A stretch of DNA of 53,115 nt, taken from positions 1 to 53,115 of the forward strand of contig CAYPOY010000001.1 of assembly GCA_964412395.1 (NCBI GenBank), read 5' to 3'. The notes beneath the pieces are model-generated. The model was not told the DNA's origin. It did not search any database and saw only the letters and a list, made by a program, of their open reading frames with translations. The DNA is from an uncultured Anaerolineales bacterium (GTDB taxonomy: Bacteria > Chloroflexota > Anaerolineae > B4-G1). Position 1 is the first letter of the stretch, and every line of letters starts with the position of its first letter. Positions 1 to 53,115 of this stretch are shown here, one piece after another. A program made the position numbers and the translations under genes.

Positions 1-2044
1 CCCCGCCCGCCAGCGTAGTCCTCATAGCACCTGCCTCAAAACATCGTGCGCAAGGCGTAAGACGACACACGTGAAGCGAGCACTGGCACCTCGTCCCCTG
101 GTCCCCTTGTCCCCTTGTTCCCTTGTTGCCATTGCCTTGGCCTGGCGGAGCGGCTCCTAGCCGCACGAAGGTGCGCGATGTTCCCAACGCACTGAAAAGC
201 TCATCCACTGCTGCCTGTACGATGCCCTCTACGTTGGTAGCACGGCGCATCCTGTCGGTGATCTCGCGGGTCAGCCGCTCACGGGTGGCACGGCGCTGAG
301 TTTCATCGAGGAGCCGCAGGTTTTCGGCAGCCAGGGCCATGCGTTCGGCGACGGCTTCGACCAAAGTGATTTCGTCGTCGGTCCACTGCCGCGCCTTATC
401 GTCGTGGATGCCCAGGGCGCCGATGACTGCGCCACGCAGAGCAATGGGCGCGACCAGGGCAGAGTGGTCCATTTCCCCTTCATCACCGTCGCCGGTCAGC
501 ACCGTCGCGCTTTGCCGTGCCACTGCCTGCTGGATTTCGGGCACCACCGCATCGTCCAATGGAGCAACGCCCGGACGCCTGGTCTCGTAACGGGTCTGCT
601 TTGCAGTTTGCAGGTATTCGGTCCACGCCTGGCCCAGGTAGCGTCGGTGGGTGGCCTCCATCTCCTCCAGGGCGGCCTGAGCATCGGCAAACAGCCGGGC
701 GTTGTCAATGGCTACTGCTACCTGGTCGGCCATAGTCTGCAAGACGGCGATGTCCGCCTCGTCAAAGGCTGCCTCTTCCGCGCTCTGCACAGTCATCGCG
801 CCGATGATCTGTCCTCGCGAACTGAGCGGCAGTGCCATCTCGGAGCGTGTCTCCGGCAGGAGGGGGTTGTCGAAGCGAATGGCTTCCTTGCCAACGTCCA
901 GCGCGATACGGGCCTCGGCACGGGCCACGCACTGGCCGATCATGGATTCGCCGCCTACCTCCAGCCTGTGCCTCTGGGCCAGCATCTGTTGCCCAGCCTC
1001 GCCCGTGCCGGCGCGCAAGACGGCAAATCGCTGCTTTTCATCCACCAGGAACAGGCCCACGTAGTAGAGGTTGAAGCGCTCGCGGACCAGGCCCACCACC
1101 TGGCGCAGCAGTTCTTCGGGGTCGAGCACCACAGTCGTGGCACGAGCGACCTCGGCCGCCGTCCGCAAGCCGCGTGTGCGGTCAGCCACGCGCTGTTCCA
1201 GGCTGCCGATCACGTCGGCTAGCTCGTCTGCCATCTTGTTGAACTCATCGCCCAACTCCTCGATCTCATCGCCGGTTCGAACATCCAGCTCGTATTCGAG
1301 GTCACCGCTGCTGATGCGCGCAACCCCCTGCCGCAGCTCGCTGATGGACAGGCTCAGCCCCCGGAACACGAACTGCCGCCAGCCCAGGGCAATAGCCGTG
1401 GTCAACACCACCAGGATGGTCAGCAGCAGGGCTGCCTGCCGAACCACGGCCTGGGTGCGCATAGCCATCAGTCCCACATCTCGGTCGGCCTGGCGCACCA
1501 GCCGCCGGATGAGAAGACCCATATGCTTGTTGGCCGGCCTGACCTTCTGCTCCAGCGCCACGCCCGCCTCTGTCCAGCGTTCCTGTCGGGCTAGCACATC
1601 CACCTCATTCACTCCCTGGCGTAGCTCACCGTAGGCCACCTGCATCTCTCCGGGAAGGCCTGAAGCCCCTATCTCCCCGCCAGACTCTTGCAAGGTCTCC
1701 ACGTAGAAGCTGAGATTGCCCAGAGATACTGCGAGCTCTGTACTCGCCAGGAGCGGGTTCTCTGTCAAAAGCATGTGATCCAGCGCCGCGACGAGCCTGT
1801 GTCCCGAGGCCAGCAACTCCAGGGACCACGCCAGTTGCTGCTCTTTTTCGCGCGCATCACCGATCGTCTGGCCAATGATGCTCACCTGCCAGAGGCCAAC
1901 TCCCCCGGCCAACAGTGTCAGCACGACCATCAGCACAGAAGCAGCGGTCAGTTTGTGCGCAATGCGCCGTTTTCCAGTTGGTCTGGATCGCGTATCCGTT
2001 TCTTGCGCCTCTGCTTTTAATCCGAAAACCTTGGCCACTTTCAT
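1..2044 (-). CDS. HAMP + tandem-GAF sensor protein without recognisable output domain; 3' end runs off the left window edge (partial)
   Basis: Absent from the ORF track because no stop is reached. My translation of the minus strand from ATG 2044..2042 gives MKVAKVFGLKAEAQETDTRSRPTGKRRIAHKLTAASVLMVVLTLLAGG (TM helix). It continues with a HAMP-like block (ISSGDLEYELDVRTGDEIEELGDEFNKMADEL), GAF-like blocks (RFNLYYVGLFLVDEKQRFAVLRAGTGEAG; MALPLSSRGQIIGAMTVQS) and the tail ATNVEGIVQAAVDELFSALGTSRTFVRLG. The frame stays open to position 1. Paralogue of 2053..3858 and 3963..5690. Confidence 0.8.
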   Translation of the reverse strand, partial: MKVAKVFGLKAEAQETDTRSRPTGKRRIAHKLTAASVLMVVLTLLAGGVGLWQVSIIGQTIGDAREKEQQLAWSLELLASGHRLVAALDHMLLTENPLLASTELAVSLGNLSFYVETLQESGGEIGASGLPGEMQVAYGELRQGVNEVDVLARQERWTEAGVALEQKVRPANKHMGLLIRRLVRQADRDVGLMAMRTQAVVRQAALLLTILVVLTTAIALGWRQFVFRGLSLSISELRQGVARISSGDLEYELDVRTGDEIEELGDEFNKMADELADVIGSLEQRVADRTRGLRTAAEVARATTVVLDPEELLRQVVGLVRERFNLYYVGLFLVDEKQRFAVLRAGTGEAGQQMLAQRHRLEVGGESMIGQCVARAEARIALDVGKEAIRFDNPLLPETRSEMALPLSSRGQIIGAMTVQSAEEAAFDEADIAVLQTMADQVAVAIDNARLFADAQAALEEMEATHRRYLGQAWTEYLQTAKQTRYETRRPGVAPLDDAVVPEIQQAVARQSATVLTGDGDEGEMDHSALVAPIALRGAVIGALGIHDDKARQWTDDEITLVEAVAERMALAAENLRLLDETQRRATRERLTREITDRMRRATNVEGIVQAAVDELFSALGTSRTFVRLGAAPPGQGNGNKGTRGQGDQGTRCQCSLHVCRLTPCARCFEAGAMRTTLAGG
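95..126. repeat. 8-bp tandem repeat (CCCCTTGT-like, 4 units)
   Basis: Read directly: cccctggt ccccttgt ccccttgt tcccttgt. It lies in the 3' tail of the partial GAF gene, after the conserved RTFVRLG tail motif. Confidence 0.8.
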
Positions 2045-2052
2045 ATTTTTCA

Positions 2053-3858
2053 TTACCTTTCTTCTTGTGATTTGTGGCCTGACCCATCCCCGCCGGCCAA
2101 CTCTGCCTCCGTGCCCATCCGCACGAAGGTGCGCGAACCGCCCGTCGCTCTGTTCAGCCCTTCCGCCGTGATGCGCATCAGAGCCTCCATATCCGTGGCC
2201 CGCTGCATCTGGTCCGTGATCTCGCCGATCAACCGCTCACGGGCGGCATGGCGCCGGGTCTCCTCGAAGAGTCGCAGGTTCTCAACGGTCAGCGTGAATT
2301 GCTCAGCGACAGTTTCTGCCAGGGCAATGTCCTCGGCCGTCCACGGTCGCCGGTGGCGTGTCTCTTGCAAAGCCATTGTGCCGATGACCTGTCCCCTCAA
2401 CTTCAGGGGAACCACCAGCGCGGTCTGGGGGGTGGATGCCTTTTCATCTCGGTTTGGAGAGGGGCTGTCCGCGTTGTCTACAGTAGTTGTCTGCCCGTGC
2501 GCCATCGCTTCGCGCCGGGCCTCGTGCAGGAAGCTTCCATCCCCCGGTTCCGTTCCCGGTTGAGTGTAATCAATTTGGGCCACCGGCCCCATAGCCAGGA
2601 ATTCCCTCCACGCTTGGGCCAGGTAGCGTCGTTGGACAGCCTGTATCTCCTTCAGGACGGCCTCGGTCTGGCTGAAGAGCCGGGCATTGTCAATCGCTAC
2701 TGCCACTTGATCGGCCAGCGTCTGTAGGGCGGCGGTGTCGGCCTTGCTGAAGGCTCCCTCCTGGGTGCTTTGCACGCTCAGTGCTCCCAGGGTATGTCCG
2801 CGTGAGCGCAGCGGCAAGGCGATTTCCGAGCGCATGCGCGGCACAGGTAGGGCATCAGACCGTACCGCGTCCTCTTCCCTCCCCCCGCTTCGGGGGGAGC
2901 CGGAGGGGGAGGCAACGCGGGCTTGCCGGTGGGTGATGCACCAGCCGATCGTGGATGTTTCATTCACTTCCAGTTGGTAGCCCGTCTCCAGCGATAACTG
3001 CCCGGTCTCACCAGTGGCAGCTTTCAGCACGGCAAAACGCTGCGCCTCGTCGAGCAAGAACAGGCCCACGAAGTCTACCGTCATCACGCCCATGGGTCTG
3101 AATCCCTCCCGGATTCGGTTGACTACCCCTGTCAGCAACTTTTCCGGGTCCAGGATGGAGGAGCCAGCGCGAGCGATCTCGGCTGTCGTTTGCAATTGGG
3201 AGGTCTGCCGGCGCAATCGCTCGTTTGTTTCCTCCAGCTCCCGTGTCTGTGCCTGCAGTTGCCTGTTGGCCGCGCTCGCCCCCGCCAGTGCCTCCAACCA
3301 GCCCCGGTTGGACGACCGTAAGATCAGTGTCAGGCTGAGCACCATAAGTAGGAATGATCCCCCCTCGCTGACCCACGTTTCCAGCGCAGTCGGGTCCTCG
3401 GTCACCAGAGGAACAATCCACTTCTGACTGAAGGCAAGGGCAAAGATGGCGTAGGTAAGGATACTGATGACTCCGGCTGCGATGCCGTGGGGCGGGCCTG
3501 CCAGGACGAGGGCCAGGGCTGGTAGCAGCAGCAGCCAGACACGTCCACTGCCGGGCAGCCCACCCCGGCGGAAGATGAAGACGCTCAAGAAATAGACGAG
3601 CAGGAGTAAGATCGGGGCCCGGGTGCGATAACCTATGCTGCGCCAGCTCCAGGTGACCAGCACGATTAGCCAGCCGGCGAGGAAGGGGGCTATCTCGATC
3701 CACCGTTCCCGCACGCGCATACCCTCCGGCAGCGTGACGTAGGTTAAGACCAGTGCTACCAGGCCGCCGACCGTTGCAGCCAGCAGCAGATGGCTCAGAA
3801 GCGTGGCACGGAGGCGCCTGATTTCGCTCTTCCAATCAGATACGGCTTGTGTGTTCAT
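2053..3858 (-). CDS. Polytopic membrane protein with coiled coil and two GAF domains (no kinase/cyclase output)
   Basis: ORF track 2053..3864 (603 aa). The N-terminal ~190 aa carry 5-6 hydrophobic helices. Coiled coil QLQAQTRELEETNERLRRQTSQLQ. GAF-like blocks (VDFVGLFLLDEAQRFAVLKAATGETG; IALPLRSRGHTLGALSVQS; LVVPLKLRGQVIGTMAL). I moved the start to ATG 3858 (GGGGAG 5 nt upstream); 3864 is GTG. Confidence 0.8.
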   Translation of the reverse strand: MNTQAVSDWKSEIRRLRATLLSHLLLAATVGGLVALVLTYVTLPEGMRVRERWIEIAPFLAGWLIVLVTWSWRSIGYRTRAPILLLLVYFLSVFIFRRGGLPGSGRVWLLLLPALALVLAGPPHGIAAGVISILTYAIFALAFSQKWIVPLVTEDPTALETWVSEGGSFLLMVLSLTLILRSSNRGWLEALAGASAANRQLQAQTRELEETNERLRRQTSQLQTTAEIARAGSSILDPEKLLTGVVNRIREGFRPMGVMTVDFVGLFLLDEAQRFAVLKAATGETGQLSLETGYQLEVNETSTIGWCITHRQARVASPSGSPRSGGREEDAVRSDALPVPRMRSEIALPLRSRGHTLGALSVQSTQEGAFSKADTAALQTLADQVAVAIDNARLFSQTEAVLKEIQAVQRRYLAQAWREFLAMGPVAQIDYTQPGTEPGDGSFLHEARREAMAHGQTTTVDNADSPSPNRDEKASTPQTALVVPLKLRGQVIGTMALQETRHRRPWTAEDIALAETVAEQFTLTVENLRLFEETRRHAARERLIGEITDQMQRATDMEALMRITAEGLNRATGGSRTFVRMGTEAELAGGDGSGHKSQEER

Positions 3859-3910
3859 TAGCACTCCCCTGCGTTACTTTCTATGGGGGGATTTCCCGGC
3901 AATGATATCC

Positions 3911-3945
3911 ATGAACAATGAACAACGAACAATGAACAATGACCA
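3911..3945. repeat. Heptamer tandem array (ATGAACA x5)
   Basis: Read directly: atgaaca atgaaca acgaaca atgaaca atgacca. AT-rich island in the 98-nt gap between two minus-strand GAF genes. Confidence 0.9.
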
Positions 3946-3962
3946 AGCTAAGGGCCATTGCG

Positions 3963-5690
3963 CTATTTGTGCATCGGTGCTTCGAGGCTCAGTTCGATGG
4001 AAACGTGGGGTACTCTCATTGTCTGCGAGAGCTCCTCCGCCGTCATCTGTAGAGCCTGCTCTATATCCACAGCCCGACGGATGTGGTCAATCATCTGGCG
4101 GGCCAGTTGTTCTCGTTCGGCACGTCGTTGTGCGCTTTCCCACAGTTGGGCGCGCTCAAGTGCCACCGCCGCTTGGTCGCTCAGAGCCTCGTAGAGGCGC
4201 AAGGCGGTGTCTGAGAAGGGGCCAGGACTGGCGCGTAGCACGGCCACCTGGCCGATCACCTTCTCCCTGGCACGCAGTGGGATGTTGGCCAGTGCCCTCA
4301 CGCCCGTCGCTATAAAGGCCTGGCGTGCACTCTGGGGCAGGCGCTCGTCCTGTTCTACGTCGGCTACTGTCCACAGAGTGCTCACCATTTCGGGTGGGAA
4401 GGGGCTCTCCGTGATCGGTAGCCGCGTGCCAGGTTGGTATTGAGATTCCCGGTCTCGCCGCCACACTCCCCGGTACAGAAGGGTTTCAGGTTCGCCGGCA
4501 GGTGAGAATTCAAACTCCACCACGATGCATCCATCGGCCCTCGTCTCGGTCACAGAGGCAATGATGGAATCCGCGACCTCGTCTATTGTCGTCGCCTGGG
4601 TTAAGCGGCGGCTGGTGCGGTAGATCGGGCTGGTCGCTTCCAGCAGCAGCGTCTCGTCGGAGACCCGCCGGGCGTTCTCTATGGCGATGGCGATCTGATT
4701 GGCCATACTCTGGAGCACTCGTACGTCGTCCTTGTCAAAGGCGGCCTCCTCAGTGGATTGGACGTTAAGCACACCCAGGAGCCGGTCGCTGACGCTCAGG
4801 GGGAGAGCCATTTCAGAGCGCGTGCGAGGAAGGAGAGGGTTGGCAAAACGGACTGTGTCCTCCTCCGCATACAGAGCAATGCGGGGCTGGTGATGGAGGG
4901 CAGTCCAGCCGACCATGCTGGTATCGCCCACGGCCAGGCGGTGTCCTTGGGCCTTCATCTGCGCGCCCGCCTCCCCTGTGGCCTCCCGCAGAACAGCCCA
5001 CTCCCCAACCTCGTCCAGCATAAAGATACCGGCGTGATAGAAGCCGAACCGGTCACGGATCAGATCTACAGTCTTGCGGAATAGTTCGTCCACGTCGAGG
5101 ATGGAGGTGATGGCTCGCCCCACCTCGGCGCTGGCCTCCAGGTGGATGGCTCGCCGCTGGAGGGCGTAATTGGCCTCCTGGAGCGCCTGGGTGCGCTCTG
5201 CCACCCGTTGCTCCAGTTCGGCGTAAGAGGCCTGGAGTTGATCGGCCATCTCGTTGAAGGCAGTGGCGAGGTGGCCAAACTCGTCTGCCCAATCAACTTG
5301 AATTCGCTCTTCCAGGTTTCCCCTGGCCAGGCGCCCGGTCACCTCGGTCAGCCGCTCCACTGGCTGGGCGACACTGCGGATGGAGATGATGGTGGTACTC
5401 AGGACCGCGATTGCAATGAGCAGCCCCCACGCCAGGGGGACTTCCCACATCGCATGGCGAGTCGCCTCGACCTCCGCGAAAGCGGCAGCCTGCTGCTCAG
5501 TCGCCAGCGCTTGGGTCTGTGCTACTATCTCCTCCAGGACAGCCACAGCCTGATCCAGGCGGGAGAGAGACACAGAATAAAGGATACCAGTCACCAAAAG
5601 TAAGATCAAGATGACGAGCGCACTTCCGGTAAGTTGGGCCCGGATGTTTGTGACGCGCGCGGTGAGAATTGACTTTGATGCTTCGTTCAT
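3963..5690 (-). CDS. HAMP + tandem-GAF sensor protein (no output domain)
   Basis: ORF track 3963..5801. TM helices, HAMP (VAQPVERLTEVTGRLARGNLEERIQVDWADEFGHLATAFNEMADQL) and two GAF-like blocks (FYHAGIFMLDEVGEWAVLREATGEAG; MALPLSVSDRLLGVLNVQS). The likely start is ATG 5690 (MNEASKSIL), which overlaps the kinase stop as ATGA (5687..5690). Confidence 0.8.
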   Translation of the reverse strand: MNEASKSILTARVTNIRAQLTGSALVILILLLVTGILYSVSLSRLDQAVAVLEEIVAQTQALATEQQAAAFAEVEATRHAMWEVPLAWGLLIAIAVLSTTIISIRSVAQPVERLTEVTGRLARGNLEERIQVDWADEFGHLATAFNEMADQLQASYAELEQRVAERTQALQEANYALQRRAIHLEASAEVGRAITSILDVDELFRKTVDLIRDRFGFYHAGIFMLDEVGEWAVLREATGEAGAQMKAQGHRLAVGDTSMVGWTALHHQPRIALYAEEDTVRFANPLLPRTRSEMALPLSVSDRLLGVLNVQSTEEAAFDKDDVRVLQSMANQIAIAIENARRVSDETLLLEATSPIYRTSRRLTQATTIDEVADSIIASVTETRADGCIVVEFEFSPAGEPETLLYRGVWRRDRESQYQPGTRLPITESPFPPEMVSTLWTVADVEQDERLPQSARQAFIATGVRALANIPLRAREKVIGQVAVLRASPGPFSDTALRLYEALSDQAAVALERAQLWESAQRRAEREQLARQMIDHIRRAVDIEQALQMTAEELSQTMRVPHVSIELSLEAPMHK

Positions 5691-8140
5691 ATCCCTTCCT
5701 TCCCTTTCACCATCCCAGCCCCAGCTTCCGCCGGTGAATCCGGCTGCAGGGGCAATGTAAATGTAAAGGTGGAGCCCTTCCCTATCTCGCTTTCCACCCA
5801 CATCTCCCCGCCGTGCATCTCCACAAACTCCTTGCTCAGCGCCAGTCCCAGACCAGCTCCGTCGGGCCGGCGGCCGTTTTCCAGGCTGCCCTGTTCGAAC
5901 TGCTCAAAGATCCGTTCCCGATCCTCCGGTGGGATGCCCACGCCGGTGTCGCTGACACTCACCAGCACCTGCCCATTGGCAGGCCAGGCCCGCACGGTGA
6001 TGACTCCCTGCTCCGTGAATTTGGCCGCGTTCGCCAGGAGCCACAGCAGCACCTGGCGGATGCGTGCTGGGTCAGCCTGCACCGTGGGCAGGTTGGGGGC
6101 AATCTCCTGGTGCAACTCGATGTCTTTGTCATGCACCAGTGCGCTGGCAGTGGCCAGCACGCTGCGCATTAAATCGGCCAAATTCACATCCCGGAACTCC
6201 AGTTCCATCAACCCGGCCTCGATGTGAGAGATGTCCAGTAGATCGTTGATCAGGCCTAGCAGGTGCTGGCCGTTGCGGTAAATGATCTGCAGATCGTTCT
6301 GCTGCTGCTCTGTCAATTGCCCATCTATTCCCTTCAGCATCAGCCGGGAGAAACCGATGATGTTGGTGAGGGGAGTGCGCAGTTCGTGGGACATGTTGGT
6401 CAGGAAACGGCGTTTAGACCGATCCAGTTCCCGCAATCGCTTGGCAGCCTCTCGCTCTACGGCGTAGGCGCGGGCGTTCTCCAGGGCAATGGTGATCTGG
6501 TTGGCGACGTTCTGCAGGGCGGAGACGCCATCTGCGTCGAAGTCCTCCTCCTCAGTGCTCAGGATGTCGAGCACACCAACGATCTGGTCACCCATTCTGA
6601 GCGGCAGCGCTGCTTCTGTGCGGATGTAGGCCGAGAAAAGCACCTCTTGTGCGCGCTCTGCATTCCACTTGACGATGCAGGGCTCCCCCGTCAGGATGGC
6701 CTGGCCAATGGCGCTCCCATCCTCGACCGGCACAGGCTTTGCTTTGACAGTCGCCATCTCCTCTCCGCCACCCGTCGCTTCCTGGAGCAATGCCTGCCTG
6801 TTGTCATCGTCCAGAAGATAGATACCAACGTAGGAGTAGGCAAAGCTGTCATGTATCAGCCGCACCACCTCTCGCGATAATTGGTCCGGCTCCAGGATTG
6901 AGGTGGCTGCCTGGCTGACCTCGACGGTGGTGGCGAGTTGGATGGCCCGCCGCTGGATTTGATAGTTGGCTCTCTGTAGGAGGGCTGTGCGTTGAGCGAC
7001 TTTACCCTCCAGGTCGTTGTACAGGGCCTTCAGTTCCGCCGCCATGCGGTTGAATACGTATGCCAGGATGCCGATTTCGTCTCGCGACGTGACTGGCACG
7101 CGTTGCTCCATGTCCCCCTCTGCAATGCTGAGTGCCGACTCAGTCAACCGCACGATCGGGCGTGTGATCTGCCGCGTCACGATCGCGGCGATAATGGCAG
7201 TAGCCAGCGCCACCGCCAGCGTGGCACCGACAACGGCAGCAGTGACAGCATCGGTCGAGGCGAAGGCTTCCTCTTGAGTTTGCTCTGCTACCAGTGCCAG
7301 TCCCAGTTCCGGCATCCAGCGGTAGACCCCGATGACCGGGACGCCGGCATAGTTCTTGTAGAGCCCCTCTCTGTTGTCACCGGACAGGGCAGCTTCGATG
7401 CCTGGGCTGGTCACCGCTTGCCCTTGGGGCAACGCTATCCCGCTGGCGTCTACCAGGTAAATTTCTCCCGTCTTTCCCAGTCCACTCACCGCCTGCATAG
7501 TGTGAATCAGGTCGCTCAGGTTGAGCCAGCCGGTCAGCAGGCCGAGTGTCTCGGCGTCTGGGCCGGTGATACGCTGGATAACTACCAGCCCCGTCTCGCC
7601 GGTTGAGTCGGGCATGATGGACTGAAGTCCAGTGGCTTGTTCGGGGCCAAGTGTGATCGTCTGTTCCGTCAGCGGACATTCAGTCTGCGGGTCAATACCA
7701 GTATCAGTAGATATCAGCACCTGGCCTTCGCCGTCGAGCACGGTTAGGCAGCAAAAGGCCGGGTCTTGTGCCAGTAAGGCATGCAATTGGGCGTGCAGCA
7801 CGTCGCGAGCGATGCTGTCGTCAGTTGCGTTGGTAACCAGGGCGCTTACGTTTTCTTGAGTAGCAGGCAAGGCTGCCAGAAGCGCCAGGTCGGCAGTGCG
7901 ATTTTCGACCCATTGATGAACCTGCGTTTCCATCATTGTAGCCACGGAGAATAGTTTGGTGGTAACCTCACGTTGAATGTCCTGCCGCTCGCGCTGAGTG
8001 GCGTACCAACTGATGGTGCTTAGCGGCACGATCGCCAGTACCAGGAAGGCAGTCAGCAGGGTTCTGCCCAGCCCGCCGCGCATCCCGGTGGTTGGGATAC
8101 GAGGTCGTTCGTCGAGCCTGGCGACAACATGATTTTTCAT
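5687..8140 (-). CDS. Sensor histidine kinase (Cache-like periplasmic domain, HAMP, GAF, HisKA, HATPase_c)
   Basis: 817-aa ORF. H-box FLTNMSHELRTPLTNIIGFS. G-boxes DTGVGIP and GAGLGLALSKEFVEMHGGEMWVESEIGKGSTFTFTLP. HAMP RPIVRLTESALSIAEGDMEQRVPVTSRDEIGILAYVFNRMAAEL. Extracytoplasmic segment lies between two TM helices. Confidence 0.92.
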   Translation of the reverse strand: MKNHVVARLDERPRIPTTGMRGGLGRTLLTAFLVLAIVPLSTISWYATQRERQDIQREVTTKLFSVATMMETQVHQWVENRTADLALLAALPATQENVSALVTNATDDSIARDVLHAQLHALLAQDPAFCCLTVLDGEGQVLISTDTGIDPQTECPLTEQTITLGPEQATGLQSIMPDSTGETGLVVIQRITGPDAETLGLLTGWLNLSDLIHTMQAVSGLGKTGEIYLVDASGIALPQGQAVTSPGIEAALSGDNREGLYKNYAGVPVIGVYRWMPELGLALVAEQTQEEAFASTDAVTAAVVGATLAVALATAIIAAIVTRQITRPIVRLTESALSIAEGDMEQRVPVTSRDEIGILAYVFNRMAAELKALYNDLEGKVAQRTALLQRANYQIQRRAIQLATTVEVSQAATSILEPDQLSREVVRLIHDSFAYSYVGIYLLDDDNRQALLQEATGGGEEMATVKAKPVPVEDGSAIGQAILTGEPCIVKWNAERAQEVLFSAYIRTEAALPLRMGDQIVGVLDILSTEEEDFDADGVSALQNVANQITIALENARAYAVEREAAKRLRELDRSKRRFLTNMSHELRTPLTNIIGFSRLMLKGIDGQLTEQQQNDLQIIYRNGQHLLGLINDLLDISHIEAGLMELEFRDVNLADLMRSVLATASALVHDKDIELHQEIAPNLPTVQADPARIRQVLLWLLANAAKFTEQGVITVRAWPANGQVLVSVSDTGVGIPPEDRERIFEQFEQGSLENGRRPDGAGLGLALSKEFVEMHGGEMWVESEIGKGSTFTFTLPLQPDSPAEAGAGMVKGKEGI

Positions 8141-8569
8141 TTATTTCCTGTGCCCGGGTTCCCCTGGTTCCCAGACTTTCTCTCCCTGGAGGATACTGCG
8201 AATCTGGTTGGGAAAGCGGTCTGGGTCGATGGGTTTGCCAATGAAGCCATCGAAGCCTGCGCTGCGGGCATGCTCCATATTGTTCGTAGAAGCGTCGGCG
8301 GTCACGGCGACGACGAGGGTGTCCTTGAAGCGCGGGTGAGCACGCAGCCTGTCCAGCACCTGGTACCCGTCTTCCTCTGGAAGGAAGATATCCATCAAGA
8401 TCAGGTCAATGTGTGGTAGTGCCTCCGCGAACTCCAGAACCTGCCAGCCCGAGGCTTTCCATTCACATTTCTTCACGCCCAGGAAGGCCAGCAGGCGCGT
8501 GATAAGCACAAAGTTCTGGACGTTATCTTCGACGACGAGGATCGTGGCGTCCTTGGGTCGTACATTCAT
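8141..8569 (-). CDS. Single-domain response regulator (CheY-like receiver)
   Basis: 142 aa. Motifs ILVVEDN, DLILMDIFLPEEDG, VVAVTA, GKPID. The stop abuts the kinase start codon (8141/8140). Confidence 0.9.
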   Translation of the reverse strand: MNVRPKDATILVVEDNVQNFVLITRLLAFLGVKKCEWKASGWQVLEFAEALPHIDLILMDIFLPEEDGYQVLDRLRAHPRFKDTLVVAVTADASTNNMEHARSAGFDGFIGKPIDPDRFPNQIRSILQGEKVWEPGEPGHRK

Positions 8570-8577
8570 GGTAACCT

Positions 8578-8958
8578 CTATGTGCCGGTTTTCTGCAGCG
8601 CTGCCCTGACCTGATCCGGTAGTCGGTCTACGTCAATCGGTTTCTGAATGTAGCCATCGCAGCCTGCTGCCAGGGTGCGTTCCCGATCCCCTTGCATCAC
8701 GTTGGCTGTGATGGCCAGGATGGGTACTTGTTGCAGGCCGGGTGTGTCACGGAAGCACCTGGCCAGGTCGTAACCATCTATTTCTGGAAGGTTGATGTCC
8801 AGCAGGATCAAATCTGGCCGCGTCTGAGTGGCCATTTCCAATCCGGTAGGGCCATCCGCCGCTTCCGCAACGGAATAGCCCTCTGCCTCCAGGACGCGTT
8901 TCACCAGCAACCGATTCTCAGGGTTGTCTTCAATGTAAAGGACATGAGCGTCATTCAT
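8578..8958 (-). CDS. Single-domain response regulator (CheY-like receiver)
   Basis: ORF track 8578..8985. Motifs VLYIEDN, DLILLDINLPEIDG, ILAITA, QKPID. Start moved to ATG 8958 (AGGGGGA about 10 nt upstream). 8-nt gap to the next receiver gene. Confidence 0.85.
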   Translation of the reverse strand: MNDAHVLYIEDNPENRLLVKRVLEAEGYSVAEAADGPTGLEMATQTRPDLILLDINLPEIDGYDLARCFRDTPGLQQVPILAITANVMQGDRERTLAAGCDGYIQKPIDVDRLPDQVRAALQKTGT

Positions 8959-9158
8959 CAGATGTGTTCCCCCTATGATCTGCACCTGCGTTTGTCATTA
9001 TAGCAAATTCAAGCGTCTATGACAATGCTGCTACGTTACAGATTGGTTACAATTTCTCGTGCTGGGGGAAACGCGGGATTTGCTCTTGGTGATAAAATGT
9101 GTAAAATATAGCAACCGTGTGGGTTATTCCACACAGCTCGACCGGAGAGGAGGCATAG

Positions 9159-9938
9159 ATGCGTGCAAAGGCTTTGCTGGTTGCTGTAGTTGCGTTTATC
9201 CTGGCCGCGCTCGCGTGCGGGCCGTCGGGGGCACCGACGTTGGAGCCGGGTGTGTTGGAGACTGCGGTCGCTCAGACGGTGCAGGCGCAGTTGACCACGA
9301 GTGAGCCGACCGATCAACCGCCACCTGAAGTGACGGAGACGCCTCTGCCTGCCATCACGGATACTCCAACTCCGTCATCACCGCCTCCAGTTACTCACAT
9401 GCCCACTCCGACTGTCACTCCCTCTATCCCGACAGATACCCCTACCGTAGTCCAGACTGAAACGCCTGTGTCCTGTGCCATTGACACTGCCTCGGAGTTC
9501 GAGCCCTGGCTTAACGCCCATCCTGAGATCTTGCTTACCCTGGGCTGTCCCGCCGGTGAACGACAGCAGACCTGGGCTGCCGAGGAGTGTTTCCAGCACG
9601 GCCGCATGTTCTGGCAGCAGGACACGGGTATGATCTACATACTCTACGATGGCACTGGCACGTTCCAGATAGAGCCTGACCAGTACGTTGAGGGCGACCC
9701 CGAAGATGCGTGTCCTGAGGTTGGAGATGTGCCAGCAGGACTGTCTAAGCCGGTGCGAGGCTTCAACCGGCAATGGTGCAGCACCGCTGGCGTGCGGGAC
9801 GGGCTAGGCTGGGCTCTGGAGGAAGAGGCGGGCTATGACGCAGTGTGGCAGGAGTTCGATCATGGCTATGTCCTTCAGAGCCGCGCGAATCACGTTTTCA
9901 TCTTCCACGATGATGAAACGTGGGACTACATTGAGTAG
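9159..9938 (+). CDS. Secreted (possibly lipid-anchored) protein with Pro/Thr-rich linker and Cys-containing C-terminal domain; function unknown
   Basis: Signal peptide MRAKALLVAVVAFILAALACGPSG, PT-rich linker (TPLPAITDTPTPSSPPPVTHMPTPTVTPSIPTDTPT), RBS GGAGAGGAGG before the ATG. Confidence 0.7.
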   Translation: MRAKALLVAVVAFILAALACGPSGAPTLEPGVLETAVAQTVQAQLTTSEPTDQPPPEVTETPLPAITDTPTPSSPPPVTHMPTPTVTPSIPTDTPTVVQTETPVSCAIDTASEFEPWLNAHPEILLTLGCPAGERQQTWAAEECFQHGRMFWQQDTGMIYILYDGTGTFQIEPDQYVEGDPEDACPEVGDVPAGLSKPVRGFNRQWCSTAGVRDGLGWALEEEAGYDAVWQEFDHGYVLQSRANHVFIFHDDETWDYIE

Positions 9939-9942
9939 CGGA

Positions 9943-10260
9943 ATGAGTAGCGCAAACCGATCACCATTCTGGTTTTTCTATGCTTTGCGCTGTGCCGATG
10001 GAACGCTCTATGCCGGCGTCACCACCGACCTGGCACGACGCGTGGCTGAGCACAACGCCGGCCGCGGGGCGCGTTATACGGCGGGTCGCCGCCCCGTTAT
10101 GCTCGTCGCTGCCTGGCGCTTCCCCGACCGTGGGGCAGCGCAGCGGGCCGAGGCTCGCTTCCGGCGGTTACCCCGAGCGCGGAAACTGGCGCTGGCCGCG
10201 CAGGGGCTTCCCTTCGAGGGCGCAACCTTCTGTCACGACGAGTGTGCCGCCGACACCTAG
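9943..10260 (+). CDS. GIY-YIG domain protein (small stand-alone nuclease-like, UPF0213/YhbQ-like)
   Basis: FYALRCADGTLYAGVTTDLARRVAEHNAGRGARYT matches the GIY...YIG...R...H/E-N pattern. ORF track 9835..10260 trimmed to ATG 9943, just after the upstream stop at 9936..9938. Confidence 0.8.
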   Translation: MSSANRSPFWFFYALRCADGTLYAGVTTDLARRVAEHNAGRGARYTAGRRPVMLVAAWRFPDRGAAQRAEARFRRLPRARKLALAAQGLPFEGATFCHDECAADT

Positions 10261-10395
10261 TGCCTCCCTGCTCGTTCTTGCCCTCGCTGTGGCGGCTTGC
10301 TGGAGACGGTCGTCCGCCCCGGAGACAATCGCCCACGCCAGGCAAGTGAATCTTGCGTTTCACGCTCTCCCAATTCTGGCGACAGGGAGGAGATT

Positions 10396-11046
10396 ATGAG
10401 AGGTGTTTTTCGCGTCTTCTGGGAGGCGCTAAAGGATTTCTGGGATGAGATGTTCCTCTTGCTGTTGATGAACATCGTCACTGTGCTGCTCGTGATCCCG
10501 GTGGTCACATTTCCGCCAGCGCTGGCCGGGCTGTGGAATGTCGCCAACCTGGTAGCAGGGGGGAGGACCATTGGCTGGAGGGACTACTTCGAGGGCTTCC
10601 GGCGCTATTTCTGGAAGGCATGGGGGTTGGCGCTGCTCAACATTCTGGTGGCTGTCGTTGTGCTCACCAACTTCTGGTTCTACGCGCCGGGCAACGCGCC
10701 ATTTGAGATCAATCCCACTGTGATCCTCTGGATACGTGCGTTTTTCGTGGCGGCGGCGTTCCTGTGGCTGGTCGTCCAGATGTACCCTATGGCATTGCTG
10801 TTGGAACAGGAAGATCAGCGGTTGCGGATGGCCTTGCGCAACGGAGCCGTGCTTTTCATCGCCAACCCTGGCTTCACTATCGTACTGGCGCTGTTACTGT
10901 TGGTAGTGGCTGTCATTAGCACGTTTTTCCCAGTGCTGTGGTTCCTGATCACGTTGGTACTCTTTGCCGTCGTGTGCAACAAGGCTGTGTTGCACCTGCT
11001 GAAGTCGTACCGGGAGCAGCCACAGACAGAAGGGGGAATTGAATAG
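10396..11046 (+). CDS. Integral membrane protein, DUF624/YesL-like
   Basis: MRGVFRVFWEALKDFWDEMFLLLLMNIVTVLL followed by about 5 TM helices. ATG 10396 is preceded by GGGAGGAG. ORF track 10297..11046. Confidence 0.65.
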   Translation: MRGVFRVFWEALKDFWDEMFLLLLMNIVTVLLVIPVVTFPPALAGLWNVANLVAGGRTIGWRDYFEGFRRYFWKAWGLALLNILVAVVVLTNFWFYAPGNAPFEINPTVILWIRAFFVAAAFLWLVVQMYPMALLLEQEDQRLRMALRNGAVLFIANPGFTIVLALLLLVVAVISTFFPVLWFLITLVLFAVVCNKAVLHLLKSYREQPQTEGGIE

Positions 11047-11074
11047 GATTCGCCGACATTGTCAAATCCACCGC

Positions 11075-12877
11075 TCAGCGGCCGGAGCGGAGAACGAGCG
11101 GCAGATGGAGTCGCACCGGGGCGACCAGTACCAGGGCGGTAGCCGTGTCCGTCATGCCGTCGGTCTGGGTGAGGGCGACCATGTTCCAAAGGGCAGTGCG
11201 GGATGGTGCGGCGACGGTGACAACGTAAGTTAGCGTTCCCCGTTCTCCCAGCCCCGGGTTGCCGCTCCAGGCCATGCGGTGAGGGGTGTAGGTCAGGCCG
11301 GGGCTACTGGTAAGGGGCGGATTCACGCCGGTCGGCAGTATATCAGTGAGGGTGAGCGCCTGGTCGCTGCCCACTACGGTCAGGGTATAGGTGACCGTCT
11401 CTCCAGGCATCACGGCTAGAGGCGAGGCTGTCTTATCCACCGTGCCCACTGGATCGCCCCAGTGCACTCGCAGGGTGGGGCGACCCTCGGCGTTCCAGTC
11501 GTCGGTTTCAGATGAGGTCAGGTATTTGCTGCTGTGCTGGTCGGCGTCAGAGCCGTAGATTGCCAGGCTCACTGGACGGTCTGCGGCGTAGGCTTCGGCC
11601 ACAGCCTGAGTAGCATCCCAATGATAGGGAGTACCTGGCCAGCCAGGGAAAGAGGTGAGGGGATCAACCCAGGTTGCGGCGACGTTCTCCTGCGCCGGCG
11701 GGGCGTTGTTCCAGTGGGTGGTCACCTCCTCCCACGGATCGGTAATGGTGAAGAGGTGCACCCACGAAGGTTTCGCCTGACCGGGGGTGCCAGCGTTGCC
11801 CCAATGATGAAGGGTCAGGGTGGCAGAGATGATCACCTTACCTGGCGGGATGGCGTCGAGAGAAAAGCGCAGATAGGATTTGTTGAAGCAGGGAAAGTGC
11901 GTTGGGGCGGTTTCGGTACCGACGAAAAGGCTGGTATCGTCACCGTGGTTGATTTCACTGCCTCCTTCGTGACCACCGCTGCATGTCCCACCGCCACCTA
12001 TCCATGTGTCCTCGACCGTGTTATCCTCCGGTGAGGCAGCACGGATTGTCGTCGTGCTTTCTGAGACAGCAAGGGGGGGCTGGTAATCGGCATAGCCAAA
12101 GTGCAGTTCGCTCCAGGTCACAGGACTGTTGGTGTCAAAAGTCTCTGGCCAGTGCTCCGGCGCGACGTGGCCGGCGGGCGGTTCGTCGTCCCGGTCATAG
12201 AGCTGCACGCCCAACCCCCATAGTGTCCCCTCGGGTGGCGGGCCCAAAAGCCCTAACGTCTCCCAGGGGATGGTGAAAATGGCTGTCCAGCCAAAGTCAA
12301 TGCCACACGCGTTGCTGTTGGGGCCGGGGTCGCACGACCACTGCATCGCTTCATAGTCGGTCCACTCGTCTGTCCAGCTAGTGTCCCAACCAGTGCCGGT
12401 GCCACGGGCCTGGCGGTGATATTGGGTTGCATTGTCGTTAGGCCAGTGATGGGCGCCAACCAGGAAGGTGTAATCGTCTGGTTGCGGCGTTGCCGCCCGG
12501 TCGTGGTTGGTATCCAGGTAAATTGCGACGGCATCGTATTGCGTCAGGTCATCGGTAGTGGTTGGGTTCACTTTGTACCAGAGGTAGTAGTCCACGATGG
12601 TGACGCGGGCGCGGAGCGCCTCGGCCATGTAGGCCGCGCGCACGTCAGCGTAATTTTCGCTGGGCACGCCTTGTTCGTTCTTGCCCAACCAAAAGATGGC
12701 AGTTTGTGCCCAGGTCACCTCGTCGGGGAAGTAAGGGATGTTCACGCGACGGGGCGGGTCGGGGGCCTGGGCGTTGGCCGGAGTTGGGAACAGGCACGGC
12801 CTGGTGAGCAGCGAAACCAGCAAACAAATGACCGATCCTGAGTGCCCAACCAGTGGTTGTGATCGGGTTTTGTTCAT
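11075..12877 (-). CDS. Secreted carbohydrate-binding-module-like protein (CBM9/DOMON-like N-terminus, DNRLRE-like beta-sandwich, DUF11-like domain, C-terminal HLPLVLRSGR)
   Basis: ORF track 11075..13009, trimmed to MNKTRSQPLVGHSGSVICLLVSLLTRPCLFPTPANAQA (signal peptide, ATG 12877) because the upstream gene ends at 12898. SYLRFSLDAIPPGKVIISATLTLHHWGN is DNRLRE-like. GETVTYTLTV is DUF11-like. Confidence 0.72.
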   Translation of the reverse strand: MNKTRSQPLVGHSGSVICLLVSLLTRPCLFPTPANAQAPDPPRRVNIPYFPDEVTWAQTAIFWLGKNEQGVPSENYADVRAAYMAEALRARVTIVDYYLWYKVNPTTTDDLTQYDAVAIYLDTNHDRAATPQPDDYTFLVGAHHWPNDNATQYHRQARGTGTGWDTSWTDEWTDYEAMQWSCDPGPNSNACGIDFGWTAIFTIPWETLGLLGPPPEGTLWGLGVQLYDRDDEPPAGHVAPEHWPETFDTNSPVTWSELHFGYADYQPPLAVSESTTTIRAASPEDNTVEDTWIGGGGTCSGGHEGGSEINHGDDTSLFVGTETAPTHFPCFNKSYLRFSLDAIPPGKVIISATLTLHHWGNAGTPGQAKPSWVHLFTITDPWEEVTTHWNNAPPAQENVAATWVDPLTSFPGWPGTPYHWDATQAVAEAYAADRPVSLAIYGSDADQHSSKYLTSSETDDWNAEGRPTLRVHWGDPVGTVDKTASPLAVMPGETVTYTLTVVGSDQALTLTDILPTGVNPPLTSSPGLTYTPHRMAWSGNPGLGERGTLTYVVTVAAPSRTALWNMVALTQTDGMTDTATALVLVAPVRLHLPLVLRSGR

Positions 12878-12897
12878 TGCACCGTTCCTCCACCTTG

Positions 12898-15186
12898 TTA
12901 CTCCCTCATTATCAAAGGCAGATAGACGCGCGTGCCACCAATCATCAGGCTGATATTGGCAGTCTGCGTAAAGCCGCCGCCGGTGGCAGTAGTGGGGATG
13001 GTGTACCACAGGCCGGGCAGGAGCATCGTGCCCGTGTGGCAGTCGGTGACGGTGAGGGTGGTCTGGCCGAGCGGGATGATGGCGGTGGGGGCCAGGCTAA
13101 GGGTCAGGCTGGGCGATGGGCTGGCGGCAACCAAAGTGACGGTAGCGGTGAAGCCGCCAATAGGCTGTACCCCGATGGTGTACGTGGCGATGCCGCCGGG
13201 AGAGATGGCACGGGCGGGTGGAAGAATGGTCAGGGTGAAGCCGTAACCGGGGTACTCAAAGGCCCCGATGTCGGGGGCGGTGCCGATGTAGTCGTCGTTG
13301 ATGCCGGGGATGACGACGCCGGCGTCAATCAGGTCGCTGGTGGAGTCCAGAGTGTAATCGCCGCTCCCCGCGCCGGCGAAGCCGGGTTCGACGTCAAGGC
13401 CGTGGGGCTCCTGTCCGGTCAGCGACTGGAAGGTAGCCAGGTCGCGCATGTGCCGGTTGGAGCCACTGCCCCAGTAGACGAATTCGTCGGGGTTGGTGGT
13501 GTACAGGTCATCGTAGTCAAAATCTATCGGCTGGGTCTCGTTGTAGTTGTTGAGCGCGTAGTCGGTGCCCGACCAGATGTTGTTGCGAGCGTAGATGATC
13601 TCCCACGTTCCTGGCGCTTTGATATAGATGCCGTTGTTGCTGGGCAGGGCAGCGTCGGCGGTGTTGTGGAAGAGGATCATCGGGCCGGATTTATCGTAGC
13701 CGCTGTTGAACTTGAAAGGGCTGCCAGTGTAGTCGTTGTTGCCCACGCCGGTGCGGTAGATGAGGTTGCGGATGACGTAAACCGGACCGGTGTAGACCGG
13801 GGCCAGGGAGATGCCCATCAGCACATCGTGGAAGGTGTTGCCCCATAGGCGCACGTTGCTGCACTGGCCGTCGGTTTCTATTCCGTCGTCTCCGGCGCGG
13901 TAGACCAGGTTCTCGTAAAAGTCGGTCTCGTTGGTCACACCGGCCGTCTCCGATGGGCAAATCCCCAGCCCATCGAAATAGTCGTGGAAGGTGTTGCGGC
14001 GAATGACGTTGCCGCGGCCGGTGGCTGGGTCGTAGAAGCCCACGCCGCCCGTCTCCAGGTCGCTGCCGCCCTTGACTGCGTCCCAGGGCCAGTCGAAGTC
14101 AGTGTCGTAGAACTCGCTTTCCTGGATGACGTTGCGGTGGGAGGCGCGCTTGATGCCGATGCCCAGGTCGTTGACTGCAAAGATACATCCCTGCACCATG
14201 TTGTCGTTGGCGTTGTTGAAATAGATGGCTTTGGCCCAGTTCCCCTGCCCGTAGTGGCGGAAGGTCAGGTTGACGAAGTAGACGTAGTCTTGCTCGACGT
14301 AGAAAGCATTGTTGTAGCGGGAGACGACCACCGTGGCGTTGTTGGGGTCGGCGTCCCCTGCCAGGCGGGCGTAGAGCGCCGTGCCGTCGGCGTAAAAGCC
14401 GGGGATGCCCCAACTCTGGTCTTGCAGGTCGGAGAGACTCTGGTAGGGGTAGAGCCGCTCGCCATTGACCGTGATCAGGTGAGTGTCGGCCACGTTGACG
14501 GTGGTGCGGTAGACACCGCCGCCTTGGGCTGCCCAGGTGAAGGTAGCCTGGTCGGCGCCGTCCAGCACCGCTGTCTCGCCATCGTAGCCCCGGATGACGA
14601 TGGGCGCGCCCGATGTGCCGGAGCGGGGGAGGGAGACCTCTCCCTGGTGGTAGATGCCGTCCCGCAGGACGACCTCATCGCCAGCCTCGGCCTGACTCAA
14701 TCCTTCCTCCAGCGAGCAGGGCGCGGCCTCGCTACACGCCGTCCCGTTGCCGTCAGGGGCGACGTAGTAGGAGTGGTTCGGCGTGGGGATGGCGATTTCG
14801 GCACGGGTGGAGGCAGTGCCCGCCACGGTCACGCCGTGGAGCGATCCGTCGGGGTCGTCGAAGGTGACGCGCACGTCGTAGGCAGTGCCCGGCTCCAGCC
14901 AGAAGAGGCTGCCGACGAAGCGGGTATCAGCGACGCGGGAGAGGGGAAAGCCCTGGCGGTAGGGCACGCTCCCGCTGACGCGGTACTCGACGCTGGCGGT
15001 GGCGTCGCCGTCGGGATCGTCGGAGGTGGTGATGGTGACGATGACGCCCATCGCGTGGAAGGTGCCGTAGAGTTCCAACGAGGCAGCGGCGCGAACGGGA
15101 GATGGAGACGGCGCCAGAAGGCCCATCGGGAGGGCCAAAAGTAGGAGGTTTCGCCGAATTCTCACCGTCTGTCTCCTTTGTCTCAC
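12898..15186 (-). CDS. Secreted right-handed parallel beta-helix (pectate-lyase-fold) protein with C-terminal Ig/DUF11-like domain and YLPLIMRE tail
   Basis: 762 aa. Signal peptide MRQRRQTVRIRRNLLLLALPMGLLAPSPSPVRAAAS. Repeated N/G-rich beta-helix rungs (NNANDNMVQGCIF, NVIQESEFYD, NVIRRNTFHD, NVRLWGNTFHD, YVIRNLIY). The tail is a beta-sandwich domain ending GGTRVYLPLIMRE. Confidence 0.8.
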   Translation of the reverse strand: MRQRRQTVRIRRNLLLLALPMGLLAPSPSPVRAAASLELYGTFHAMGVIVTITTSDDPDGDATASVEYRVSGSVPYRQGFPLSRVADTRFVGSLFWLEPGTAYDVRVTFDDPDGSLHGVTVAGTASTRAEIAIPTPNHSYYVAPDGNGTACSEAAPCSLEEGLSQAEAGDEVVLRDGIYHQGEVSLPRSGTSGAPIVIRGYDGETAVLDGADQATFTWAAQGGGVYRTTVNVADTHLITVNGERLYPYQSLSDLQDQSWGIPGFYADGTALYARLAGDADPNNATVVVSRYNNAFYVEQDYVYFVNLTFRHYGQGNWAKAIYFNNANDNMVQGCIFAVNDLGIGIKRASHRNVIQESEFYDTDFDWPWDAVKGGSDLETGGVGFYDPATGRGNVIRRNTFHDYFDGLGICPSETAGVTNETDFYENLVYRAGDDGIETDGQCSNVRLWGNTFHDVLMGISLAPVYTGPVYVIRNLIYRTGVGNNDYTGSPFKFNSGYDKSGPMILFHNTADAALPSNNGIYIKAPGTWEIIYARNNIWSGTDYALNNYNETQPIDFDYDDLYTTNPDEFVYWGSGSNRHMRDLATFQSLTGQEPHGLDVEPGFAGAGSGDYTLDSTSDLIDAGVVIPGINDDYIGTAPDIGAFEYPGYGFTLTILPPARAISPGGIATYTIGVQPIGGFTATVTLVAASPSPSLTLSLAPTAIIPLGQTTLTVTDCHTGTMLLPGLWYTIPTTATGGGFTQTANISLMIGGTRVYLPLIMRE

Positions 15187-15290
15187 TCCCTACGAATGAG
15201 CGGCAGGTAGACCGGGTAGCCGTTGGCGATGGCCACCGACTGCCGTTGCCACACGTTGCCCAGGCCATCGTCTATTTCTCTATCTCTCCT

Positions 15291-17030
15291 TCAAGGGCCG
15301 TTTCTCAGCACCAGGGGCAGGTAGATGCTATGCCAGTTGGTGCGTACCGTGGCCGTGCGGGTGATGGTCTGGTAGCCCGGCGCGGCGATGACTGCTGTGT
15401 TGGTGATGATTTGGGGGAGGATGACGGTGGCGGTGCCGGAGAGGGTGTAGGTGACGGTGGCGGCGTAGGTGACGGTGATGAGCGGGGTGGGGGTCAGGAC
15501 GCCAGACCAGGTCAGTGTGGGGGCCATCATGGCGTTGATAATGCCGCTCGTGGCGGTCAGGGTCCCAGGCACGTAGACCAACCCATTCTGGATGACGTCA
15601 GTGAGGAGAACGGTTTCATGCAGCGGGCCAGTGTTGTTGCGGATGCCAACGGTGTAGGTAACGCGCTCGCCATAGGAGGCGTATCGGGAAGAAATGGCCT
15701 TGTAGGAGGGGGTGAGGTCAGGGTAATTGGGGGGTAGCATTACTGTGACCGTGGCCGTGCGGGTGATGGTCTGGTAGCCCGGCGCGGCGATGACAGCGCT
15801 GTTGGTGATGACCTGGGGCGCGGTGGCGCTCACGGTGACGGCGTAGGTGACGGTGACGGCAGGGGTGGAGGTCAGGGCGCCGAACCAGTGCAGGGAAGGG
15901 GCGTAGGTATCTGTGACGGTGCCTGCCGTGGCAGTGAGGGTGCCGGGGACGTAGGAGAGACCTGTGGGCACCTCGTCGCTCAGGTAGATGGTGGCGGTGA
16001 GGGGGGCAGCGAGGTCCTGGATAACGACGGTGTAGGTGATGGTCTGGCCGTGCACCGCTGTTTCCGTTGAAGCGGTCTTTTGCGACGTGCTCTCACCACT
16101 GATAAAAGCATTCCATACGCTGTCAATGAAATTGTCCGGCTTGGTGGCAAAAATCTGGGTTGAGTTGGCATTGGCCGTGCTATTGGGATGCGAGTCGCCA
16201 CTGGTGCCGCCGTACTCTTCCTTAAGGCGGTTCGGATGTTCGGCGTGGTCATCGGGGTAAGCCAACACGGCGAACCAGTCAAAGATGGCGACGTTGTTTA
16301 ATCCCGGGTGGGCTGCGTTGTAGCCCGCCCGCCAGTCGTTCTTGAGCCAGTTGTTGAACTCGCGAGCGCGATGGGCCTCGGCATCGTTGGTGGCATCGGA
16401 GGGGGCGTAGTGACGGGGCGGAGCGGTGACGGGGATAAACAGCGTGTCGGGATTCTCGGCAAAGATGTCTTCCAGGGGCTTGTACGTATAGCCACTGCGG
16501 GGGTACGTATGACCCGGACCGTCTGGATGGCGATAGACGGCTTTGTAGTTGGCAGTGGTTTGCGCACTGCTGAAGGGATCTCCTGGCTCAGTGCCATCGC
16601 TGCTGATGTTACTGATCGGGTAGCAACTCTTGAACATGATGATTCTGTTGAAGCCATCGGCACTACCGTGGCTTTTCACACCGTCAAGGTAGTCGTTGAA
16701 CCAAAGGATCCAGTGATTCATGTTTGTGTTGTCGCCCGGTGTGCCTCCCAGCGAGGCTGGCCGTCCGGCGTCGGGTGCCATACTGGTGCCGTAGTAGATG
16801 TCATTGCGTTCGTCAATGTAGTCCTTGGCGAGCAGTGCATCGTGCAGGCTATTGCTGAGCCAGTTATTGCCACAGGAATGGTGAATGAAAACCAGATCGT
16901 CATCGGTGGCGGCAGGGTAAACGTCGCCCTGGGCACTGGCGCCGAACAGCGTGACGGCGCTCACTGTCCCGCTCAACGTCATTAGCAGAACCAGGACGGA
17001 AATCAGTCTGAAGAACCTCTGCGTTTTCAT
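15291..17030 (-). CDS. Secreted protein: unknown N-terminal domain + two DUF11-like repeats + C-terminal IYLPLVLRNGP
   Basis: 579 aa. Signal peptide MKTQRFFRLISVLVLLMTLSGTVSA. Two ~134-aa repeats each end AVIAAPGYQTITRTATV, with a 47-bp perfect nucleotide repeat at 15346..15392 and 15748..15794. Confidence 0.75.
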   Translation of the reverse strand: MKTQRFFRLISVLVLLMTLSGTVSAVTLFGASAQGDVYPAATDDDLVFIHHSCGNNWLSNSLHDALLAKDYIDERNDIYYGTSMAPDAGRPASLGGTPGDNTNMNHWILWFNDYLDGVKSHGSADGFNRIIMFKSCYPISNISSDGTEPGDPFSSAQTTANYKAVYRHPDGPGHTYPRSGYTYKPLEDIFAENPDTLFIPVTAPPRHYAPSDATNDAEAHRAREFNNWLKNDWRAGYNAAHPGLNNVAIFDWFAVLAYPDDHAEHPNRLKEEYGGTSGDSHPNSTANANSTQIFATKPDNFIDSVWNAFISGESTSQKTASTETAVHGQTITYTVVIQDLAAPLTATIYLSDEVPTGLSYVPGTLTATAGTVTDTYAPSLHWFGALTSTPAVTVTYAVTVSATAPQVITNSAVIAAPGYQTITRTATVTVMLPPNYPDLTPSYKAISSRYASYGERVTYTVGIRNNTGPLHETVLLTDVIQNGLVYVPGTLTATSGIINAMMAPTLTWSGVLTPTPLITVTYAATVTYTLSGTATVILPQIITNTAVIAAPGYQTITRTATVRTNWHSIYLPLVLRNGP

Positions 17031-17129
17031 CTTGTGTCTCCTTTGTCATTGGACTTTGGGTAAAGTTGAAGAAACCCGTTTTCTGACGACTTTAGATGAA
17101 GCCGACCAACCCCCGCCTGTAGTGTCGTT

Positions 17130-18407
17130 TTACTTGCTGGCTAACTTCTCTGCCAGTTCCGCAGGCGTTGCAGCCGTGATGGGCTTGTACTCGACACCGG
17201 GATAGTATTGCTTGTAGAAATCCTCCAAACTCAGAGGGCCGGGCCACTTCTGCGGATTGACCGCGATCACGCACCGCACATCCAGGTCACCGATGCCCGC
17301 GTCGGCGGCGCTGCTGCCGATGGTGTAGTGCTTCTCATCCCACGCGCCCTCCACCACAGCACGCGTCCAGGTGGCATCTGCGTTGGGGGGGAGCAACACA
17401 TAGGTGCGCTTGTACTGAGCGCGGGGATGTCCACGGGGCTTCTCATCCTCGCCACCGGGCTCGCCATACACAAAGGGCTTGGCCGGATCTGCCTGCGTAT
17501 GCATGATCAGTTCCTGGGCCACATCCGTCCCGGCTACGTCGAAATCCGACCAGGGTCGGCCGAAACTGCCCCAGGTGAAGATGGTTGCGCCGATGACGTA
17601 ATCGTCCTTTTGCAGTTCCTTGTCGTACCAGACCAATTGTCGGAAGTAGTAGTCAGCTTTGTTCGGCTCGTTGTCGTGCCTGGCCCAGAAGCCGCCCAGT
17701 TGTCGCCACGTCCCACCCGTTTCCACCCCCGGCGGTTTGGGATTCACCAGCGGATCAATGCCGCACTCGGTGATCACCAGTGGCACGTCACCCAACCCCT
17801 TGGGGATCAAGTGCTGGCGGTAGACCTTACGGTAACGCAGTGTTGTCCAGCCCTCGTCCCCTTGGTCAGCGTCGGGGTCCAGTTGGTACTTCCCCGTCAT
17901 CCACCACATCCAGGGACAACTGTACTCGTGGAGGCCGAGGATGGCCTGATACTGCCTGGTAGCCCGAAGGGCCGGGAAGAAGGCAGGCCAGAGAGCCAGG
18001 TCCGGCGTACCGGTGGCGAAATTCCCAATCACGCACTTTAGCCCCAGGTCGGCCATAAGCCGCATCCGTTCCACCTCGAGCTGGGCGTACCAGCCCATTT
18101 CCTCATCGGTGTTCCATATTGGCTCGTTGTGTCCTTCCCAGTACGTGATGCGGGGATTGGATTGGTACGTTCCCAGTTGGTCCTGGACGAACTGCTGCGC
18201 CGCCTCGAGGGGCGTCTTCCCGCTGGCTTTCTGGAGTTGGGCGTCATAGTCTGCTTGATGCTTGCGGCCAATCACCAGAATATCCTCCGGGATATTCTGC
18301 GCCAGTCCCCAGTCGCCCACTAGTTTGATCACTGCCGGGCCAGCCTGGATGTAATCACCCAGATTCGCGGCAGCCCGCAGGACGTGGACACCCAATTTAG
18401 TAGGCAT
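17130..18407 (-). CDS. Clan GH-A (TIM-barrel) glycoside hydrolase-like protein, no signal peptide
   Basis: WEGHNEP (acid/base NEP motif) and PLVITECGID (nucleophile TE-G motif). Start trimmed to ATG 18407 (MPTKLGVHVL), preceded by AAGGAGGAG. ORF track 17130..18461. Confidence 0.72.
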   Translation of the reverse strand: MPTKLGVHVLRAAANLGDYIQAGPAVIKLVGDWGLAQNIPEDILVIGRKHQADYDAQLQKASGKTPLEAAQQFVQDQLGTYQSNPRITYWEGHNEPIWNTDEEMGWYAQLEVERMRLMADLGLKCVIGNFATGTPDLALWPAFFPALRATRQYQAILGLHEYSCPWMWWMTGKYQLDPDADQGDEGWTTLRYRKVYRQHLIPKGLGDVPLVITECGIDPLVNPKPPGVETGGTWRQLGGFWARHDNEPNKADYYFRQLVWYDKELQKDDYVIGATIFTWGSFGRPWSDFDVAGTDVAQELIMHTQADPAKPFVYGEPGGEDEKPRGHPRAQYKRTYVLLPPNADATWTRAVVEGAWDEKHYTIGSSAADAGIGDLDVRCVIAVNPQKWPGPLSLEDFYKQYYPGVEYKPITAATPAELAEKLASK

Positions 18408-18518
18408 TGTGCTCCTCCTTTTTTCTGGCTGTGGACAGTTGGCGGTTGGTTTCTGAGCCAACCGCTCATTGCTAACTGCTGACCTGGAGTGTACTACGAA
18501 ATGGCTTTGGTGGCAAGG

Positions 18519-18546
18519 TTGGCACGCCCCAGGCTCATGGTATAAT
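18519..18546 (+). promoter_or_regulatory. Sigma70-type promoter with extended -10 (TTGGCA-16-TGgTATAAT)
   Basis: TTGGCA at 18519..18524, TGGTATAAT at 18538..18546, 45 nt upstream of the ABC-F start. Confidence 0.55.
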
Positions 18547-18590
18547 ACCTGCCGATACCGTCAGAGCCAAAGCATGCAACACATTTTTTC

Positions 18591-20471
18591 ATGTCCATCC
18601 TGACCGCCAGCAATCTGGCCAAGTCATACGGCCCTCAGGACGTCTTTGGGGATGCATCTTTCGAGATTCCCCACGGGGCCAAGATCGCTCTTGTCGGCCC
18701 CAATGGTTCAGGCAAGACGACTCTGCTGCGCCTGATAGTGGGCTTGGAAGAACCCACGACCGGCGCTATCCATCGGGCTAAATGGCTGCGCATGGCCTAT
18801 CTCCCTCAGCAGGCCGACTTCTCCGGCACTGGGATGCTGTGGGAGGCAATGCTAGAAGTCTTCGCCGACCTGCAGGCTCAAGCTGCTGAACTGCGTCGCC
18901 TGGAGGCGGCTATGGCGGCCCTCGTCACTCGTGAGGAGGCGTTGCAGCGGTACGCTCTATCCATGGAAGCGTTTGAACTGGCTGGCGGCTACACATACGA
19001 GCAGCGCATTGCTCAGGTGCTTTCCGGTCTGGGTTTCGACGAGGATGATTTCCGACGTCCCGTGGCGCAACTCAGCGGAGGGCAGAAAACGCGTGCACTG
19101 CTGGCCCGCCTTCTGTTGGAGGAGCCCGATCTGCTGCTGCTGGACGAGCCGACCAACCATCTCGATCTGGCAGGCATCGAGTGGCTGGAGAATTACCTCC
19201 AGGTGTGGAAAGGTGCTATGGTCGTCGTAGCCCACGACAGGGCTTTCCTCGACGCCGTCGTCGAGCGGGTGTGGGAACTGGAGTGGGGCCGGCTGGAGCG
19301 ATATCGCGGCAACTACAGTGCCTACGTGGCCCAGAAAGCCGAGCGCCTGGCCCTCCAAAAGGCTGATTACGACCGGCAGCGGCAGTTTGTTGTCCGTACT
19401 GAGGAGTTCATCCGTCGCAACATCGCCGGCCAGCGCAGCCGTGAGGCGAAGGGACGACGGAAACGTCTGGCGCGGATGGCGCGGAACGAGCGACCGCGGG
19501 TGTACCGCCCGATGAGCCTTGACCTGGGCGACGTATCCCGTAGTGGCGACCTGGTGTTAGGTCTCTATGGCCTCACCGTGGGCTACGACCAGGCTGTTCC
19601 TCTCTTTACGGCCCAGGAGTTCGAACTGCGGCGAGGGCAGCGGGTAGCGCTGCTGGGGCCGAATGGCTCTGGCAAGACCACGCTCGTGCGCACTATACTG
19701 GGCGAGGTTCCACCGCTCGCCGGGCGTGTGCGCGTTGGGGCGAGTGTACACCTGAGTTACTTCGTCCAGGGGCATGTGGGCCTCGACCCCGAGAAAACCG
19801 TGCTCGAGACCATCCTGGACGCTGGCGAGCTGATGATCAGCCAGGCGCGGAACCTGCTGGCCCGTTATCGTTTCTCCGGCGACGACGTCACCAAGCGCGT
19901 AGGTGAACTCTCCGGCGGAGAGCAAGCCCGCGTCTCGCTGGCTGTCCTGGCCCTCCAGGGCGCTAACGTCCTGCTCCTCGATGAGCCGACTAACCACCTT
20001 GACATCCCATCTCAGGAGGTGCTGCAAGAGGTACTTTCCAGCTTTGGAGGCACGCTGCTGATCGTGACCCACGATCGTTACCTGATCCGCAGGTTGGCCA
20101 CTTGCGTCTGGGTGATTGAGGATGAGCAGTTGTGGGAATTCAAAGAGGGATACGAGGAGTACCACGGCTGGGAGGTGCAGCGACGACAGCGAGGACAGTC
20201 GCCCCAGGAGACGCGGGTCAAAACGGAGAGGGAACGCGCGCGGGAGGCCCGCAAGGCTGCGGAACGGGAGGCGGCGCGACAGACCCGCCGCCAGGCCGAA
20301 CTTGAACAGACGATCCATCAATTAGAGGTGCGCCTGGCACAACTGGAGCACCAACTAACCCTTGCCAGCGAGCAGAAGGCGGTCGAGCGGGTGCGCCGGT
20401 TGGGTGCCGAATACAGCCAGGTCGAGGCAGACCTGGAGGCGCTGCTTTCTGCCTGGACGAATGGGGTATGA
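18591..20471 (+). CDS. ABC-F family ATPase (two ABC cassettes, no TMD, C-terminal coiled coil; Uup/YheS-like)
   Basis: Two Walker A motifs (GPNGSGKTTL twice), two signatures (LSGGQKTR, LSGGEQAR), two Walker B motifs (LLLLDEPTNHLD, VLLLDEPTNHLD). Arg/Glu-rich C-terminal coiled coil. Confidence 0.92.
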   Translation: MSILTASNLAKSYGPQDVFGDASFEIPHGAKIALVGPNGSGKTTLLRLIVGLEEPTTGAIHRAKWLRMAYLPQQADFSGTGMLWEAMLEVFADLQAQAAELRRLEAAMAALVTREEALQRYALSMEAFELAGGYTYEQRIAQVLSGLGFDEDDFRRPVAQLSGGQKTRALLARLLLEEPDLLLLDEPTNHLDLAGIEWLENYLQVWKGAMVVVAHDRAFLDAVVERVWELEWGRLERYRGNYSAYVAQKAERLALQKADYDRQRQFVVRTEEFIRRNIAGQRSREAKGRRKRLARMARNERPRVYRPMSLDLGDVSRSGDLVLGLYGLTVGYDQAVPLFTAQEFELRRGQRVALLGPNGSGKTTLVRTILGEVPPLAGRVRVGASVHLSYFVQGHVGLDPEKTVLETILDAGELMISQARNLLARYRFSGDDVTKRVGELSGGEQARVSLAVLALQGANVLLLDEPTNHLDIPSQEVLQEVLSSFGGTLLIVTHDRYLIRRLATCVWVIEDEQLWEFKEGYEEYHGWEVQRRQRGQSPQETRVKTERERAREARKAAEREAARQTRRQAELEQTIHQLEVRLAQLEHQLTLASEQKAVERVRRLGAEYSQVEADLEALLSAWTNGV

Positions 20472-21199
20472 ATGCGCTAACCAGCTTCGCCCCGTTCGGC
20501 CGCTTCTGTTGTGCCAGAGGCAGCGGGCCGCGTGCGGAATCGCAAGCACCTTACTGTTTTCCAGTGCTCCCAGCCCCCGTCCTGGGGGCCTCGCGTCCAC
20601 TGCTCATCGGTCTCACGGGTAACATCGGCACGGGCAAATCCACCGTCGCCGGGATGTTGGCCGAACTGGGCGCTGAGACGATTGATGCGGACGAGGTGGC
20701 CCACGAGGTGACGCGGGCCGGCACCTCCGCCCACGCAGCGGTCGTCGAAACCTTCGGCCCGGAGGTGCTGGCCGCCGATGGTGAGATTGACCGGAAGCGA
20801 TTGGGCGCACTGGTCTTCGCCGACCCCACGGCGTTGGCGCGACTGGAGGTCATCGTCCATCCTGCTACCCTTGAGGCGATCCAGCGCCGCCTCGGTGCCA
20901 CCTCCGCCGACATCGTAATCGTCGAGGCCATCAAATTGATCGAGGCAGGGATGGCCGATGCCTGCGACAGCGTATGGGTGACAACCTGCCGGCCGGAGCA
21001 GCAGGTCTACCGCATTATAGGTGGACGGGGCTTAAGCCGGACTGAGGCCGAGCAGCGCGTGCGAGCGCAGCCGCCGCAGGAGGAGAAAATCGCTCGCGCT
21101 GACGTGGTCATTGACACCTCCGGCTCACTCTCGCGGACGCGTGCGCGGGTACAGACAGCGTGGGAGTGGTTGACCAGGGAAGGTGGCAGAAAGCGCTGA
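20468..21199 (+). CDS. coaE: Dephospho-CoA kinase
   Basis: LIGLTGNIGTGKSTVAGMLAELGAETIDADEVAHEV is the CoaE N-terminal P-loop block. ATG 20468 overlaps the ABC-F stop (ATGA). The first ~45 codons have no CoaE counterpart and cover a repeat copy (20553..20588). In-frame GTG 20564 is an alternative start. Confidence 0.85.
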   Translation: MNALTSFAPFGRFCCARGSGPRAESQAPYCFPVLPAPVLGASRPLLIGLTGNIGTGKSTVAGMLAELGAETIDADEVAHEVTRAGTSAHAAVVETFGPEVLAADGEIDRKRLGALVFADPTALARLEVIVHPATLEAIQRRLGATSADIVIVEAIKLIEAGMADACDSVWVTTCRPEQQVYRIIGGRGLSRTEAEQRVRAQPPQEEKIARADVVIDTSGSLSRTRARVQTAWEWLTREGGRKR

Positions 21200-21239
21200 C
21201 CTTGGAAGAGAGGGATATTTGGAGTATAATTAAGGAGGA

Positions 21240-21755
21240 ATGAAGAGCATGACGCAACGGCAAGAAATTGTAGTGCGACGGGCCAAAGTGGGAGATGCAG
21301 CCCAAATCGCCGCGTTTATCAACCGTGCCTTGCGGGGGCGAGTGGAGGTTGACGAACCGATGGTCGTCGAACGCTTTGGCAATGTAGGCTTTCTGTTGGC
21401 CGAGCGGGATGATGACCTGGTTGGCATGCTCGGCTGGCAGGCCGAGAACCTCGTAGTAAGGGTAACCGACTTTCTAATTGTGGCGGTTTCCGAGCGCATT
21501 GCCGCTGGGCAAGCGTTGCTCACCGCGATGGAGGAGGCTGCGGCTGAGTTACAGTGTGAGGCAGCGCTACTATTCATGCCGTGCCCGTCTCCCCCTGCTC
21601 TGGTCAGGTTCTACAGAATGATCGGGTACGAGTCTCAATTTGTCGCCGATTTACCGAAAGCGTGGCGGGATGCCGCTCGCGAGGGCGGGCTGGCAGATGG
21701 CGAGACAGTATTGGTGAAGCCGTTACGTGACAAGCGCGTGCTCCGCCCGCTGTGA
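21240..21755 (+). CDS. GNAT-family N-acetyltransferase-like protein
   Basis: 171 aa. IVVRRAKVGDAAQIAAFINRA ... GFLLAERDDDLVGMLGW ... AAGQALLTAMEEAA ... FYRMIGYE fits the GNAT beta4-alpha3 / beta5-alpha4 layout. AAGGAGG sits immediately upstream. ATG 21249 is an alternative start. Confidence 0.7.
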   Translation: MKSMTQRQEIVVRRAKVGDAAQIAAFINRALRGRVEVDEPMVVERFGNVGFLLAERDDDLVGMLGWQAENLVVRVTDFLIVAVSERIAAGQALLTAMEEAAAELQCEAALLFMPCPSPPALVRFYRMIGYESQFVADLPKAWRDAAREGGLADGETVLVKPLRDKRVLRPL

Positions 21756-21792
21756 TTGGACAGACGAGACGCAAGGTTCATCGGAGGTGGGT

Positions 21793-21999
21793 ATGTCTTC
21801 TTTGAAGCAATTCGTCATTCAGCACCCGCGCCTGGCAGCCTGGCTGGTATTAGCCATAGGCATGGTGGTTATCCTCATCTGGTCCGCTCGCGGCGTGGGC
21901 CTGTTGCTGGGGCAATGGGCTGCCCTGATCGTAGCCACCATCGGCCTGGCCGGCCTGTGCGTCTGGATCATCGGGTGGGAGGATGAAGAGGAGGAGTAG
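21793..21999 (+). CDS. Small two-TM membrane protein with acidic tail
   Basis: MSSLKQFVIQHPRLAAWLVLAIGMVVILIW...LIVATIGLAGLCVWIIGWEDEEEE. GGAGGTGG lies upstream of ATG 21793. ORF track 21727..21999. Confidence 0.5.
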   Translation: MSSLKQFVIQHPRLAAWLVLAIGMVVILIWSARGVGLLLGQWAALIVATIGLAGLCVWIIGWEDEEEE

Positions 22000-22042
22000 G
22001 CAGCAATAACAGAGAAATGAGCTTTTTGCCACAAAATACGAT

Positions 22043-22312
22043 GTGTTGCTGACCGAGTTCAACAACTACGTCATGACGCATCCTGAGTTTGTGACCAGTA
22101 TCCCTGATGAGGCTCTTATCGTACTGATTGATCTGAATGACCCTGAATTCAGTTATCACAATTTGGAACGGGTGCAAGCCTATCGGCGCAACGACGACAA
22201 GCCTGACCGACCTATGGTCTATGTAGACATTGGTGAACTGGCGCCGGTGCGGTCGCGTCTAATCAAGCCACGTGTGCTTTCGCGGCTGCCCGATACACTG
22301 GTAGTAGCTTGA
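22043..22312 (+). CDS. Hypothetical small protein
   Basis: 89-aa ORF with protein-like composition. No family recognised. Confidence 0.4.
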   Translation: MLLTEFNNYVMTHPEFVTSIPDEALIVLIDLNDPEFSYHNLERVQAYRRNDDKPDRPMVYVDIGELAPVRSRLIKPRVLSRLPDTLVVA

Positions 22313-22438
22313 TGGCGTCGAGGAAAACGTGCTGGCGCATGACCTGGACCGATTCATCAACGATCTGATTGCCCAAGACTTTCTCCGGCCCTCTTTGGAG
22401 CCGGGCGTCACTTCCGTAAGTCACGCAGTTGCTGAGAC

Positions 22439-22636
22439 GTGAGCCATCTGCGCTTGCTTTCCAAGTTCCGTAACGCCCTGGTGCAACTGTCCTATCTGCC
22501 CAGGGCGTTTGTTTTGGTCTGGACCGCCGTGCGGCGTTGGACGGTGGCCTGGGCCGTGTTGCTGCTGGCGCAGGGGTTGCTGCCCGTCGCCACCGTGTAT
22601 TTGAAGCGTACTTTTGGGGATAGCCTGTGGTGGTGA
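22439..22636 (+). pseudogene. 5' fragment (about 65 codons) of an ABC exporter permease gene
   Basis: LSKFRNALVQLSYLPRAFVLVWTAVRRWTVAWAVLLLAQGLLPVATVYLKR aligns with residues ~17-68 of the 23318..24088 ORF (LSNALAQLPYLPRAFSLVWTAARRWTVAWAGLLLAQGLLPIATVYLTR). It then terminates. Confidence 0.6.
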
Positions 22637-22672
22637 GGCTGTGTCAGCGGGATTGCATCTGACATGATCTCG

Positions 22673-22681
22673 TGGTATAAT
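22673..22681 (+). promoter_or_regulatory. Extended -10 promoter element (TGGTATAAT) for the toxin-antitoxin pair
   Basis: TGGTATAAT lies 37 nt upstream of the antitoxin ATG. The same 13-mer CGTGGTATAATGT recurs at 23324..23336. Confidence 0.5.
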
Positions 22682-22717
22682 GTAAAAAAGGAAAACACTT
22701 CTTCATGGAGGTGTCAG

Positions 22718-22999
22718 ATGGAGCAACTGATCAAAGTGACAAGAGGTGGACAGGTGACGATACCCGCTGCTCTGCGCCGCGAGGCAGGTATTGAGATTGG
22801 CGATTATCTGGAAGCGCGGCTGGAGGAGGATAGGCTGGTGCTCCTGCCAAAGCAAGTCATAGACAAGAGCCAGGCTTACTTCTGGACAGAAGCCTGGCAA
22901 GAGGGTGAGCGCGAGGCGGAGGAAGACCTGAGAGCGGGCCGTGTGAAGCGGTTCAAGATGTTAGCAGACCTCATCGCCGACTTGGACGCGGAGGAATAG
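22718..22999 (+). CDS. AbrB/MazE/SpoVT-family antitoxin
   Basis: MEQLIKVTRGGQVTIPAALRREAGIEIGDYLEARLEEDRLVLLP is a SpoVT-AbrB swapped-hairpin motif. GGAGGTG RBS. The stop is 1 nt before the toxin GTG. Confidence 0.8.
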   Translation: MEQLIKVTRGGQVTIPAALRREAGIEIGDYLEARLEEDRLVLLPKQVIDKSQAYFWTEAWQEGEREAEEDLRAGRVKRFKMLADLIADLDAEE

Positions 23000-23000
23000 T

Positions 23001-23261
23001 GTGGAACTGGTCCGCACCGCACGTTTTCGGCGGGCATACCGTAAACTTGAGCCACGGCAGCGTGAGCAGGTGAAAAAGACACTGGCCCAATTGCTGGTCG
23101 ACCACACTCACCCCGGACTGCGTGTCAAGCGCGTGCGGGGGACTGATGGTGTGTGGGAACTGCGCGCTGGAAGGGACATCCGCGTGACGTTCGAGATTGA
23201 AACAGACGCCTACGTTTTGCGCAACGTGGGTCATCATGACCCTACACTCAGGAATCCATAG
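23001..23261 (+). CDS. RelE/ParE-superfamily toxin
   Basis: 86 aa, GTG start. The pattern FRRAYRKL...Q...V...L..L...P..PGLRVKRVRG..GVWELRAGRDIRV.F....D.YVL.NVGHHD is typical of RelE/ParE-fold toxins that pair with AbrB-type antitoxins. Confidence 0.7.
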   Translation: MELVRTARFRRAYRKLEPRQREQVKKTLAQLLVDHTHPGLRVKRVRGTDGVWELRAGRDIRVTFEIETDAYVLRNVGHHDPTLRNP

Positions 23262-23317
23262 CCTCTCTTTGTCGTGGGGGCCTATTCTCTTGGAAATGCC
23301 CAAGATGGCACAAGGGG

Positions 23318-24088
23318 ATGAAGCGTGGTATAATGTTCTCTATTGTGCCCCAGCTTCTACCTCCCAAGCTCAGCAATGCCCTGGCGCAACTTCCTTACCT
23401 GCCCAGGGCATTTTCATTGGTCTGGACCGCCGCGCGGCGTTGGACGGTGGCCTGGGCCGGGCTGCTGCTGGCGCAGGGCCTGCTGCCCATCGCCACGGTT
23501 TACCTGACGCGGGCCGCGGTGGATAGCCTGGTGGCGGCGCTGGACGCCGGTGATTGGGCCAACCTGCGCCCGACGCTGTTCCTGGTGGCCCTGATGGCCG
23601 CCATCCTGCTGCTGATGGAAGTCTTGCGCAGCCTGACCGGGTGGGTGCGCACCGCCCAATCCGAACTGGTGCAAGACCACATCAGTGGCCTGATCCACGC
23701 CCGGGCCGTGGCCCTCGACCTGGCCTTCTACGAGACGCCCGACTACTACGACCGCCTGCACCGGGCCCGTGTGGACGCGATTAACCGCCCCGTCGCCCTG
23801 CTGGAGAACGCCGGCAGCCTGGTGCAAAACGGCATTACGCTGGTGGCCATGGCGGCGGTGCTGGTCTCGTTTGGGCCGTGGTTGCCGCTGGTCTTGCTGG
23901 TCAGCACGCTGCTGGCCCTGTACGTCGTGGCTCGTTACACGCTCCGCTTCCACCGCTGGCGCATCCGCAATACCGCTGCCGTCCGCCGCACCCGCTATTA
24001 CGACTGGATGCTCACCCTGCGGGAAGCCGCCGCCGAACTGCGCCTTTTCGCGCTGGGCGATCATTCCAGTTGGCTTGCGCTGGATTGA
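23318..24088 (+). pseudogene. Truncated ABC exporter gene (transmembrane domain only, nucleotide-binding domain missing)
   Basis: The 256-aa ORF has the ABC_membrane helices (LLLAQGLLPIATVYL, FLVALMAAILLLMEVL, ITLVAMAAVLVSFGPWLPLVLLVSTLLALYVV). It stops at ...ELRLFALGDHSSWLALD. No Walker A or LSGGQ motif follows before the GH3 gene. A TGGTATAAT element lies inside the annotated first codons. Confidence 0.6.
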
Positions 24089-24271
24089 TGGCGAGAGATA
24101 TGTAGTCTGAGCTGGGAGCATTGGAAAACAGTTTTGAACTGACCGTCGCCGAGACGCTGACACCGGGCGGTGTCAGTGTGATGGCGGTCGTGCCGGTAAT
24201 GACCGCCGGGGGGCTGACTGCTTCAATTGCGCTCTGTCCCATTTCGGGTACAATAGAGCCAGTTGGATGAA

Positions 24272-27142
24272 ATGGTTGAGCAACTGAAACGGCTACTTAC
24301 GCTGGCCCTAGTGGTCACCATATTGATACCCCTTGTACTGCTCGGGACAGCCCGTGCGCAGGAGGAAGACCAAGTTGCACGGCTGATGGAGCGCATGTCC
24401 AGCGCGGCCAAGGTCGGGCAACTCTTCCTGGTCACCTTCCCTGGGGCCGAGGTCACCGAGGACGCCATTATCACGGAATTGATCCGTGATTATCACGTCA
24501 GCGGGGTAGTACTTCTGCCCGATAATGGCAACATCGTCAACGAGGGCGACACGCCTGCGCAGGTGGCCGCGCTGGTCGGTCAACTTCAAGAGACCGCCTG
24601 GGCGGCGACACAGCCGGTGACCGAGACGCTTGACGAGGAAGAGGTCCCGCCGGGTCCGTTCATCCCTCTCTTTATCGCCGTGAGTCACGAGGGCAACGGC
24701 ATGCCCTTCACCGGCATCGTCAGCGGGACGACGCCCCTCCCCTCTGAGATGGCGCTGGGGGCTACCTGGAACCCGAGCCACACTGAGGCCGTAGGCCAGA
24801 TTGTGGGGCAGGAGCTGCACGCTTTGGGCATCAACATACTGCTGGGGCCGTCGCTGGATGTGCTCGAAAACCCTCGTCCTGAAAGTACCGGCGACCTGGG
24901 TGTGAGGACCTTCGGGGGCGAGCCGTTCTGGGTGGGGCAGATGGGACAGGCGTACATCCGGGGCGTCCACGAAGGGGCCGAGGGACAGGTGGGGGTGATA
25001 GCGAAACACTTTCCCGGCCTGGGTGCCTCCGACCGCTCGCTCGACGAAGAGGTCTCCACCGTACAATGCACGCTGGAAAAACTGCGGCAGATTGACCTGG
25101 CTCCTTTCTTCGCTGTGGCCCAGGCCGATGACCCGCTGGCGCGCCCGGACGGGGTGGTGGTGTCTCATATTTGCTTCCGGGGGCTGGAGGGCGGTCGTTT
25201 CGTCACCACCCGCCCGGTCAGCGTGGACAGCCAGGTGCTCCAGCGGCTGTTGGGGCTGCCGGAATTGGCCGGCTGGCGCGAGCAGGGGGGAGTGACCATC
25301 TCCGACGAGCTGGGCGTGCGCGCGCTGCAGCGCTTCTACGATCCCAACGAGGAGAGTTTCAACAGCCGCCGCATTGCACAGGATGCGTTCCTCGCCGGCA
25401 ACGATCTCCTGCTCCTCTCCCAATTTGCGCTTAGCGACGATTGGGAAGACCAGATCGCCAACGTCAAGTCAACGATCACCTTCTTCTGTGAGAAATACGG
25501 CAGTGAGCCGTCGTTCCAAGCCTCCGTGGACGCGGCTGTCGCGCGCATATTGCGGCTGAAACTTGCGCTCTATGGCGGCACGTTCGAACTCGCCGCCACC
25601 CAGCCGGACGCGGAGACAGCCGGCGAACAGTTTGGGCTTGGTCGAGAAGCGCTATCAGCCATTGGTCGTGACGCCATCACACTGCTTTCCCCTCCCTCGC
25701 CTGACCTGGTCCCCGCGCCTCCGACCTTCGAGGACAATATCGTCATCTTCACCGATGGTCGGGAGGGGCAGCCCTGCGCCACGTGTGTGCTGGTGCCTTA
25801 CATTGACCCCTTCGCACTGCGAGACACCATCTTGCGGCTCTATGGCCCCGATGCGACGGGGCAGATCAATCCATCGCTGGTGACCAACTTTACCTTTGAC
25901 CAACTGGAAGAGTACCTGAGCGTGCCGCCTCCGCTTCCCACGCCGACCCCTGTGGCTGGGGAGGTCATCACGCCAACCCTACCTCACCCCATCGAAGCGG
26001 CACTGCAGAATGCTGACTGGATCATCTTCGCTATGCTCAACCCGACCAACGATCCGCCCCAGTCAGGAGTTGTGCGGCACTTTCTTGCCGAGCGGGCCGA
26101 CGCATTGCGCAATCTACACCTGGTCGTGCTGGCTTATGATGCCCCCTACTACCTGGACGCCACCGAGATCAGCAAGTTAAGTGCCTACTACGTGGCCTAC
26201 AGCCGGGTAGAGCCTTTCACTGAGGCCCTGGTGCGGGCGCTGTTCAGCGAGTTTGCGCCGGCGGGAACCCCGCCGGTCAGTGTGACCGGTATCAATTATG
26301 ACCTGTTGATCCAGACTTCTCCTGATCCTGAGCAAACCCTCGCTCTCTACTACGACGTCGGTGAGTTACCTGAGGAGGGTCAGCCGACACCAGAACCGCC
26401 TGAAGAGGGCCAGCCAACGCTAGAGCCTCCTCAACCTGAGGTCGGCGATGAATTAAAGTTGCGCACCGGAGAAATCGTGGATCACAACGGCCATCCGGTA
26501 CCCGATGGCACCCCTGTCCAGTTTATCTTCACCTATCCACGAGAGGGGCTAGAACGTTCCGTTGTGGAGATAACCCACGGCGGCGTGGCCGAAACGACGG
26601 TTACGCTGGATCGAACGGGCCAACTCGATATTTCCATCCAGGCGGACCCTGTTCCACGTACAATCTGCCTGCAAATCACAATTCCGGAGGGTGAGCCGGT
26701 CACCATCTGGACGCCCACGCCGGTGCCCACGCCGACCCCCGCACCGACGCCAACACCTACGCCGGAGCCGGAACCTGTGCTCGAAGATACACCAATTCCC
26801 ACACCTGGTCCGGTGGAAGAGGAGGAAGAACCACCCGCCGTAGACGATGGGGCTGGGCTGTTGGACCTGGCCCTGGCGTTGCTCAGTGTCCTGATCGTCA
26901 GTGGCACGGGGTACTACGTTGTGCGCCTGGACAACGGGCCAGTCAGCCGGGCGCTGCGTCTTGCGTTGTGGTGTTTGATAGGCGGGTTTGTGCTGTATCT
27001 GGCCTACGCTCTACGTCTGCCGGGAGCCGCATGGCTGCGAGAGCGAGGTGGCGCGTGGGCTGCGGGATGGGCGGCGCTGCTTGGCAGTGTGGTGCCGTTG
27101 GTCATCGCGTGGACTGCCAGCCAGTGGAGACGGCTTGCATAA
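24272..27142 (+). CDS. Glycoside hydrolase family 3 (NagZ-like) surface enzyme with long C-terminal extension, Pro/Thr linker and C-terminal TM helices
   Basis: KHFPGLGASDRSLDEEVSTV is the GH3 KHFPG-G..D motif. Signal peptide MVEQLKRLLTLALVVTILIPLVLLGTARAQ (ATG 24272; the ORF-track start 24263 is TTG). PTPVPTPTPAPTPTPTPEPEP linker. Three hydrophobic helices at the end. Confidence 0.85.
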   Translation: MVEQLKRLLTLALVVTILIPLVLLGTARAQEEDQVARLMERMSSAAKVGQLFLVTFPGAEVTEDAIITELIRDYHVSGVVLLPDNGNIVNEGDTPAQVAALVGQLQETAWAATQPVTETLDEEEVPPGPFIPLFIAVSHEGNGMPFTGIVSGTTPLPSEMALGATWNPSHTEAVGQIVGQELHALGINILLGPSLDVLENPRPESTGDLGVRTFGGEPFWVGQMGQAYIRGVHEGAEGQVGVIAKHFPGLGASDRSLDEEVSTVQCTLEKLRQIDLAPFFAVAQADDPLARPDGVVVSHICFRGLEGGRFVTTRPVSVDSQVLQRLLGLPELAGWREQGGVTISDELGVRALQRFYDPNEESFNSRRIAQDAFLAGNDLLLLSQFALSDDWEDQIANVKSTITFFCEKYGSEPSFQASVDAAVARILRLKLALYGGTFELAATQPDAETAGEQFGLGREALSAIGRDAITLLSPPSPDLVPAPPTFEDNIVIFTDGREGQPCATCVLVPYIDPFALRDTILRLYGPDATGQINPSLVTNFTFDQLEEYLSVPPPLPTPTPVAGEVITPTLPHPIEAALQNADWIIFAMLNPTNDPPQSGVVRHFLAERADALRNLHLVVLAYDAPYYLDATEISKLSAYYVAYSRVEPFTEALVRALFSEFAPAGTPPVSVTGINYDLLIQTSPDPEQTLALYYDVGELPEEGQPTPEPPEEGQPTLEPPQPEVGDELKLRTGEIVDHNGHPVPDGTPVQFIFTYPREGLERSVVEITHGGVAETTVTLDRTGQLDISIQADPVPRTICLQITIPEGEPVTIWTPTPVPTPTPAPTPTPTPEPEPVLEDTPIPTPGPVEEEEEPPAVDDGAGLLDLALALLSVLIVSGTGYYVVRLDNGPVSRALRLALWCLIGGFVLYLAYALRLPGAAWLRERGGAWAAGWAALLGSVVPLVIAWTASQWRRLA

Positions 27143-27179
27143 AGGTGGCCAGTCTGCACCAGCCTGCAAGTGAGCACTC

Positions 27180-27207
27180 GCTAACTACTCACTGCTAACG
27201 GCTAATT
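27180..27207. repeat. Heptamer array (GCTAACN family, 4 units)
   Basis: gctaact actcact gctaacg gctaatt. It sits between the convergent GH3 and kinase genes. The kinase stop codon (TAG, complement of 27202..27204) lies inside the last unit. Confidence 0.7.
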
Positions 27208-28188
27208 AAAGAGGGTCACCAATACAGTGAGGACAAGCATCACTCCGGCAAGTGCCAGCAACCCACGGTTTTCGACCACCGCCCGGTGCCACTCCCCTTG
27301 CGAGGGAATCAGGGGCATCAGAGATGGAGGGAGTGAACTACCGTGTAACGTCTCGCGAAACGATGCCACGTTCGGTGGGCGTGGATCGGGATGCATAGCG
27401 ATGGCCGCCAGGATGGCACGCTCTGTGGTGGGAGAGATACGTGGGTTGATCGCTCGTGGGAACATGAGCGCGTTGGGGTTGAGGAAACGCTGCTTGGCAT
27501 CTGCTGGGGGTTGGTTGGTCAACAGATGGTAGAGCGTAGCGCCAAGCGAGTAAATATCGGATCGGGCGTCGGTGTGGCCGGTATCCCCACCATACTGCTC
27601 CAACGGAGTATAGGCGACGGTGCCCCGGCCTTGCAGCACTGTGATGGTGCGGGAGTCGTCCGCCGCCAGCAGTTTGACCAGCCCAAAGTCCACCAGCTTA
27701 ATCAACCCGCCAGGGGTCAATTTGATGTTGGCTGGCTTGATGTCGCGGTGGAGCACGGGAGGGTCCTGGCTGTGGAGGTACTCCAACGCATCGCACAACT
27801 GATCGGCCCACTGGAGCACGCTTTCCTCGTCAATGAACTCTCCTCGGAGGCGCTTTTCCTCCATCAATTGGCGCAGGTCCTGCCCACCGACGAAATCCAT
27901 CACCAGGTACTCTCGCTGGTGCTCGGTGAACGTATCGGAGACCTTGGGAAGGTTGGGGTGGTCCAGCCGCGCCAGGGTGAAGGCCTCGCGGCGGAACTGT
28001 TCCTGGGCCTGAGCCAGCTCTTCTGACGTGGCGTCGGGATCCGGGCGGACTTCCTTGACCGCACAGATGCGACCTTCCAGGCGCAGGTCCTCAGCGCGGT
28101 ATACCGCGCCCATACCTCCCTGGCCGACAGGCGCGATGATTTTATACCGTCCGCGCAGGACGGTTCCAGGTGCAAGCAGGCGGGCCAC
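27202..28188 (-). CDS. Ser/Thr protein kinase (Hanks type), C-terminal TM anchor
   Basis: [44 protein letters not shown]-terminal [19 protein letters not shown]. Confidence 0.92.
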
Positions 28189-28274
28189 GGTTTCTCTTGT
28201 TCTCTCCGGTACGGTTGGCGATTATGTTGCATCATAAGCTAGAAGGGCAATTCTGTCAAGTAAAGGGGGTTGTG

Positions 28275-28919
28275 ATGATACGCCAGGATATGCCAATGCT
28301 CATTGTCTACGAGGGAGAACTGGAGGGACAACGATGGATCGTAGACCAGGATCGAGTGATCATCGGGCGAGGGTCGGATTGCGACATTGTGCTACCGGAA
28401 CGGCCGGTCTCGCGCCACCACGCCCAGGTCGAGTGTGACAACAGTGGCTATCTGCTGCGCGATCTGGGGAGCAAGAATGGCACCTTCGTCAATGGCCAGC
28501 AGGTGCGCGGTAAGCCGTACCGTCTGAAGGATGGGGACGAGATACAGATCGCGTTGCGTGTCAAGATGGGCTTCGTGGGCGCCGACGCGACGTTGCCGTT
28601 GGAGTTGACCGGTCCCAACCGGGGACTGCACATTGACCGGGCAGCCAGAAGGGTCTTTATCGGGGGGCACGAGTTGACCCCACCGCTCTCGTTGGCTCAG
28701 TACCGGCTGTTGGAGTTATTGCTCGACCGCGAAGGACGGGTGGTTTCGCGGGATGCGGTCGTGACGACTGTGTGGCCCGAGGAAGAGGCGATGGGTGTCT
28801 CCGAGCAGGCGATTGATGCGCTGGTACGCCGCTTGCGCGACCGCATCTCGGCCGTAGACCCGGATCACGCCTACATCGTCACCGTGCGGGGGCACGGGTT
28901 CCGATTGGATAATCGGTGA
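28275..28919 (+). CDS. FHA domain fused to OmpR/PhoB-type winged-helix DNA-binding domain
   Basis: FHA: RVIIGRGSDCDIVLPERPVSRHHAQVECDNSGYLLRDLGSKNGTFVNGQ. wHTH: LTPPLSLAQYRLLELLLDREGRVVSRDAVVTTVW...IDALVRRLRDRI...YIVTVRGHGFRL. ATG 28275 with AAGGGGG upstream. ORF track 28170..28919. Confidence 0.85.
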   Translation: MIRQDMPMLIVYEGELEGQRWIVDQDRVIIGRGSDCDIVLPERPVSRHHAQVECDNSGYLLRDLGSKNGTFVNGQQVRGKPYRLKDGDEIQIALRVKMGFVGADATLPLELTGPNRGLHIDRAARRVFIGGHELTPPLSLAQYRLLELLLDREGRVVSRDAVVTTVWPEEEAMGVSEQAIDALVRRLRDRISAVDPDHAYIVTVRGHGFRLDNR

Positions 28920-28920
28920 G

Positions 28921-28974
28921 GCAATGAAGCAATGAATCAATGAAGCAATGAATCAATGAACAATGAATCAATGG
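28921..28974. repeat. Octamer/heptamer tandem array (NCAATGAA x7)
   Basis: gcaatgaa gcaatgaa tcaatgaa gcaatgaa tcaatgaa caatgaa tcaatgg. It starts 2 nt after the FHA-wHTH stop. CAATGAA is a cyclic permutation of the ATGAACA unit at 3911..3945. Confidence 0.9.
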
Positions 28975-29229
28975 TCTGGGGCAAATGCCCTGTAGGGGGA
29001 CTGCCCGACGCGCCTGAAGACGGGCAGCGTTCCCCAGGACCGGGAGGCGCTGGTGGTGACTGTCCTTTCGACAGGATCAGGATAAGCCGCAGCCTGCTGG
29101 AGAGCGCCATTAAGCGGAGGTTGGTGGATCGATGTTGTACGAGTTGAAGAGGATGGTAGTGGCTGGCGAAAAGTCACAAGCCGGGTTGTCATGGGCATTG
29201 ATTGAACGTCAGAGGGTGGAGGAACAGAG

Positions 29230-29475
29230 ATGGATACTCTTGCAACAACTAGTTATCAGACAGTCTTGAATACTGTTCGCCAATGGCCACCAGACAGACG
29301 CTTCGCTCTGGTGCAGGATGTCATCAACACGCTGGCGTCAGAAGTGGCTCACCCTCGACCCAGGCACAAGACCCTGGAAAAGGCCCTGGGGCTCCTGGCG
29401 ACGGACCAACCTGCTCCGTCCGATGCAGAAATTCAACAGTGGCTGGATGAACATCGTATGGAGAAGTACGGCTGA
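29230..29475 (+). CDS. Small antitoxin-like hypothetical protein
   Basis: 81-aa ORF with GGAGG upstream. The C-terminal ...AEIQQWLDEHRMEKYG resembles small partner proteins of PIN toxins. No intact toxin follows. Confidence 0.4.
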   Translation: MDTLATTSYQTVLNTVRQWPPDRRFALVQDVINTLASEVAHPRPRHKTLEKALGLLATDQPAPSDAEIQQWLDEHRMEKYG

Positions 29476-29680
29476 TCGGTTGACCACCTTGGAAACTGCT
29501 CATACAGCAGTACACATCTGCCTGGAAGCGTTTGAAATCTGCTCTGTGGACCGTGAGGCATTGGAGCAGGCACGGGTGTTACTTGAAAATGTGCTGCGGA
29601 TGCTCGGACGAGGTTCGCGGAGGGGCGCAAACCCCGCCTGATGAGGCATAAAATGGGGCGCAAACTACCGAGGTGACGTC

Positions 29681-30493
29681 ATGGCCAAACCGCTTGACCT
29701 GGAATCCTTCGCGGCGCACGTCGAGGACACCACGCGGCAGGCCGGCTTTACCGTTGAAAAACGGGACGGACTTGACCTGTACGTCGTCCTGCACGGCGAT
29801 CCGGTGCGTTGCAACTTGAACAAGGCGTACTCGGCCTACCAGCTCTCTCCCCACCGCCTGGATGAAATCGTGCAGGCCCATCTGAACGCACTCCGCAGCG
29901 TGCCCCCGTTCCCTCCACCGCCCACCGAAGAACAGGCCGCCGAATCTCTGCTGCCCATGCTCAACCATACTCAATGGCTCAAACAGGTGCAGCGGCAAGA
30001 CGTTTCACCGCTGGCGCACCGTCCTTTCGTCGCCGGGTTGGTCATCACGTATGTGTTTGACTTTCCTAACCACCGCGCTTACGTGAACGTGGACATGTTG
30101 GCGCAAATGATGGCTTCGCCAGAGGCTACGTTTGACGCGATCCACGAATACGCACTGGAGAATCTGCGCAAACGCACGACGAGCCGGGACTATGAGACGC
30201 ACGGGCTGCGTGACAAGACCATGATCATGTGCGAGACGCACGACGGATACGCGGCCACGCGCGTCCTGCTGCCGGACCTGATGGCGAAGTGGGCCAAGCG
30301 CATCCCTGGCCGGATGTTGATCGGCATCCCCAATTGCGATTTCTTGATTGCCTTCAGCAACCGTGACCCGGCCCACGTGGCTGCCATCGCTGGCCAGGTG
30401 CGCCGCGACGCAGCACAGCGCGACCATCCGCTGTGCGCCGACTTGCTCGTCTGGCAAGATGGGCGGATAAGAGAGTATCGGCCCAAACAGTGA
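29681..30493 (+). CDS. Hypothetical protein, DUF1444/YtpQ-like (tentative)
   Basis: 270-aa ORF with good coding composition. The family assignment is from memory only. Confidence 0.5.
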   Translation: MAKPLDLESFAAHVEDTTRQAGFTVEKRDGLDLYVVLHGDPVRCNLNKAYSAYQLSPHRLDEIVQAHLNALRSVPPFPPPPTEEQAAESLLPMLNHTQWLKQVQRQDVSPLAHRPFVAGLVITYVFDFPNHRAYVNVDMLAQMMASPEATFDAIHEYALENLRKRTTSRDYETHGLRDKTMIMCETHDGYAATRVLLPDLMAKWAKRIPGRMLIGIPNCDFLIAFSNRDPAHVAAIAGQVRRDAAQRDHPLCADLLVWQDGRIREYRPKQ

Positions 30494-30715
30494 ACAAATT
30501 TGGCATGGTTCATTTTAGACCTGTTTGGAGCCAAAAAGTCCTTGACACTTTCCACAGTCCTTGATGACTTTGCTCGCTGGAAATCAGCCACCAGAACGGC
30601 GTTTCAGGGTCAAATCAAGCGATTTCTGCTGATCGTTGGCCCAAAACGTGCCTCTCGTTCGGCTGAATTTGTCAAGGAGTTTTTTCCGCCTGAATGAACC
30701 ATGCCACAAATTTGT
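30494..30715. mobile_element. MITE-like element, about 222 bp, with 21-23 bp terminal inverted repeats
   Basis: Left arm acaaatttggcatggttcatt (30494..30514). Right arm aatgaaccatgccacaaatttgt (30693..30715) is its reverse complement except for a 2-nt insertion. It is visibly AT-richer than its flanks and fills the gap between two convergent stop codons exactly. Confidence 0.5.
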
Positions 30716-30723
30716 ACCGGGAA

Positions 30724-30987
30724 CTAGACTTGTTCGAAGTGGGGGGCGTCTACGACGAAGATGGTGGCGCGGTACTGGCCAGGTTCAGGGGGGCTGCACG
30801 TATCTCGGAGTATATCAATGACAGGCTGTACGTGTTGCTCATCCACGCCGATGAGCAGTGTGACGTTGCCCCGTCGCAGGAAGCCGCCGGTGCTGGCGAC
30901 GCGGGTCACCTGGTGGTCATGGGTTACCAGTTGGTCAATCATGTGCCCGGCATCTATGTCACGGATGATGGCAATGATCAGTTTCAT
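30724..30987 (-). CDS. PII-like cyclic-di-AMP receptor family protein (DarA/PstA/YaaQ-like, DUF970)
   Basis: MKLIIAIIRDIDAGHMIDQLVTHDHQVTRVASTGGFLRRGNVTLLIGVDEQHVQPVIDILRDTC...ATIFVVDAPHFEQV matches, block for block, the B. subtilis YaaQ pattern as I recall it (MKLIVAVVQD...TKLATTGGFL..GNTT..IGV...GGATVFVLPV..F.QF). Confidence 0.75.
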   Translation of the reverse strand: MKLIIAIIRDIDAGHMIDQLVTHDHQVTRVASTGGFLRRGNVTLLIGVDEQHVQPVIDILRDTCSPPEPGQYRATIFVVDAPHFEQV

Positions 30988-30999
30988 CGGAGTCTCGCT

Positions 31000-31344
31000 T
31001 CACAGTTGCTCAAAGTGCTCGACGTCGAGTACGTAGACGGTCGCGCCACCTACCTCTGCTTCGATCATCATTGGCTGGATTTCGAGCAGTGGGGCCTCGA
31101 CGTGAGCCGGGACAAACCGCCGGCGGGTGCGACAGCACGCGCGGATGTGTTCCAGCAGGCGTGGCAAGCGTACTTGGTCGAGGCCGATGAGCAGCGAGGC
31201 GGTAGCCTCGTGCAGGATGCCGCCGCTAGAGTCCACCTGGGTGACGTAGAAGCCGTCGTGGGTCAGCCTGTCCGTAAGTGCGCCAGCCAGGGTACCGGAG
31301 ACAGTGGCGATCATCAGTTGATTGACAGCGTTACGTGGTGTCAC
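31000..31344 (-). CDS. Second PII-like DarA/PstA-family paralogue
   Basis: LMIATVSGTLAGALTDRLTHDGFYVTQVDSSGGILHEATASLLIGLDQVRLPRLLEHIR...EVGGATVYVLDVEHFEQL. I start it at GTG 31344 (GGAGGA 4 nt upstream), because a TGGTACAAT -10 element lies inside the longer 31389 ORF. Confidence 0.7.
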   Translation of the reverse strand: MTPRNAVNQLMIATVSGTLAGALTDRLTHDGFYVTQVDSSGGILHEATASLLIGLDQVRLPRLLEHIRACCRTRRRFVPAHVEAPLLEIQPMMIEAEVGGATVYVLDVEHFEQL

Positions 31345-31361
31345 GTTTCCTCCGTATTTCC

Positions 31362-31370
31362 ATTGTACCA
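31362..31370 (-). promoter_or_regulatory. Extended -10 element (TGGTACAAT on minus strand) for the DarA-like pair
   Basis: The complement of 31362..31370 reads TGGTACAAT, 18 nt upstream of the GTG start. Confidence 0.45.
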
Positions 31371-31447
31371 GATTTCGTGGGTAGTGCAACCGGCTTAGGG
31401 AGTTCCAGAATTTAAATCATCCCAAGCTGGGCAAGGCCAGCCTTGAT

Positions 31448-31523
31448 GCGGGGCGTTGAAACACCCCGCTGATACTACGAAACCCGTTAAAACGGGTTGA
31501 AACGGCCCCAGTTGACCTGGGGC
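31448..31523. repeat. Three tandem GC-rich stem-loops in a divergent intergenic region
   Basis: gcggggcg-ttgaaa-caccccgc (31448..31469). aacccgtt-aa-aacgggtt (31481..31498). gccccag-ttgac-ctggggc (31505..31523). Confidence 0.6.
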
Positions 31524-31605
31524 GCGTTGTGCTACGCCAGGGAGACGGTAGGAGGATGATCCGTACAGATGCAGTGCGCTGTTTGCACGGTTCGTCGCTC
31601 TTCAT

Positions 31606-31634
31606 TTGGTACACTGGCCGTGCTGTGTTATAAT
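31606..31634 (+). promoter_or_regulatory. Sigma70-type promoter (TTGGTA-17-TATAAT)
   Basis: TTGGTA at 31606..31611 and TATAAT at 31629..31634, 31 nt upstream of the kinase ATG 31665. Confidence 0.55.
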
Positions 31635-31664
31635 TCCCCATCCTGAGATGGCGAGCGAATTCAA

Positions 31665-33233
31665 ATGCTGACCGACTACCGTGTCCGGCAACGAGAATAT
31701 CTTCTGGAGATCAGCCGCGCCCTCACAGCGCAACTCAACCTGGATGAATTGCTGCAAATGGTGCTAGAGGCGGCGACGAAGATACTTGCAGGACAGGCCG
31801 GCATCATTGCCCTGCGCGACCCTGACGGAAGTTTTATCATTCGGGCCAGTTATGGCCTGCCCCGGGCTTTGGTGCCGTACTTCGAGCTGTTGCTGACGGA
31901 TATCCCCGACGATGCTGACTCGAGCCGTTTCCATATTCCCGGTCTGGCAAAGAAGTTGGGACTGGTAGCAGCGGAACTTGGGCTGCGCCTGCAACAAGTA
32001 GTGGCGCTTCCGATGTCCATCAGGCGGGAACTGATCGGCGTGCTGTACATATTTCGCGCCTACGGAACCCGCTTTACTGCCAACGACCGCCAGATCCTCG
32101 CCAGTTTCGCTGACCAGGCTGCTATCGCGGTTCACAATGCACAACTCTACGAACGCATTTCCCAGGAGAAGCGCCGTCTCGATGCCATTCTGGAGTACAG
32201 TGCCGATGGGGTGTTGATCCTCGACTCAGCTCACCACATCGTCGTTTTTAACCGTGCGCTGGCGCAATTGAGCGGCTGGTCGGCGGCCGAAGCGCTAGGC
32301 CGTCATCACGACGAAGTGATCCGCTGGGCGCGCCTGGAAACGGACCTGGACCTGGTCGGTGCAGTCGCTGGCGGCTGGCCGCTGCCGTCGGCCTCCTCCC
32401 TCTACGTTGAGGGGGACCTGCGTCGGCGAAGTGGCGGAACCATCAGCGTCGGCATCACTTACGCGCCACTCTTCGACCGTGAGCGCCGTCTGGTCAACAT
32501 CATCGCCGATGTGCGCGACGTCACGCGCTTCCGGGAAGCGGATGAGATCAAGTCCACTTTCATCTCCGTGATTTCTCACGAACTCAAGACCCCAGTCGCC
32601 TTGATCAAGGGCTACGCCGACACTTTGATGCGCAAGGATGCCTGCTGGGACCAGGATACAATGCAGGAAAGCCTGACGGTTATTGTAGAGGAAGCCGGTC
32701 GTCTGAATCAACTGATTGATAACCTGCTCGATGCCTCGCGGCTCCAGGCGGGGGCGTTGCCATTGGAGATGGATCAGGTGGCGCTTGATGCGCTGGCCGA
32801 GCGTGTGGCCAGGCATTTCCGCACGCAGACCCAGACTCACGAGATTGTCCTCCGGTTTCCTCCCGATCTCCCGGTCGTTGAGGGAGATCCAGGCCGGCTG
32901 GAGCAGGTGCTGAACAACCTGGTGTCCAATGCTATCAAGTATTCTCCTGACGGTGGCCGTATCGAGATCAGCGGCCGTGCATTGCCCAACGAAGTAGTCG
33001 TTACCGTATCTGATCAGGGAGCGGGTATCCCGTTCGAAGAGCAGTCTCGCGTCTTCGAGCGTTTCTTCCGAGGAGCACGGGAGCGAAACCAGCGTACGCC
33101 TGGGGCTGGCCTGGGACTATACCTTGCCAAGGCTATCGTTAAAGCCCATGGTGGGCGTATTTGGGTCGAGAGCCGCTCCGGGGAAGGGGCTGCCTTCTCG
33201 TTCGCTATCCCGCGCCAACAAACTTCTAGCTGA
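31665..33233 (+). CDS. Sensor histidine kinase (GAF, PAS, HisKA, HATPase_c), cytoplasmic
   Basis: H-box FISVISHELKTPVALIKGYA. N-box LNNLVSNAIKYSP. G-boxes DQGAGIP and GAGLGLYLAKAIVKAHGGRIWVESRSGEGAAFSFAIP. N-terminal GAF (LNLDELLQMVLEAATKILAGQAGIIALRD). Confidence 0.92.
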   Translation: MLTDYRVRQREYLLEISRALTAQLNLDELLQMVLEAATKILAGQAGIIALRDPDGSFIIRASYGLPRALVPYFELLLTDIPDDADSSRFHIPGLAKKLGLVAAELGLRLQQVVALPMSIRRELIGVLYIFRAYGTRFTANDRQILASFADQAAIAVHNAQLYERISQEKRRLDAILEYSADGVLILDSAHHIVVFNRALAQLSGWSAAEALGRHHDEVIRWARLETDLDLVGAVAGGWPLPSASSLYVEGDLRRRSGGTISVGITYAPLFDRERRLVNIIADVRDVTRFREADEIKSTFISVISHELKTPVALIKGYADTLMRKDACWDQDTMQESLTVIVEEAGRLNQLIDNLLDASRLQAGALPLEMDQVALDALAERVARHFRTQTQTHEIVLRFPPDLPVVEGDPGRLEQVLNNLVSNAIKYSPDGGRIEISGRALPNEVVVTVSDQGAGIPFEEQSRVFERFFRGARERNQRTPGAGLGLYLAKAIVKAHGGRIWVESRSGEGAAFSFAIPRQQTSS

Positions 33234-33246
33234 AAGGAATCCAACT

Positions 33247-34587
33247 ATGCCTCAGGTATTGCTTGCCCGTATCACTTGTCCCAGTTGCCAAAATCAGTTT
33301 CAGACCCCCGTGGAGCAGATTCTGGACGTCGGTGCCGATCCCAGCGCCAAGATACGGCTGCTCAACGGTCTGGTCAATGTGGCTGTCTGTCCCCATTGTG
33401 GAACGCGTGGAGCACTCAACCTCCCGTTTCTCTATCACGATCCCGATAATGAACTGGCGTTGGTTTATATGCCGATGGGGACCGGTCGCGACGACCTTGA
33501 GCGTCAGCGGACCATCGGCGGGTTCACCAGTGCAGTGATAGACAGCCTTCCGCCTGAGGAGCGCAAGGCGTATCTGCTCCAGCCCCAGGTCTTTCTCACG
33601 TTGGAGAACCTGGCAAATAAAATCCTCGAGGCAGATGGCGTCACTCCAGAGATGATCGAAGAGCAGAAGGCCAGGGCGGAATTGCTGCAGCGGATGCTCG
33701 AATCCACCTCCGATGAGGTATTGGAGGTGATGGTCAAGGAGAACGACGCCGCCATTGACGCCGATCTTTTCCGGACGTTGGCTATGAACCTGGAGATGGC
33801 ACAATCCTCGGGACAAGCAGCCGGTGTACAGCGACTCCTGGCGCTGCGCAACAAACTGCTGGAGTTGAGCAGCGAGGGGCGGGCGGTCAAGGCACGGGGT
33901 GAGAGGTTGGAGGCGCTGCGCGCTGAACCGACCCGCGAGAAATTGTTGGAACTGCTTATCCAGACGCCTGACGTGCGCACGCGTGAGTTGTTGATCGTGT
34001 CTGGCCGACCGCTGTTGGACTATCTCTTCTTCCAGTCCCTCACGTCTCGGATCGAGTCGGCCTCTGATGAGGGTGAGCAGGAGCGGCTGACCGCACTGCG
34101 CGCGCAGGTGCTGGCTGTTCGAGACCGGATTGATGAGGATACACGCGCGCTGTACGGAGAACGTCAGGCGCTCCTGCGGGACTTGATGTTGAGCGATGAC
34201 CCCGGAACGCTGGCGCGACGTCGTTCTCTCGAGTTAGATCAGGCTTTCTCCAATGTGCTGGCGGTCGAGTTGGAGAAGGCACGGGCCGCAGGCGACACGG
34301 AGGCCGTCAAGGCATTGGAGGCGGTCTGGGGTTTGATATTGCGACTGGTGGAGGAATCGCTCCCGCCAGAATTGCAACTCTTCAACCGGCTGATGGCTGC
34401 TGAGGACGACGCGGGAATTGAGAGCTTGTTGCAGGAAAATCGCAATCTGGTGACGGAGCACCTGGTGCAGTTTATGGAAGAGGCGCAGGCCAGCATGCGG
34501 GAGGATGGCGCGCTGGAGACCGCCGAGCGCCTGGCGTTGGTGCTGGAGAAAGTGAAAGGGATAGTGGCGGAGATGGCCACTGCTTGA
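33247..34587 (+). CDS. CpXC-domain protein with long helical C-terminal region
   Basis: ITCPSCQNQFQTPVEQILDVGADPSAKIRLLNGLVNVAVCPHCGTRG contains two CxxC pairs with CpXC spacing. ATG 33247. ORF track 33124..34587. Confidence 0.7.
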   Translation: MPQVLLARITCPSCQNQFQTPVEQILDVGADPSAKIRLLNGLVNVAVCPHCGTRGALNLPFLYHDPDNELALVYMPMGTGRDDLERQRTIGGFTSAVIDSLPPEERKAYLLQPQVFLTLENLANKILEADGVTPEMIEEQKARAELLQRMLESTSDEVLEVMVKENDAAIDADLFRTLAMNLEMAQSSGQAAGVQRLLALRNKLLELSSEGRAVKARGERLEALRAEPTREKLLELLIQTPDVRTRELLIVSGRPLLDYLFFQSLTSRIESASDEGEQERLTALRAQVLAVRDRIDEDTRALYGERQALLRDLMLSDDPGTLARRRSLELDQAFSNVLAVELEKARAAGDTEAVKALEAVWGLILRLVEESLPPELQLFNRLMAAEDDAGIESLLQENRNLVTEHLVQFMEEAQASMREDGALETAERLALVLEKVKGIVAEMATA

Positions 34588-34640
34588 CGCTCGACGCCCG
34601 CAACAAGTTGCGGCATCCGGTATCCAACGGATGCGTGAAC

Positions 34641-34669
34641 TTGACAAAGTCGGCCTCTGTGTGTATGAT
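34641..34669 (+). promoter_or_regulatory. Near-consensus sigma70 promoter for the tRNA (TTGACA-17-TATGAT)
   Basis: TTGACA at 34641..34646 and TATGAT at 34664..34669. The tRNA 5' end is 11 nt downstream. Confidence 0.7.
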
Positions 34670-34679
34670 GTAGGTGTAC

Positions 34680-34756
34680 GCGCCCGTACCTCAATTGGAT
34701 AGAGGAGCGGTCTACGAAACCGACTGTTGTGGGTTCGAGTCCCGCCGGGCGCGCCA
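34680..34756 (+). tRNA. tRNA-Arg (anticodon ACG), CCA encoded
   Basis: Hand-folded. Acceptor GCGCCCG/CGGGCGC. D arm CCTC-AATTGGATA-GAGG. Anticodon arm GCGGT-CTACGAA-ACCGA (one G.A mismatch at the base). T arm GTGGG-TTCGAGT-CCCGC. Discriminator G, then CCA. Confidence 0.9.
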
Positions 34757-34762
34757 GTTTTT

Positions 34763-34794
34763 AATGCCCTCCTGCCAGGGAGGGCATTGTTGTT
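34763..34794 (+). terminator. Intrinsic terminator after the tRNA
   Basis: Perfect 10-bp stem aatgccctcc / ggagggcatt with loop tgccag, followed by gttgtt. Confidence 0.7.
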
Positions 34795-35200
34795 AGGAGG
34801 CTGTGCTGTGGATTGAGTAAGTTCCTAAGATTTCCATAAAAATGGCCAGAATGCTTGACAAATGTGTGGATTGTGTGCTATACCGTACATGTATCTGGCG
34901 TGATGTGTACTGCGTCAGGATACATTCTTGCGAAGGAGGGCTGGAAGGATAATGAGATGCCGCTGTCCCTGCAGATAAGGGATGGCGGCTTATTGCTTGT
35001 CAGTGGGGAACCACATCGGAATTTGGTTCTTGATGTAGCCAGTCCCGTCAGCACCACCGGGGCTGGGGGCACCGGGTGGCGGAGTACCCCGCGCAGACCG
35101 GTTATATCATAATCTACAGACCCACAGACGTGTCGCCTCTTCGCTGAAGCTTCTTCTGACTTTGATTCACGTTGCTGGGCCCTGGATCGTGACTGATCAG

Positions 35201-35236
35201 GCTCACGGGTGTTCTCCCGTGAGCTTTATTTGTTTT
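35201..35236 (+). terminator. Canonical intrinsic terminator with no annotated gene upstream
   Basis: 9-bp stem gctcacggg / cccgtgagc, loop tgttct, then tttatttgtttt. Confidence 0.75.
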
Positions 35237-35488
35237 CGGTGACGCCCGCTCCTGGGCGAGCGGGCCAGACAGGCCGCTTGGGCAAGCGGACCTGGGCCGG
35301 GGCACCGTGGCGGAGCACCTCGTGCGTTCTCCTCAAGATGTCGCACGGGGGACAGGGGGCCCTGGCCGAATGCGGAAGGAGGTGATGCGGCTGAGGTAGA
35401 GGAAGCGAGAAAGTGGGGAAACTGTGCGTAGTGTATGCGCGTAGAAATGGCAGCATCCAGTAAGCGAAGAACAAGGAGGAAATGAACA

Positions 35489-38299
35489 ATGAAGAAGCTA
35501 CTGACAATCTGTGCAGCAGCAGGTCTGATCCTGGCGTTTAGCGGCCTTGCCATTGCAGGTGTCCCTGGTGATCTGTTCAACGACGGGGATCGCACAACCG
35601 TCAAGGTCCGTGCAGACGATGCAGACGATTACGCCTACGTCTCGGCGACGTTGTATCCTAACCTTAAGGCAACCGTAGCGGATGGGTGGAAGTCGGTCAG
35701 TCTCCCGTTTGCCGGAAACAACAAGGACAATACGCCCTTCGATGTGGTCCGGGACCGTATGGAGACGATGCGGTTCTACTTCAATTGCAAGGACAGTAGA
35801 TACAACGATCTCGACGATCCGCATATCCAGATCGACAACGTCAAGTTGACTAAAACCGGTCTGTCCGATCTGGTGATTGACAACTTCGACGACGGCAACC
35901 TGAGGTGGTCCTACCAGCAGCACCCCGCACCTTCGAGCCCACCTGGCGGCGTCAGCGTTTCCCTCGCCGATGTCACGGGCAAGGGTAAAGTCCTCGACAT
36001 TCACGTCACCGATATGGATGCCCGGGACTTTGGCCCCAATTGGGAGATGAATTACATCGACATCTTCACCTGCTTGACCAACGACGCCAGTGACAGCTTC
36101 ATCTACGGCGACGACTGGTCGGCCTACGACAACCTCGAATTCGAGTGGCAGGTCCTGGACCCGGGCACGAGAAGGGACTACATTGACCTCTACGTCAGGA
36201 CCGACGTCCTTCGCACGGTGTACGTGGACGACGACTACACGTCCAGCACTCCAGGCTGGGACGTCACTCACTTCAACACGATCCAGGGTGGCATCAATGC
36301 GGTGGGGACCGGTGGGACCGTCTATGTGCTGCCAGGGACCTACCCCGAGAACCTGACCATCCCGAAGTCGCTTACCTTGTCCTGTGCCAGTGGAGGTGGC
36401 ACGACGGTTTACCCGGCAACCTCGGATGTCCAAGGCTCAGCCCCTACTAAGTGCGAGGGCCCCAGTTTCACTGGCTCCCAGATGGTGGTAGTCCAAGCGG
36501 ACGACGTGACCATCGAGCACTGTATCTTCGATGGGAACAACCCGAACATTAGCAGCGGGGAGACAGTGAACGGGGTGGACATTGATGCCCGCAATGGGAT
36601 CATTGTGGACTACCCTTCAGGCGACTATAGCAACCTGGAGGTCCGCTATTGCACCGTTAAGAACATCTTCCTCAGGGCAATCTACCCCGCGGCAGACGGC
36701 TCGGGACACCATATCCACCACAACACGATAGACAATGCGGATGGCTGTGATGGCCAATCAACGGGGGTGATGTTCTACGGGGCGAGTGGAACTGTCAACG
36801 ACAACACCATATCTCGCTGCAAGATCGGGATCATGTACCATCAGAGTTCCGACGGGGACATCATTGAGAACACGGTGTCCGACAGCAAATGTGGCATCGC
36901 GGTAAACGGTAACGATGCCCCAACCAAAGTCTGCTACAACACCGTCACCAACGCTGGCGAGGATGGAGCCATCCAGGCGGTGAGCGTGGACGAGTCGGTA
37001 GACATCTGCTGCAACGAAGTCACCGGAGACAGCGACGGGATCATCGTCTACGGTGGCCACGACGAGTCCATAGAAATCTTCGACAACAAGCTCACCGGCG
37101 ATGGTAACCATTCGGGACTTCTGATCACCACGGACTTGACCCCTTGGGGTTCCGAGGATTCCACCGGCGTGGATGCCTGGGGCAACACGATTACCAACTA
37201 TGACAAAGGTGTTGAGGTAGATAGTCCTATAGTTGGCAATACTGTCACCGCCATGGTAAAGGGCAACAACATCTCTGGCAATGTCACCTGGGGCGCGGAG
37301 AATAGCGATGCCGGCTCTACACTGGACGCCACCAACAACTGGTGGGGAAGCCCCACTGGGCCAAAGCATGCCACTGGCAATCCTGGCGGAACGGGTGATA
37401 ATGTCTCGGACAACGTCCTCTACAATCCCTGGGCGCAGGCGCTGGTGGTGCTGGATCCCTGGCGCACGGAGCTACACGAGTGCGAGGAGGTGATGTTGGA
37501 CGTCAAGGTCAGGGCCAACAATATGTACGGAATCCAGTTCATCGTCCACTTCGATCCGACCAACCTCCAGGTCACCGATGCGGGCTGGACTCCTGATCCG
37601 TTCTACCCGGATCAGATAATATGGGATGCAGTGGTGGACAACGTCGGCGGCACGGTGAAATTCGCCGCCACCCAAAGAGACGACATGCATTCCGACCCAG
37701 TCACTCTGATGTGGGATGAGGTGGCCTACGTGACCTTCCACTGCATTGGGCCGAGCTACGATCACATCTGGCTCGAGGAGCTGATGCTGGGCGAGAAGGA
37801 AGAAGGTATGGAGATCCCATCAACCTACACCTCGGCCTGCATCAAGAACATCCCACCCGAGGCCGGGAGCATCACCGGGCAGGTGGATCTCCAGGGCCGC
37901 ACGGATGAGAAGGGGGCCATCATCACCACAAGCCCCGGTGGCTACTGGTCAGCCAGCGACTCGGCTGGCAACTACACCATCTCGAACGTCCCACCCGGGA
38001 CGTACACCGTGAACCCCGAGATGACCCTGTACCTCGACAGCTCGAAGAGCGGTGTGGTGGTCAACACAGGTGCGACGACGACGCTGAGCCAGGTCAGGTT
38101 GCTCGGTGGCGACTGCAACGATAGTGAGCATATCGAGATCCACGATGCGACCATCATCGGCTCCGCCTTTGGCTCGGTGCCCACCGACTCCAACTGGGAT
38201 CCAAGGGCCGACATCAACGCCGATGGGAAGGTGAACATCCTTGACGCGGTGATCCTGGGCGGCAACTGGGATAAGTGCAGCCCGGTTTCCTGGCCATAA
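35489..38299 (+). CDS. Secreted multidomain protein: CBM-like N-terminus, parallel beta-helix (PbH1 repeats), cohesin-like module, CarboxypepD_reg-like domain, C-terminal dockerin
   Basis: Signal peptide MKKLLTICAAAGLILAFSGLAIAG, with AAGGAGGA 8 nt upstream. Beta-helix rungs (HCIFDGNN, VRYCTVKNIF, HHNTIDNA, NDNTISRC, IENTVSDS, CYNTVTNA). Cohesin-like LDVKVRANNMYGIQFIVHFDPTNLQVTD. GSITGQVDLQGRTDEKGAII...NYTISNVPPGTYTV. Dockerin loops DCNDSEHIEIHD and DINADGKVNILD. Confidence 0.85.
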   Translation: MKKLLTICAAAGLILAFSGLAIAGVPGDLFNDGDRTTVKVRADDADDYAYVSATLYPNLKATVADGWKSVSLPFAGNNKDNTPFDVVRDRMETMRFYFNCKDSRYNDLDDPHIQIDNVKLTKTGLSDLVIDNFDDGNLRWSYQQHPAPSSPPGGVSVSLADVTGKGKVLDIHVTDMDARDFGPNWEMNYIDIFTCLTNDASDSFIYGDDWSAYDNLEFEWQVLDPGTRRDYIDLYVRTDVLRTVYVDDDYTSSTPGWDVTHFNTIQGGINAVGTGGTVYVLPGTYPENLTIPKSLTLSCASGGGTTVYPATSDVQGSAPTKCEGPSFTGSQMVVVQADDVTIEHCIFDGNNPNISSGETVNGVDIDARNGIIVDYPSGDYSNLEVRYCTVKNIFLRAIYPAADGSGHHIHHNTIDNADGCDGQSTGVMFYGASGTVNDNTISRCKIGIMYHQSSDGDIIENTVSDSKCGIAVNGNDAPTKVCYNTVTNAGEDGAIQAVSVDESVDICCNEVTGDSDGIIVYGGHDESIEIFDNKLTGDGNHSGLLITTDLTPWGSEDSTGVDAWGNTITNYDKGVEVDSPIVGNTVTAMVKGNNISGNVTWGAENSDAGSTLDATNNWWGSPTGPKHATGNPGGTGDNVSDNVLYNPWAQALVVLDPWRTELHECEEVMLDVKVRANNMYGIQFIVHFDPTNLQVTDAGWTPDPFYPDQIIWDAVVDNVGGTVKFAATQRDDMHSDPVTLMWDEVAYVTFHCIGPSYDHIWLEELMLGEKEEGMEIPSTYTSACIKNIPPEAGSITGQVDLQGRTDEKGAIITTSPGGYWSASDSAGNYTISNVPPGTYTVNPEMTLYLDSSKSGVVVNTGATTTLSQVRLLGGDCNDSEHIEIHDATIIGSAFGSVPTDSNWDPRADINADGKVNILDAVILGGNWDKCSPVSWP

Positions 38300-38356
38300 G
38301 GCTGACCAGGCATCGGTTCATCAAGGCTGACGTTGGCTTGACCACAGAAAGAAGGA

Positions 38357-38393
38357 GGGAGGTGGTGCCTCAGGAGATGGGGCACCACCTCCC
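38357..38393 (+). terminator. Strong 13-bp hairpin downstream of the dockerin gene (no clear U-tract)
   Basis: gggaggtggtgcc (38357..38369) pairs with ggcaccacctccc (38381..38393). Confidence 0.4.
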
Positions 38394-38748
38394 TGGAGGC
38401 AGATAGCCGAGGCTGTGTTGCTTACGGTTATGGCGGAGGGTAGAACCCGCACGGTAAGCGTCCAGCGAAGCTTCGCCTCAAACCGACAAGAGAAATGGGA
38501 CGCAGATGCACGCAGATAAAAGCAGAAAAATCAGCGTAGATCAGCGTTCATCTGCGTCCAGAATCTTGCCTCGTTGTAAACAATTTGTACCTGTAGATCA
38601 GAAACCCGGTTTTTGATGCTCCACAAGCAAAGTAGTGTTGGCTGCAGGCGCTTTTCGGAGAACAAATGGGTTCCTCCGGCAGGGAAAACCGGGTTTCCTG
38701 GTCTCCGGCTGAACGGTTGCTCTGCGTGTAGCGAGAGGAAAGGACCAG

Positions 38749-39855
38749 ATGAAACTGTGGGGTTCGATTGACCTGAGAAAGCAGCCATGCCGGACGATCC
38801 TCCGGTTGGTCGCGATACAAATGAGCATAGCTCTGCTGGTTTGCCTGCCTGGACTGGGACAGGCGACCACGGTCTGGGCGCAAGAGGGAGTGACGGTACG
38901 GCCAGATCCCTCGTCGCTGGAGGTAGAGGCAGGAAGCACAGGCGCGGTGGACATCCTGGTGGAGAATGTGACCGATCTCTATGGGATCGAGTTTGAAATC
39001 ACCTTCGACCAGGCGCTGCTGGAGGTGGTAGATGCCGACCCCGTGAGAGAAGGCATCCAGATTCAGCCAGGCGACTTGCTCAGCCCAGACTGGCTTCTCG
39101 ACAACACCGTTGACAATGACAACGGGACCGTAGCTTATGCCCTCTGCCAACTGAACCCCAGCCCGCCGCAGAGTGGGGACGGGGTCCTAGCCATCATCAC
39201 CTGGCGCAGCAAGGCCGTGGGGACAAGCCCCATTCACTTCGCCTACGTGCTGCTGGGTGCGCCGGGAGGCGTGGAGATCCCAGCCAGTGCCGGGGATGGC
39301 CAGATCATCGTCGTATCTGCTCAAGCCCCACCAGCCGACACCCTGACGCCTACGGCTGCGCCCACGGGGACCCCCACCCCTGTGCCACCAACGTCCGCAC
39401 CGACTTCCACCCCGATACCACCAATCTCCACACCGACCTTCACCCCGATCCCACCAACGTCCACACCGCCAGCGACGGCCGTTCCGGAGGCCACGGAGAC
39501 GCCAGCGGCCACGCCGACCTCAACTCCGCCCAACACGACGACACCTACGGGCGTGCCCACGTCTGTGTCTACGCCGACCTCCACCCCGCTGCCGACAGCA
39601 ACGCCTGTCGTGCAAGGGACAGAGCCTTCCTCGCCCACAGCGACCGCAGTTCAGCCCACAAGCACTGCTGTATCAGCGGCAGCCGCCCATCCTGTGCCTA
39701 CCCAGACGGAAGCCTCGCCAATGCCCTTAACCCCCACACCGGTCTCACCTTCGGGCTCGTCAGGGATTTCGACAGGTAGCCTGACGTACGTCGCCCTCGC
39801 TTGCCTGGTTGTGGCAGCGCTCGGTGCATGGGTATTATGGAGACGAATGCGGTAA
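38749..39855 (+). CDS. Membrane-anchored cohesin-domain protein (signal peptide, cohesin, long Pro/Thr linker, C-terminal TM helix)
   Basis: Cohesin block VDILVENVTDLYGIEFEITFDQALLEVVDADP...NGTVAYALCQLNP...GVLAIITWRSKAVGTSPIHF. About 170 aa of PT-rich linker. C-terminus LTYVALACLVVAALGAWVLWRRMR. Confidence 0.8.
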   Translation: MKLWGSIDLRKQPCRTILRLVAIQMSIALLVCLPGLGQATTVWAQEGVTVRPDPSSLEVEAGSTGAVDILVENVTDLYGIEFEITFDQALLEVVDADPVREGIQIQPGDLLSPDWLLDNTVDNDNGTVAYALCQLNPSPPQSGDGVLAIITWRSKAVGTSPIHFAYVLLGAPGGVEIPASAGDGQIIVVSAQAPPADTLTPTAAPTGTPTPVPPTSAPTSTPIPPISTPTFTPIPPTSTPPATAVPEATETPAATPTSTPPNTTTPTGVPTSVSTPTSTPLPTATPVVQGTEPSSPTATAVQPTSTAVSAAAAHPVPTQTEASPMPLTPTPVSPSGSSGISTGSLTYVALACLVVAALGAWVLWRRMR

Positions 39856-39879
39856 CCCTGGATCCAGGAGAGGTGGGCA

Positions 39880-41094
39880 ATGAACGCAATGAAAAGGATA
39901 AAAAGGATGAAAAGTATCCGCAATAGCCTGGATACCCTCCGGCAACGACTGTGCTGGACGGGCCTGCGGGTGGCAGCATGGCTGACAATCGCCTGCTTAC
40001 TGCTGTTTTTCTTCGGCAACAGTGGGCTGGCAACGATAGGCTGGGCCGACGGATCCACAACGGTGAGCATCGCCCCTGCCTCACAGGAGATCTTCCTGGG
40101 AGGCACTGACGTCACCGATGTCCTGGTCGAGGACGTGACCGATCTCTACGGGTTTGAATTTGAGATTGCCTTTGACCCGGCGATACTGGAGGTGGTGGAT
40201 GCCGACCCTGGAAAGGCAGGGGTACAGATCCAGCCGGGCGACTTTCTCAGCCCGGACTGGCTTCTCGAAAACTCGGTTGACAATGACAACGGGAGCATAG
40301 CTTATGCCCTTTGCCAACTGAACCCCAGCCCGCCGCAGAGTGGGGATGGTGTCCTGGCTAGCATCACCTGGCGTGGCAAGATTATGGGGACAAGCCCAAT
40401 CACCTTGACCTATGTGCAGTTGGGTGCGCCGCGTGGCGTACCAATTCCGGCCAGCACCCAGGATGGTGAGATTACGGTGGGAGAACCCTCTCCCGGGCCC
40501 ACCATCGCCAGCCTCAGCCCGGGCTCGGCCACGGCGGGCAGCCCGGCCTTCGCCCTCACGGTCAACGGCACCAACTTCGTCAGCGGCTCGACCGTGCGCT
40601 GGGACGCCGCAGCCCGGACGACCACCTTCATCAGCAGCACACAACTCACCGCTGCCATCACCGCTGCCGACATCGCCGCCGCGGGCACGATCAGCGTCAC
40701 GGCGGTCAATCCCGCGCCTGGCGGTGGCACGTCCAATGCTCTGCTCTTCACAATCGCCAACCCCGCACCGACCATCACCAGCCTCAGCCCCATCTCGGCC
40801 ACGGTGGGCGGCCCAGCCTTCACCCTTACCGTCAACGGCAGCAACTTCGTCAGCGGCTCAACCGTGCAGTGGGACGGCTCGGCCCGGGCAACGACGTTTG
40901 TCAGTAACACGCAACTCACCGCCGCCATCACCGCCGCCGACGTCATCACGGCAGGCGTGGTCAGTGTCACGGTGGCCGACCTGCTTGGGCCTGGCGGTGG
41001 CACGTCCAACGCGCTGCCCTTCGAGATTACCGAGCTGGGTCCGGAACCCCCAGCCAGCCTTGTTTACCTGCCGCTCATTCTCAACAATCACTAG
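39880..41094 (+). CDS. Cohesin-domain protein with two IPT/TIG-like repeats and C-terminal LVYLPLILNNH
   Basis: The cohesin block matches 38749..39855 at 89 of 116 aligned residues (hand count). Two repeats: PTI(A/T)SLSP.SATAG.PAF.LTVNG.NFVSGSTV.WD...RTTTF.S.TQLTAAITAAD. N-terminal signal anchor. Confidence 0.8.
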   Translation: MNAMKRIKRMKSIRNSLDTLRQRLCWTGLRVAAWLTIACLLLFFFGNSGLATIGWADGSTTVSIAPASQEIFLGGTDVTDVLVEDVTDLYGFEFEIAFDPAILEVVDADPGKAGVQIQPGDFLSPDWLLENSVDNDNGSIAYALCQLNPSPPQSGDGVLASITWRGKIMGTSPITLTYVQLGAPRGVPIPASTQDGEITVGEPSPGPTIASLSPGSATAGSPAFALTVNGTNFVSGSTVRWDAAARTTTFISSTQLTAAITAADIAAAGTISVTAVNPAPGGGTSNALLFTIANPAPTITSLSPISATVGGPAFTLTVNGSNFVSGSTVQWDGSARATTFVSNTQLTAAITAADVITAGVVSVTVADLLGPGGGTSNALPFEITELGPEPPASLVYLPLILNNH

Positions 41095-41112
41095 GACGTG
41101 GTCAGGAGTCTT

Positions 41113-41730
41113 ATGGGCAGAGCGGAGAACTCCAGAGTGCCACCGGTTCAGTATACACGGACGTTCGTCCGCATCGTGGGGCTTGTCTTGCTCATCGAGC
41201 AACTTCTCATCGGCCTCCCATCTACTCACACGCTGGCCTGCACCAAGAACGCGCCATCCGAGTCAGGCGCTATCACCGGGAAGGTGGACCTCCAGGGCCG
41301 CACCGATGAGCAGGGCGCCATCGTCTTCATCAGCCCCGGTGGCACCGGTGGCTACTTGTCAGTCAGCGACTCCAGCGGCAACTACACCATCTCGAACGTC
41401 CCGCCCGGTACGTACGACGTAAGCATTGAGATGACACTGTACCTGGGTGCCTCGAAGAGTGATGTGGTGGTCAGTGCGGGTGAGACCACGACGCTCAGCC
41501 CGGTCAGGTTGCTCGGTGGCGACTGCAACGACGATGACATTGTCAGCACCCTGGATGCGACCATCATCGGCGCCACCTTCGGCTCGGCGCCCGGCGACGC
41601 CAACTGGGATCCACTGGCCGACGTCAACGACGATGGGAAGGTGAACATCCTTGACGCGGCGCTCTTGGGCCAGAACTGGAACAAGTCCAGCCCGGTTCCC
41701 TGGCCATGGGGCACCATCTGCTTCCCTTGA
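41113..41730 (+). CDS. Small CarboxypepD_reg + dockerin protein (duplicate of the C-terminal module of 35489..38299)
   Basis: GAITGKVDLQGRTDEQGAIVF...NYTISNVPPGTYDV. Dockerin loops DCNDDDIVSTLD and DVNDDGKVNILD. The ORF track starts at GTG 41098. ATG 41113 has CAGGAG upstream. It is unclear whether the N-terminal ~45 aa are a real signal/anchor. Confidence 0.65.
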   Translation: MGRAENSRVPPVQYTRTFVRIVGLVLLIEQLLIGLPSTHTLACTKNAPSESGAITGKVDLQGRTDEQGAIVFISPGGTGGYLSVSDSSGNYTISNVPPGTYDVSIEMTLYLGASKSDVVVSAGETTTLSPVRLLGGDCNDDDIVSTLDATIIGATFGSAPGDANWDPLADVNDDGKVNILDAALLGQNWNKSSPVPWPWGTICFP

Positions 41731-41763
41731 GGCAGATAGCCATGGCCCAGTCGGCGCCGATGG

Positions 41764-41800
41764 CAAAAGAAAAGGGCAGGGTCACAGATGGCCCTGCCCC
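41764..41800 (-). terminator. Intrinsic terminator of hsp20 (minus strand)
   Basis: 8-bp stem gggcaggg / ccctgccc. On the minus strand it is followed by ttttcttttg. Confidence 0.7.
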
Positions 41801-41819
41801 GTTCACTTGTTCGCCTGGT

Positions 41820-42266
41820 CTACTTCCGCTTGACCTTGATAACCTTGGGTCTGGTCTCCTCGGCCTTGGGCAAAGTTAGCGTCAGCGCGCCGTTCTCGAA
41901 GACCGCCTCGGCCTTCCCCGCGTCCACAGGCACGTTCAGTGTCAGCGTGCGCGAGAATGCGCCATAAGGTCGCTCCTGGAACAGATACTCGACGTTCTCC
42001 AACGGTGGTCGCAACTCGCCACGGATGGTCAGGGTATCGCCTTGGATGACGATATCCAGCTCATCGGGGGTCAGTCCGGGCAGCGATGCGACGATGGCGA
42101 TCTCCTCCGGGGTCGTGTACACGTCCAGCGGGAGCCGAAGCGGCCGTTCCCGTGAACTTTCACCCCAACTCCGCGCCGGGCGGACGAAACTTTCTTCAAA
42201 GAGTTGATCCATCGCCTCGCGCAAGGTCATCATCTCGCGCCATGGATTCCAGCGTGTTATGGTCAT
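41820..42266 (-). CDS. Small heat-shock protein (Hsp20/alpha-crystallin family)
   Basis: MTITRWNPWREMMTLREAMDQLFEESF...PLDVYTTPEEIAIVASLPGL...GAFSRTLTLNVPVDAGKAEAVFENGALTLTLPK. GGGAGGTGG RBS. ORF track 41820..42416 trimmed. Confidence 0.92.
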   Translation of the reverse strand: MTITRWNPWREMMTLREAMDQLFEESFVRPARSWGESSRERPLRLPLDVYTTPEEIAIVASLPGLTPDELDIVIQGDTLTIRGELRPPLENVEYLFQERPYGAFSRTLTLNVPVDAGKAEAVFENGALTLTLPKAEETRPKVIKVKRK

Positions 42267-42326
42267 CTTACCACCTCCCTGGTTCAATAAGTAGCATAGG
42301 CCCTTGTGGCCGTTCCACAAGGGGCC

Positions 42327-42481
42327 TAGGCTAGTTTTCGGTACAAAACTGTTTTCCAATGCTCCCAGTCCCCGTCCCAGGGGCGGTTTGGGCGCGAAAA
42401 CCGTGTCAAAGAGCAATTGTCTCTCGCATGGGCCGCCCCCGAGACGGGGGCTTTGAGCGTTTTGTACCGAGAACTAGGCTA
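42327..42481. mobile_element. About 155-bp inverted-repeat element between the two hsp20 genes (MITE-like or regulatory)
   Basis: Arms aggctagttttcggtacaaaac (42328..42349) and gttttgtaccgagaactaggct (42460..42480) are complementary at 20 of 22 positions. A 36-nt internal core recurs at 20553..20588 and, inverted, at 24112..24139. Confidence 0.5.
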
Positions 42482-42523
42482 CAAATTCTGCAATGCGCCC
42501 TCTGCCTCCCCCCTCCCTACTCC

Positions 42524-42982
42524 CTACTCCTTCTCCTTAGCCTTGACCTTGATCGCCTTAGGCTTGATCTCTTCAGCCTTGGGGAGTGTCAGGGTCAGAA
42601 CACCGTTCTCAAACTCAGCCTCCGCCTTGTCGGCCACGACCGGGAGTGGGATGGTCAGCGAACGGCAGAAAGAGCCATAGCGCCGCTCGCGATGGATGTA
42701 CCCTTTCTCTTTGACCTCTTCCTCGGTCTTGGTCTCGCCCTTGATAGTCAGGGTATCGCTGGTGATGCTGATGTCTATGTCCTTGGGCTCGACGCCAGGA
42801 ATGGCCGACTTGACGACGATGGCGTCATCAGTCTCATACATATCCACGGCCAATGTTTCCGCCCCGACTGGGGCCAGCCACCTGGCCCGGGGTCGTACGA
42901 AGCTCTCCTCGAAGAGTCGGTCCATTGCATCCCGCAGGCTGACCAGGTCATGGAAGGGCTCCCAACGCACCAAGTTCGTCAT
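42524..42982 (-). CDS. Small heat-shock protein (Hsp20/alpha-crystallin family)
   Basis: MTNLVRWEPFHDLVSLRDAMDRLFEESF...AVDMYETDDAIVVKSAIPGV...GSFCRSLTIPLPVVADKAEAEFENGVLTLTLPK. AAGGAGG RBS. Confidence 0.92.
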   Translation of the reverse strand: MTNLVRWEPFHDLVSLRDAMDRLFEESFVRPRARWLAPVGAETLAVDMYETDDAIVVKSAIPGVEPKDIDISITSDTLTIKGETKTEEEVKEKGYIHRERRYGSFCRSLTIPLPVVADKAEAEFENGVLTLTLPKAEEIKPKAIKVKAKEKE

Positions 42983-43156
42983 CTCTGTACCTCCTTAGAT
43001 CAGGATTGATTTTGTAGTCTCATAGCGCACGGTGGCTACAAGCATCTATATTTTTACACTCCCATCATTAGATTAGCGCAAGAGCCACATTAGAAATGCG
43101 CTAGAAAGAGAACACCCCCGCCATGTGCGCGGGGGGCAACAAGTAACGTAAGCGTT

Positions 43157-43195
43157 CCCCCCTCCCTCTCAGGGAGGGGCAGGGGGAGGGTGGCG
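43157..43195. repeat. G/C-rich palindromic element (family CACCCCC...CCCCTCCC-loop-GGGAGGGG), inverted orientation
   Basis: cccccctccctctcagggaggggcagggggagggtggcg. Stem cccctccct/agggagggg. Confidence 0.7.
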
Positions 43196-43252
43196 CCCAT
43201 CAGACCGACCAGCCATGTCGTGGGTTCAGCTCACTCTTGAATATTGAGACTT

Positions 43253-43290
43253 CCACCCCCACCCAACCCTTCCCCTGTCAGGGGGAGGGC
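43253..43290. repeat. G/C-rich palindromic element, second copy
   Basis: ccacccccacccaacccttcccctgtcagggggagggc. Same architecture as 52928..52966. Confidence 0.7.
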
Positions 43291-43352
43291 TGAACGGTTA
43301 CCGAGTAACAACAGAAAAAGCACGCGGTTTCAGCCACCGTGCCACATATAAC

Positions 43353-43401
43353 CGTCAGCCGCTAACTGCTAACGGCTAACAACTAACGACTGACGGCTAA
43401 C
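43353..43401. repeat. Heptamer tandem array (NNCTAAC x6-7)
   Basis: cgtcagc cgctaac tgctaac ggctaac aactaac gactgac ggctaac. The response-regulator stop codon (complement of 43383..43385) and its last 5 codons (LAVSR) lie inside the array. Confidence 0.9.
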
Positions 43402-44117
43402 CGCTCCTTGCGGAAGTCTACGAAGCGGTACCCCGTCCCACGTTCGGTAAAAATGTAGCGGGGATGGGATGGGTCGGGTTCGATCTTTTGCCGCAGGTAG
43501 GTGACATACAGGCGCAGGTACTGAATTTCCTCGCGATACTCATAGCCCCAGACCTTAGCCAACAGTGTCTTGTGGGGCACTACCCATCCTGCGTTTTCTA
43601 TCAGGTGGTACAACAGGCGGAATTCGGTCGGGCGCAACTTGATGCGCTGGCCCTCGACGATGACCTCGCGACTGTTGAAGTCTACGCTCAGCCGGTCGTC
43701 AATGTGGAGAATGGTCTCTTCTGGCGTCACCAGGCCCTGTGTACGGCGTAGCACTGCCCTGACACGGCTGACGAGCTCACGAGCACCGAAGGGCTTGGTC
43801 ACATAATCATCGGCTCCCAGCTCCAGCCCGCGCACCTTGTCCTCCTCGTCGGACCGGACTGTAAGCATAATTACCGGGACGTTGGAGACTTGGCGCAGTA
43901 TCTCCAAAGTATCGAAGCCATCCAGTTCAGGCATCATCACATCGAGGATGACCAAGTCGGGCAGGCTAGTACGCGTTTTGTCGAGCGCCTCCAGTCCATC
44001 GTGGGCTTCTATTACCCGGTATCCCTCAAGTTCCAGGTTCATACGGATGAACCGGGTCATGCGAGGTTCGTCATCTACGACCAGAATAAGCCCAGGGCGA
44101 GCTGACATAACGAGCAA
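43383..44117 (-). CDS. OmpR/PhoB-family response regulator (receiver + winged helix, KdpE-like)
   Basis: [34 protein letters not shown]. w[34 protein letters not shown]...[13 protein letters not shown]...[12 protein letters not shown]. Confidence 0.92.
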
Positions 44118-44129
44118 CCTCAGTGCACA

Positions 44130-44372
44130 TCACTCGCGGATGAAGCTGACAATTTCCTCTTCCTCTTCGCTGGGCAAAATCTCCACGCAGTGGATGCGCG
44201 TCCAGGGGTAGATCACCGTATCGGTTTCAGGCAGAACGTAGGAGACATCGCGGCCATCACGATACCGAACGTTGCTGACAATCAGCACCTGGTCGGTAGG
44301 CTCAGGAATGTGTTCTATTTCTCCTATCACGGCCTCCTCGTTCAGTACATGGATCAATACGGTGCGAGGCAT
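44130..44372 (-). CDS. Conserved-looking small protein, function unknown (acidic tail)
   Basis: 80-aa ORF, 12 nt upstream of the regulator gene, with protein-like composition. No family recognised. Confidence 0.5.
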   Translation of the reverse strand: MPRTVLIHVLNEEAVIGEIEHIPEPTDQVLIVSNVRYRDGRDVSYVLPETDTVIYPWTRIHCVEILPSEEEEEIVSFIRE

Positions 44373-44410
44373 ATACCCTCCTCCATTCGCAGTTTACTCC
44401 TGATTGCAGC

Positions 44411-44923
44411 TCACTCTTGGATGATAACTTCCAATTTGATGTGGCCTAACTGAAGTTCGTCCCCATCCTTGAGCACGTGAGGTAGATAGGGGGTCAGACG
44501 TTGTCCATTCAGAAAGGTGCCGTTAGCGCTCCCGACGTCCTCGACCAGGTGGGCCGAACCTCGCTGATGGATCTTGCAGTGATGACGGGAGACGCCGCCC
44601 TCGAGCCCTCCATCAGGAGTTAGGTCCAGGTCAGGGAAGATGCCGTGAGCCGCATCGAGACGCCCAATATGCACCTCGACAGTGGATGGTAACTGGATTT
44701 GGCGGTCAGTGGATACCACCTTAATGTGTAGTGGGATGAGAGGTGCCTCGGGGGGTTCCTCAACAGGCTCGCTGGCCCATGGATTCGCTCGCGAGATGGG
44801 CAGTTCTTCTTCGGGGAGTGGCTCGGTGCGCAGAGGGCCTCCGGTGGGCAAGTATACCCCGCACTCGCTGCAGAATAATGTACCAGGACGATGTTTACGG
44901 CCACAAGATGGACATTCAATCAT
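44411..44923 (-). CDS. Zinc-ribbon + FHA domain protein
   Basis: MIECPSCGRKHRPGTLFCSECGVYL (two CxxC pairs). FHA: VHIGRLDAAHGIFPDLDL...GVSRHHCKIHQRGSAHLVEDVGSANGTFLNGQRL. ATG 44923 overlaps the upstream stop (ATGATTGA). Confidence 0.85.
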   Translation of the reverse strand: MIECPSCGRKHRPGTLFCSECGVYLPTGGPLRTEPLPEEELPISRANPWASEPVEEPPEAPLIPLHIKVVSTDRQIQLPSTVEVHIGRLDAAHGIFPDLDLTPDGGLEGGVSRHHCKIHQRGSAHLVEDVGSANGTFLNGQRLTPYLPHVLKDGDELQLGHIKLEVIIQE

Positions 44924-46400
44924 AGGACTCTCTCCGTGAAGCAATAGTCAGACTGCGCGTGCCATACTTGATTTCTTTGCGTCCTTTGGCTGTCGGAGTT
45001 CTGCCCTGGGCAATGCGTCCAGCTTCCAGCATTGCTGCCCGAGCTAACTGAGTCTCTCCCAGGTCAAACAGGCGCGTGGCTACCTTTTCCAGTTGGTGCG
45101 TTGCTGCTTTGACGTTCCCACTATCCAGCGCATCCCAGGCCCGCTCTTGCATACGGTAGATAGTGACCTTGCTCAACACACTCAGGACGGCTGGCGGCAC
45201 TGGTTCGGGCGGTGGCTCGGTGGACGTGAAAGTGCAGCGGACGTCGTGCCGCAGTTTATCTCCCTGGCGTCCCAGTGCCGGTACGTCGCCCGTGAGTTCG
45301 AGTTGCAATAGCCTGTGCTCTCCAGGTGGCTTTTTGGTCACACCCAACTCCAACACGATGATCAATGGCACGTCTGCCTGCAGCGAACCCAGGTTGATCA
45401 TACCATCGGTCGAGGTGAGGCGTTCCAGGTAGGGCGAGGTGCGAAATGCGCTTTCCAGTTGCACGCACTCGGCACAACGGCACTCCAGAGTTAACCCTTG
45501 AGCGAATACTGACCCCAGGCCACGTACCCTCTGTTGTAAAAGCGTACGCACCTGGCCAGGCGACGCAATGTAAGCAGAGACCCCACCACTTTGGGCTGCG
45601 ATCTCATCGAGCAGGGCATCGTTCCAGTCCTCGCCTATGCCCATAGCCGTGATGCCGATCCGGCGTGCTCCTGCCAGCCGGGCTTCGGCTAAGCAGTCTT
45701 CTTCATCACCATAGGTCTGGCCGTCGGTGAGGAGGATCAGGTGACTGGTGACTCGCTTGTCGTGGTGCTTTCCGATTTCCGCCAGCCCAACCTGTATACC
45801 TTGCAGAATCTCAGTTCCACCGCTGGCCAAAATGCTTGAAATCTTGGCCTTGGCATGGACGCGGTTGACGTCCGACTGGCTGGGAAGTATGACTTCGGCC
45901 CGGTCGTTAAAGGTAGTCAATGCCAGGATGTCATCGTCATGTAGTTCGTCAATGATCTGGTGAGCTGCTTGCTTGACGTGTTCCAGCCGCGCTCCCTGCA
46001 TCGAGGTGCTGCGATCAATCACCAGACACAGGTTGAGCGGCAGGCGCTCGCCTCGCGAGGTTGCGGCCGGCCGAATTTCAATCAGGAGGTAGAGCACCGT
46101 CTCCTCGTAGAGAGAACAGAGTTGACTCTGGCTCAGCAAGATCTCCCAGGAGAGTGCTGCCTCCTCGCTCATGCCTAACTCGGTACGTTGCCGATCGTAA
46201 GCGTGGCGGCGGAGTGGATCGCTCAGGACGGCATAGGCGGTCTGGATATCGTGGAATAGGGTTGTTGGGGCTTTCTCTGTCCGACTGTCGGGATGGTAAC
46301 GGCGCGCCAGTGCGTGATAGGCGCGCTTAATCTCCTCATCCGTCGCGGATTGATGTACCCCCAGTATGGCATAGTAGTCGTTCTGGATGTCTGTATTCAT
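44916..46400 (-). CDS. J-domain (DnaJ N-terminal) + von Willebrand factor A domain protein
   Basis: DYYAILGVHQSATDEEIKRAYHALARRYHPD is the J-domain with the HPD motif. LNLCLVIDRSTSMQGARL carries the vWA MIDAS motif DxSxS. LLTDGQTYGDE. Confidence 0.85.
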   Translation of the reverse strand: MNTDIQNDYYAILGVHQSATDEEIKRAYHALARRYHPDSRTEKAPTTLFHDIQTAYAVLSDPLRRHAYDRQRTELGMSEEAALSWEILLSQSQLCSLYEETVLYLLIEIRPAATSRGERLPLNLCLVIDRSTSMQGARLEHVKQAAHQIIDELHDDDILALTTFNDRAEVILPSQSDVNRVHAKAKISSILASGGTEILQGIQVGLAEIGKHHDKRVTSHLILLTDGQTYGDEEDCLAEARLAGARRIGITAMGIGEDWNDALLDEIAAQSGGVSAYIASPGQVRTLLQQRVRGLGSVFAQGLTLECRCAECVQLESAFRTSPYLERLTSTDGMINLGSLQADVPLIIVLELGVTKKPPGEHRLLQLELTGDVPALGRQGDKLRHDVRCTFTSTEPPPEPVPPAVLSVLSKVTIYRMQERAWDALDSGNVKAATHQLEKVATRLFDLGETQLARAAMLEAGRIAQGRTPTAKGRKEIKYGTRSLTIASRRESYD

Positions 46401-46405
46401 ACGTC

Positions 46406-47269
46406 CTAACCCAGTGGCGGTTCCACCAGGATGGCAGTGATGTTGTCAGGTCCTCCAGCACGATTAGCAGCAGCGACCAGACTCTCACACGCTGCCTGAA
46501 GCGAGGAAGCGTTTGTGACGATGTTGGTTATCTCTGTGTCACTCACCATGCTCCACAGCCCGTCACTGCAAAGCAGCAAGCGTCCCCCATGGGGAATGGT
46601 TCGCACGTAGGTGTCTACCTCCAGCACGCCGCTCTGACCAACGGCGCGGTATAGCACGTTTTTCTGCGGATGAGTAGCGGCTTCATCGCGGGTAAGTTGC
46701 CCCAACTCGACCAGGCGGTCTACCAGTGAGTGATCGTGGGTAATCTGATCCAGTCCCTCTTCTGTGACGACGTAGGCTCGGCTGTCACCCACGTGGGCGA
46801 TGTAGGCTCGTGGGCCGAGCATCAGTGCGCAGGTCAGCGTCGTCCCTCCACCGGGCACTTGATTTGCCACGACACCGTTGGCCGCCTGCACTGCGTCCAC
46901 GAGCACTTCATTCAGAGCCGGCTGATCCGTACCGTACTCCTGGTTGGCGAGGGTCGGCAGATAGAGTTGGCGCACGATGTGGTGAGCCATGGTTCGCGCT
47001 GCCAGGGAGCTGGCAACCTCTCCGGCCTGGTGTCCTCCCATCCCGTCGGCCAGGACGAAAAGCCCAAACGCCGGTAGCGCATTGTCACCGCCGTGTGCGG
47101 CTGTGATGATCAGCGCTGTATCCTCATTGTGACGACGTACCTCGCCCACGTCGGTAACCCACCCGGCCTTGAGCCTGGGTCGGATAGGCGGCGCCATGGG
47201 TGAGGGGGATGTGCTCGGAGCAGCAGTGGGGCCCTTCTCCAGTCCCAGGAGGTTGCGTAGGAATTGCAT
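46406..47269 (-). CDS. PP2C-family Ser/Thr phosphatase
   Basis: RRHNEDT, VLADGMGGHQAGEVAS, AHVGDSRAY, LLLCSDGLW, GGPDNITAILV. ATG 47269 with GAAGGGGA upstream. ORF track 46406..47302. Confidence 0.88.
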   Translation of the reverse strand: MQFLRNLLGLEKGPTAAPSTSPSPMAPPIRPRLKAGWVTDVGEVRRHNEDTALIITAAHGGDNALPAFGLFVLADGMGGHQAGEVASSLAARTMAHHIVRQLYLPTLANQEYGTDQPALNEVLVDAVQAANGVVANQVPGGGTTLTCALMLGPRAYIAHVGDSRAYVVTEEGLDQITHDHSLVDRLVELGQLTRDEAATHPQKNVLYRAVGQSGVLEVDTYVRTIPHGGRLLLCSDGLWSMVSDTEITNIVTNASSLQAACESLVAAANRAGGPDNITAILVEPPLG

Positions 47270-47298
47270 AATTTCCCCTTCTACCAAACAGTGCAGTC

Positions 47299-49293
47299 TC
47301 AAGTAGGGAGCGCGTACACGTAACGATCGTCTGATCCAATGTAGACCACGCCATCCACCACTGTGGGTGACGACGTCACCGGCCCCTCAGTCTGAAAGCG
47401 CCACCGCAAATTGCCCGTTCGAGCATCCAGGCTGTAGATCACCCCGTCTACTGCGCCAAAGTATACCGCCCCTTCGGCTGCGGCTGGGGAGGAGGTCACC
47501 TGAGCATCTGTAGCGTAGCGCCAGACGACGCGGCCGCTTTCAGTATCCAGGGCATATAAGTAACCATCCGTTGAGCCGATGAAGACCAGGCCCTCGCTGA
47601 CGGCAGGTGAGGACACGACTGAGCCGCCGGTGCGACAACGCCACGCCGGCCAACCTGAGCGGATGTCCAGGCCATAGACATACGAGTCCTGGCAGCCCAC
47701 GTAGACCGCCTCCTCGGTGAGGGCGGGGGAGGAAGTCACACCACGCCGGGTGCGGTAGCGCCAGTGCGACTGACCGCTGATGTTCACGGCATAGATTACT
47801 CCTCCCTCGCATCCCACGTAGATAGCATCATTCCCAATGGCTGGCGATGAGCGCACCTTCCCCTCCGTCTCGAACTTCCAGGCAACACGACCACTGTGTA
47901 TATTGACTGCGTAAAGATATTGGTCGTCGGAGCCGAAGAATATGTGGTCGAACGCGGCCCGTGGCGATGACCACACACTGCCCTGAGTGGGGCAGGTCCA
48001 GGAGATGCGCCCTGTATCTGCGTTGACCGCGTAGAGCAGCCGGTCCGCAGAGCCGAAGAACACACGCCCCCCATGCACACAAGGGGATGAAGCGATACCC
48101 CCTTCAGTGGCGTATTTCCATAGGAACTTTCCATCATCGGCGTTGATGGCGTAGAGATTGTGATCGTAAGCGCCGATGTACGCGATGCCATTATGCACTG
48201 CTGGCGAGGAGCGGACCTCATCCTCACAGCGGAAACGCCACAGGGCCATGATGTCGCCACTGACAAAGGCCGAGGTGCCAAAGGAGGTCGTGCCGCTTAT
48301 ACCACGGGCCGAACTCAGGCTCATCAACGCGCGCTGCATCTCCTCGGCTGAGCCGTAGCGCTTGTTGATGTCATATTCCAGTGCCCGGTTAACGATCTCC
48401 GTTAGTTCACGGGAGACAGTGGGATTTGTCTTGTGAATGGGACGGTCCTGGAAGGAGAACGGCGGCTCCAGTCGCGGGTCCTGCTTACTGAGCAAGTGAT
48501 GCATCGTAGCACCCAAGGCGTAGATGTCTACTCGCGGTTCGGCGATGCCTCGGTACTGCTCCGGCGGTGTATAGCCCTCGGTGCCAATCATCGTGCCCTT
48601 GTGGCCGCTCTGGAAGATTCTTGCGATCCCGAAGTCCACCAGCCGAGTGCGACCGTGGCTATCGAGCATAACGTTGGATGGCTTGATGTCACGGAAGACG
48701 ATTGGCTGAGGATCGTGGCTGTGCAGGTAACTCAGTACTTCGCAGACCTGGACGGCCCAATGCACCACCTGTGTCTCGGACAAAAAACCCTCTGTCTCGG
48801 ACAGGAGGGTCTCCAGGTCTTTGCCATCTACATACTCGAGAATAAGGTAATTGCGGTCGCTCTCGCTGAAGTAGTCGTAGACTTGGACAATGCCGGGATG
48901 ACTGAGAGCGGCAAGGATATTGGCTTCACGCTCGAAGCGGAGTTCCATCATGGTCCGTACCTGGGGATCGGTAGCGGTGTTGAGCATCTCCTTGACGATG
49001 CACAACCGGGTGACCTTGGAGAAGCGCAAGTCCTGAGCCCTATAGACAGTGCTCATGCCACCGACTGCATGTAAGCTCAGAATACGGTAGCGATCCTGAA
49101 GCACGTGACCGTCGGGCAGTCGGCCCTCGACGCGCTTGGATGGCTGGGACGAGGGGGCCATATGCTGCGTACCCAATCCTTTTTTCAAAGGGACTGGCGT
49201 GCGTGGTCTCTCCGAGGGCCCTGGCTCTTGTGCTGGAGGCTCTCTGGAAGAAGGGCCTGGTATGCTAATGTGATGGGTCTCAAGAGATTTCAT
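47299..49293 (-). CDS. Ser/Thr protein kinase with C-terminal PQQ-like beta-propeller repeats
   Basis: Kinase: GGMSTVYRAQD, IVKEM, FRDIKPSNVMLD, DFGIARI, GTEGYTPPE. C-terminus has about 8 repeats of the pattern SSPA...G..Y.G..D..LYA.....G...W. Confidence 0.92.
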   Translation of the reverse strand: MKSLETHHISIPGPSSREPPAQEPGPSERPRTPVPLKKGLGTQHMAPSSQPSKRVEGRLPDGHVLQDRYRILSLHAVGGMSTVYRAQDLRFSKVTRLCIVKEMLNTATDPQVRTMMELRFEREANILAALSHPGIVQVYDYFSESDRNYLILEYVDGKDLETLLSETEGFLSETQVVHWAVQVCEVLSYLHSHDPQPIVFRDIKPSNVMLDSHGRTRLVDFGIARIFQSGHKGTMIGTEGYTPPEQYRGIAEPRVDIYALGATMHHLLSKQDPRLEPPFSFQDRPIHKTNPTVSRELTEIVNRALEYDINKRYGSAEEMQRALMSLSSARGISGTTSFGTSAFVSGDIMALWRFRCEDEVRSSPAVHNGIAYIGAYDHNLYAINADDGKFLWKYATEGGIASSPCVHGGRVFFGSADRLLYAVNADTGRISWTCPTQGSVWSSPRAAFDHIFFGSDDQYLYAVNIHSGRVAWKFETEGKVRSSPAIGNDAIYVGCEGGVIYAVNISGQSHWRYRTRRGVTSSPALTEEAVYVGCQDSYVYGLDIRSGWPAWRCRTGGSVVSSPAVSEGLVFIGSTDGYLYALDTESGRVVWRYATDAQVTSSPAAAEGAVYFGAVDGVIYSLDARTGNLRWRFQTEGPVTSSPTVVDGVVYIGSDDRYVYALPT

Positions 49294-49380
49294 ACTCAGT
49301 CTTGCAACTGTACGTCTTTGGTGCTCTGGTTATCGCATATCTCTACGCTGCGTTAGTGTGATCATGTCCTGGACACTACA

Positions 49381-49408
49381 ATTATAGACCAAATGTGTAA
49401 ACACGCAA
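49381..49408 (-). promoter_or_regulatory. Sigma70-type promoter on minus strand (TTGCGT-16-TATAAT) for the kinase operon
   Basis: The complement of 49403..49408 is TTGCGT and the complement of 49381..49386 is TATAAT, about 88 nt upstream of ATG 49293. Confidence 0.5.
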
Positions 49409-49423
49409 TCTGGCAGGCGAATG

Positions 49424-49580
49424 GGGAAAACGTAGCAGTTCTGGGGCTCTCTAAGGCCCTTTAGAGCCGTTCTGCGGCGTTTGGCAAATTCATCAACCCC
49501 ACCCTCAGCGGCGAGCAGGCCGCTAGACGCGCCCTGCGGCCTTCTAAGCGTTTTTGGGTTTCGTTCTGCTACGATTTCCC
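49424..49580. mobile_element. MITE-like element (157 bp) with 15-bp terminal inverted repeats and 5-bp direct flanking repeat
   Basis: gggaaaacgtagcag (49424..49438) versus ctgctacgatttccc (49566..49580): complementary at 14 of 15 positions. GAATG directly abuts both ends (49419..49423 and 49581..49585). Internal hairpins ggctct/agagcc and agcggc/gccgct. Confidence 0.6.
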
Positions 49581-49643
49581 GAATGGTAGTGGCGCTGATG
49601 GCGCAGTTTCATGCTGGAGCGGTGATGTGAGTGGATTAGGTGA

Positions 49644-51149
49644 CTACTGCGCTGGGTTGAAGTAGTTGTAGGTTGCAGTGGCAATATTGGCAATCAGAGG
49701 CGCACTTTCTTCCCATTCTAACCATTGAGGACGGTAGAGGAAGACGCTCAGCACAAAATCGCCGCCTGGACTGAACACGAGTGCCGCGTCAGCGTGGGTA
49801 TCGCCGGTGAAGCCATGTTTGTGCGCCACTCTGGTCCCCACCGGAACTCCGGCCTCAATGAGGTTGTCAATGCGGTTCGTGCTCATCCACTCGATCATCT
49901 GGTTGCACTCGTCAACGGTAAAATCACCAGGGTAGGCGACCATCAGCGCACCACCGCCGTTACTGCACTGATAGATCATTTCCAACAACACCCCTACATC
50001 CAGTGGCGTGGTCTGCATATAGGGGTCAGGTTGGGTGGTGATGTCGGTACGGGAGTTGGCCGGAGTGACGATGGTCAGTGGGACAACCTTCTCTTCCTCT
50101 TCCTCCTCTTCGTAAGTGGTCGCCATGAAAGTGTTGACTAGCCCCAGGTAGTTCATCGAAGCAGTGAGGTTCTCCACGCCCCGATAGCTGTCGCCATTGC
50201 CGATGACGTCGCGCAGCAGGAGATTGGCTTTGAAGTTGCTGCTGGCGGTACCCATTGTATCGCTCAGCCAATCAGTCATTTCCGGGTCGAGAGGGAGCGC
50301 CAGGATGCGGTAGGTCTCTTCCAAGATGGCAATTTTGAGCACACTCAATCCTGCGTAGGCGACGTCGGCGTTGATCTTCAGTTCGTCCCCGGTCTGCAAG
50401 TCCTTGATGAAGATGCCCGGTATCAAGCCCTCGTGGTCCTCTAGAAGGGACTGAAGCAATTGGTCCAGTACATCCGGATCCAGCGGTGGCGCTTCCTCCG
50501 TCCGCACGACCAACTCTACTCGCTGGTTGGTAGCCGAGACAAGTGCTGGGGCAAGCCTGCTGCGAGATGCCTCGACGTCCAGTTCGTAACCTGGCTGACC
50601 GGAGCGAACGGTCAGGTTGGCCGGGAGTGGGATAGGTTCCTGCGGCAATTGATCGTACTGCCTGGCGACACGGGTCAGGAAGCCGTCCAGCCGCTCCTCC
50701 GAGTAACTGACCGCCACAGGGACATCTACTGGATCTGGTGGGCGGCGTAGGACGTGAGCGATGAAGCCGTCGAGCCCTTCTCGTGCGCTCAGCATCGCGT
50801 CCAGGTTAGATGCTGTCTCTTCGGCATCATAACGCAGCCCGACGCTATCGGGAGATAGCGACAGGCGCTGCTCCCGGTACGTGACTTCCACAGGTGTGGC
50901 GAAAGCCACTTCCAGGGCGTTGAGCGCTTGTTCGCGCGTCATCCCCTCTACAGAGAGGCCGGCCATCGTCATCCAGGCAGGCAGGGTACGGTTGGCCAAG
51001 CGGAAACTAAAGTACTGCCACGCAAGGAAGAGTGCCGCGATGGCGGCGATGATAATAAGCCAGGCGATGCATCCAGCTCTGCGCTGCAAAGAACTTCCTC
51101 CACTCCGCAGGTACGCGATGATTATAACACATGTACAAGTGTGCGCCAA
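49644..51149 (-). CDS. Membrane-anchored class-A beta-lactamase-related serine hydrolase
   Basis: N-terminal TM CIAWLIIIAAIAALFLAWQYF. SxxK motif in YAGLSVLKIAILEE. C-terminal RVAHKHGFTGDTHADAALVF (KxG-type box). Poly-Glu insert EEEEEEEK. Confidence 0.72.
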   Translation of the reverse strand: MAHTCTCVIIIAYLRSGGSSLQRRAGCIAWLIIIAAIAALFLAWQYFSFRLANRTLPAWMTMAGLSVEGMTREQALNALEVAFATPVEVTYREQRLSLSPDSVGLRYDAEETASNLDAMLSAREGLDGFIAHVLRRPPDPVDVPVAVSYSEERLDGFLTRVARQYDQLPQEPIPLPANLTVRSGQPGYELDVEASRSRLAPALVSATNQRVELVVRTEEAPPLDPDVLDQLLQSLLEDHEGLIPGIFIKDLQTGDELKINADVAYAGLSVLKIAILEETYRILALPLDPEMTDWLSDTMGTASSNFKANLLLRDVIGNGDSYRGVENLTASMNYLGLVNTFMATTYEEEEEEEKVVPLTIVTPANSRTDITTQPDPYMQTTPLDVGVLLEMIYQCSNGGGALMVAYPGDFTVDECNQMIEWMSTNRIDNLIEAGVPVGTRVAHKHGFTGDTHADAALVFSPGGDFVLSVFLYRPQWLEWEESAPLIANIATATYNYFNPAQ

Positions 51150-51190
51150 GTATCAAGGGGAGAGGATGTTCGAAGCAATAAGCCTACCTT

Positions 51191-52294
51191 TCACCACTCC
51201 CCCTCCATCACGTAGCGCGTCACCTCGCCCACGCTCAACTGCTCGATGCCCAGCTTGTCCAGCGTGCGCCCACGCCGCCAATAGTCGGTCTGGTGGATGA
51301 TGCACGCCTGGCGGATGATGCTGTCCATCCCTCGCACCCGCACGCCGTACCGCTGCCCTAGCGCGGCGATGGGTATCAGGCTCATCGGCACGTCTTCCGT
51401 GATGTAGCGGTGATTCAGCGTGGGTGGGGCTTTGATGCCACGATAGCCAGCTTGGTTGTGGATCGCCTCGTGCAGGTTCGCGCCGGTGGCGTCGTAGGCC
51501 ATTTTCAGCCACTCCAGCCCCGTCCGGGCGCGGATGCCCAGGGCCGCCGCGACGGTCACCCGCTCCCGGTCCAGCGCCTCCAGGATGCAGGCCACCGACG
51601 GGGTCACGCCGTCAATGTAGAACTGGAACTCGCCGCCGGTGGATTCGATGCGCCCGGCGTTGAGCAGGGTGAGGGCGGGGTGGAAGATGGCTCCCATGTT
51701 GTTCAGGCTGGTGTGCAGTATGCTCATGCCGTCAATGAACAGGGGGAAGGCCGGGGCCAGCATCTCCAGCACCCGCCCCGTGCGGGTGGCCGGCAGCGCC
51801 GCCAGTGGCACTGCATCCTTGATGCGAAAGATGCGGGCCTGGGCCGGGCCTTCGGAGCGGCTGGCGTAGACCAGCGTCTCTGCCTCGGCCACGGTGACGT
51901 CGGCCTGGCAGCCGCTGTCGTTTAACACCTTGACAAACTCGAGGACGCCGCCGGTGCGCCCAGGGTTCAGCACGACAATCTGCCCGTCGCGCAGGTGAAG
52001 GGTGGCGGACCGGGCAATGTCGGCGTGAGCTGTGGAGGGTACAACCACCATAATGACTTCGGCTTGCTCCAGCGCCTCACCCATATCCGACGTGACCAGG
52101 ATCAGCGGGCCGAAGCCGTGCGGCCCTCCATTGTAACTCTCCAGTTCGATCCCGCCCCGTGCCTTGATAGCGGCGACGTGCTCCGGTGTGCGGTTGTACA
52201 GTGTGACGGGAAAGCCCATCAGGGCCAGATGTGCTGCCATCGCCTTACCGCCATTACCGGCGCCGATGACTGTGTAGTGTGTTTCTTTACTCAT
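51191..52294 (-). CDS. NAD(P)-dependent opine (octopine/nopaline) dehydrogenase-family oxidoreductase
   Basis: Rossmann motif YTVIGAGNGGKAMAAHLALMGFPVTLYNR. The length and C-terminal helical domain are typical of the family. Confidence 0.75.
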   Translation of the reverse strand: MSKETHYTVIGAGNGGKAMAAHLALMGFPVTLYNRTPEHVAAIKARGGIELESYNGGPHGFGPLILVTSDMGEALEQAEVIMVVVPSTAHADIARSATLHLRDGQIVVLNPGRTGGVLEFVKVLNDSGCQADVTVAEAETLVYASRSEGPAQARIFRIKDAVPLAALPATRTGRVLEMLAPAFPLFIDGMSILHTSLNNMGAIFHPALTLLNAGRIESTGGEFQFYIDGVTPSVACILEALDRERVTVAAALGIRARTGLEWLKMAYDATGANLHEAIHNQAGYRGIKAPPTLNHRYITEDVPMSLIPIAALGQRYGVRVRGMDSIIRQACIIHQTDYWRRGRTLDKLGIEQLSVGEVTRYVMEGEW

Positions 52295-52383
52295 TCAGTT
52301 TTCCTCCTCTCATAGTCTCTTGGCAATGTTCGGACTGAGGTGATGCGCAAAACGTAAGACGTGAGGTGTGATGTGGAGATCGC

Positions 52384-53115
52384 TTAGCCAAGCCGGATCC
52401 CCAGGCTGGCGATCCGCTCCTCCTCCGACAGCGCCCGTCCAGTTGCCGGGTCCACCGCCACACAGGCCCCGCGCGAGTCTATGCGGGTGACGATCTGCCC
52501 GCGGGCGAAGGGGTTGTTGCGCAGGTGGGGCGCGTCCAGCACCCCCGCCGTGACCGCCCGCGCCAGGGTAGCCGGGTCGGTGAGAGGGTCGGCCACCTCT
52601 GGCCCGGCCAAGGCGCGGATGGCCTCCAGAGTCACCCGGGCCTCCTGCACCAGTTCCTCTTCGCGCTGCTGGATGGCGGGGTCGGCCGTCATGTCCGGCT
52701 GGCCACGGACCGCATTCTCCACCGCCCGGCGAGCCAGTTTGCAGGCCTCGATTATGTCGTTGGCGGTAGCGGCGTGGTGGGCTTCGGTGTGGCCGACTAC
52801 GTGGACGATATGGGGGTGCAGCGCCATCTGCAGGTAGACGCTGGCCGCCAGGTGGGCGCGGGCCGCGTCCGGGTCCAGCGGATAACTGAGAAGCCCCGTG
52901 CGTGTCTGTCGCCAGGTGCGGAAGGAGCCCTCACCCCCGGCCCCTCTCCCTGGGAGGAGAGGGGAGTTGTGATGTCCAGGCAGGCCAGCATCTTGGCCAG
53001 GTCCATCGCGTCGGAGAGGCCCGGCGGGCTGTTGAACATCATCTGGGCAATGTAGTCGTGCACGCCGGAGGCACGGGCGTTGTAGGCCGAAAGGTAGGCC
53101 GAGACGACGAAGATC
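52384..53115 (-). pseudogene. Unidentified enzyme gene whose reading frame changes across an inserted G/C-rich palindromic element; 5' end beyond the window
   Basis: Upstream of the element one frame reads IFVVSAYLSAYNARASGVHDYIAQMMFNSPPGLSDAMDLAKMLACLD. Downstream, a different frame reads LLSYPLDPDAARAHLAASVYLQMALHPHIVHVVGHTEAHHAATANDIIEACKLARRAVE... down to the stop at 52384. The first frame decays into R/T/P/W-rich text and stops at 52797. Confidence 0.5.
52928..52966. repeat. G/C-rich palindromic element, third copy, inside a coding region
   Basis: ccctcacccccggcccctctccctgggaggagaggggag. 9-bp stem cccctctcc/ggagagggg. Same family as 43157..43195 and 43253..43290. Confidence 0.7.

What the first reader, a model, noticed from the sequence alone, without database searches (positions are those of the whole stretch)
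11075..17030. Shared extreme C-terminal motif YLPL[IV][LM][RN] on four signal-peptide proteins: candidate unnamed sorting or anchoring signal
Four secreted proteins end in almost the same octapeptide, within 0-3 residues of the stop codon.
- 11075..12877 ends ...VRLHLPLVLRSGR.
- 12898..15186 ends ...TRVYLPLIMRE.
- 15291..17030 ends ...HSIYLPLVLRNGP.
- 39880..41094, 23 kb away in the cohesin locus, ends ...SLVYLPLILNNH.

All four have N-terminal signal peptides. In at least three, the motif directly follows a DUF11/Ig-like beta-sandwich. The motif is too short to be a TM helix and lacks the hydrophobic-helix-plus-basic-tail layout of LPXTG, PEP-CTERM, GlyGly-CTERM and similar signals. I do not recognise it as any named C-terminal sorting domain. 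No sortase, exosortase or rhombosortase-like gene is visible in this window.
Basis: seen in the sequence. Interest (0 to 1): 0.7.

Follow-up and report, generated by a model that had tools for sequence, protein, structure and literature searches.

The report
YLP-box sorting tail, already catalogued
Four secreted proteins on this Anaerolineae-type contig end in the same seven-residue 'YLP box', a Chloroflexota-specific tail that NCBI already catalogues as a putative surface-sorting motif, although how it works is still unknown.

Summary
Four long ORFs end in [YH]LPL[IV][LM][RN], 2-3 residues before the stop. About 1e-5 such C-termini are expected by chance. The four copies use different synonymous codons, so selection acts on the peptide.

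The motif is not unnamed. NCBIfam holds two models, NF050076 'sort_motif_YLP' and NF053834 'ultrashort_CTERM', both called 'YLP-box putative sorting motif-containing protein'. Three of the four tails match them.

In a scan of 185,579 species genomes for YLPLVLR, 33 of 45 Chloroflexota matches lay at the C-terminus of a long ORF. Only 1 of 73 matches in other phyla did (p = 4e-18).

- Carriers almost all have signal peptides and span 51 Pfam families.
- The box follows the last Ig-like domain and is disordered in AlphaFold2.
- Two orthologues of one carrier have a dockerin in its place.
- There is no transmembrane helix.
- Some boxes are internal or tandem, and 0-26 residues can follow the box.

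My best reading is a short linear motif that retains exported proteins at the cell surface. I favour non-covalent docking over sortase-like cleavage, but only weakly. No processing enzyme or receptor was found. The motif is already known; its mechanism is open.

The parts
11075..12877 (-). Secreted protein 1 (600 aa): signal peptide, CBM96/DNRLRE domain, DUF11 domain, then the variant box HLPLVLR
   Evidence: ORF and translation. Pfam CBM96 and DUF11 480-578. NCBIfam DNRLRE_dom. RBS GGAGGA lies upstream of the ATG at 12877.
11087..11107 (-). YLP-type box HLPLVLR, followed by SGR and the stop
   Evidence: No NCBIfam hit. H at position 1 is seen in orthologues of a Y-box family.
12898..15186 (-). 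Secreted protein 2 (755-762 aa): Pel9A-like right-handed beta-helix enzyme, C-terminal Ig-like domain, then the box YLPLIMR
   Evidence: the Pel9A-like_beta_helix annotation is on orthologue P0208.
12904..12924 (-). YLP box YLPLIMR, followed by E and the stop
   Evidence: As an isolated tail it scores 18.3 bits on NF050076 (cut-off 15) and 16.3 bits on NF053834 (cut-off 10). In the full-length protein it scores 13.1 bits.
15291..17030 (-). Secreted protein 3 (579 aa): signal peptide, unannotated N-terminal domain, two DUF11 repeats, then the box YLPLVLR
15303..15323 (-). YLP box YLPLVLR, followed by NGP and the stop
   Evidence: NF050076 16.5 bits and NF053834 15.0 bits.
39880..41094 (+). Secreted protein 4 (404 aa): cohesin domain, two TIG/choice-of-anchor-Z repeats, Pro-rich linker, then the box YLPLILN
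   Evidence: (NF058597, 223 bits).
41065..41085 (+). YLP box YLPLILN, followed by NH and the stop. It lies in a segment (aa 388-404) with pLDDT below 50 and no secondary structure.
   Evidence: NF053834 11.8 bits (cut-off 10) and NF050076 12.7 bits (below the cut-off of 15). AlphaFold2 model.
38749..39855 (+). Context: a paralogous cohesin protein that ends in a PT-rich linker, a TM helix and RRMR. It is the same kind of scaffold with a conventional membrane anchor in place of the YLP box.
35489..38299 (+). Context: a dockerin-bearing beta-helix enzyme, a likely client of the cohesin scaffolds
   Evidence: Pfam Beta_helix, CarboxypepD_reg and Dockerin_1.
41098..41730 (+). Context: a small dockerin-bearing protein
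   Evidence: Pfam CarboxypepD_reg and Dockerin_1.

Best explanation
The tails are copies of the YLP box. Its consensus is [R/aromatic]-[VIL]-[YWFH]-L-P-[LV]-[VI]-[LVM]-[RKN]-x(0-4)-COOH. It is a modular short linear motif specific to Chloroflexota (Anaerolineae, Thermoflexia, Chloroflexia).

The motif is appended after the last Ig-like domain of proteins exported by the Sec pathway: enzymes, adhesins and a cohesin scaffold.

Proposed mechanism (inferred, not shown): after export, the unstructured hydrophobic strand is recognised as a linear peptide by a still unidentified component of the multilayered Chloroflexota envelope. It holds the protein at the cell surface non-covalently, probably by adding an edge beta-strand to the partner. 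The box would then do the job that SLH domains, LPXTG signals or dockerins do elsewhere. A free C-terminus at a fixed distance is not needed.

Shown: the motif exists, is peptide-selected, is strongly enriched at C-termini only in Chloroflexota, sits on signal-peptide proteins of many families, is not part of the preceding fold, and has no TM segment.

Inferred: surface retention, and docking rather than cleavage.
For: Curated label: NCBIfam NF050076 and NF053834, 'YLP-box putative sorting motif'.

Taxon-specific C-terminal enrichment: 33 of 45 YLPLVLR matches in Chloroflexota genomes lie within 8 residues of the stop of an ORF of at least 100 codons. Only 1 of 73 matches in other phyla does (Fisher p = 4e-18).

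Signal peptides: 27 of 28 complete carriers have a signal-peptide-like N-terminus, against 59 of 122 other long ORFs in the same loci (p = 9e-7).

Modularity: 36 carriers span 51 Pfam families, including Beta_helix, DUF11, PKD, Peptidase_C25/M14/M28, GH123 and CARDB.

Multiple copies per genome: 4 in this 53-kb contig, 3 in the 8-kb locus L009, and 2 each in L011, L024 and L114. In L039, L084 and L094 a second box-like C-terminal tail lies near a match that is internal (L039, L094) or probably chance (L084).

Not part of the fold: see the DUF11 repeat comparison, homologues that end at the last TIG strand, and the AlphaFold2 tail with pLDDT below 50.

Anchor swapping: in orthologues of protein 2 that are 72-73% identical, the 'Ig-like domain + box' is replaced by another module, which in P0242 is a dockerin by Pfam and in P0233 ends in a dockerin-like sequence with no Pfam hit. 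In the window, one cohesin paralogue has a TM anchor and the other has a YLP box.

Favouring docking over cleavage:
- About 9 internal boxes with typical flanks lie at domain boundaries of secreted proteins.
- A tandem double box is found in five distinct sequences.
- The tail after the box varies from 0 to 7 residues, and up to 26 in some orthologues.
- There is no TM helix to hold a substrate at a membrane enzyme.
- In a beta-strand, the side chains at positions -1, 2, 4 and 6 (V/I, L, L, L) would form one hydrophobic face, with Pro3 blocking one edge (my inference).

Envelope context: a cultured relative in the class Caldilineae has a proteinaceous layer and an outermost filament-wide layer outside the wall. 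These are possible docking targets (PMC13319060).
Against: No receptor or binding partner was identified. No gene family recurs next to YLP genes in about 48 loci.

Every well-studied family of small C-terminal sorting signals in prokaryotes is cleaved by a dedicated enzyme (10.1101/2023.06.07.544157). Prior expectation therefore favours processing.

A pure docking peptide would not obviously need to be C-terminal in about 75% of cases.

The internal boxes could be relics of gene fusions rather than functional sites.

Surface localisation itself is untested. The label in NCBIfam is only 'putative'.
Confidence: 0.38

Rival explanations
1. Processed sorting signal. A dedicated Chloroflexota peptidase or transpeptidase (sortase-like, PorU/C25-like or S41/PDZ-like) recognises the box, cleaves within or after it, and transfers the protein to a wall or envelope acceptor, as happens for LPXTG, PEP-CTERM or the T9SS C-terminal domain.
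For: All characterised small C-terminal sorting domains are cleaved. The box shares the 'LP' core with LPXTG. The basic residue at position 7 is conserved (R 43/44; R or K), followed by a short dispensable tail. The strong preference for the C-terminus fits. Three of 36 carriers are themselves Peptidase_C25, the family of the T9SS sortase PorU. An S41/PDZ peptidase lies 1.9 kb from one carrier, and a homologue lies at the edge of another locus.
Against: There is no TM helix or Arg cluster, so criteria 4 and 5 of the tripartite design are not met. Tandem and internal boxes exist, and the tail length varies from 0 to 26 residues. In the protein 4 family the basic residue is replaced by Asn. No candidate enzyme recurs in the neighbourhoods, and none was found among the 21 further window ORFs scanned.
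Confidence: 0.3
2. Maturation or cleavage site without anchoring. The box marks a boundary where an extracellular protease trims a tail or separates domains (a propeptide-type site), or it acts as a stability or degradation tag.
For: Internal boxes sit exactly at domain boundaries. Some lie between a short N-terminal module and the main enzyme (L014, L038) or before a terminal jelly-roll-like domain (L023, L051).
Against: Most boxes are followed by only 0-3 residues, so cleavage would remove almost nothing. The swap with a dockerin and the pairing with a TM-anchored paralogue point to localisation instead.
Confidence: 0.1
3. Direct lipid anchor. The 7-8 hydrophobic residues plus Arg dip into the outer leaflet of the cytoplasmic membrane as the last segment to leave SecYEG.
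For: The segment is hydrophobic, is followed by a basic residue, and is the last part to emerge from the translocon. The linker to the last domain is short.
Against: The segment is far too short for a helix. It has a central invariant Pro. Internal boxes are followed by hundreds of residues of exported protein. The sequence is much more strongly conserved than simple hydrophobicity would need.
Confidence: 0.07
4. Not a signal at all. The box is the last strand of the preceding Ig-like or DUF11 domain, or a translated DNA repeat, or a chance or paralogy effect.
For: It always follows a beta-sandwich domain. Three of the four genes are tandem neighbours.
Against: The internal DUF11 repeat ends without a box. 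Homologues end at the last strand. AlphaFold2 shows a coil with pLDDT below 50. Synonymous codons differ. Carriers span 51 unrelated Pfam families. The chance expectation is about 1e-5.
Confidence: 0.02

Closest known systems
NCBIfam NF050076 'sort_motif_YLP' and NF053834 'ultrashort_CTERM' (YLP-box putative sorting motif-containing protein)
   Same: It is the same motif at the same extreme C-terminal position. Tails of proteins 2 and 3 pass both cut-offs and protein 4 passes NF053834.
   Different: Protein 1 (HLPLVLR) is not detected. In full-length scans the scores fall below the cut-off or are filtered out. The models carry no mechanism, and I found no publication.
Tripartite C-terminal sorting domains: LPXTG/sortase, PEP-CTERM/exosortase, PGF-CTERM/archaeosortase, GlyGly-CTERM/rhombosortase, MYXO-CTERM/myxosortase
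   Same: The box is C-terminal and occurs many times per genome. It has at least 3 near-invariant signature residues. It sits on signal-peptide proteins of unrelated architecture. It has an 'LP' core like LPXTG.
   Different: There is no transmembrane helix and no Arg cluster. The whole signal is 7-9 residues. It is sometimes internal or tandem. No cognate enzyme is known.
Dockerin-cohesin and SLH-type non-covalent surface attachment
   Same: It is a C-terminal module on secreted enzymes. Two orthologues of protein 2 carry a different C-terminal module in its place, a Pfam dockerin in P0242. It occupies the 'anchoring' end of a cohesin scaffold in this window.
   Different: It is a 7-residue linear peptide, not a folded 60-aa (dockerin) or 55-aa (SLH) domain. 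Its receptor is unknown.
T9SS C-terminal domain (Por_Secre_tail) with the PorU sortase
   Same: The cargo repertoire is comparable: beta-helix enzymes, PKD, C25 peptidases and CARDB.
   Different: The T9SS domain is a folded Ig-like domain of 70-100 aa in diderm Bacteroidota. Here a 7-residue tail lies outside the last Ig-like domain.
Ultrashort terminal signals in other systems: CAAX box, PTS1 (SKL), KDEL, and the OMP C-terminal beta-signal or YxF-COOH recognised by PDZ domains
   Same: They are a precedent for a signal of under 10 residues at the very C-terminus.
   Different: Those need a fixed distance to the carboxylate. Here 0-7 (up to 26) residues follow the box. There is no Cys and no terminal aromatic residue. 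The systems are eukaryotic or diderm.

Membership tests
YLP-box putative sorting motif (NCBIfam NF050076 / NF053834) | Score at or above the curated cut-off (15 bits for NF050076, 10 bits for NF053834) | tested here: met
   As isolated tails: protein 2 scores 18.3/16.3, protein 3 scores 16.5/15.0, and protein 4 scores 12.7 (fails NF050076) and 11.8 (passes NF053834). Protein 1 has no hit. Full-length protein 2 scores 13.1, below 15. So the feature is met for three proteins and not met for the His variant.
YLP-box putative sorting motif (NCBIfam NF050076 / NF053834) | Location at the extreme C-terminus | tested here: met
   1-3 residues follow the box in all four proteins. In 44 tails from Chloroflexota loci, 0-7 residues follow, with a mode of 2-3.
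YLP-box putative sorting motif (NCBIfam NF050076 / NF053834) | Host lineage is Chloroflexota | tested here: met
   An identical protein 4, with the same flanking cohesin and dockerin genes, lies on contig DAOUDT010000241.1 of MAG GCA_034430995.1. Orthologues at 65-75% identity are named Anaerolineae or Thermoflexales bacterium. In the genome scan, C-terminal boxes are confined to Chloroflexota.
Tripartite C-terminal sorting domain (criteria listed in 10.1101/2023.06.07.544157) | [quoted passage not shown] | tested here: met
   (Y 41/44, L 43/44, P 44/44 in a pattern-selected sample). L-P is near-invariant and position 1 is aromatic in an independent orthologue set.
Tripartite C-terminal sorting domain (criteria listed in 10.1101/2023.06.07.544157) | 4) a hydrophobic segment long enough for a transmembrane helix | tested here: not met
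   Only 6-8 hydrophobic residues with a central Pro. The protein ends 0-7 residues later.
Tripartite C-terminal sorting domain (criteria listed in 10.1101/2023.06.07.544157) | 5) a cluster of 2-5 basic residues at the end | tested here: not met
   There is a single R or K at box position 7, replaced by N in the protein 4 family.
Tripartite C-terminal sorting domain (criteria listed in 10.1101/2023.06.07.544157) | 6) an N-terminal signal peptide on most members, and members otherwise unrelated | tested here: met
   27 of 28 have a signal-peptide-like N-terminus by a crude hydrophobicity rule. Carriers span 51 Pfam families.
Tripartite C-terminal sorting domain (criteria listed in 10.1101/2023.06.07.544157) | A cognate processing enzyme that co-occurs with the signal | not testable with these tools
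   This needs whole-genome phylogenetic profiling. None was found among the window ORFs scanned or in the neighbourhoods.
LPXTG / sortase substrates | LPXTG-type pentapeptide followed by a TM helix and a basic tail; sortase gene present | tested here: not met
   The sequence is LPL[VI][LM], not LPXTG. There is no TM helix. No NCBIfam or Pfam sortase-signal hit on the four proteins. No sortase among the window ORFs scanned.
Last beta-strand of the DUF11/TIG Ig-like domain | The motif lies inside the domain boundaries and is present in domain copies that are not C-terminal | tested here: not met
   The first DUF11 repeat of protein 3 ends ...TRTATVTV and continues with a linker, without a box. 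TIG homologues end at ...TFTI[NHK]. In AlphaFold2 the last strand is 379-384 and the box region is coil with pLDDT below 50.

The most novel reading that the evidence does not exclude
The YLP box is not a cleaved sorting signal. It is a position-independent docking peptide of 7-9 residues. It tethers dozens of exported enzymes, adhesins and even cohesin scaffolds non-covalently to a Chloroflexota-specific envelope receptor, for example a subunit of the proteinaceous layer or sheath with an open beta-sheet edge or groove. That would make it a peptide-based counterpart of dockerin-cohesin or SLH attachment, and the first prokaryotic surface-retention signal that needs neither a TM segment nor a processing enzyme.
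Probability: 0.3. Interest if true: 0.65.

Novelty: already known. Interest (0 to 1): 0.35.

Why it matters
Chloroflexota are abundant in wastewater, sediments and hot springs. How their single-membrane, multilayered filaments display enzymes and adhesins is essentially unknown.

The YLP box marks a large and easily recognised set of probable surface proteins. It is the only catalogued prokaryotic 'sorting' tail that lacks a membrane-spanning segment. Working out its partner would reveal either a new sorting enzyme or a new kind of docking system. It would also give a minimal tag for surface display in these organisms.

For this window specifically, the result is ordinary: four more members of a motif that NCBI already annotates.

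Tried and rejected
1. DNA-level repeat: rejected, because the codons differ.

2. Last strand of the preceding domain: rejected.

3. Candidate enzyme in the window: Pfam or NCBIfam scans of 21 further ORFs, about half of those predicted, found DUF624/MusI, GH3, cohesin/dockerin, kinases, an ABC-F ATPase, CoaE, MazE and a beta-lactamase-like protein. They found no sortase, exosortase, rhomboid or CPBP protease.

4. Recurrent neighbour search: an all-against-all BLAST of ORFs from about 48 Chloroflexota loci found no enzyme family shared by more than 4 loci, apart from the carriers themselves. The S41/PDZ peptidase near P0100 recurs only once.

5. The look-up of encoding contigs with my own start-codon choices for proteins 2 and 3 returned nothing, because the gene-called starts differ.

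Counts are therefore a sample biased towards GC-rich genomes.

7. Literature: four searches for the motif or for a Chloroflexota sorting system found nothing relevant.

8. PDB: no solved chain contains the box.

9. The listing of cluster members gave no names or taxa.

10. The TM-anchored cohesin paralogue only weakly resembles the GVDTG and NPXTG sortase signals, below their cut-offs.

Full report
OBSERVATION

- 11075-12877(-) ends ...VRLHLPLVLRSGR*.
- 12898-15186(-) ends ...TRVYLPLIMRE*.
- 15291-17030(-) ends ...HSIYLPLVLRNGP*.
- 39880-41094(+) ends ...SLVYLPLILNNH*.

A six-frame scan for LPL[IVLM][LMIV] gives only six matches in the 53,115 bases. Four of them are these C-termini, each 2-4 residues from a stop at the end of an ORF of 404-756 upstream codons. 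With the window's own amino-acid composition, about 1.4e-5 such C-terminal matches are expected. The four copies use different synonymous codons for Pro, Leu, Val/Ile and Arg. The conservation is therefore in the peptide and not in a DNA element such as a terminator or repeat.

IT ALREADY HAS A NAME

NCBIfam release 20.0 contains two tiny models. NF050076.1 'sort_motif_YLP' has 11 positions and a cut-off of 15 bits. NF053834.1 'ultrashort_CTERM' has 10 positions and a cut-off of 10 bits. Both carry the product name 'YLP-box putative sorting motif-containing protein'.

Full-length protein 2 hits NF050076 at residues 753-761 with 13.1 bits. Given as isolated tails, the scores are:
- Protein 2: 18.3 and 16.3 bits.
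- Protein 3: 16.5 and 15.0 bits.
- Protein 4: 12.7 and 11.8 bits.
- Protein 1, the His variant: no hit.

Protein 4 also carries the NCBIfam 'choice-of-anchor Z' repeat (223 bits). By its name, that family is defined by being found with alternative C-terminal anchors. I found no paper on the motif.

ORIGIN OF THE WINDOW

The window is a whole contig. An identical protein 4, with its neighbouring cohesin and dockerin genes, lies on contig DAOUDT010000241.1 of NCBI MAG GCA_034430995.1. Orthologues of protein 2 at 65-75% identity are labelled Anaerolineae bacterium or Thermoflexales bacterium.

ENRICHMENT AND TAXONOMIC RANGE

I scanned one genome per species (185,579 species) for TAYCTNCCNCTNGTNCTNCG, which encodes YLPLVLR. 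The pattern says nothing about position within a gene.

- Chloroflexota genomes (Anaerolineae/Anaerolineales, Thermoflexia/Thermoflexales, Chloroflexia and unclassified): 45 matches. Of these, 33 lie within 8 residues of the stop of an ORF of at least 100 codons.
- All other phyla: 73 matches. Only 1 does, and it sits on a 1.9-kb MAG contig that is probably mis-binned.
- The rest are internal or in non-coding frames. Fisher p = 4e-18.

Chloroflexota contribute more than a third of all matches. Several MAGs are hit on two or three separate contigs.

Neighbouring genes in those loci often carry further boxes that the DNA pattern did not select. L009 has three in a row, and L011 and L114 have two each. 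In L039, L084 and L094 a further box-like C-terminal tail lies near a match that is itself internal or probably chance. This mirrors the three tandem carriers in the window.

In 44 tails:
- Position -1 is V, I or L in 40.
- Position -2 is R in 15.
- Position +1 is N in 17.
- The number of residues after the box is 0-7, with a mode of 2-3.

WHO CARRIES IT

Of 28 complete carrier ORFs, 27 have a signal-peptide-like N-terminus. This compares with 59 of 122 other long ORFs in the same loci, using a crude hydrophobicity rule (p = 9e-7).

Thirty-six carriers match 51 different Pfam families. These include right-handed beta-helix, DUF11, PKD, Peptidase_C25, M14, M28, GH123, CARDB and SdrD_B. That is the repertoire usually seen on LPXTG, PEP-CTERM or T9SS cargo.

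The window's carriers are:
- a CBM96/DNRLRE + DUF11 protein;
- a Pel9A-like beta-helix enzyme;
- a protein with two DUF11 repeats;
- a cohesin + TIG scaffold.

NOT PART OF THE PRECEDING DOMAIN

Protein 3 has two near-identical DUF11 repeats. The first ends ...APGYQTITRTATVTV and continues MLPPNYPDL. The second ends ...APGYQTITRTATV and continues RTNWHSIYLPLVLRNGP.

Among 120 relatives of protein 4, many end exactly at the last TIG strand (...GGGTSNxxTFTI[NHK]) or carry the Acidobacterial TIGR03437-type C-terminus. The Chloroflexota-like relatives add a short linker and a box: VYLPLILNN, IYLPLILR, YIYLPAILR, RVMLPLITR, RVYLPLARR.

An AlphaFold2 model of protein 4, built with 13 orthologues, places the last strand at 379-384. 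Residues 388-404 are left as coil with pLDDT below 50.

ANCHOR SWAPPING

Of 120 orthologues of protein 2 (65-82% identity), 89 match a strict box pattern. Most of the other 31 keep a recognisable variant: [YWFH]-L-P-[LVAIST]-x-x-[RK]. So L-P and the aromatic residue are the core, and His at position 1, as in protein 1, is an accepted variant.

In P0233 and P0242 (72-73% identical), the segment after the conserved APDIGA[FY]E, that is the Ig-like domain plus the box, is replaced. In P0242 the replacement is a dockerin by Pfam (Dockerin_1); P0233 ends in a similar dockerin-like sequence but gave no Pfam dockerin hit. In P0239 it is replaced by a GH5 domain.

In the window itself, two tandem cohesin paralogues differ in their ends. 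One has a PT-rich linker, a TM helix and RRMR. The other has the YLP box. They sit next to two dockerin-bearing proteins. In cellulosome-type systems (established knowledge), the scaffold's far end is where an SLH domain or a sortase signal attaches it to the cell. Here the YLP box occupies that place.

WHAT DOES NOT FIT A CLASSICAL SORTING SIGNAL

Haft's criteria for small C-terminal sorting domains (10.1101/2023.06.07.544157) are met in these respects: C-terminal position, multiplicity, invariant signature residues, signal peptides, and unrelated cargo. Two are not met. There is no hydrophobic stretch long enough for a TM helix, and there is no Arg cluster.

The box is also not strictly terminal.
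- About nine Chloroflexota matches with typical flanks (V or I at -1 in 8 of 9) are internal or are followed by 26-62 further residues; most sit at domain boundaries of secreted proteins. Examples are L023 and L051 (followed by a 160-220-aa jelly-roll-like domain), L039 and L066 (followed by about 600 residues), and L014 and L038 (shortly after the signal peptide).
- One protein 4 orthologue cluster, with five distinct sequences, has two boxes nine residues apart.
- Some protein 2 orthologues carry 17-26 residues after the box.

Recognition therefore cannot depend on a fixed distance to the carboxylate. That argues against PDZ-type reading of the C-terminus.

SEARCH FOR A PARTNER

None of the 21 further window ORFs scanned encodes a sortase, exosortase, rhomboid or CPBP protease; about 20 predicted ORFs were not scanned. 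All-against-all BLAST of ORFs from about 48 Chloroflexota loci found no recurrent non-cargo neighbour.

Two weak leads remain.
- An S41/PDZ/Tricorn_C1 peptidase lies 1.9 kb from carrier P0100, with a homologue at the edge of L069.
- Three of 36 carriers are C25 peptidases, the family of the T9SS sortase PorU.

Neither is more than a lead.

MECHANISM

Shown: this is a peptide-selected, Chloroflexota-specific, modular tail on exported proteins. It lies outside the last fold and has no TM segment.

Inferred: it retains proteins at the cell surface.

I favour non-covalent docking of the unstructured strand to an envelope component (0.38). My reasons are the internal and tandem boxes, the variable tail length, the dockerin swap and the missing TM helix. 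In a beta-strand, positions -1, 2, 4 and 6 would form one hydrophobic face, and Pro3 would block hydrogen bonding on one edge. That suits edge-strand addition, but this is my inference.

A cultured Caldilineae relative has a proteinaceous layer and an outer filament-wide layer outside the wall. Either could hold such a receptor (PMC13319060).

The main rival is a cleaved, enzyme-processed signal (0.30). Precedent favours it. Minor rivals are a maturation site (0.10), a lipid-dipping anchor (0.07), and an artefact or structural strand (0.02).

VERDICT

The interpretation as a sorting or anchoring signal is reasonable and matches an existing curated label. The claim that it is unnamed is wrong. 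The feature is already known, and these are four more members, one of them a His variant that the models miss.

What remains open, and moderately interesting, is how a 7-residue signal without a TM segment works. The internal and tandem boxes and the dockerin swap seen here bear on that question.

Noticed in passing
window 35489-41730 (+): A compact cohesin-dockerin locus in a Chloroflexota contig. It holds two dockerin proteins (35489-38299, 41098-41730) and two tandem cohesin paralogues with different anchors: 38749-39855 has a PT-rich linker, TM helix and RRMR, and 39880-41094 has a YLP box.
   Followed up: partly
L014, L023, L038, L039, L051, L066 (positions): YLP boxes with typical flanks occur inside secreted Chloroflexota proteins, at domain boundaries or just after the signal peptide. 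The motif is therefore not obligatorily C-terminal.
   Followed up: partly
P0097, P0125-P0128 (orthologues of window 39880-41094): Five distinct sequences carry two tandem boxes nine residues apart: ...VYVYLPLVSKNAGSRLHTYLPLILNND.
   Followed up: partly
P0233, P0242, P0239 (orthologues of window 12898-15186): The C-terminal 'Ig-like domain + YLP box' is replaced by another module: a Pfam dockerin in P0242, a dockerin-like end with no Pfam hit in P0233, and a GH5 cellulase domain in P0239. This is anchor or module swapping on an otherwise conserved Pel9A-like enzyme.
   Followed up: yes
L005:1169-1648, L077:7074-7643, L080:1265-1984, L107:1769-2134: A family of small Gly-rich secreted proteins, about 100 aa when mature, with the pattern GGGYDLTWxTVDGGG...GGFW and a YLP box. 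In three of the four loci (L077, L080, L107) it lies next to a large Gly-rich protein; L005 is a 1.6-kb locus that ends at this gene. In L107 the C-terminus of the large protein looks to me like a tail-fibre or S74-chaperone domain. That call is from reading the sequence only; the Pfam and NCBIfam scans, run on the L077 homologue, gave nothing.
   Followed up: no
L122:13773-15236 and the edge of L069: An S41 peptidase with PDZ and Tricorn_C1 domains lies 1.9 kb downstream of YLP carrier P0100, and a homologue lies near another carrier. This is a weak lead for a tail-recognising protease and is not recurrent elsewhere.
   Followed up: partly
L084:2279-3061: A polytopic membrane ORF, probably the Lgt-like member seen, ends ...GFAMYLPLVLRLH. 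It has Met instead of V/I/L at position -1 and is probably a chance match rather than a true box.
   Followed up: no
window 17130-18461 (-): A 443-aa ORF lies directly upstream of the three tandem YLP genes on the same strand, with no Pfam or NCBIfam hit. Its function is unknown and it may be co-transcribed with them.
   Followed up: no
window 43383-49293 (-) and 22664-22999 (+): An FHA, VWA, DnaJ, PP2C and Ser/Thr-kinase-PQQ signalling cluster, annotated on the identical MAG contig L001, and a MazE-type antitoxin gene. Both are unrelated to the finding.
   Followed up: no

Follow-up and report, generated by a model that had tools for sequence, protein, structure and literature searches.

A putative cohesin–dockerin surface-display locus with a beta-helix payload in a Chloroflexota genome

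Organization of the Locus

The locus lies in a stretch of 53,115 nucleotides from an uncultured Anaerolineales bacterium of the phylum Chloroflexota (contig CAYPOY010000001.1), hereafter the window. An ORF check recovered all four co-oriented genes of the original prediction on the + strand, designated here G1 to G4. The genes and associated features, including the X-module–dockerin (XDoc) dyads, are as follows:

34680–34756: tRNA-Arg(ACG)
35489–38299, + strand: G1, payload protein, 936 aa
G1 aa 1–23: signal peptide
G1 aa 24–240: region without assignable family, additional to the modules originally predicted
G1 aa ~241–648: right-handed beta-helix
37433–37864, + strand: payload-type cohesin of G1, aa ~649–792
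37865–38296, + strand: XDoc-like dyad of G1, with an X-module/CarboxypepD_reg-like sandwich (aa ~793–868) and a dockerin (aa ~869–936, ending SPVSWP)
38356–38394, + strand: perfect 17-bp, GC-rich hairpin, ~55 nt past the G1 stop codon
38749–39855, + strand: G2, putative membrane anchor, 368 aa; signal peptide, anchor-type cohesin (aa 46–192), Pro/Thr linker of ~145 aa, C-terminal hydrophobic helix, RRMR
39880–41094, + strand: G3, second putative anchor, 404 aa; signal peptide, anchor-type cohesin (aa 58–204), two choice-of-anchor-Z/TIG repeats (aa 205–382), YLP-box LVYLPLILNNH
41113–41730, + strand: G4, XDoc protein without cargo, 205 aa counted from the corrected start ATG (ORF as first listed, 41098–41730); signal peptide (probable cleavage TLA|C), X-module/CarboxypepD_reg, dockerin

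Nearly all of the predicted modules were recovered across the four genes with Pfam and NCBIfam models, profiles and AF2 models, and the proteins carry the expected signal peptides and surface-anchor features. The locus may be self-contained as described, although no distinct ligand for the G1 cohesin is visible within the window. The tRNA-Arg gene named as a neighbour is present, but its adjacency is incidental: the ortholog locus L002 lacks it, and the window contains no second copy of the tRNA 3′ end and is flat in GC content. The hairpin has a folding energy of −45.1 kcal/mol (z −5.4; none of 200 shuffles folds as well) and is devoid of a T-run; it may act as a terminator or attenuator between G1 and G2–G4. 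Elsewhere in the window are genes for a GH3, a CBM96 protein and a further beta-helix whose match to chondroitinase B is weak. No sugar transporter or catabolic genes were found adjoining the locus.

The Payload Protein and Its Beta-Helix

Against Pfam, G1 matched Beta_helix (7.6e-13) and Dockerin_1 (27.9 bits; gathering threshold, GA, 22.9), while CarboxypepD_reg (31.1 bits) was slightly below its GA of 32.3 and Cohesin (16.2 bits) was below its GA of 24.1. The local HMMs BHEL, COH and CASS gave 4e-143, 2e-44 and 3e-71, respectively.

The beta-helix was modelled by AF2 at pLDDT ~90. Its Foldseek neighbours are AlgE4/AlgE6 and other polysaccharide-active helices, including alginate epimerases and lyases, PL6, RbmB, GH28, GH136 and inulin fructotransferases, at identities of no more than 16%, and its sequence profile touches pectinesterase and one PL6 lyase. 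No CAZy-type family was reached, the matches being to the generic Beta_helix and NosD models; likewise, no catalytic motif was identified in the helix and no family-level or catalytic-residue assignment was obtained. The invariant residues form mostly a structural Asn ladder, with the addition of D366/R368/N369. The helix most likely binds or modifies polysaccharide, and it could also be purely structural or adhesive. The payload had been described as a beta-helix rather than a glycosidase. The beta-helix is confirmed, but the contrast is drawn too sharply, because the nearest folds are polysaccharide epimerases, lyases and hydrolases and the cargo of sister loci includes GH130/GH32-like and Amidase_2 domains.

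Two Classes of Cohesins

G2 and G3 matched the Pfam Cohesin model with 36 and 27.1 bits, respectively. The G1 module, although sub-threshold in Pfam, is a genuine cohesin, since its orthologous modules in L002 pass GA (38.9 and 44.5 bits), the payload-type cohesin profile matches about 20 solved PDB cohesins (best E 4.6e-14) and aligns to the anchor-type profile with 99.7% probability in hhalign, and superposition of the AF2 model on cohesins gives TM 0.7–0.8, with 0.77 for PDB 2XDH. Generic EF-hand loops are ruled out by the Pfam scores above GA and by the AF2 match to XDoc dyads and cohesins, which bear out the cohesin and dockerin assignments.

The cohesins fall into two sequence classes that follow protein context. 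With HMMs trained on four loci only, 72 of the 75 cohesins in proteins without an XDoc cassette score as anchor-type, and 37 of the 52 that sit directly ahead of a cassette score as payload-type. The G1 cohesin scored 178 bits as payload-type and 39 bits as anchor-type; payload and anchor cohesins are ~26% identical. G2 and G3 share 58% identity over 207 aa (E 1e-75), and the earlier hand count for their cohesins was exactly reproduced, the best 116-column stretch containing 89 identities. Both classes resemble type II cohesins by sequence (best hits, ScaB type II cohesins), so class alone cannot tell the partner of the XDoc.

The XDoc Dyad

The predicted G1 dockerin loops DCNDSEHIEIHD and DINADGKVNILD, read as Ca loops, were found at aa 875 and 908. 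The AF2 model of aa 645–936, built on an alignment of 14 sequences, reached pLDDT 86 and pTM 0.58, a value that would fit either contact or no contact between the G1 cohesin and its own dockerin. The best Foldseek match of the last 292 aa was the CipA C-terminus (CohI9-X-DocII; E 2e-21, ~310 columns). The XDoc part matched 4u3s_B, 2b59_B, 5g5d_B, 5k39_B and 5m0y_B at TM 0.74–0.77, with rmsd of 2.3–2.9 Å and 19–24% identity; this predicted geometry may in part echo PDB structures on which the network was trained. The CarboxypepD_reg sandwich described earlier is present, but interpreting it as an X-module within a predicted type-II-like XDoc dyad fits better. Under this reading, the G1 C-terminus would be equivalent to that of the scaffoldin CipA, and the dockerin would be expected to pair with the anchor cohesins of G2 and G3. 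In the cellulosome, the XDoc dyad plugs the scaffoldin into cell-surface anchoring cohesins.

When diverged payload paralogs of the same locus are compared, conservation is highest in the dockerin (51–64%, versus 31–37% for the payload cohesin). This would fit a shared receptor, although the argument is weak because Ca loops keep dockerins generally well conserved.

Anchor Proteins and the Cargo-Less XDoc

The cohesin, Pro/Thr linker and C-terminal TM helix ascribed to G2 are supported by Pfam, by composition and by orthologs in L002, L079 and L082, which share its architecture. Residues 190–335 are 78% Pro/Thr/Ser/Ala and are followed by the hydrophobic helix and the RRMR tail, for which no curated sorting-signal model scored above cutoff.

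G3 contains the expected TIG-like repeats (Pfam TIG 2e-14, two stretches; NCBIfam NF058597 CoaZ_rpt_PGGG, 223 bits), and its YLPL-type end corresponds to the NCBIfam “YLP-box putative sorting motif”. The tail passes NF053834 (11.8 bits, cutoff 10) and is below the cutoff of NF050076 (12.7 bits, cutoff 15); two further window proteins pass both models. The G3 ortholog in L002 is 75% identical and ends in LVYLPLILNNR. In the sampled Chloroflexota loci, YLP tails were found specifically on CoaZ proteins. As a sorting motif, the YLP-box has only “putative” status, and we know of no processing enzyme. For cohesin proteins, no earlier account of a YLP-box was found in the literature.

G4 is, as predicted, a small protein with CarboxypepD_reg (41.5 bits) and Dockerin_1 (38.8 bits) as its only Pfam domains. 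Its start was corrected to the ATG at 41113, because homologs P0002 (207 aa) and P0003 (217 aa), short G4-like proteins kept in other samples, conserve that N-terminus. G4 is 65% identical to aa 760–936 of G1, the match starting upstream of the CarboxypepD_reg domain.

Recurrence in Chloroflexota

Dozens of Chloroflexota genomes contain the same kit, a widespread type of which no description was found in the literature. A local HMM census covered 44 loci, mostly from Chloroflexota, with 68 cassette proteins, and a cohesin lies directly upstream of the cassette in 54 of them (79%). In 27 of the 44 loci (28 with the window), payload genes with the order cargo–cohesin–X–dockerin are directly followed, on the same strand, by small cohesin-only genes, and in 17 of these loci a cohesin-only gene has a TM helix and a basic tail. 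Together with the gene order conserved in L002, L079 and L082, these counts strongly support the synteny in related genomes. The cassette profile retrieved 1,019 representatives (protein clusters) at E ≤ 1e-30.

In three fusions (L095, L104 and L089), an extra cohesin past the XDoc scores higher as anchor-type, by only 7.6 bits in L089, and a YLP tail closes the fusions of L095 and L104; the three fusions give Rosetta-stone support for a link between XDoc and anchor cohesins. The sister-locus cargo comprises GH130/GH32-like, Amidase_2, LamG, SdrD_B, DUF11 and propeller domains. Cargo-less proteins with two payload-type cohesins and an XDoc are represented by P0004, P0005 and L093. A second, X-less dockerin type is present in L079 and L115; in most census loci, the cassette dockerin is the sole type visible.

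Proposed Assembly and Alternatives

Starting from the module identities, signal and anchor features, the predicted XDoc fold, the two cohesin classes and the conserved gene order, we infer binding events, pairing specificity, localisation and beta-helix activity as follows. The locus is read, with somewhat better than even confidence, as a cohesin–dockerin cell-surface display system of a type widespread in Chloroflexota, which hangs a secreted beta-helix on the cell. G1 would be secreted, and its C-terminal XDoc would bind the anchor-type cohesins of G2 and G3 with Ca2+. The C-terminal helix of G2 would sit in the cytoplasmic membrane beneath the Pro/Thr stalk, and the YLP-box would attach G3 to the envelope. 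The beta-helix would thereby be held outside the cell, most likely to bind or modify polysaccharide. The G1 cohesin, which is of the other class, could serve as an extra socket, whether for G4, for a second G1 or for a protein from another part of the genome. G4, secreted and cargo-less, would occupy unbound cohesins with its XDoc or cap them. The matches to CipA CohI9-X-DocII and to XDoc chains count in favour of the docking on anchor cohesins. Strictly speaking, this is no cellulosome, in agreement with the original prediction.

A self-propagating polymer, in which the G1 dockerin would bind the payload-type cohesin of the next G1, seems unlikely. Double-cohesin adaptors would branch the chains, G2 and G3 would hold the first unit and G4 would end the chains; a filamentous bacterium would thereby be covered by a surface layer or sheath rich in beta-helices. 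This could explain why most cassette proteins have a cohesin of their own just ahead of the XDoc, why the cassette dockerin is alone in most loci and why cohesin-less G4-like proteins are conserved; moreover, the double payload cohesins of P0004, P0005 and L093 make sense only with a dockerin bound in trans. However, the low identity between payload and anchor cohesins suggests different ligands, the X-less dockerin of L079 and L115 could be the true ligand of the payload cohesins, and the diverse sister cargo (GH-like, amidase, propellers) is easier to reconcile with a display platform than with a uniform lattice. No evidence of any sort points to a sheath. In CipA Coh-X-DocII, the closest solved analogue, the adjacent cohesin does not bind the dockerin type of its own chain.

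It is similarly improbable that the locus encodes a minimal catabolic complex, “cellulosome-like” for another polymer, with assembly as in the display model and a tethered lyase, epimerase or hydrolase serving nutrient acquisition rather than envelope architecture or adhesion. The fold neighbours and profile matches of the helix, the GH130/GH32-like cargo of sister loci and the GH3, CBM96 and second beta-helix proteins of the window are in line with this purpose. Against it stand the generic character of the family matches, the lack of an identified catalytic motif among mostly structural invariant residues, locus flanks free of sugar transporter and catabolic genes, and the non-enzymatic cargos (LamG, SdrD_B, DUF11, propellers).

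That the modules are non-pairing homologs with other roles, such as Ca-dependent folding or the binding of carbohydrate or cell wall, and clustered only through a shared surface location, is very improbable: a 2009 genome survey by Peer et al. reportedly noted few demonstrated partners for cohesin- and dockerin-like modules outside cellulosome producers, but cohesin-only and dockerin genes lie tightly together in fixed order in the 27 loci, the two modules are naturally fused in L095, L104 and L089, and the predicted XDoc geometry matches complexes whose sole known role is cohesin binding.

Comparison with Known Systems

The display system that we favour most resembles the C-terminus of Clostridium thermocellum CipA (CohI9-X-DocII in complex with type II cohesins from anchoring scaffoldins; PDB 3KCP, 4FL4 and 2B59). 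As in G1, the order is cohesin, beta-sandwich X-module and dockerin; in both systems the XDoc-adjacent cohesin differs in class from those of the dedicated anchors, and anchor proteins are encoded beside the payload. In contrast to CipA, where these modules end a nine-cohesin scaffoldin, the Coh-X-Doc of G1 has one cohesin and is fused straight to its cargo. The anchors here have a TM helix or a YLP-box, whereas cellulosome anchors use SLH domains; the window is without CBM3 and GH cargo, the middle domain of G1 and G4 is filed by Pfam under CarboxypepD_reg, and the host belongs to Chloroflexota rather than Firmicutes.

The adaptor scaffoldins Acetivibrio cellulolyticus ScaB and Ruminococcus flavefaciens ScaA, which relay or amplify attachment, also combine cohesin(s) and a dockerin in one protein. 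Unlike them, G1 is no dedicated adaptor but the cargo itself, bearing a 400-aa beta-helix; adaptor-like proteins here are P0004 and P0005 (two cohesins and XDoc) and P0020 and P0021 (cohesin and dockerin).

Non-cellulosomal modules known from genome surveys, such as the Archaeoglobus fulgidus cohesin (2XDH), likewise occur in organisms without cellulosomes, where single proteins may carry both cohesin and dockerin and function is unassigned. In contrast to these scattered modules, an ordered, recurrent cluster with dedicated anchors and a Coh-X-Doc cassette conserved across the phylum offers a concrete, testable assembly model. G3 shares its tail and two CoaZ repeats with the NCBIfam YLP-box (NF050076, NF053834) and choice-of-anchor Z (NF058597) families, although it ends in NNH and the usual YLP-box tail ends in Arg.

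Gene organization of the locus

The four genes G1 to G4, encoding the payload protein, the two anchors and a small protein that carries an X-module–dockerin dyad (XDoc) and no cargo, lie in the same orientation and are arranged as follows.

34680-34756, tRNA-Arg(ACG), upstream of G1
34757-35488, + strand, non-coding leader of 730 nt between tRNA-Arg and G1
35489-38299, + strand, G1, ORF of 936 aa
38356-38394, + strand, perfect 17-bp GC-rich hairpin 3′ of G1 (−45 kcal/mol, z −5.4)
38749-39855, + strand, G2, ORF of 368 aa
39880-41094, + strand, G3, ORF of 404 aa
from the ATG at 41113, + strand, G4, 205 aa

The N-termini of all four products are signal-peptide-like, as read from the sequence together with Kyte–Doolittle segments. 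G4 shares 65% identity with G1 aa 760–936 and, judging from this, derives from the 3′ end of G1. The possibility that it is a decaying duplicate was rejected, because the short form and the intact signal peptide are conserved in other samples, where the N-terminus and its AxA-type cleavage site are kept in homologs P0002 and P0003. G4 has been kept as a separate, small secreted protein.

G2, G3 and G4 are tightly packed, with gaps of 24 nt (G2–G3) and 18 nt (G3–G4). The G1–G2 spacer is unusually long, 450 nt compared to 113 nt in L002, the orthologous locus of another Anaerolineales genome. The hairpin in this spacer has no T-run and is a candidate terminator, attenuator or repeat element. Since it follows G1 and the next three genes are closely spaced, G1 may be transcribed apart from G2–G4. 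Within the leader, two hairpins followed by T-rich tails (34959-34989 and 35199-35226) resemble terminators. A search of the whole window against Rfam returned the tRNA as the sole match, with none in the leader or in the G1–G2 gap.

The proximity of tRNA-Arg, pointed out in the original prediction, turned out to be incidental. No repeat of the tRNA 3′ end was found in the window with up to 3 mismatches allowed, the GC-content of the locus (0.575–0.637) is inside the overall range of the window, and the L002 locus has no tRNA and has upstream genes unlike those of the window. A tRNA-linked genomic island, whose marks would be an integrase, a directly repeated tRNA 3′ end, atypical composition and variable occupancy of one tRNA site, was rejected on these grounds. 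Directly downstream of the locus are two adjoining Hsp20/alpha-crystallin genes (41820-42416 and 42524-42982, − strand), and then a response regulator gene (43383-44117), with no evident tie to G1–G4.

Assignment of cohesin and dockerin modules

Pfam gathering thresholds (GA) were 24.1 bits for Cohesin (PF00963), 22.9 bits for Dockerin (PF00404) and 32.3 bits for CarboxypepD_reg. A cohesin was accepted above GA or where profiles or the fold spoke equally well for a cohesin beta-sandwich, and a dockerin with two Ca-binding loop-helix repeats and a score above GA. The domain composition originally predicted by eye was largely borne out by these searches. G2 (36 bits) and G3 (27.1 bits) contain cohesins above GA, and G3 also has TIG matches in two stretches (2e-14). 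G4 consists of a CarboxypepD_reg domain (41.5 bits) and a dockerin (Dockerin_1, 38.8 bits). In G1, Beta_helix (7.6e-13) and NosD (5e-6) matches are accompanied by a CarboxypepD_reg match slightly below GA (31.1 bits) and a C-terminal Dockerin_1 match above it (27.9 bits). The two dockerin loops of G1 lie at aa 875 and aa 908, and the structural model puts two helices at the expected positions. Both G1 and G4 therefore carry true dockerins. Generic EF-hand or thrombospondin repeats were rejected as an explanation of the loops, given the Dockerin_1 scores above GA and a fold that matches XDoc. The earlier hand count of identities between the G2 and G3 cohesins, 89 in the best 116-column stretch, was reproduced exactly; across 207 aa the two proteins are 58% identical.

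The cohesin-like module of G1 scores 16.2 bits, below GA, and is nevertheless genuine. The equivalent cohesins in both payload proteins of L002 reach 38.9 and 44.5 bits. The profile of nine payload cohesin modules (A1) matches some 20 cohesins of solved structure (best E 4.6e-14), and its alignment to the profile of anchor cohesins (A2) with hhalign has a probability of 99.7% (E 2.7e-27). The model of the G1 module superposes on cohesins with TM 0.7–0.8. Hence G1, G2 and G3 all possess a cohesin.

The C-terminal cassette of G1 and its likeness to CipA

The C-terminal part of G1 (aa 645–936) was modelled with AF2 on the extended-cassette alignment A5, which is shallow (14 sequences). The model features two beta-sandwiches and a two-helix dockerin, with a mean pLDDT of 86 and a pTM of 0.58, a value at which the placement of the cohesin relative to XDoc is not fixed in the predicted structure. 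The AF2 model of full-length G1 does not resolve the cassette, because the alignment is shallow there.

In a Foldseek search of the PDB, the top matches of the cassette model were the CohI9–X-module–type II dockerin fragments of Clostridium thermocellum CipA (3kcp_A and chains C, I and L of 4fl4; E 2e-21 to 1e-19, ~310 columns). They were followed by the XDoc dyads 4u3s_B, 4wi0_B, 2b59_B, 5g5d_B, 5k39_B and 5m0y_B (TM 0.74–0.77, rmsd 2.3–2.9 Å, 19–24% identity, ~151–155 of ~156 residues) and then by numerous cohesins, among them the non-cellulosomal 2xdh from Archaeoglobus. The C-terminus of G1 thus shares its module order with that of the scaffoldin CipA. An XDoc dyad is defined by a beta-sandwich X-module directly N-terminal to the dockerin and packed with it as one rigid unit, and such a unit is seen in the predicted structure of G1. 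The CarboxypepD_reg-like sandwich of the original prediction does exist, but in the model this domain takes the place of the X-module, as indicated by the Foldseek ranking of the CipA fragment and then of XDoc dyads.

Cellulosomal XDoc dyads attach to type II cohesins carried by anchoring proteins of the cell surface, and another dockerin type is the ligand of the cohesin neighbouring XDoc.

Two classes of cohesins

Cohesins of the compared loci were classified by context with separate HMMs for the payload type (A1) and the anchor type (A2). Almost all cohesins of proteins lacking the cohesin–X-module–dockerin cassette (Coh-X-Doc) are of anchor type (72 of 75), and those directly preceding the cassette are mostly of payload type (37 of 52, with 9 of anchor type and 6 ambiguous). 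Proteins of three loci, L095, L104 and L089, have an extra cohesin after XDoc. It scores higher as anchor type in all three, with a margin of only 7.6 bits in L089. Two of these fusions have the following layout.

L095, 1-3900, 1,299 aa: cargo, payload cohesin, XDoc, anchor-type cohesin, YLP tail
L104, 633-6782, 2,049 aa: cargo, payload cohesin, XDoc, anchor-type cohesin, YLP tail

As one chain joins both elements in L095, L104 and L089, the natural fusions link XDoc with the anchor cohesin by a Rosetta-stone argument. Binding of XDoc to the type II cohesin of an anchor protein is predicted indirectly, from gene order and the L095 and L104 fusions. Among diverged payload paralogs within a locus, the dockerin is conserved best (51–64%), followed by the X-module (34–51%) and the cohesin (31–37%). 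This weakly fits many cargos sharing one common receptor, since the constraints on Ca-loops also conserve dockerins.

Small proteins of ~268 aa, P0021 (L079, 7384-8190), P0020, P0022 and P0040, look like adaptors composed of a signal peptide, an anchor-type cohesin 74–76% identical to that of G3 and a Cys-rich dockerin of a different type with no X-module. This dockerin is a candidate ligand of payload-type cohesins.

Anchors

In G2, the cohesin is followed by a linker (aa 190–335) that is 78% Pro/Thr/Ser/Ala, a hydrophobic helix and the basic tail RRMR, in agreement with the earlier reading. At the C-termini of G2 and its orthologs, a conserved stretch rich in Ser and Gly leads into a hydrophobic helix and then a basic tail. 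Sortase/exosortase-type signals, including PEP-CTERM, are recognized by a signature motif, a TM helix and a basic tail scoring above a curated cutoff. The G2 tail matches such models in their generic TM-plus-basic part, and reaches none of the curated cutoffs (GVDTG_CTERM 18.3 bits, cutoff 29; NPXTG 17.1, cutoff 23.5; LPXTG 12.7, cutoff 15.9), so a known sortase-type signal was rejected. Our reading of G2 is that of a membrane anchor with a long Pro/Thr stalk; the alternative is a sorting signal not yet catalogued.

The YLP-box is an extreme C-terminal motif [VI][YF]LP[LM]hh(R), listed in NCBIfam as a "putative sorting motif" with two models, NF053834 and NF050076. No description of it was found in the literature. 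The G3 tail LVYLPLILNNH, scanned as a 28-aa peptide, exceeds the cutoff of the first model (11.8 bits, cutoff 10) but not of the second (12.7 bits, cutoff 15), so that the YLPL-type C-terminus proposed for G3 is recognized by one model of the two. The TIG-like repeats of G3 belong to the choice-of-anchor Z family (CoaZ, NF058597), with two copies, 223 bits against a cutoff of 30 bits, and E 2.5e-67. Among CoaZ-repeat proteins of 76 loci, the Chloroflexota ones (L003, L007, L024) have YLP tails and the Acidobacteriota ones have another conserved C-terminal domain or nothing; the C-termini vary by phylum, which is the "choice of anchor" pattern of the family name. In Blastocatellia (L004, L011, L018, L020, L029) and other Acidobacteriota loci, CoaZ proteins end with a conserved domain of ~45 aa (…GLDQxNVRLPRxLxGRGEV…VxIK) and no YLP-box. 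This domain may resemble the Solibacter-type C-terminal domain.

Minimal anchors also occur: P0033 (194 aa), L082 13598-14239 and L121 12998-13570 consist of one anchor-type cohesin with a YLP-like tail, such as KVYLPAIYRMH, almost directly after it. The P0033 tail has no score with either NCBIfam YLP model. Within the window, a second cluster of surface proteins lies at 11075-18461 on the − strand.

11075-13009, − strand, CBM96 and DUF11
12898-15186, − strand, beta-helix, weak chondroitinase-B and weak choice-of-anchor Q matches, tail VYLPLIMRE
15291-17030, − strand, DUF11 repeats, tail IYLPLVLRNGP
17130-18461, − strand, 443 aa, no Pfam match, TIM-barrel glycosidase-like by eye

The tails of 12898-15186 and 15291-17030, both encoding large secreted proteins, pass both YLP models. 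In this cluster, the beta-helix cargo is joined straight to the YLP-box, not via a dockerin and a cohesin.

Cargo

The cargo of G1 (aa ~241–648) is confidently modelled as a right-handed beta-helix (AF2 pLDDT ~90). Its Foldseek neighbours include mannuronan C-5 epimerases AlgE4 and AlgE6 (TM 0.55–0.59; AlgE6 E 7e-7, TM 0.55, 16% identity), alginate epimerase/lyases, PL6 lyases, the VPS lyase RbmB, inulin fructotransferases, GH28, GH136 and tailspikes, as well as the adhesin PfbA; identity to all of them is at most 16%. In Pfam, the cargo matches generic Beta_helix and NosD models only; at the level of sequence profiles, its N-terminal cap resembles pectinesterase and its body NosD. The residues invariant in 21 homologs mostly form a structural Asn ladder, with D366, R368 and N369 in addition, and no AlgE-type DPH motif is visible by eye in the G1 translation. 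Membership in a beta-helix enzyme family requires a family-level sequence match together with the catalytic residues of that family. The G1 helix resembles polysaccharide lyases, epimerases and GH28-type enzymes at the level of fold only and was not placed in any of these families. With polysaccharide-active neighbours at ≤16% identity and a profile match limited to the cap and NosD, the predicted fold class is clear but the enzyme family is not, and binding or modification of a polysaccharide is the likeliest activity of the cargo.

The region N-terminal to the helix (aa 24–240, window 35558-36208; AF2 pLDDT ~30) has no Pfam match, no PDB sequence match and no family; the loci and proteins compared contain no homolog of it, and it is not internally repetitive. 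P0049, a close homolog of G1, is too short (721 aa) to hold it. From motifs such as IQIDNVKL, one might guess at one or two CBM-like beta-sandwiches.

The cargo of sister loci is diverse, with GH130/GH32-like propellers, Amidase_2 with Big_1, NHL and Reg_prop propellers, LamG with SdrD_B and DUF11, and several proteins without any match. Such variety suggests a display platform of general use, with beta-helices as its most frequent cargo.

Proposed mode of assembly and comparison with cellulosomes

We propose that XDoc would dock the secreted cargo on anchor-type cohesins, those of G2 at the membrane and of G3 with its putative YLP-box; the own cohesin of G1 would be an additional socket, and G4 would fill or cap free cohesins. 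On balance this display model seems probable, if by a small measure. What the analysis shows are the modules, the predicted folds, the two cohesin classes and the conserved gene order; binding, its specificity, the localisation and the activity of the cargo are inferred.

Assembly of cargo head-to-tail into a polymer or sheath, with chains ended by G4, is considered unlikely. That the same assembly serves polymer catabolism has a similarly low probability in our estimate. This reading is compatible with the display model, differing only in purpose, and may be set beside both the polysaccharide-active neighbours of the G1 helix and its generic Pfam matches. A little less credible still is a phylum-wide self-extending system, in which all cargo proteins, each with a socket (cohesin) and a plug (XDoc) of its own, would polymerise head-to-tail from the membrane and YLP-box anchors. 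The product would be a protein layer or sheath surrounding the filament, an envelope structure made with cohesins and dockerins and not an enzyme complex, and XDoc proteins lacking a cohesin, such as G4, would terminate the chains and set the thickness. Finally, the notion that there is no pairing at all between the cohesins and the dockerins is highly improbable beside the conserved order of payload and cohesin genes and the fusions.

A cellulosome sensu stricto comprises a multi-cohesin primary scaffoldin with a cellulose-binding CBM, and, as cargo, dockerin-bearing enzymes of GH, CE or PL families that degrade plant cell walls. The cohesin-bearing proteins of the window have a single cohesin each, G1–G4 have no CBM matches, the cargo of G1 was placed in no GH, CE or PL family, and G4 has no cargo domain. 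A cellulosome was therefore rejected, as the original prediction had anticipated. In its predicted working, the Chloroflexota system resembles the step by which cellulosomes are anchored through XDoc and type II cohesins. The system departs from known ones in having Coh-X-Doc fused straight to every cargo, in its anchors, a C-terminal TM helix and a putative YLP-box, in its occurrence in the phylum Chloroflexota, and in the presence of XDoc proteins with no cargo or with two cohesins.

Peer et al. 2009 reportedly described the existence of non-cellulosomal cohesins and dockerins. The role of these modules outside cellulosome-producing Firmicutes has been a question since the first genome surveys. 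With its three cohesins, a pair of nearly identical XDoc dyads, anchors of two kinds and a single cargo, the locus turns it into a small test, and the family extends to dozens of genomes and >1,000 protein clusters. If the predicted pairing is true, the CipA-type mechanism of inserting Coh-X-Doc into an anchor cohesin would prove far more ancient, or more mobile, than the cellulosome. The pairing would also give the uncharacterised, putative YLP-box sorting signal of Chloroflexota a first functional context, explain the surface decoration of abundant, mostly uncultured Anaerolineae, with a bearing on flocs and biofilms in wastewater and sediment, and supply new orthogonal cohesin–dockerin pairs for synthetic scaffolds.

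Distribution of the locus type

Literature searches found no description of a Chloroflexota cohesin–dockerin system, and on Chloroflexi cohesins and dockerins only CAZy-style metagenome counts. In the species-representative genome set, a full-length G3 ortholog was found only in L002 (an Anaerolineales MAG, 75% identity). Its locus encodes, in order, a 734-aa protein with an N-terminal domain of no family and Coh-X-Doc, a 740-aa beta-helix–Coh-X-Doc protein, a G2 ortholog and a G3 ortholog ending in LVYLPLILNNR. L079 has a 1384-aa beta-helix–Coh-X-Doc protein and then three cohesin proteins, one of them a cohesin–Cys-rich dockerin adaptor. In L082, three beta-helix–Coh-X-Doc proteins are accompanied by a G2-like anchor and by an XDoc protein with two cohesins. 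G1 itself is also present on the assembly GCA_034430995.1.

The genome scan with the X-module and dockerin profile A4 gave ~45 full-length matches, nearly all in Chloroflexota (Anaerolineales, Caldilineaceae, Ardenticatenaceae, Ktedonobacterales and "Chloroflexia"); matches in other phyla were mostly to the dockerin alone. Local HMMs detected 68 cassette proteins in 44 loci. A cohesin immediately precedes the cassette in 54 of these proteins, and 22 have a G1-type beta-helix. Cohesin-only genes follow immediately downstream on the same strand in 27 of the 44 loci (28 including the window), and many of the loci without them are incomplete contigs. In 17 of these loci a cohesin-only product has a TM helix with a basic tail, and several have YLP tails. 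The synteny that the original prediction proposed to check is thus found well beyond this genome.

A search of a representative library of 1.84 billion proteins with the A5 profile, which covers a pair of cohesins together with X-module and dockerin, yielded 1,019 proteins at E ≤ 1e-30. Among the best 150 of them, inspected by eye, most have Coh-X-Doc at the extreme C-terminus of proteins of 200–3,100 aa, about one-fifth have about 170–300 residues beyond the cassette, like the L095, L104 and L089 fusions, and repeat proteins with no relation to the family account for a few.

Neither the A4 genome scan nor the search with the anchor cohesin brought up a cultured carrier, and cohesins and dockerins are reported absent from six Anaerolineae genomes, including A. 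thermophila UNI-1 (PMC4877987). The Coh-X-Doc system is therefore common in Chloroflexota, though not universal.

Payload genes may be repeated within a locus. L103 (2754-12379) has five tandem paralogous payload genes encoding proteins of ~600–640 aa each, with N-terminal parts of ~300–450 aa that have no Pfam family, and L113 also has five payloads, one with Amidase_2.
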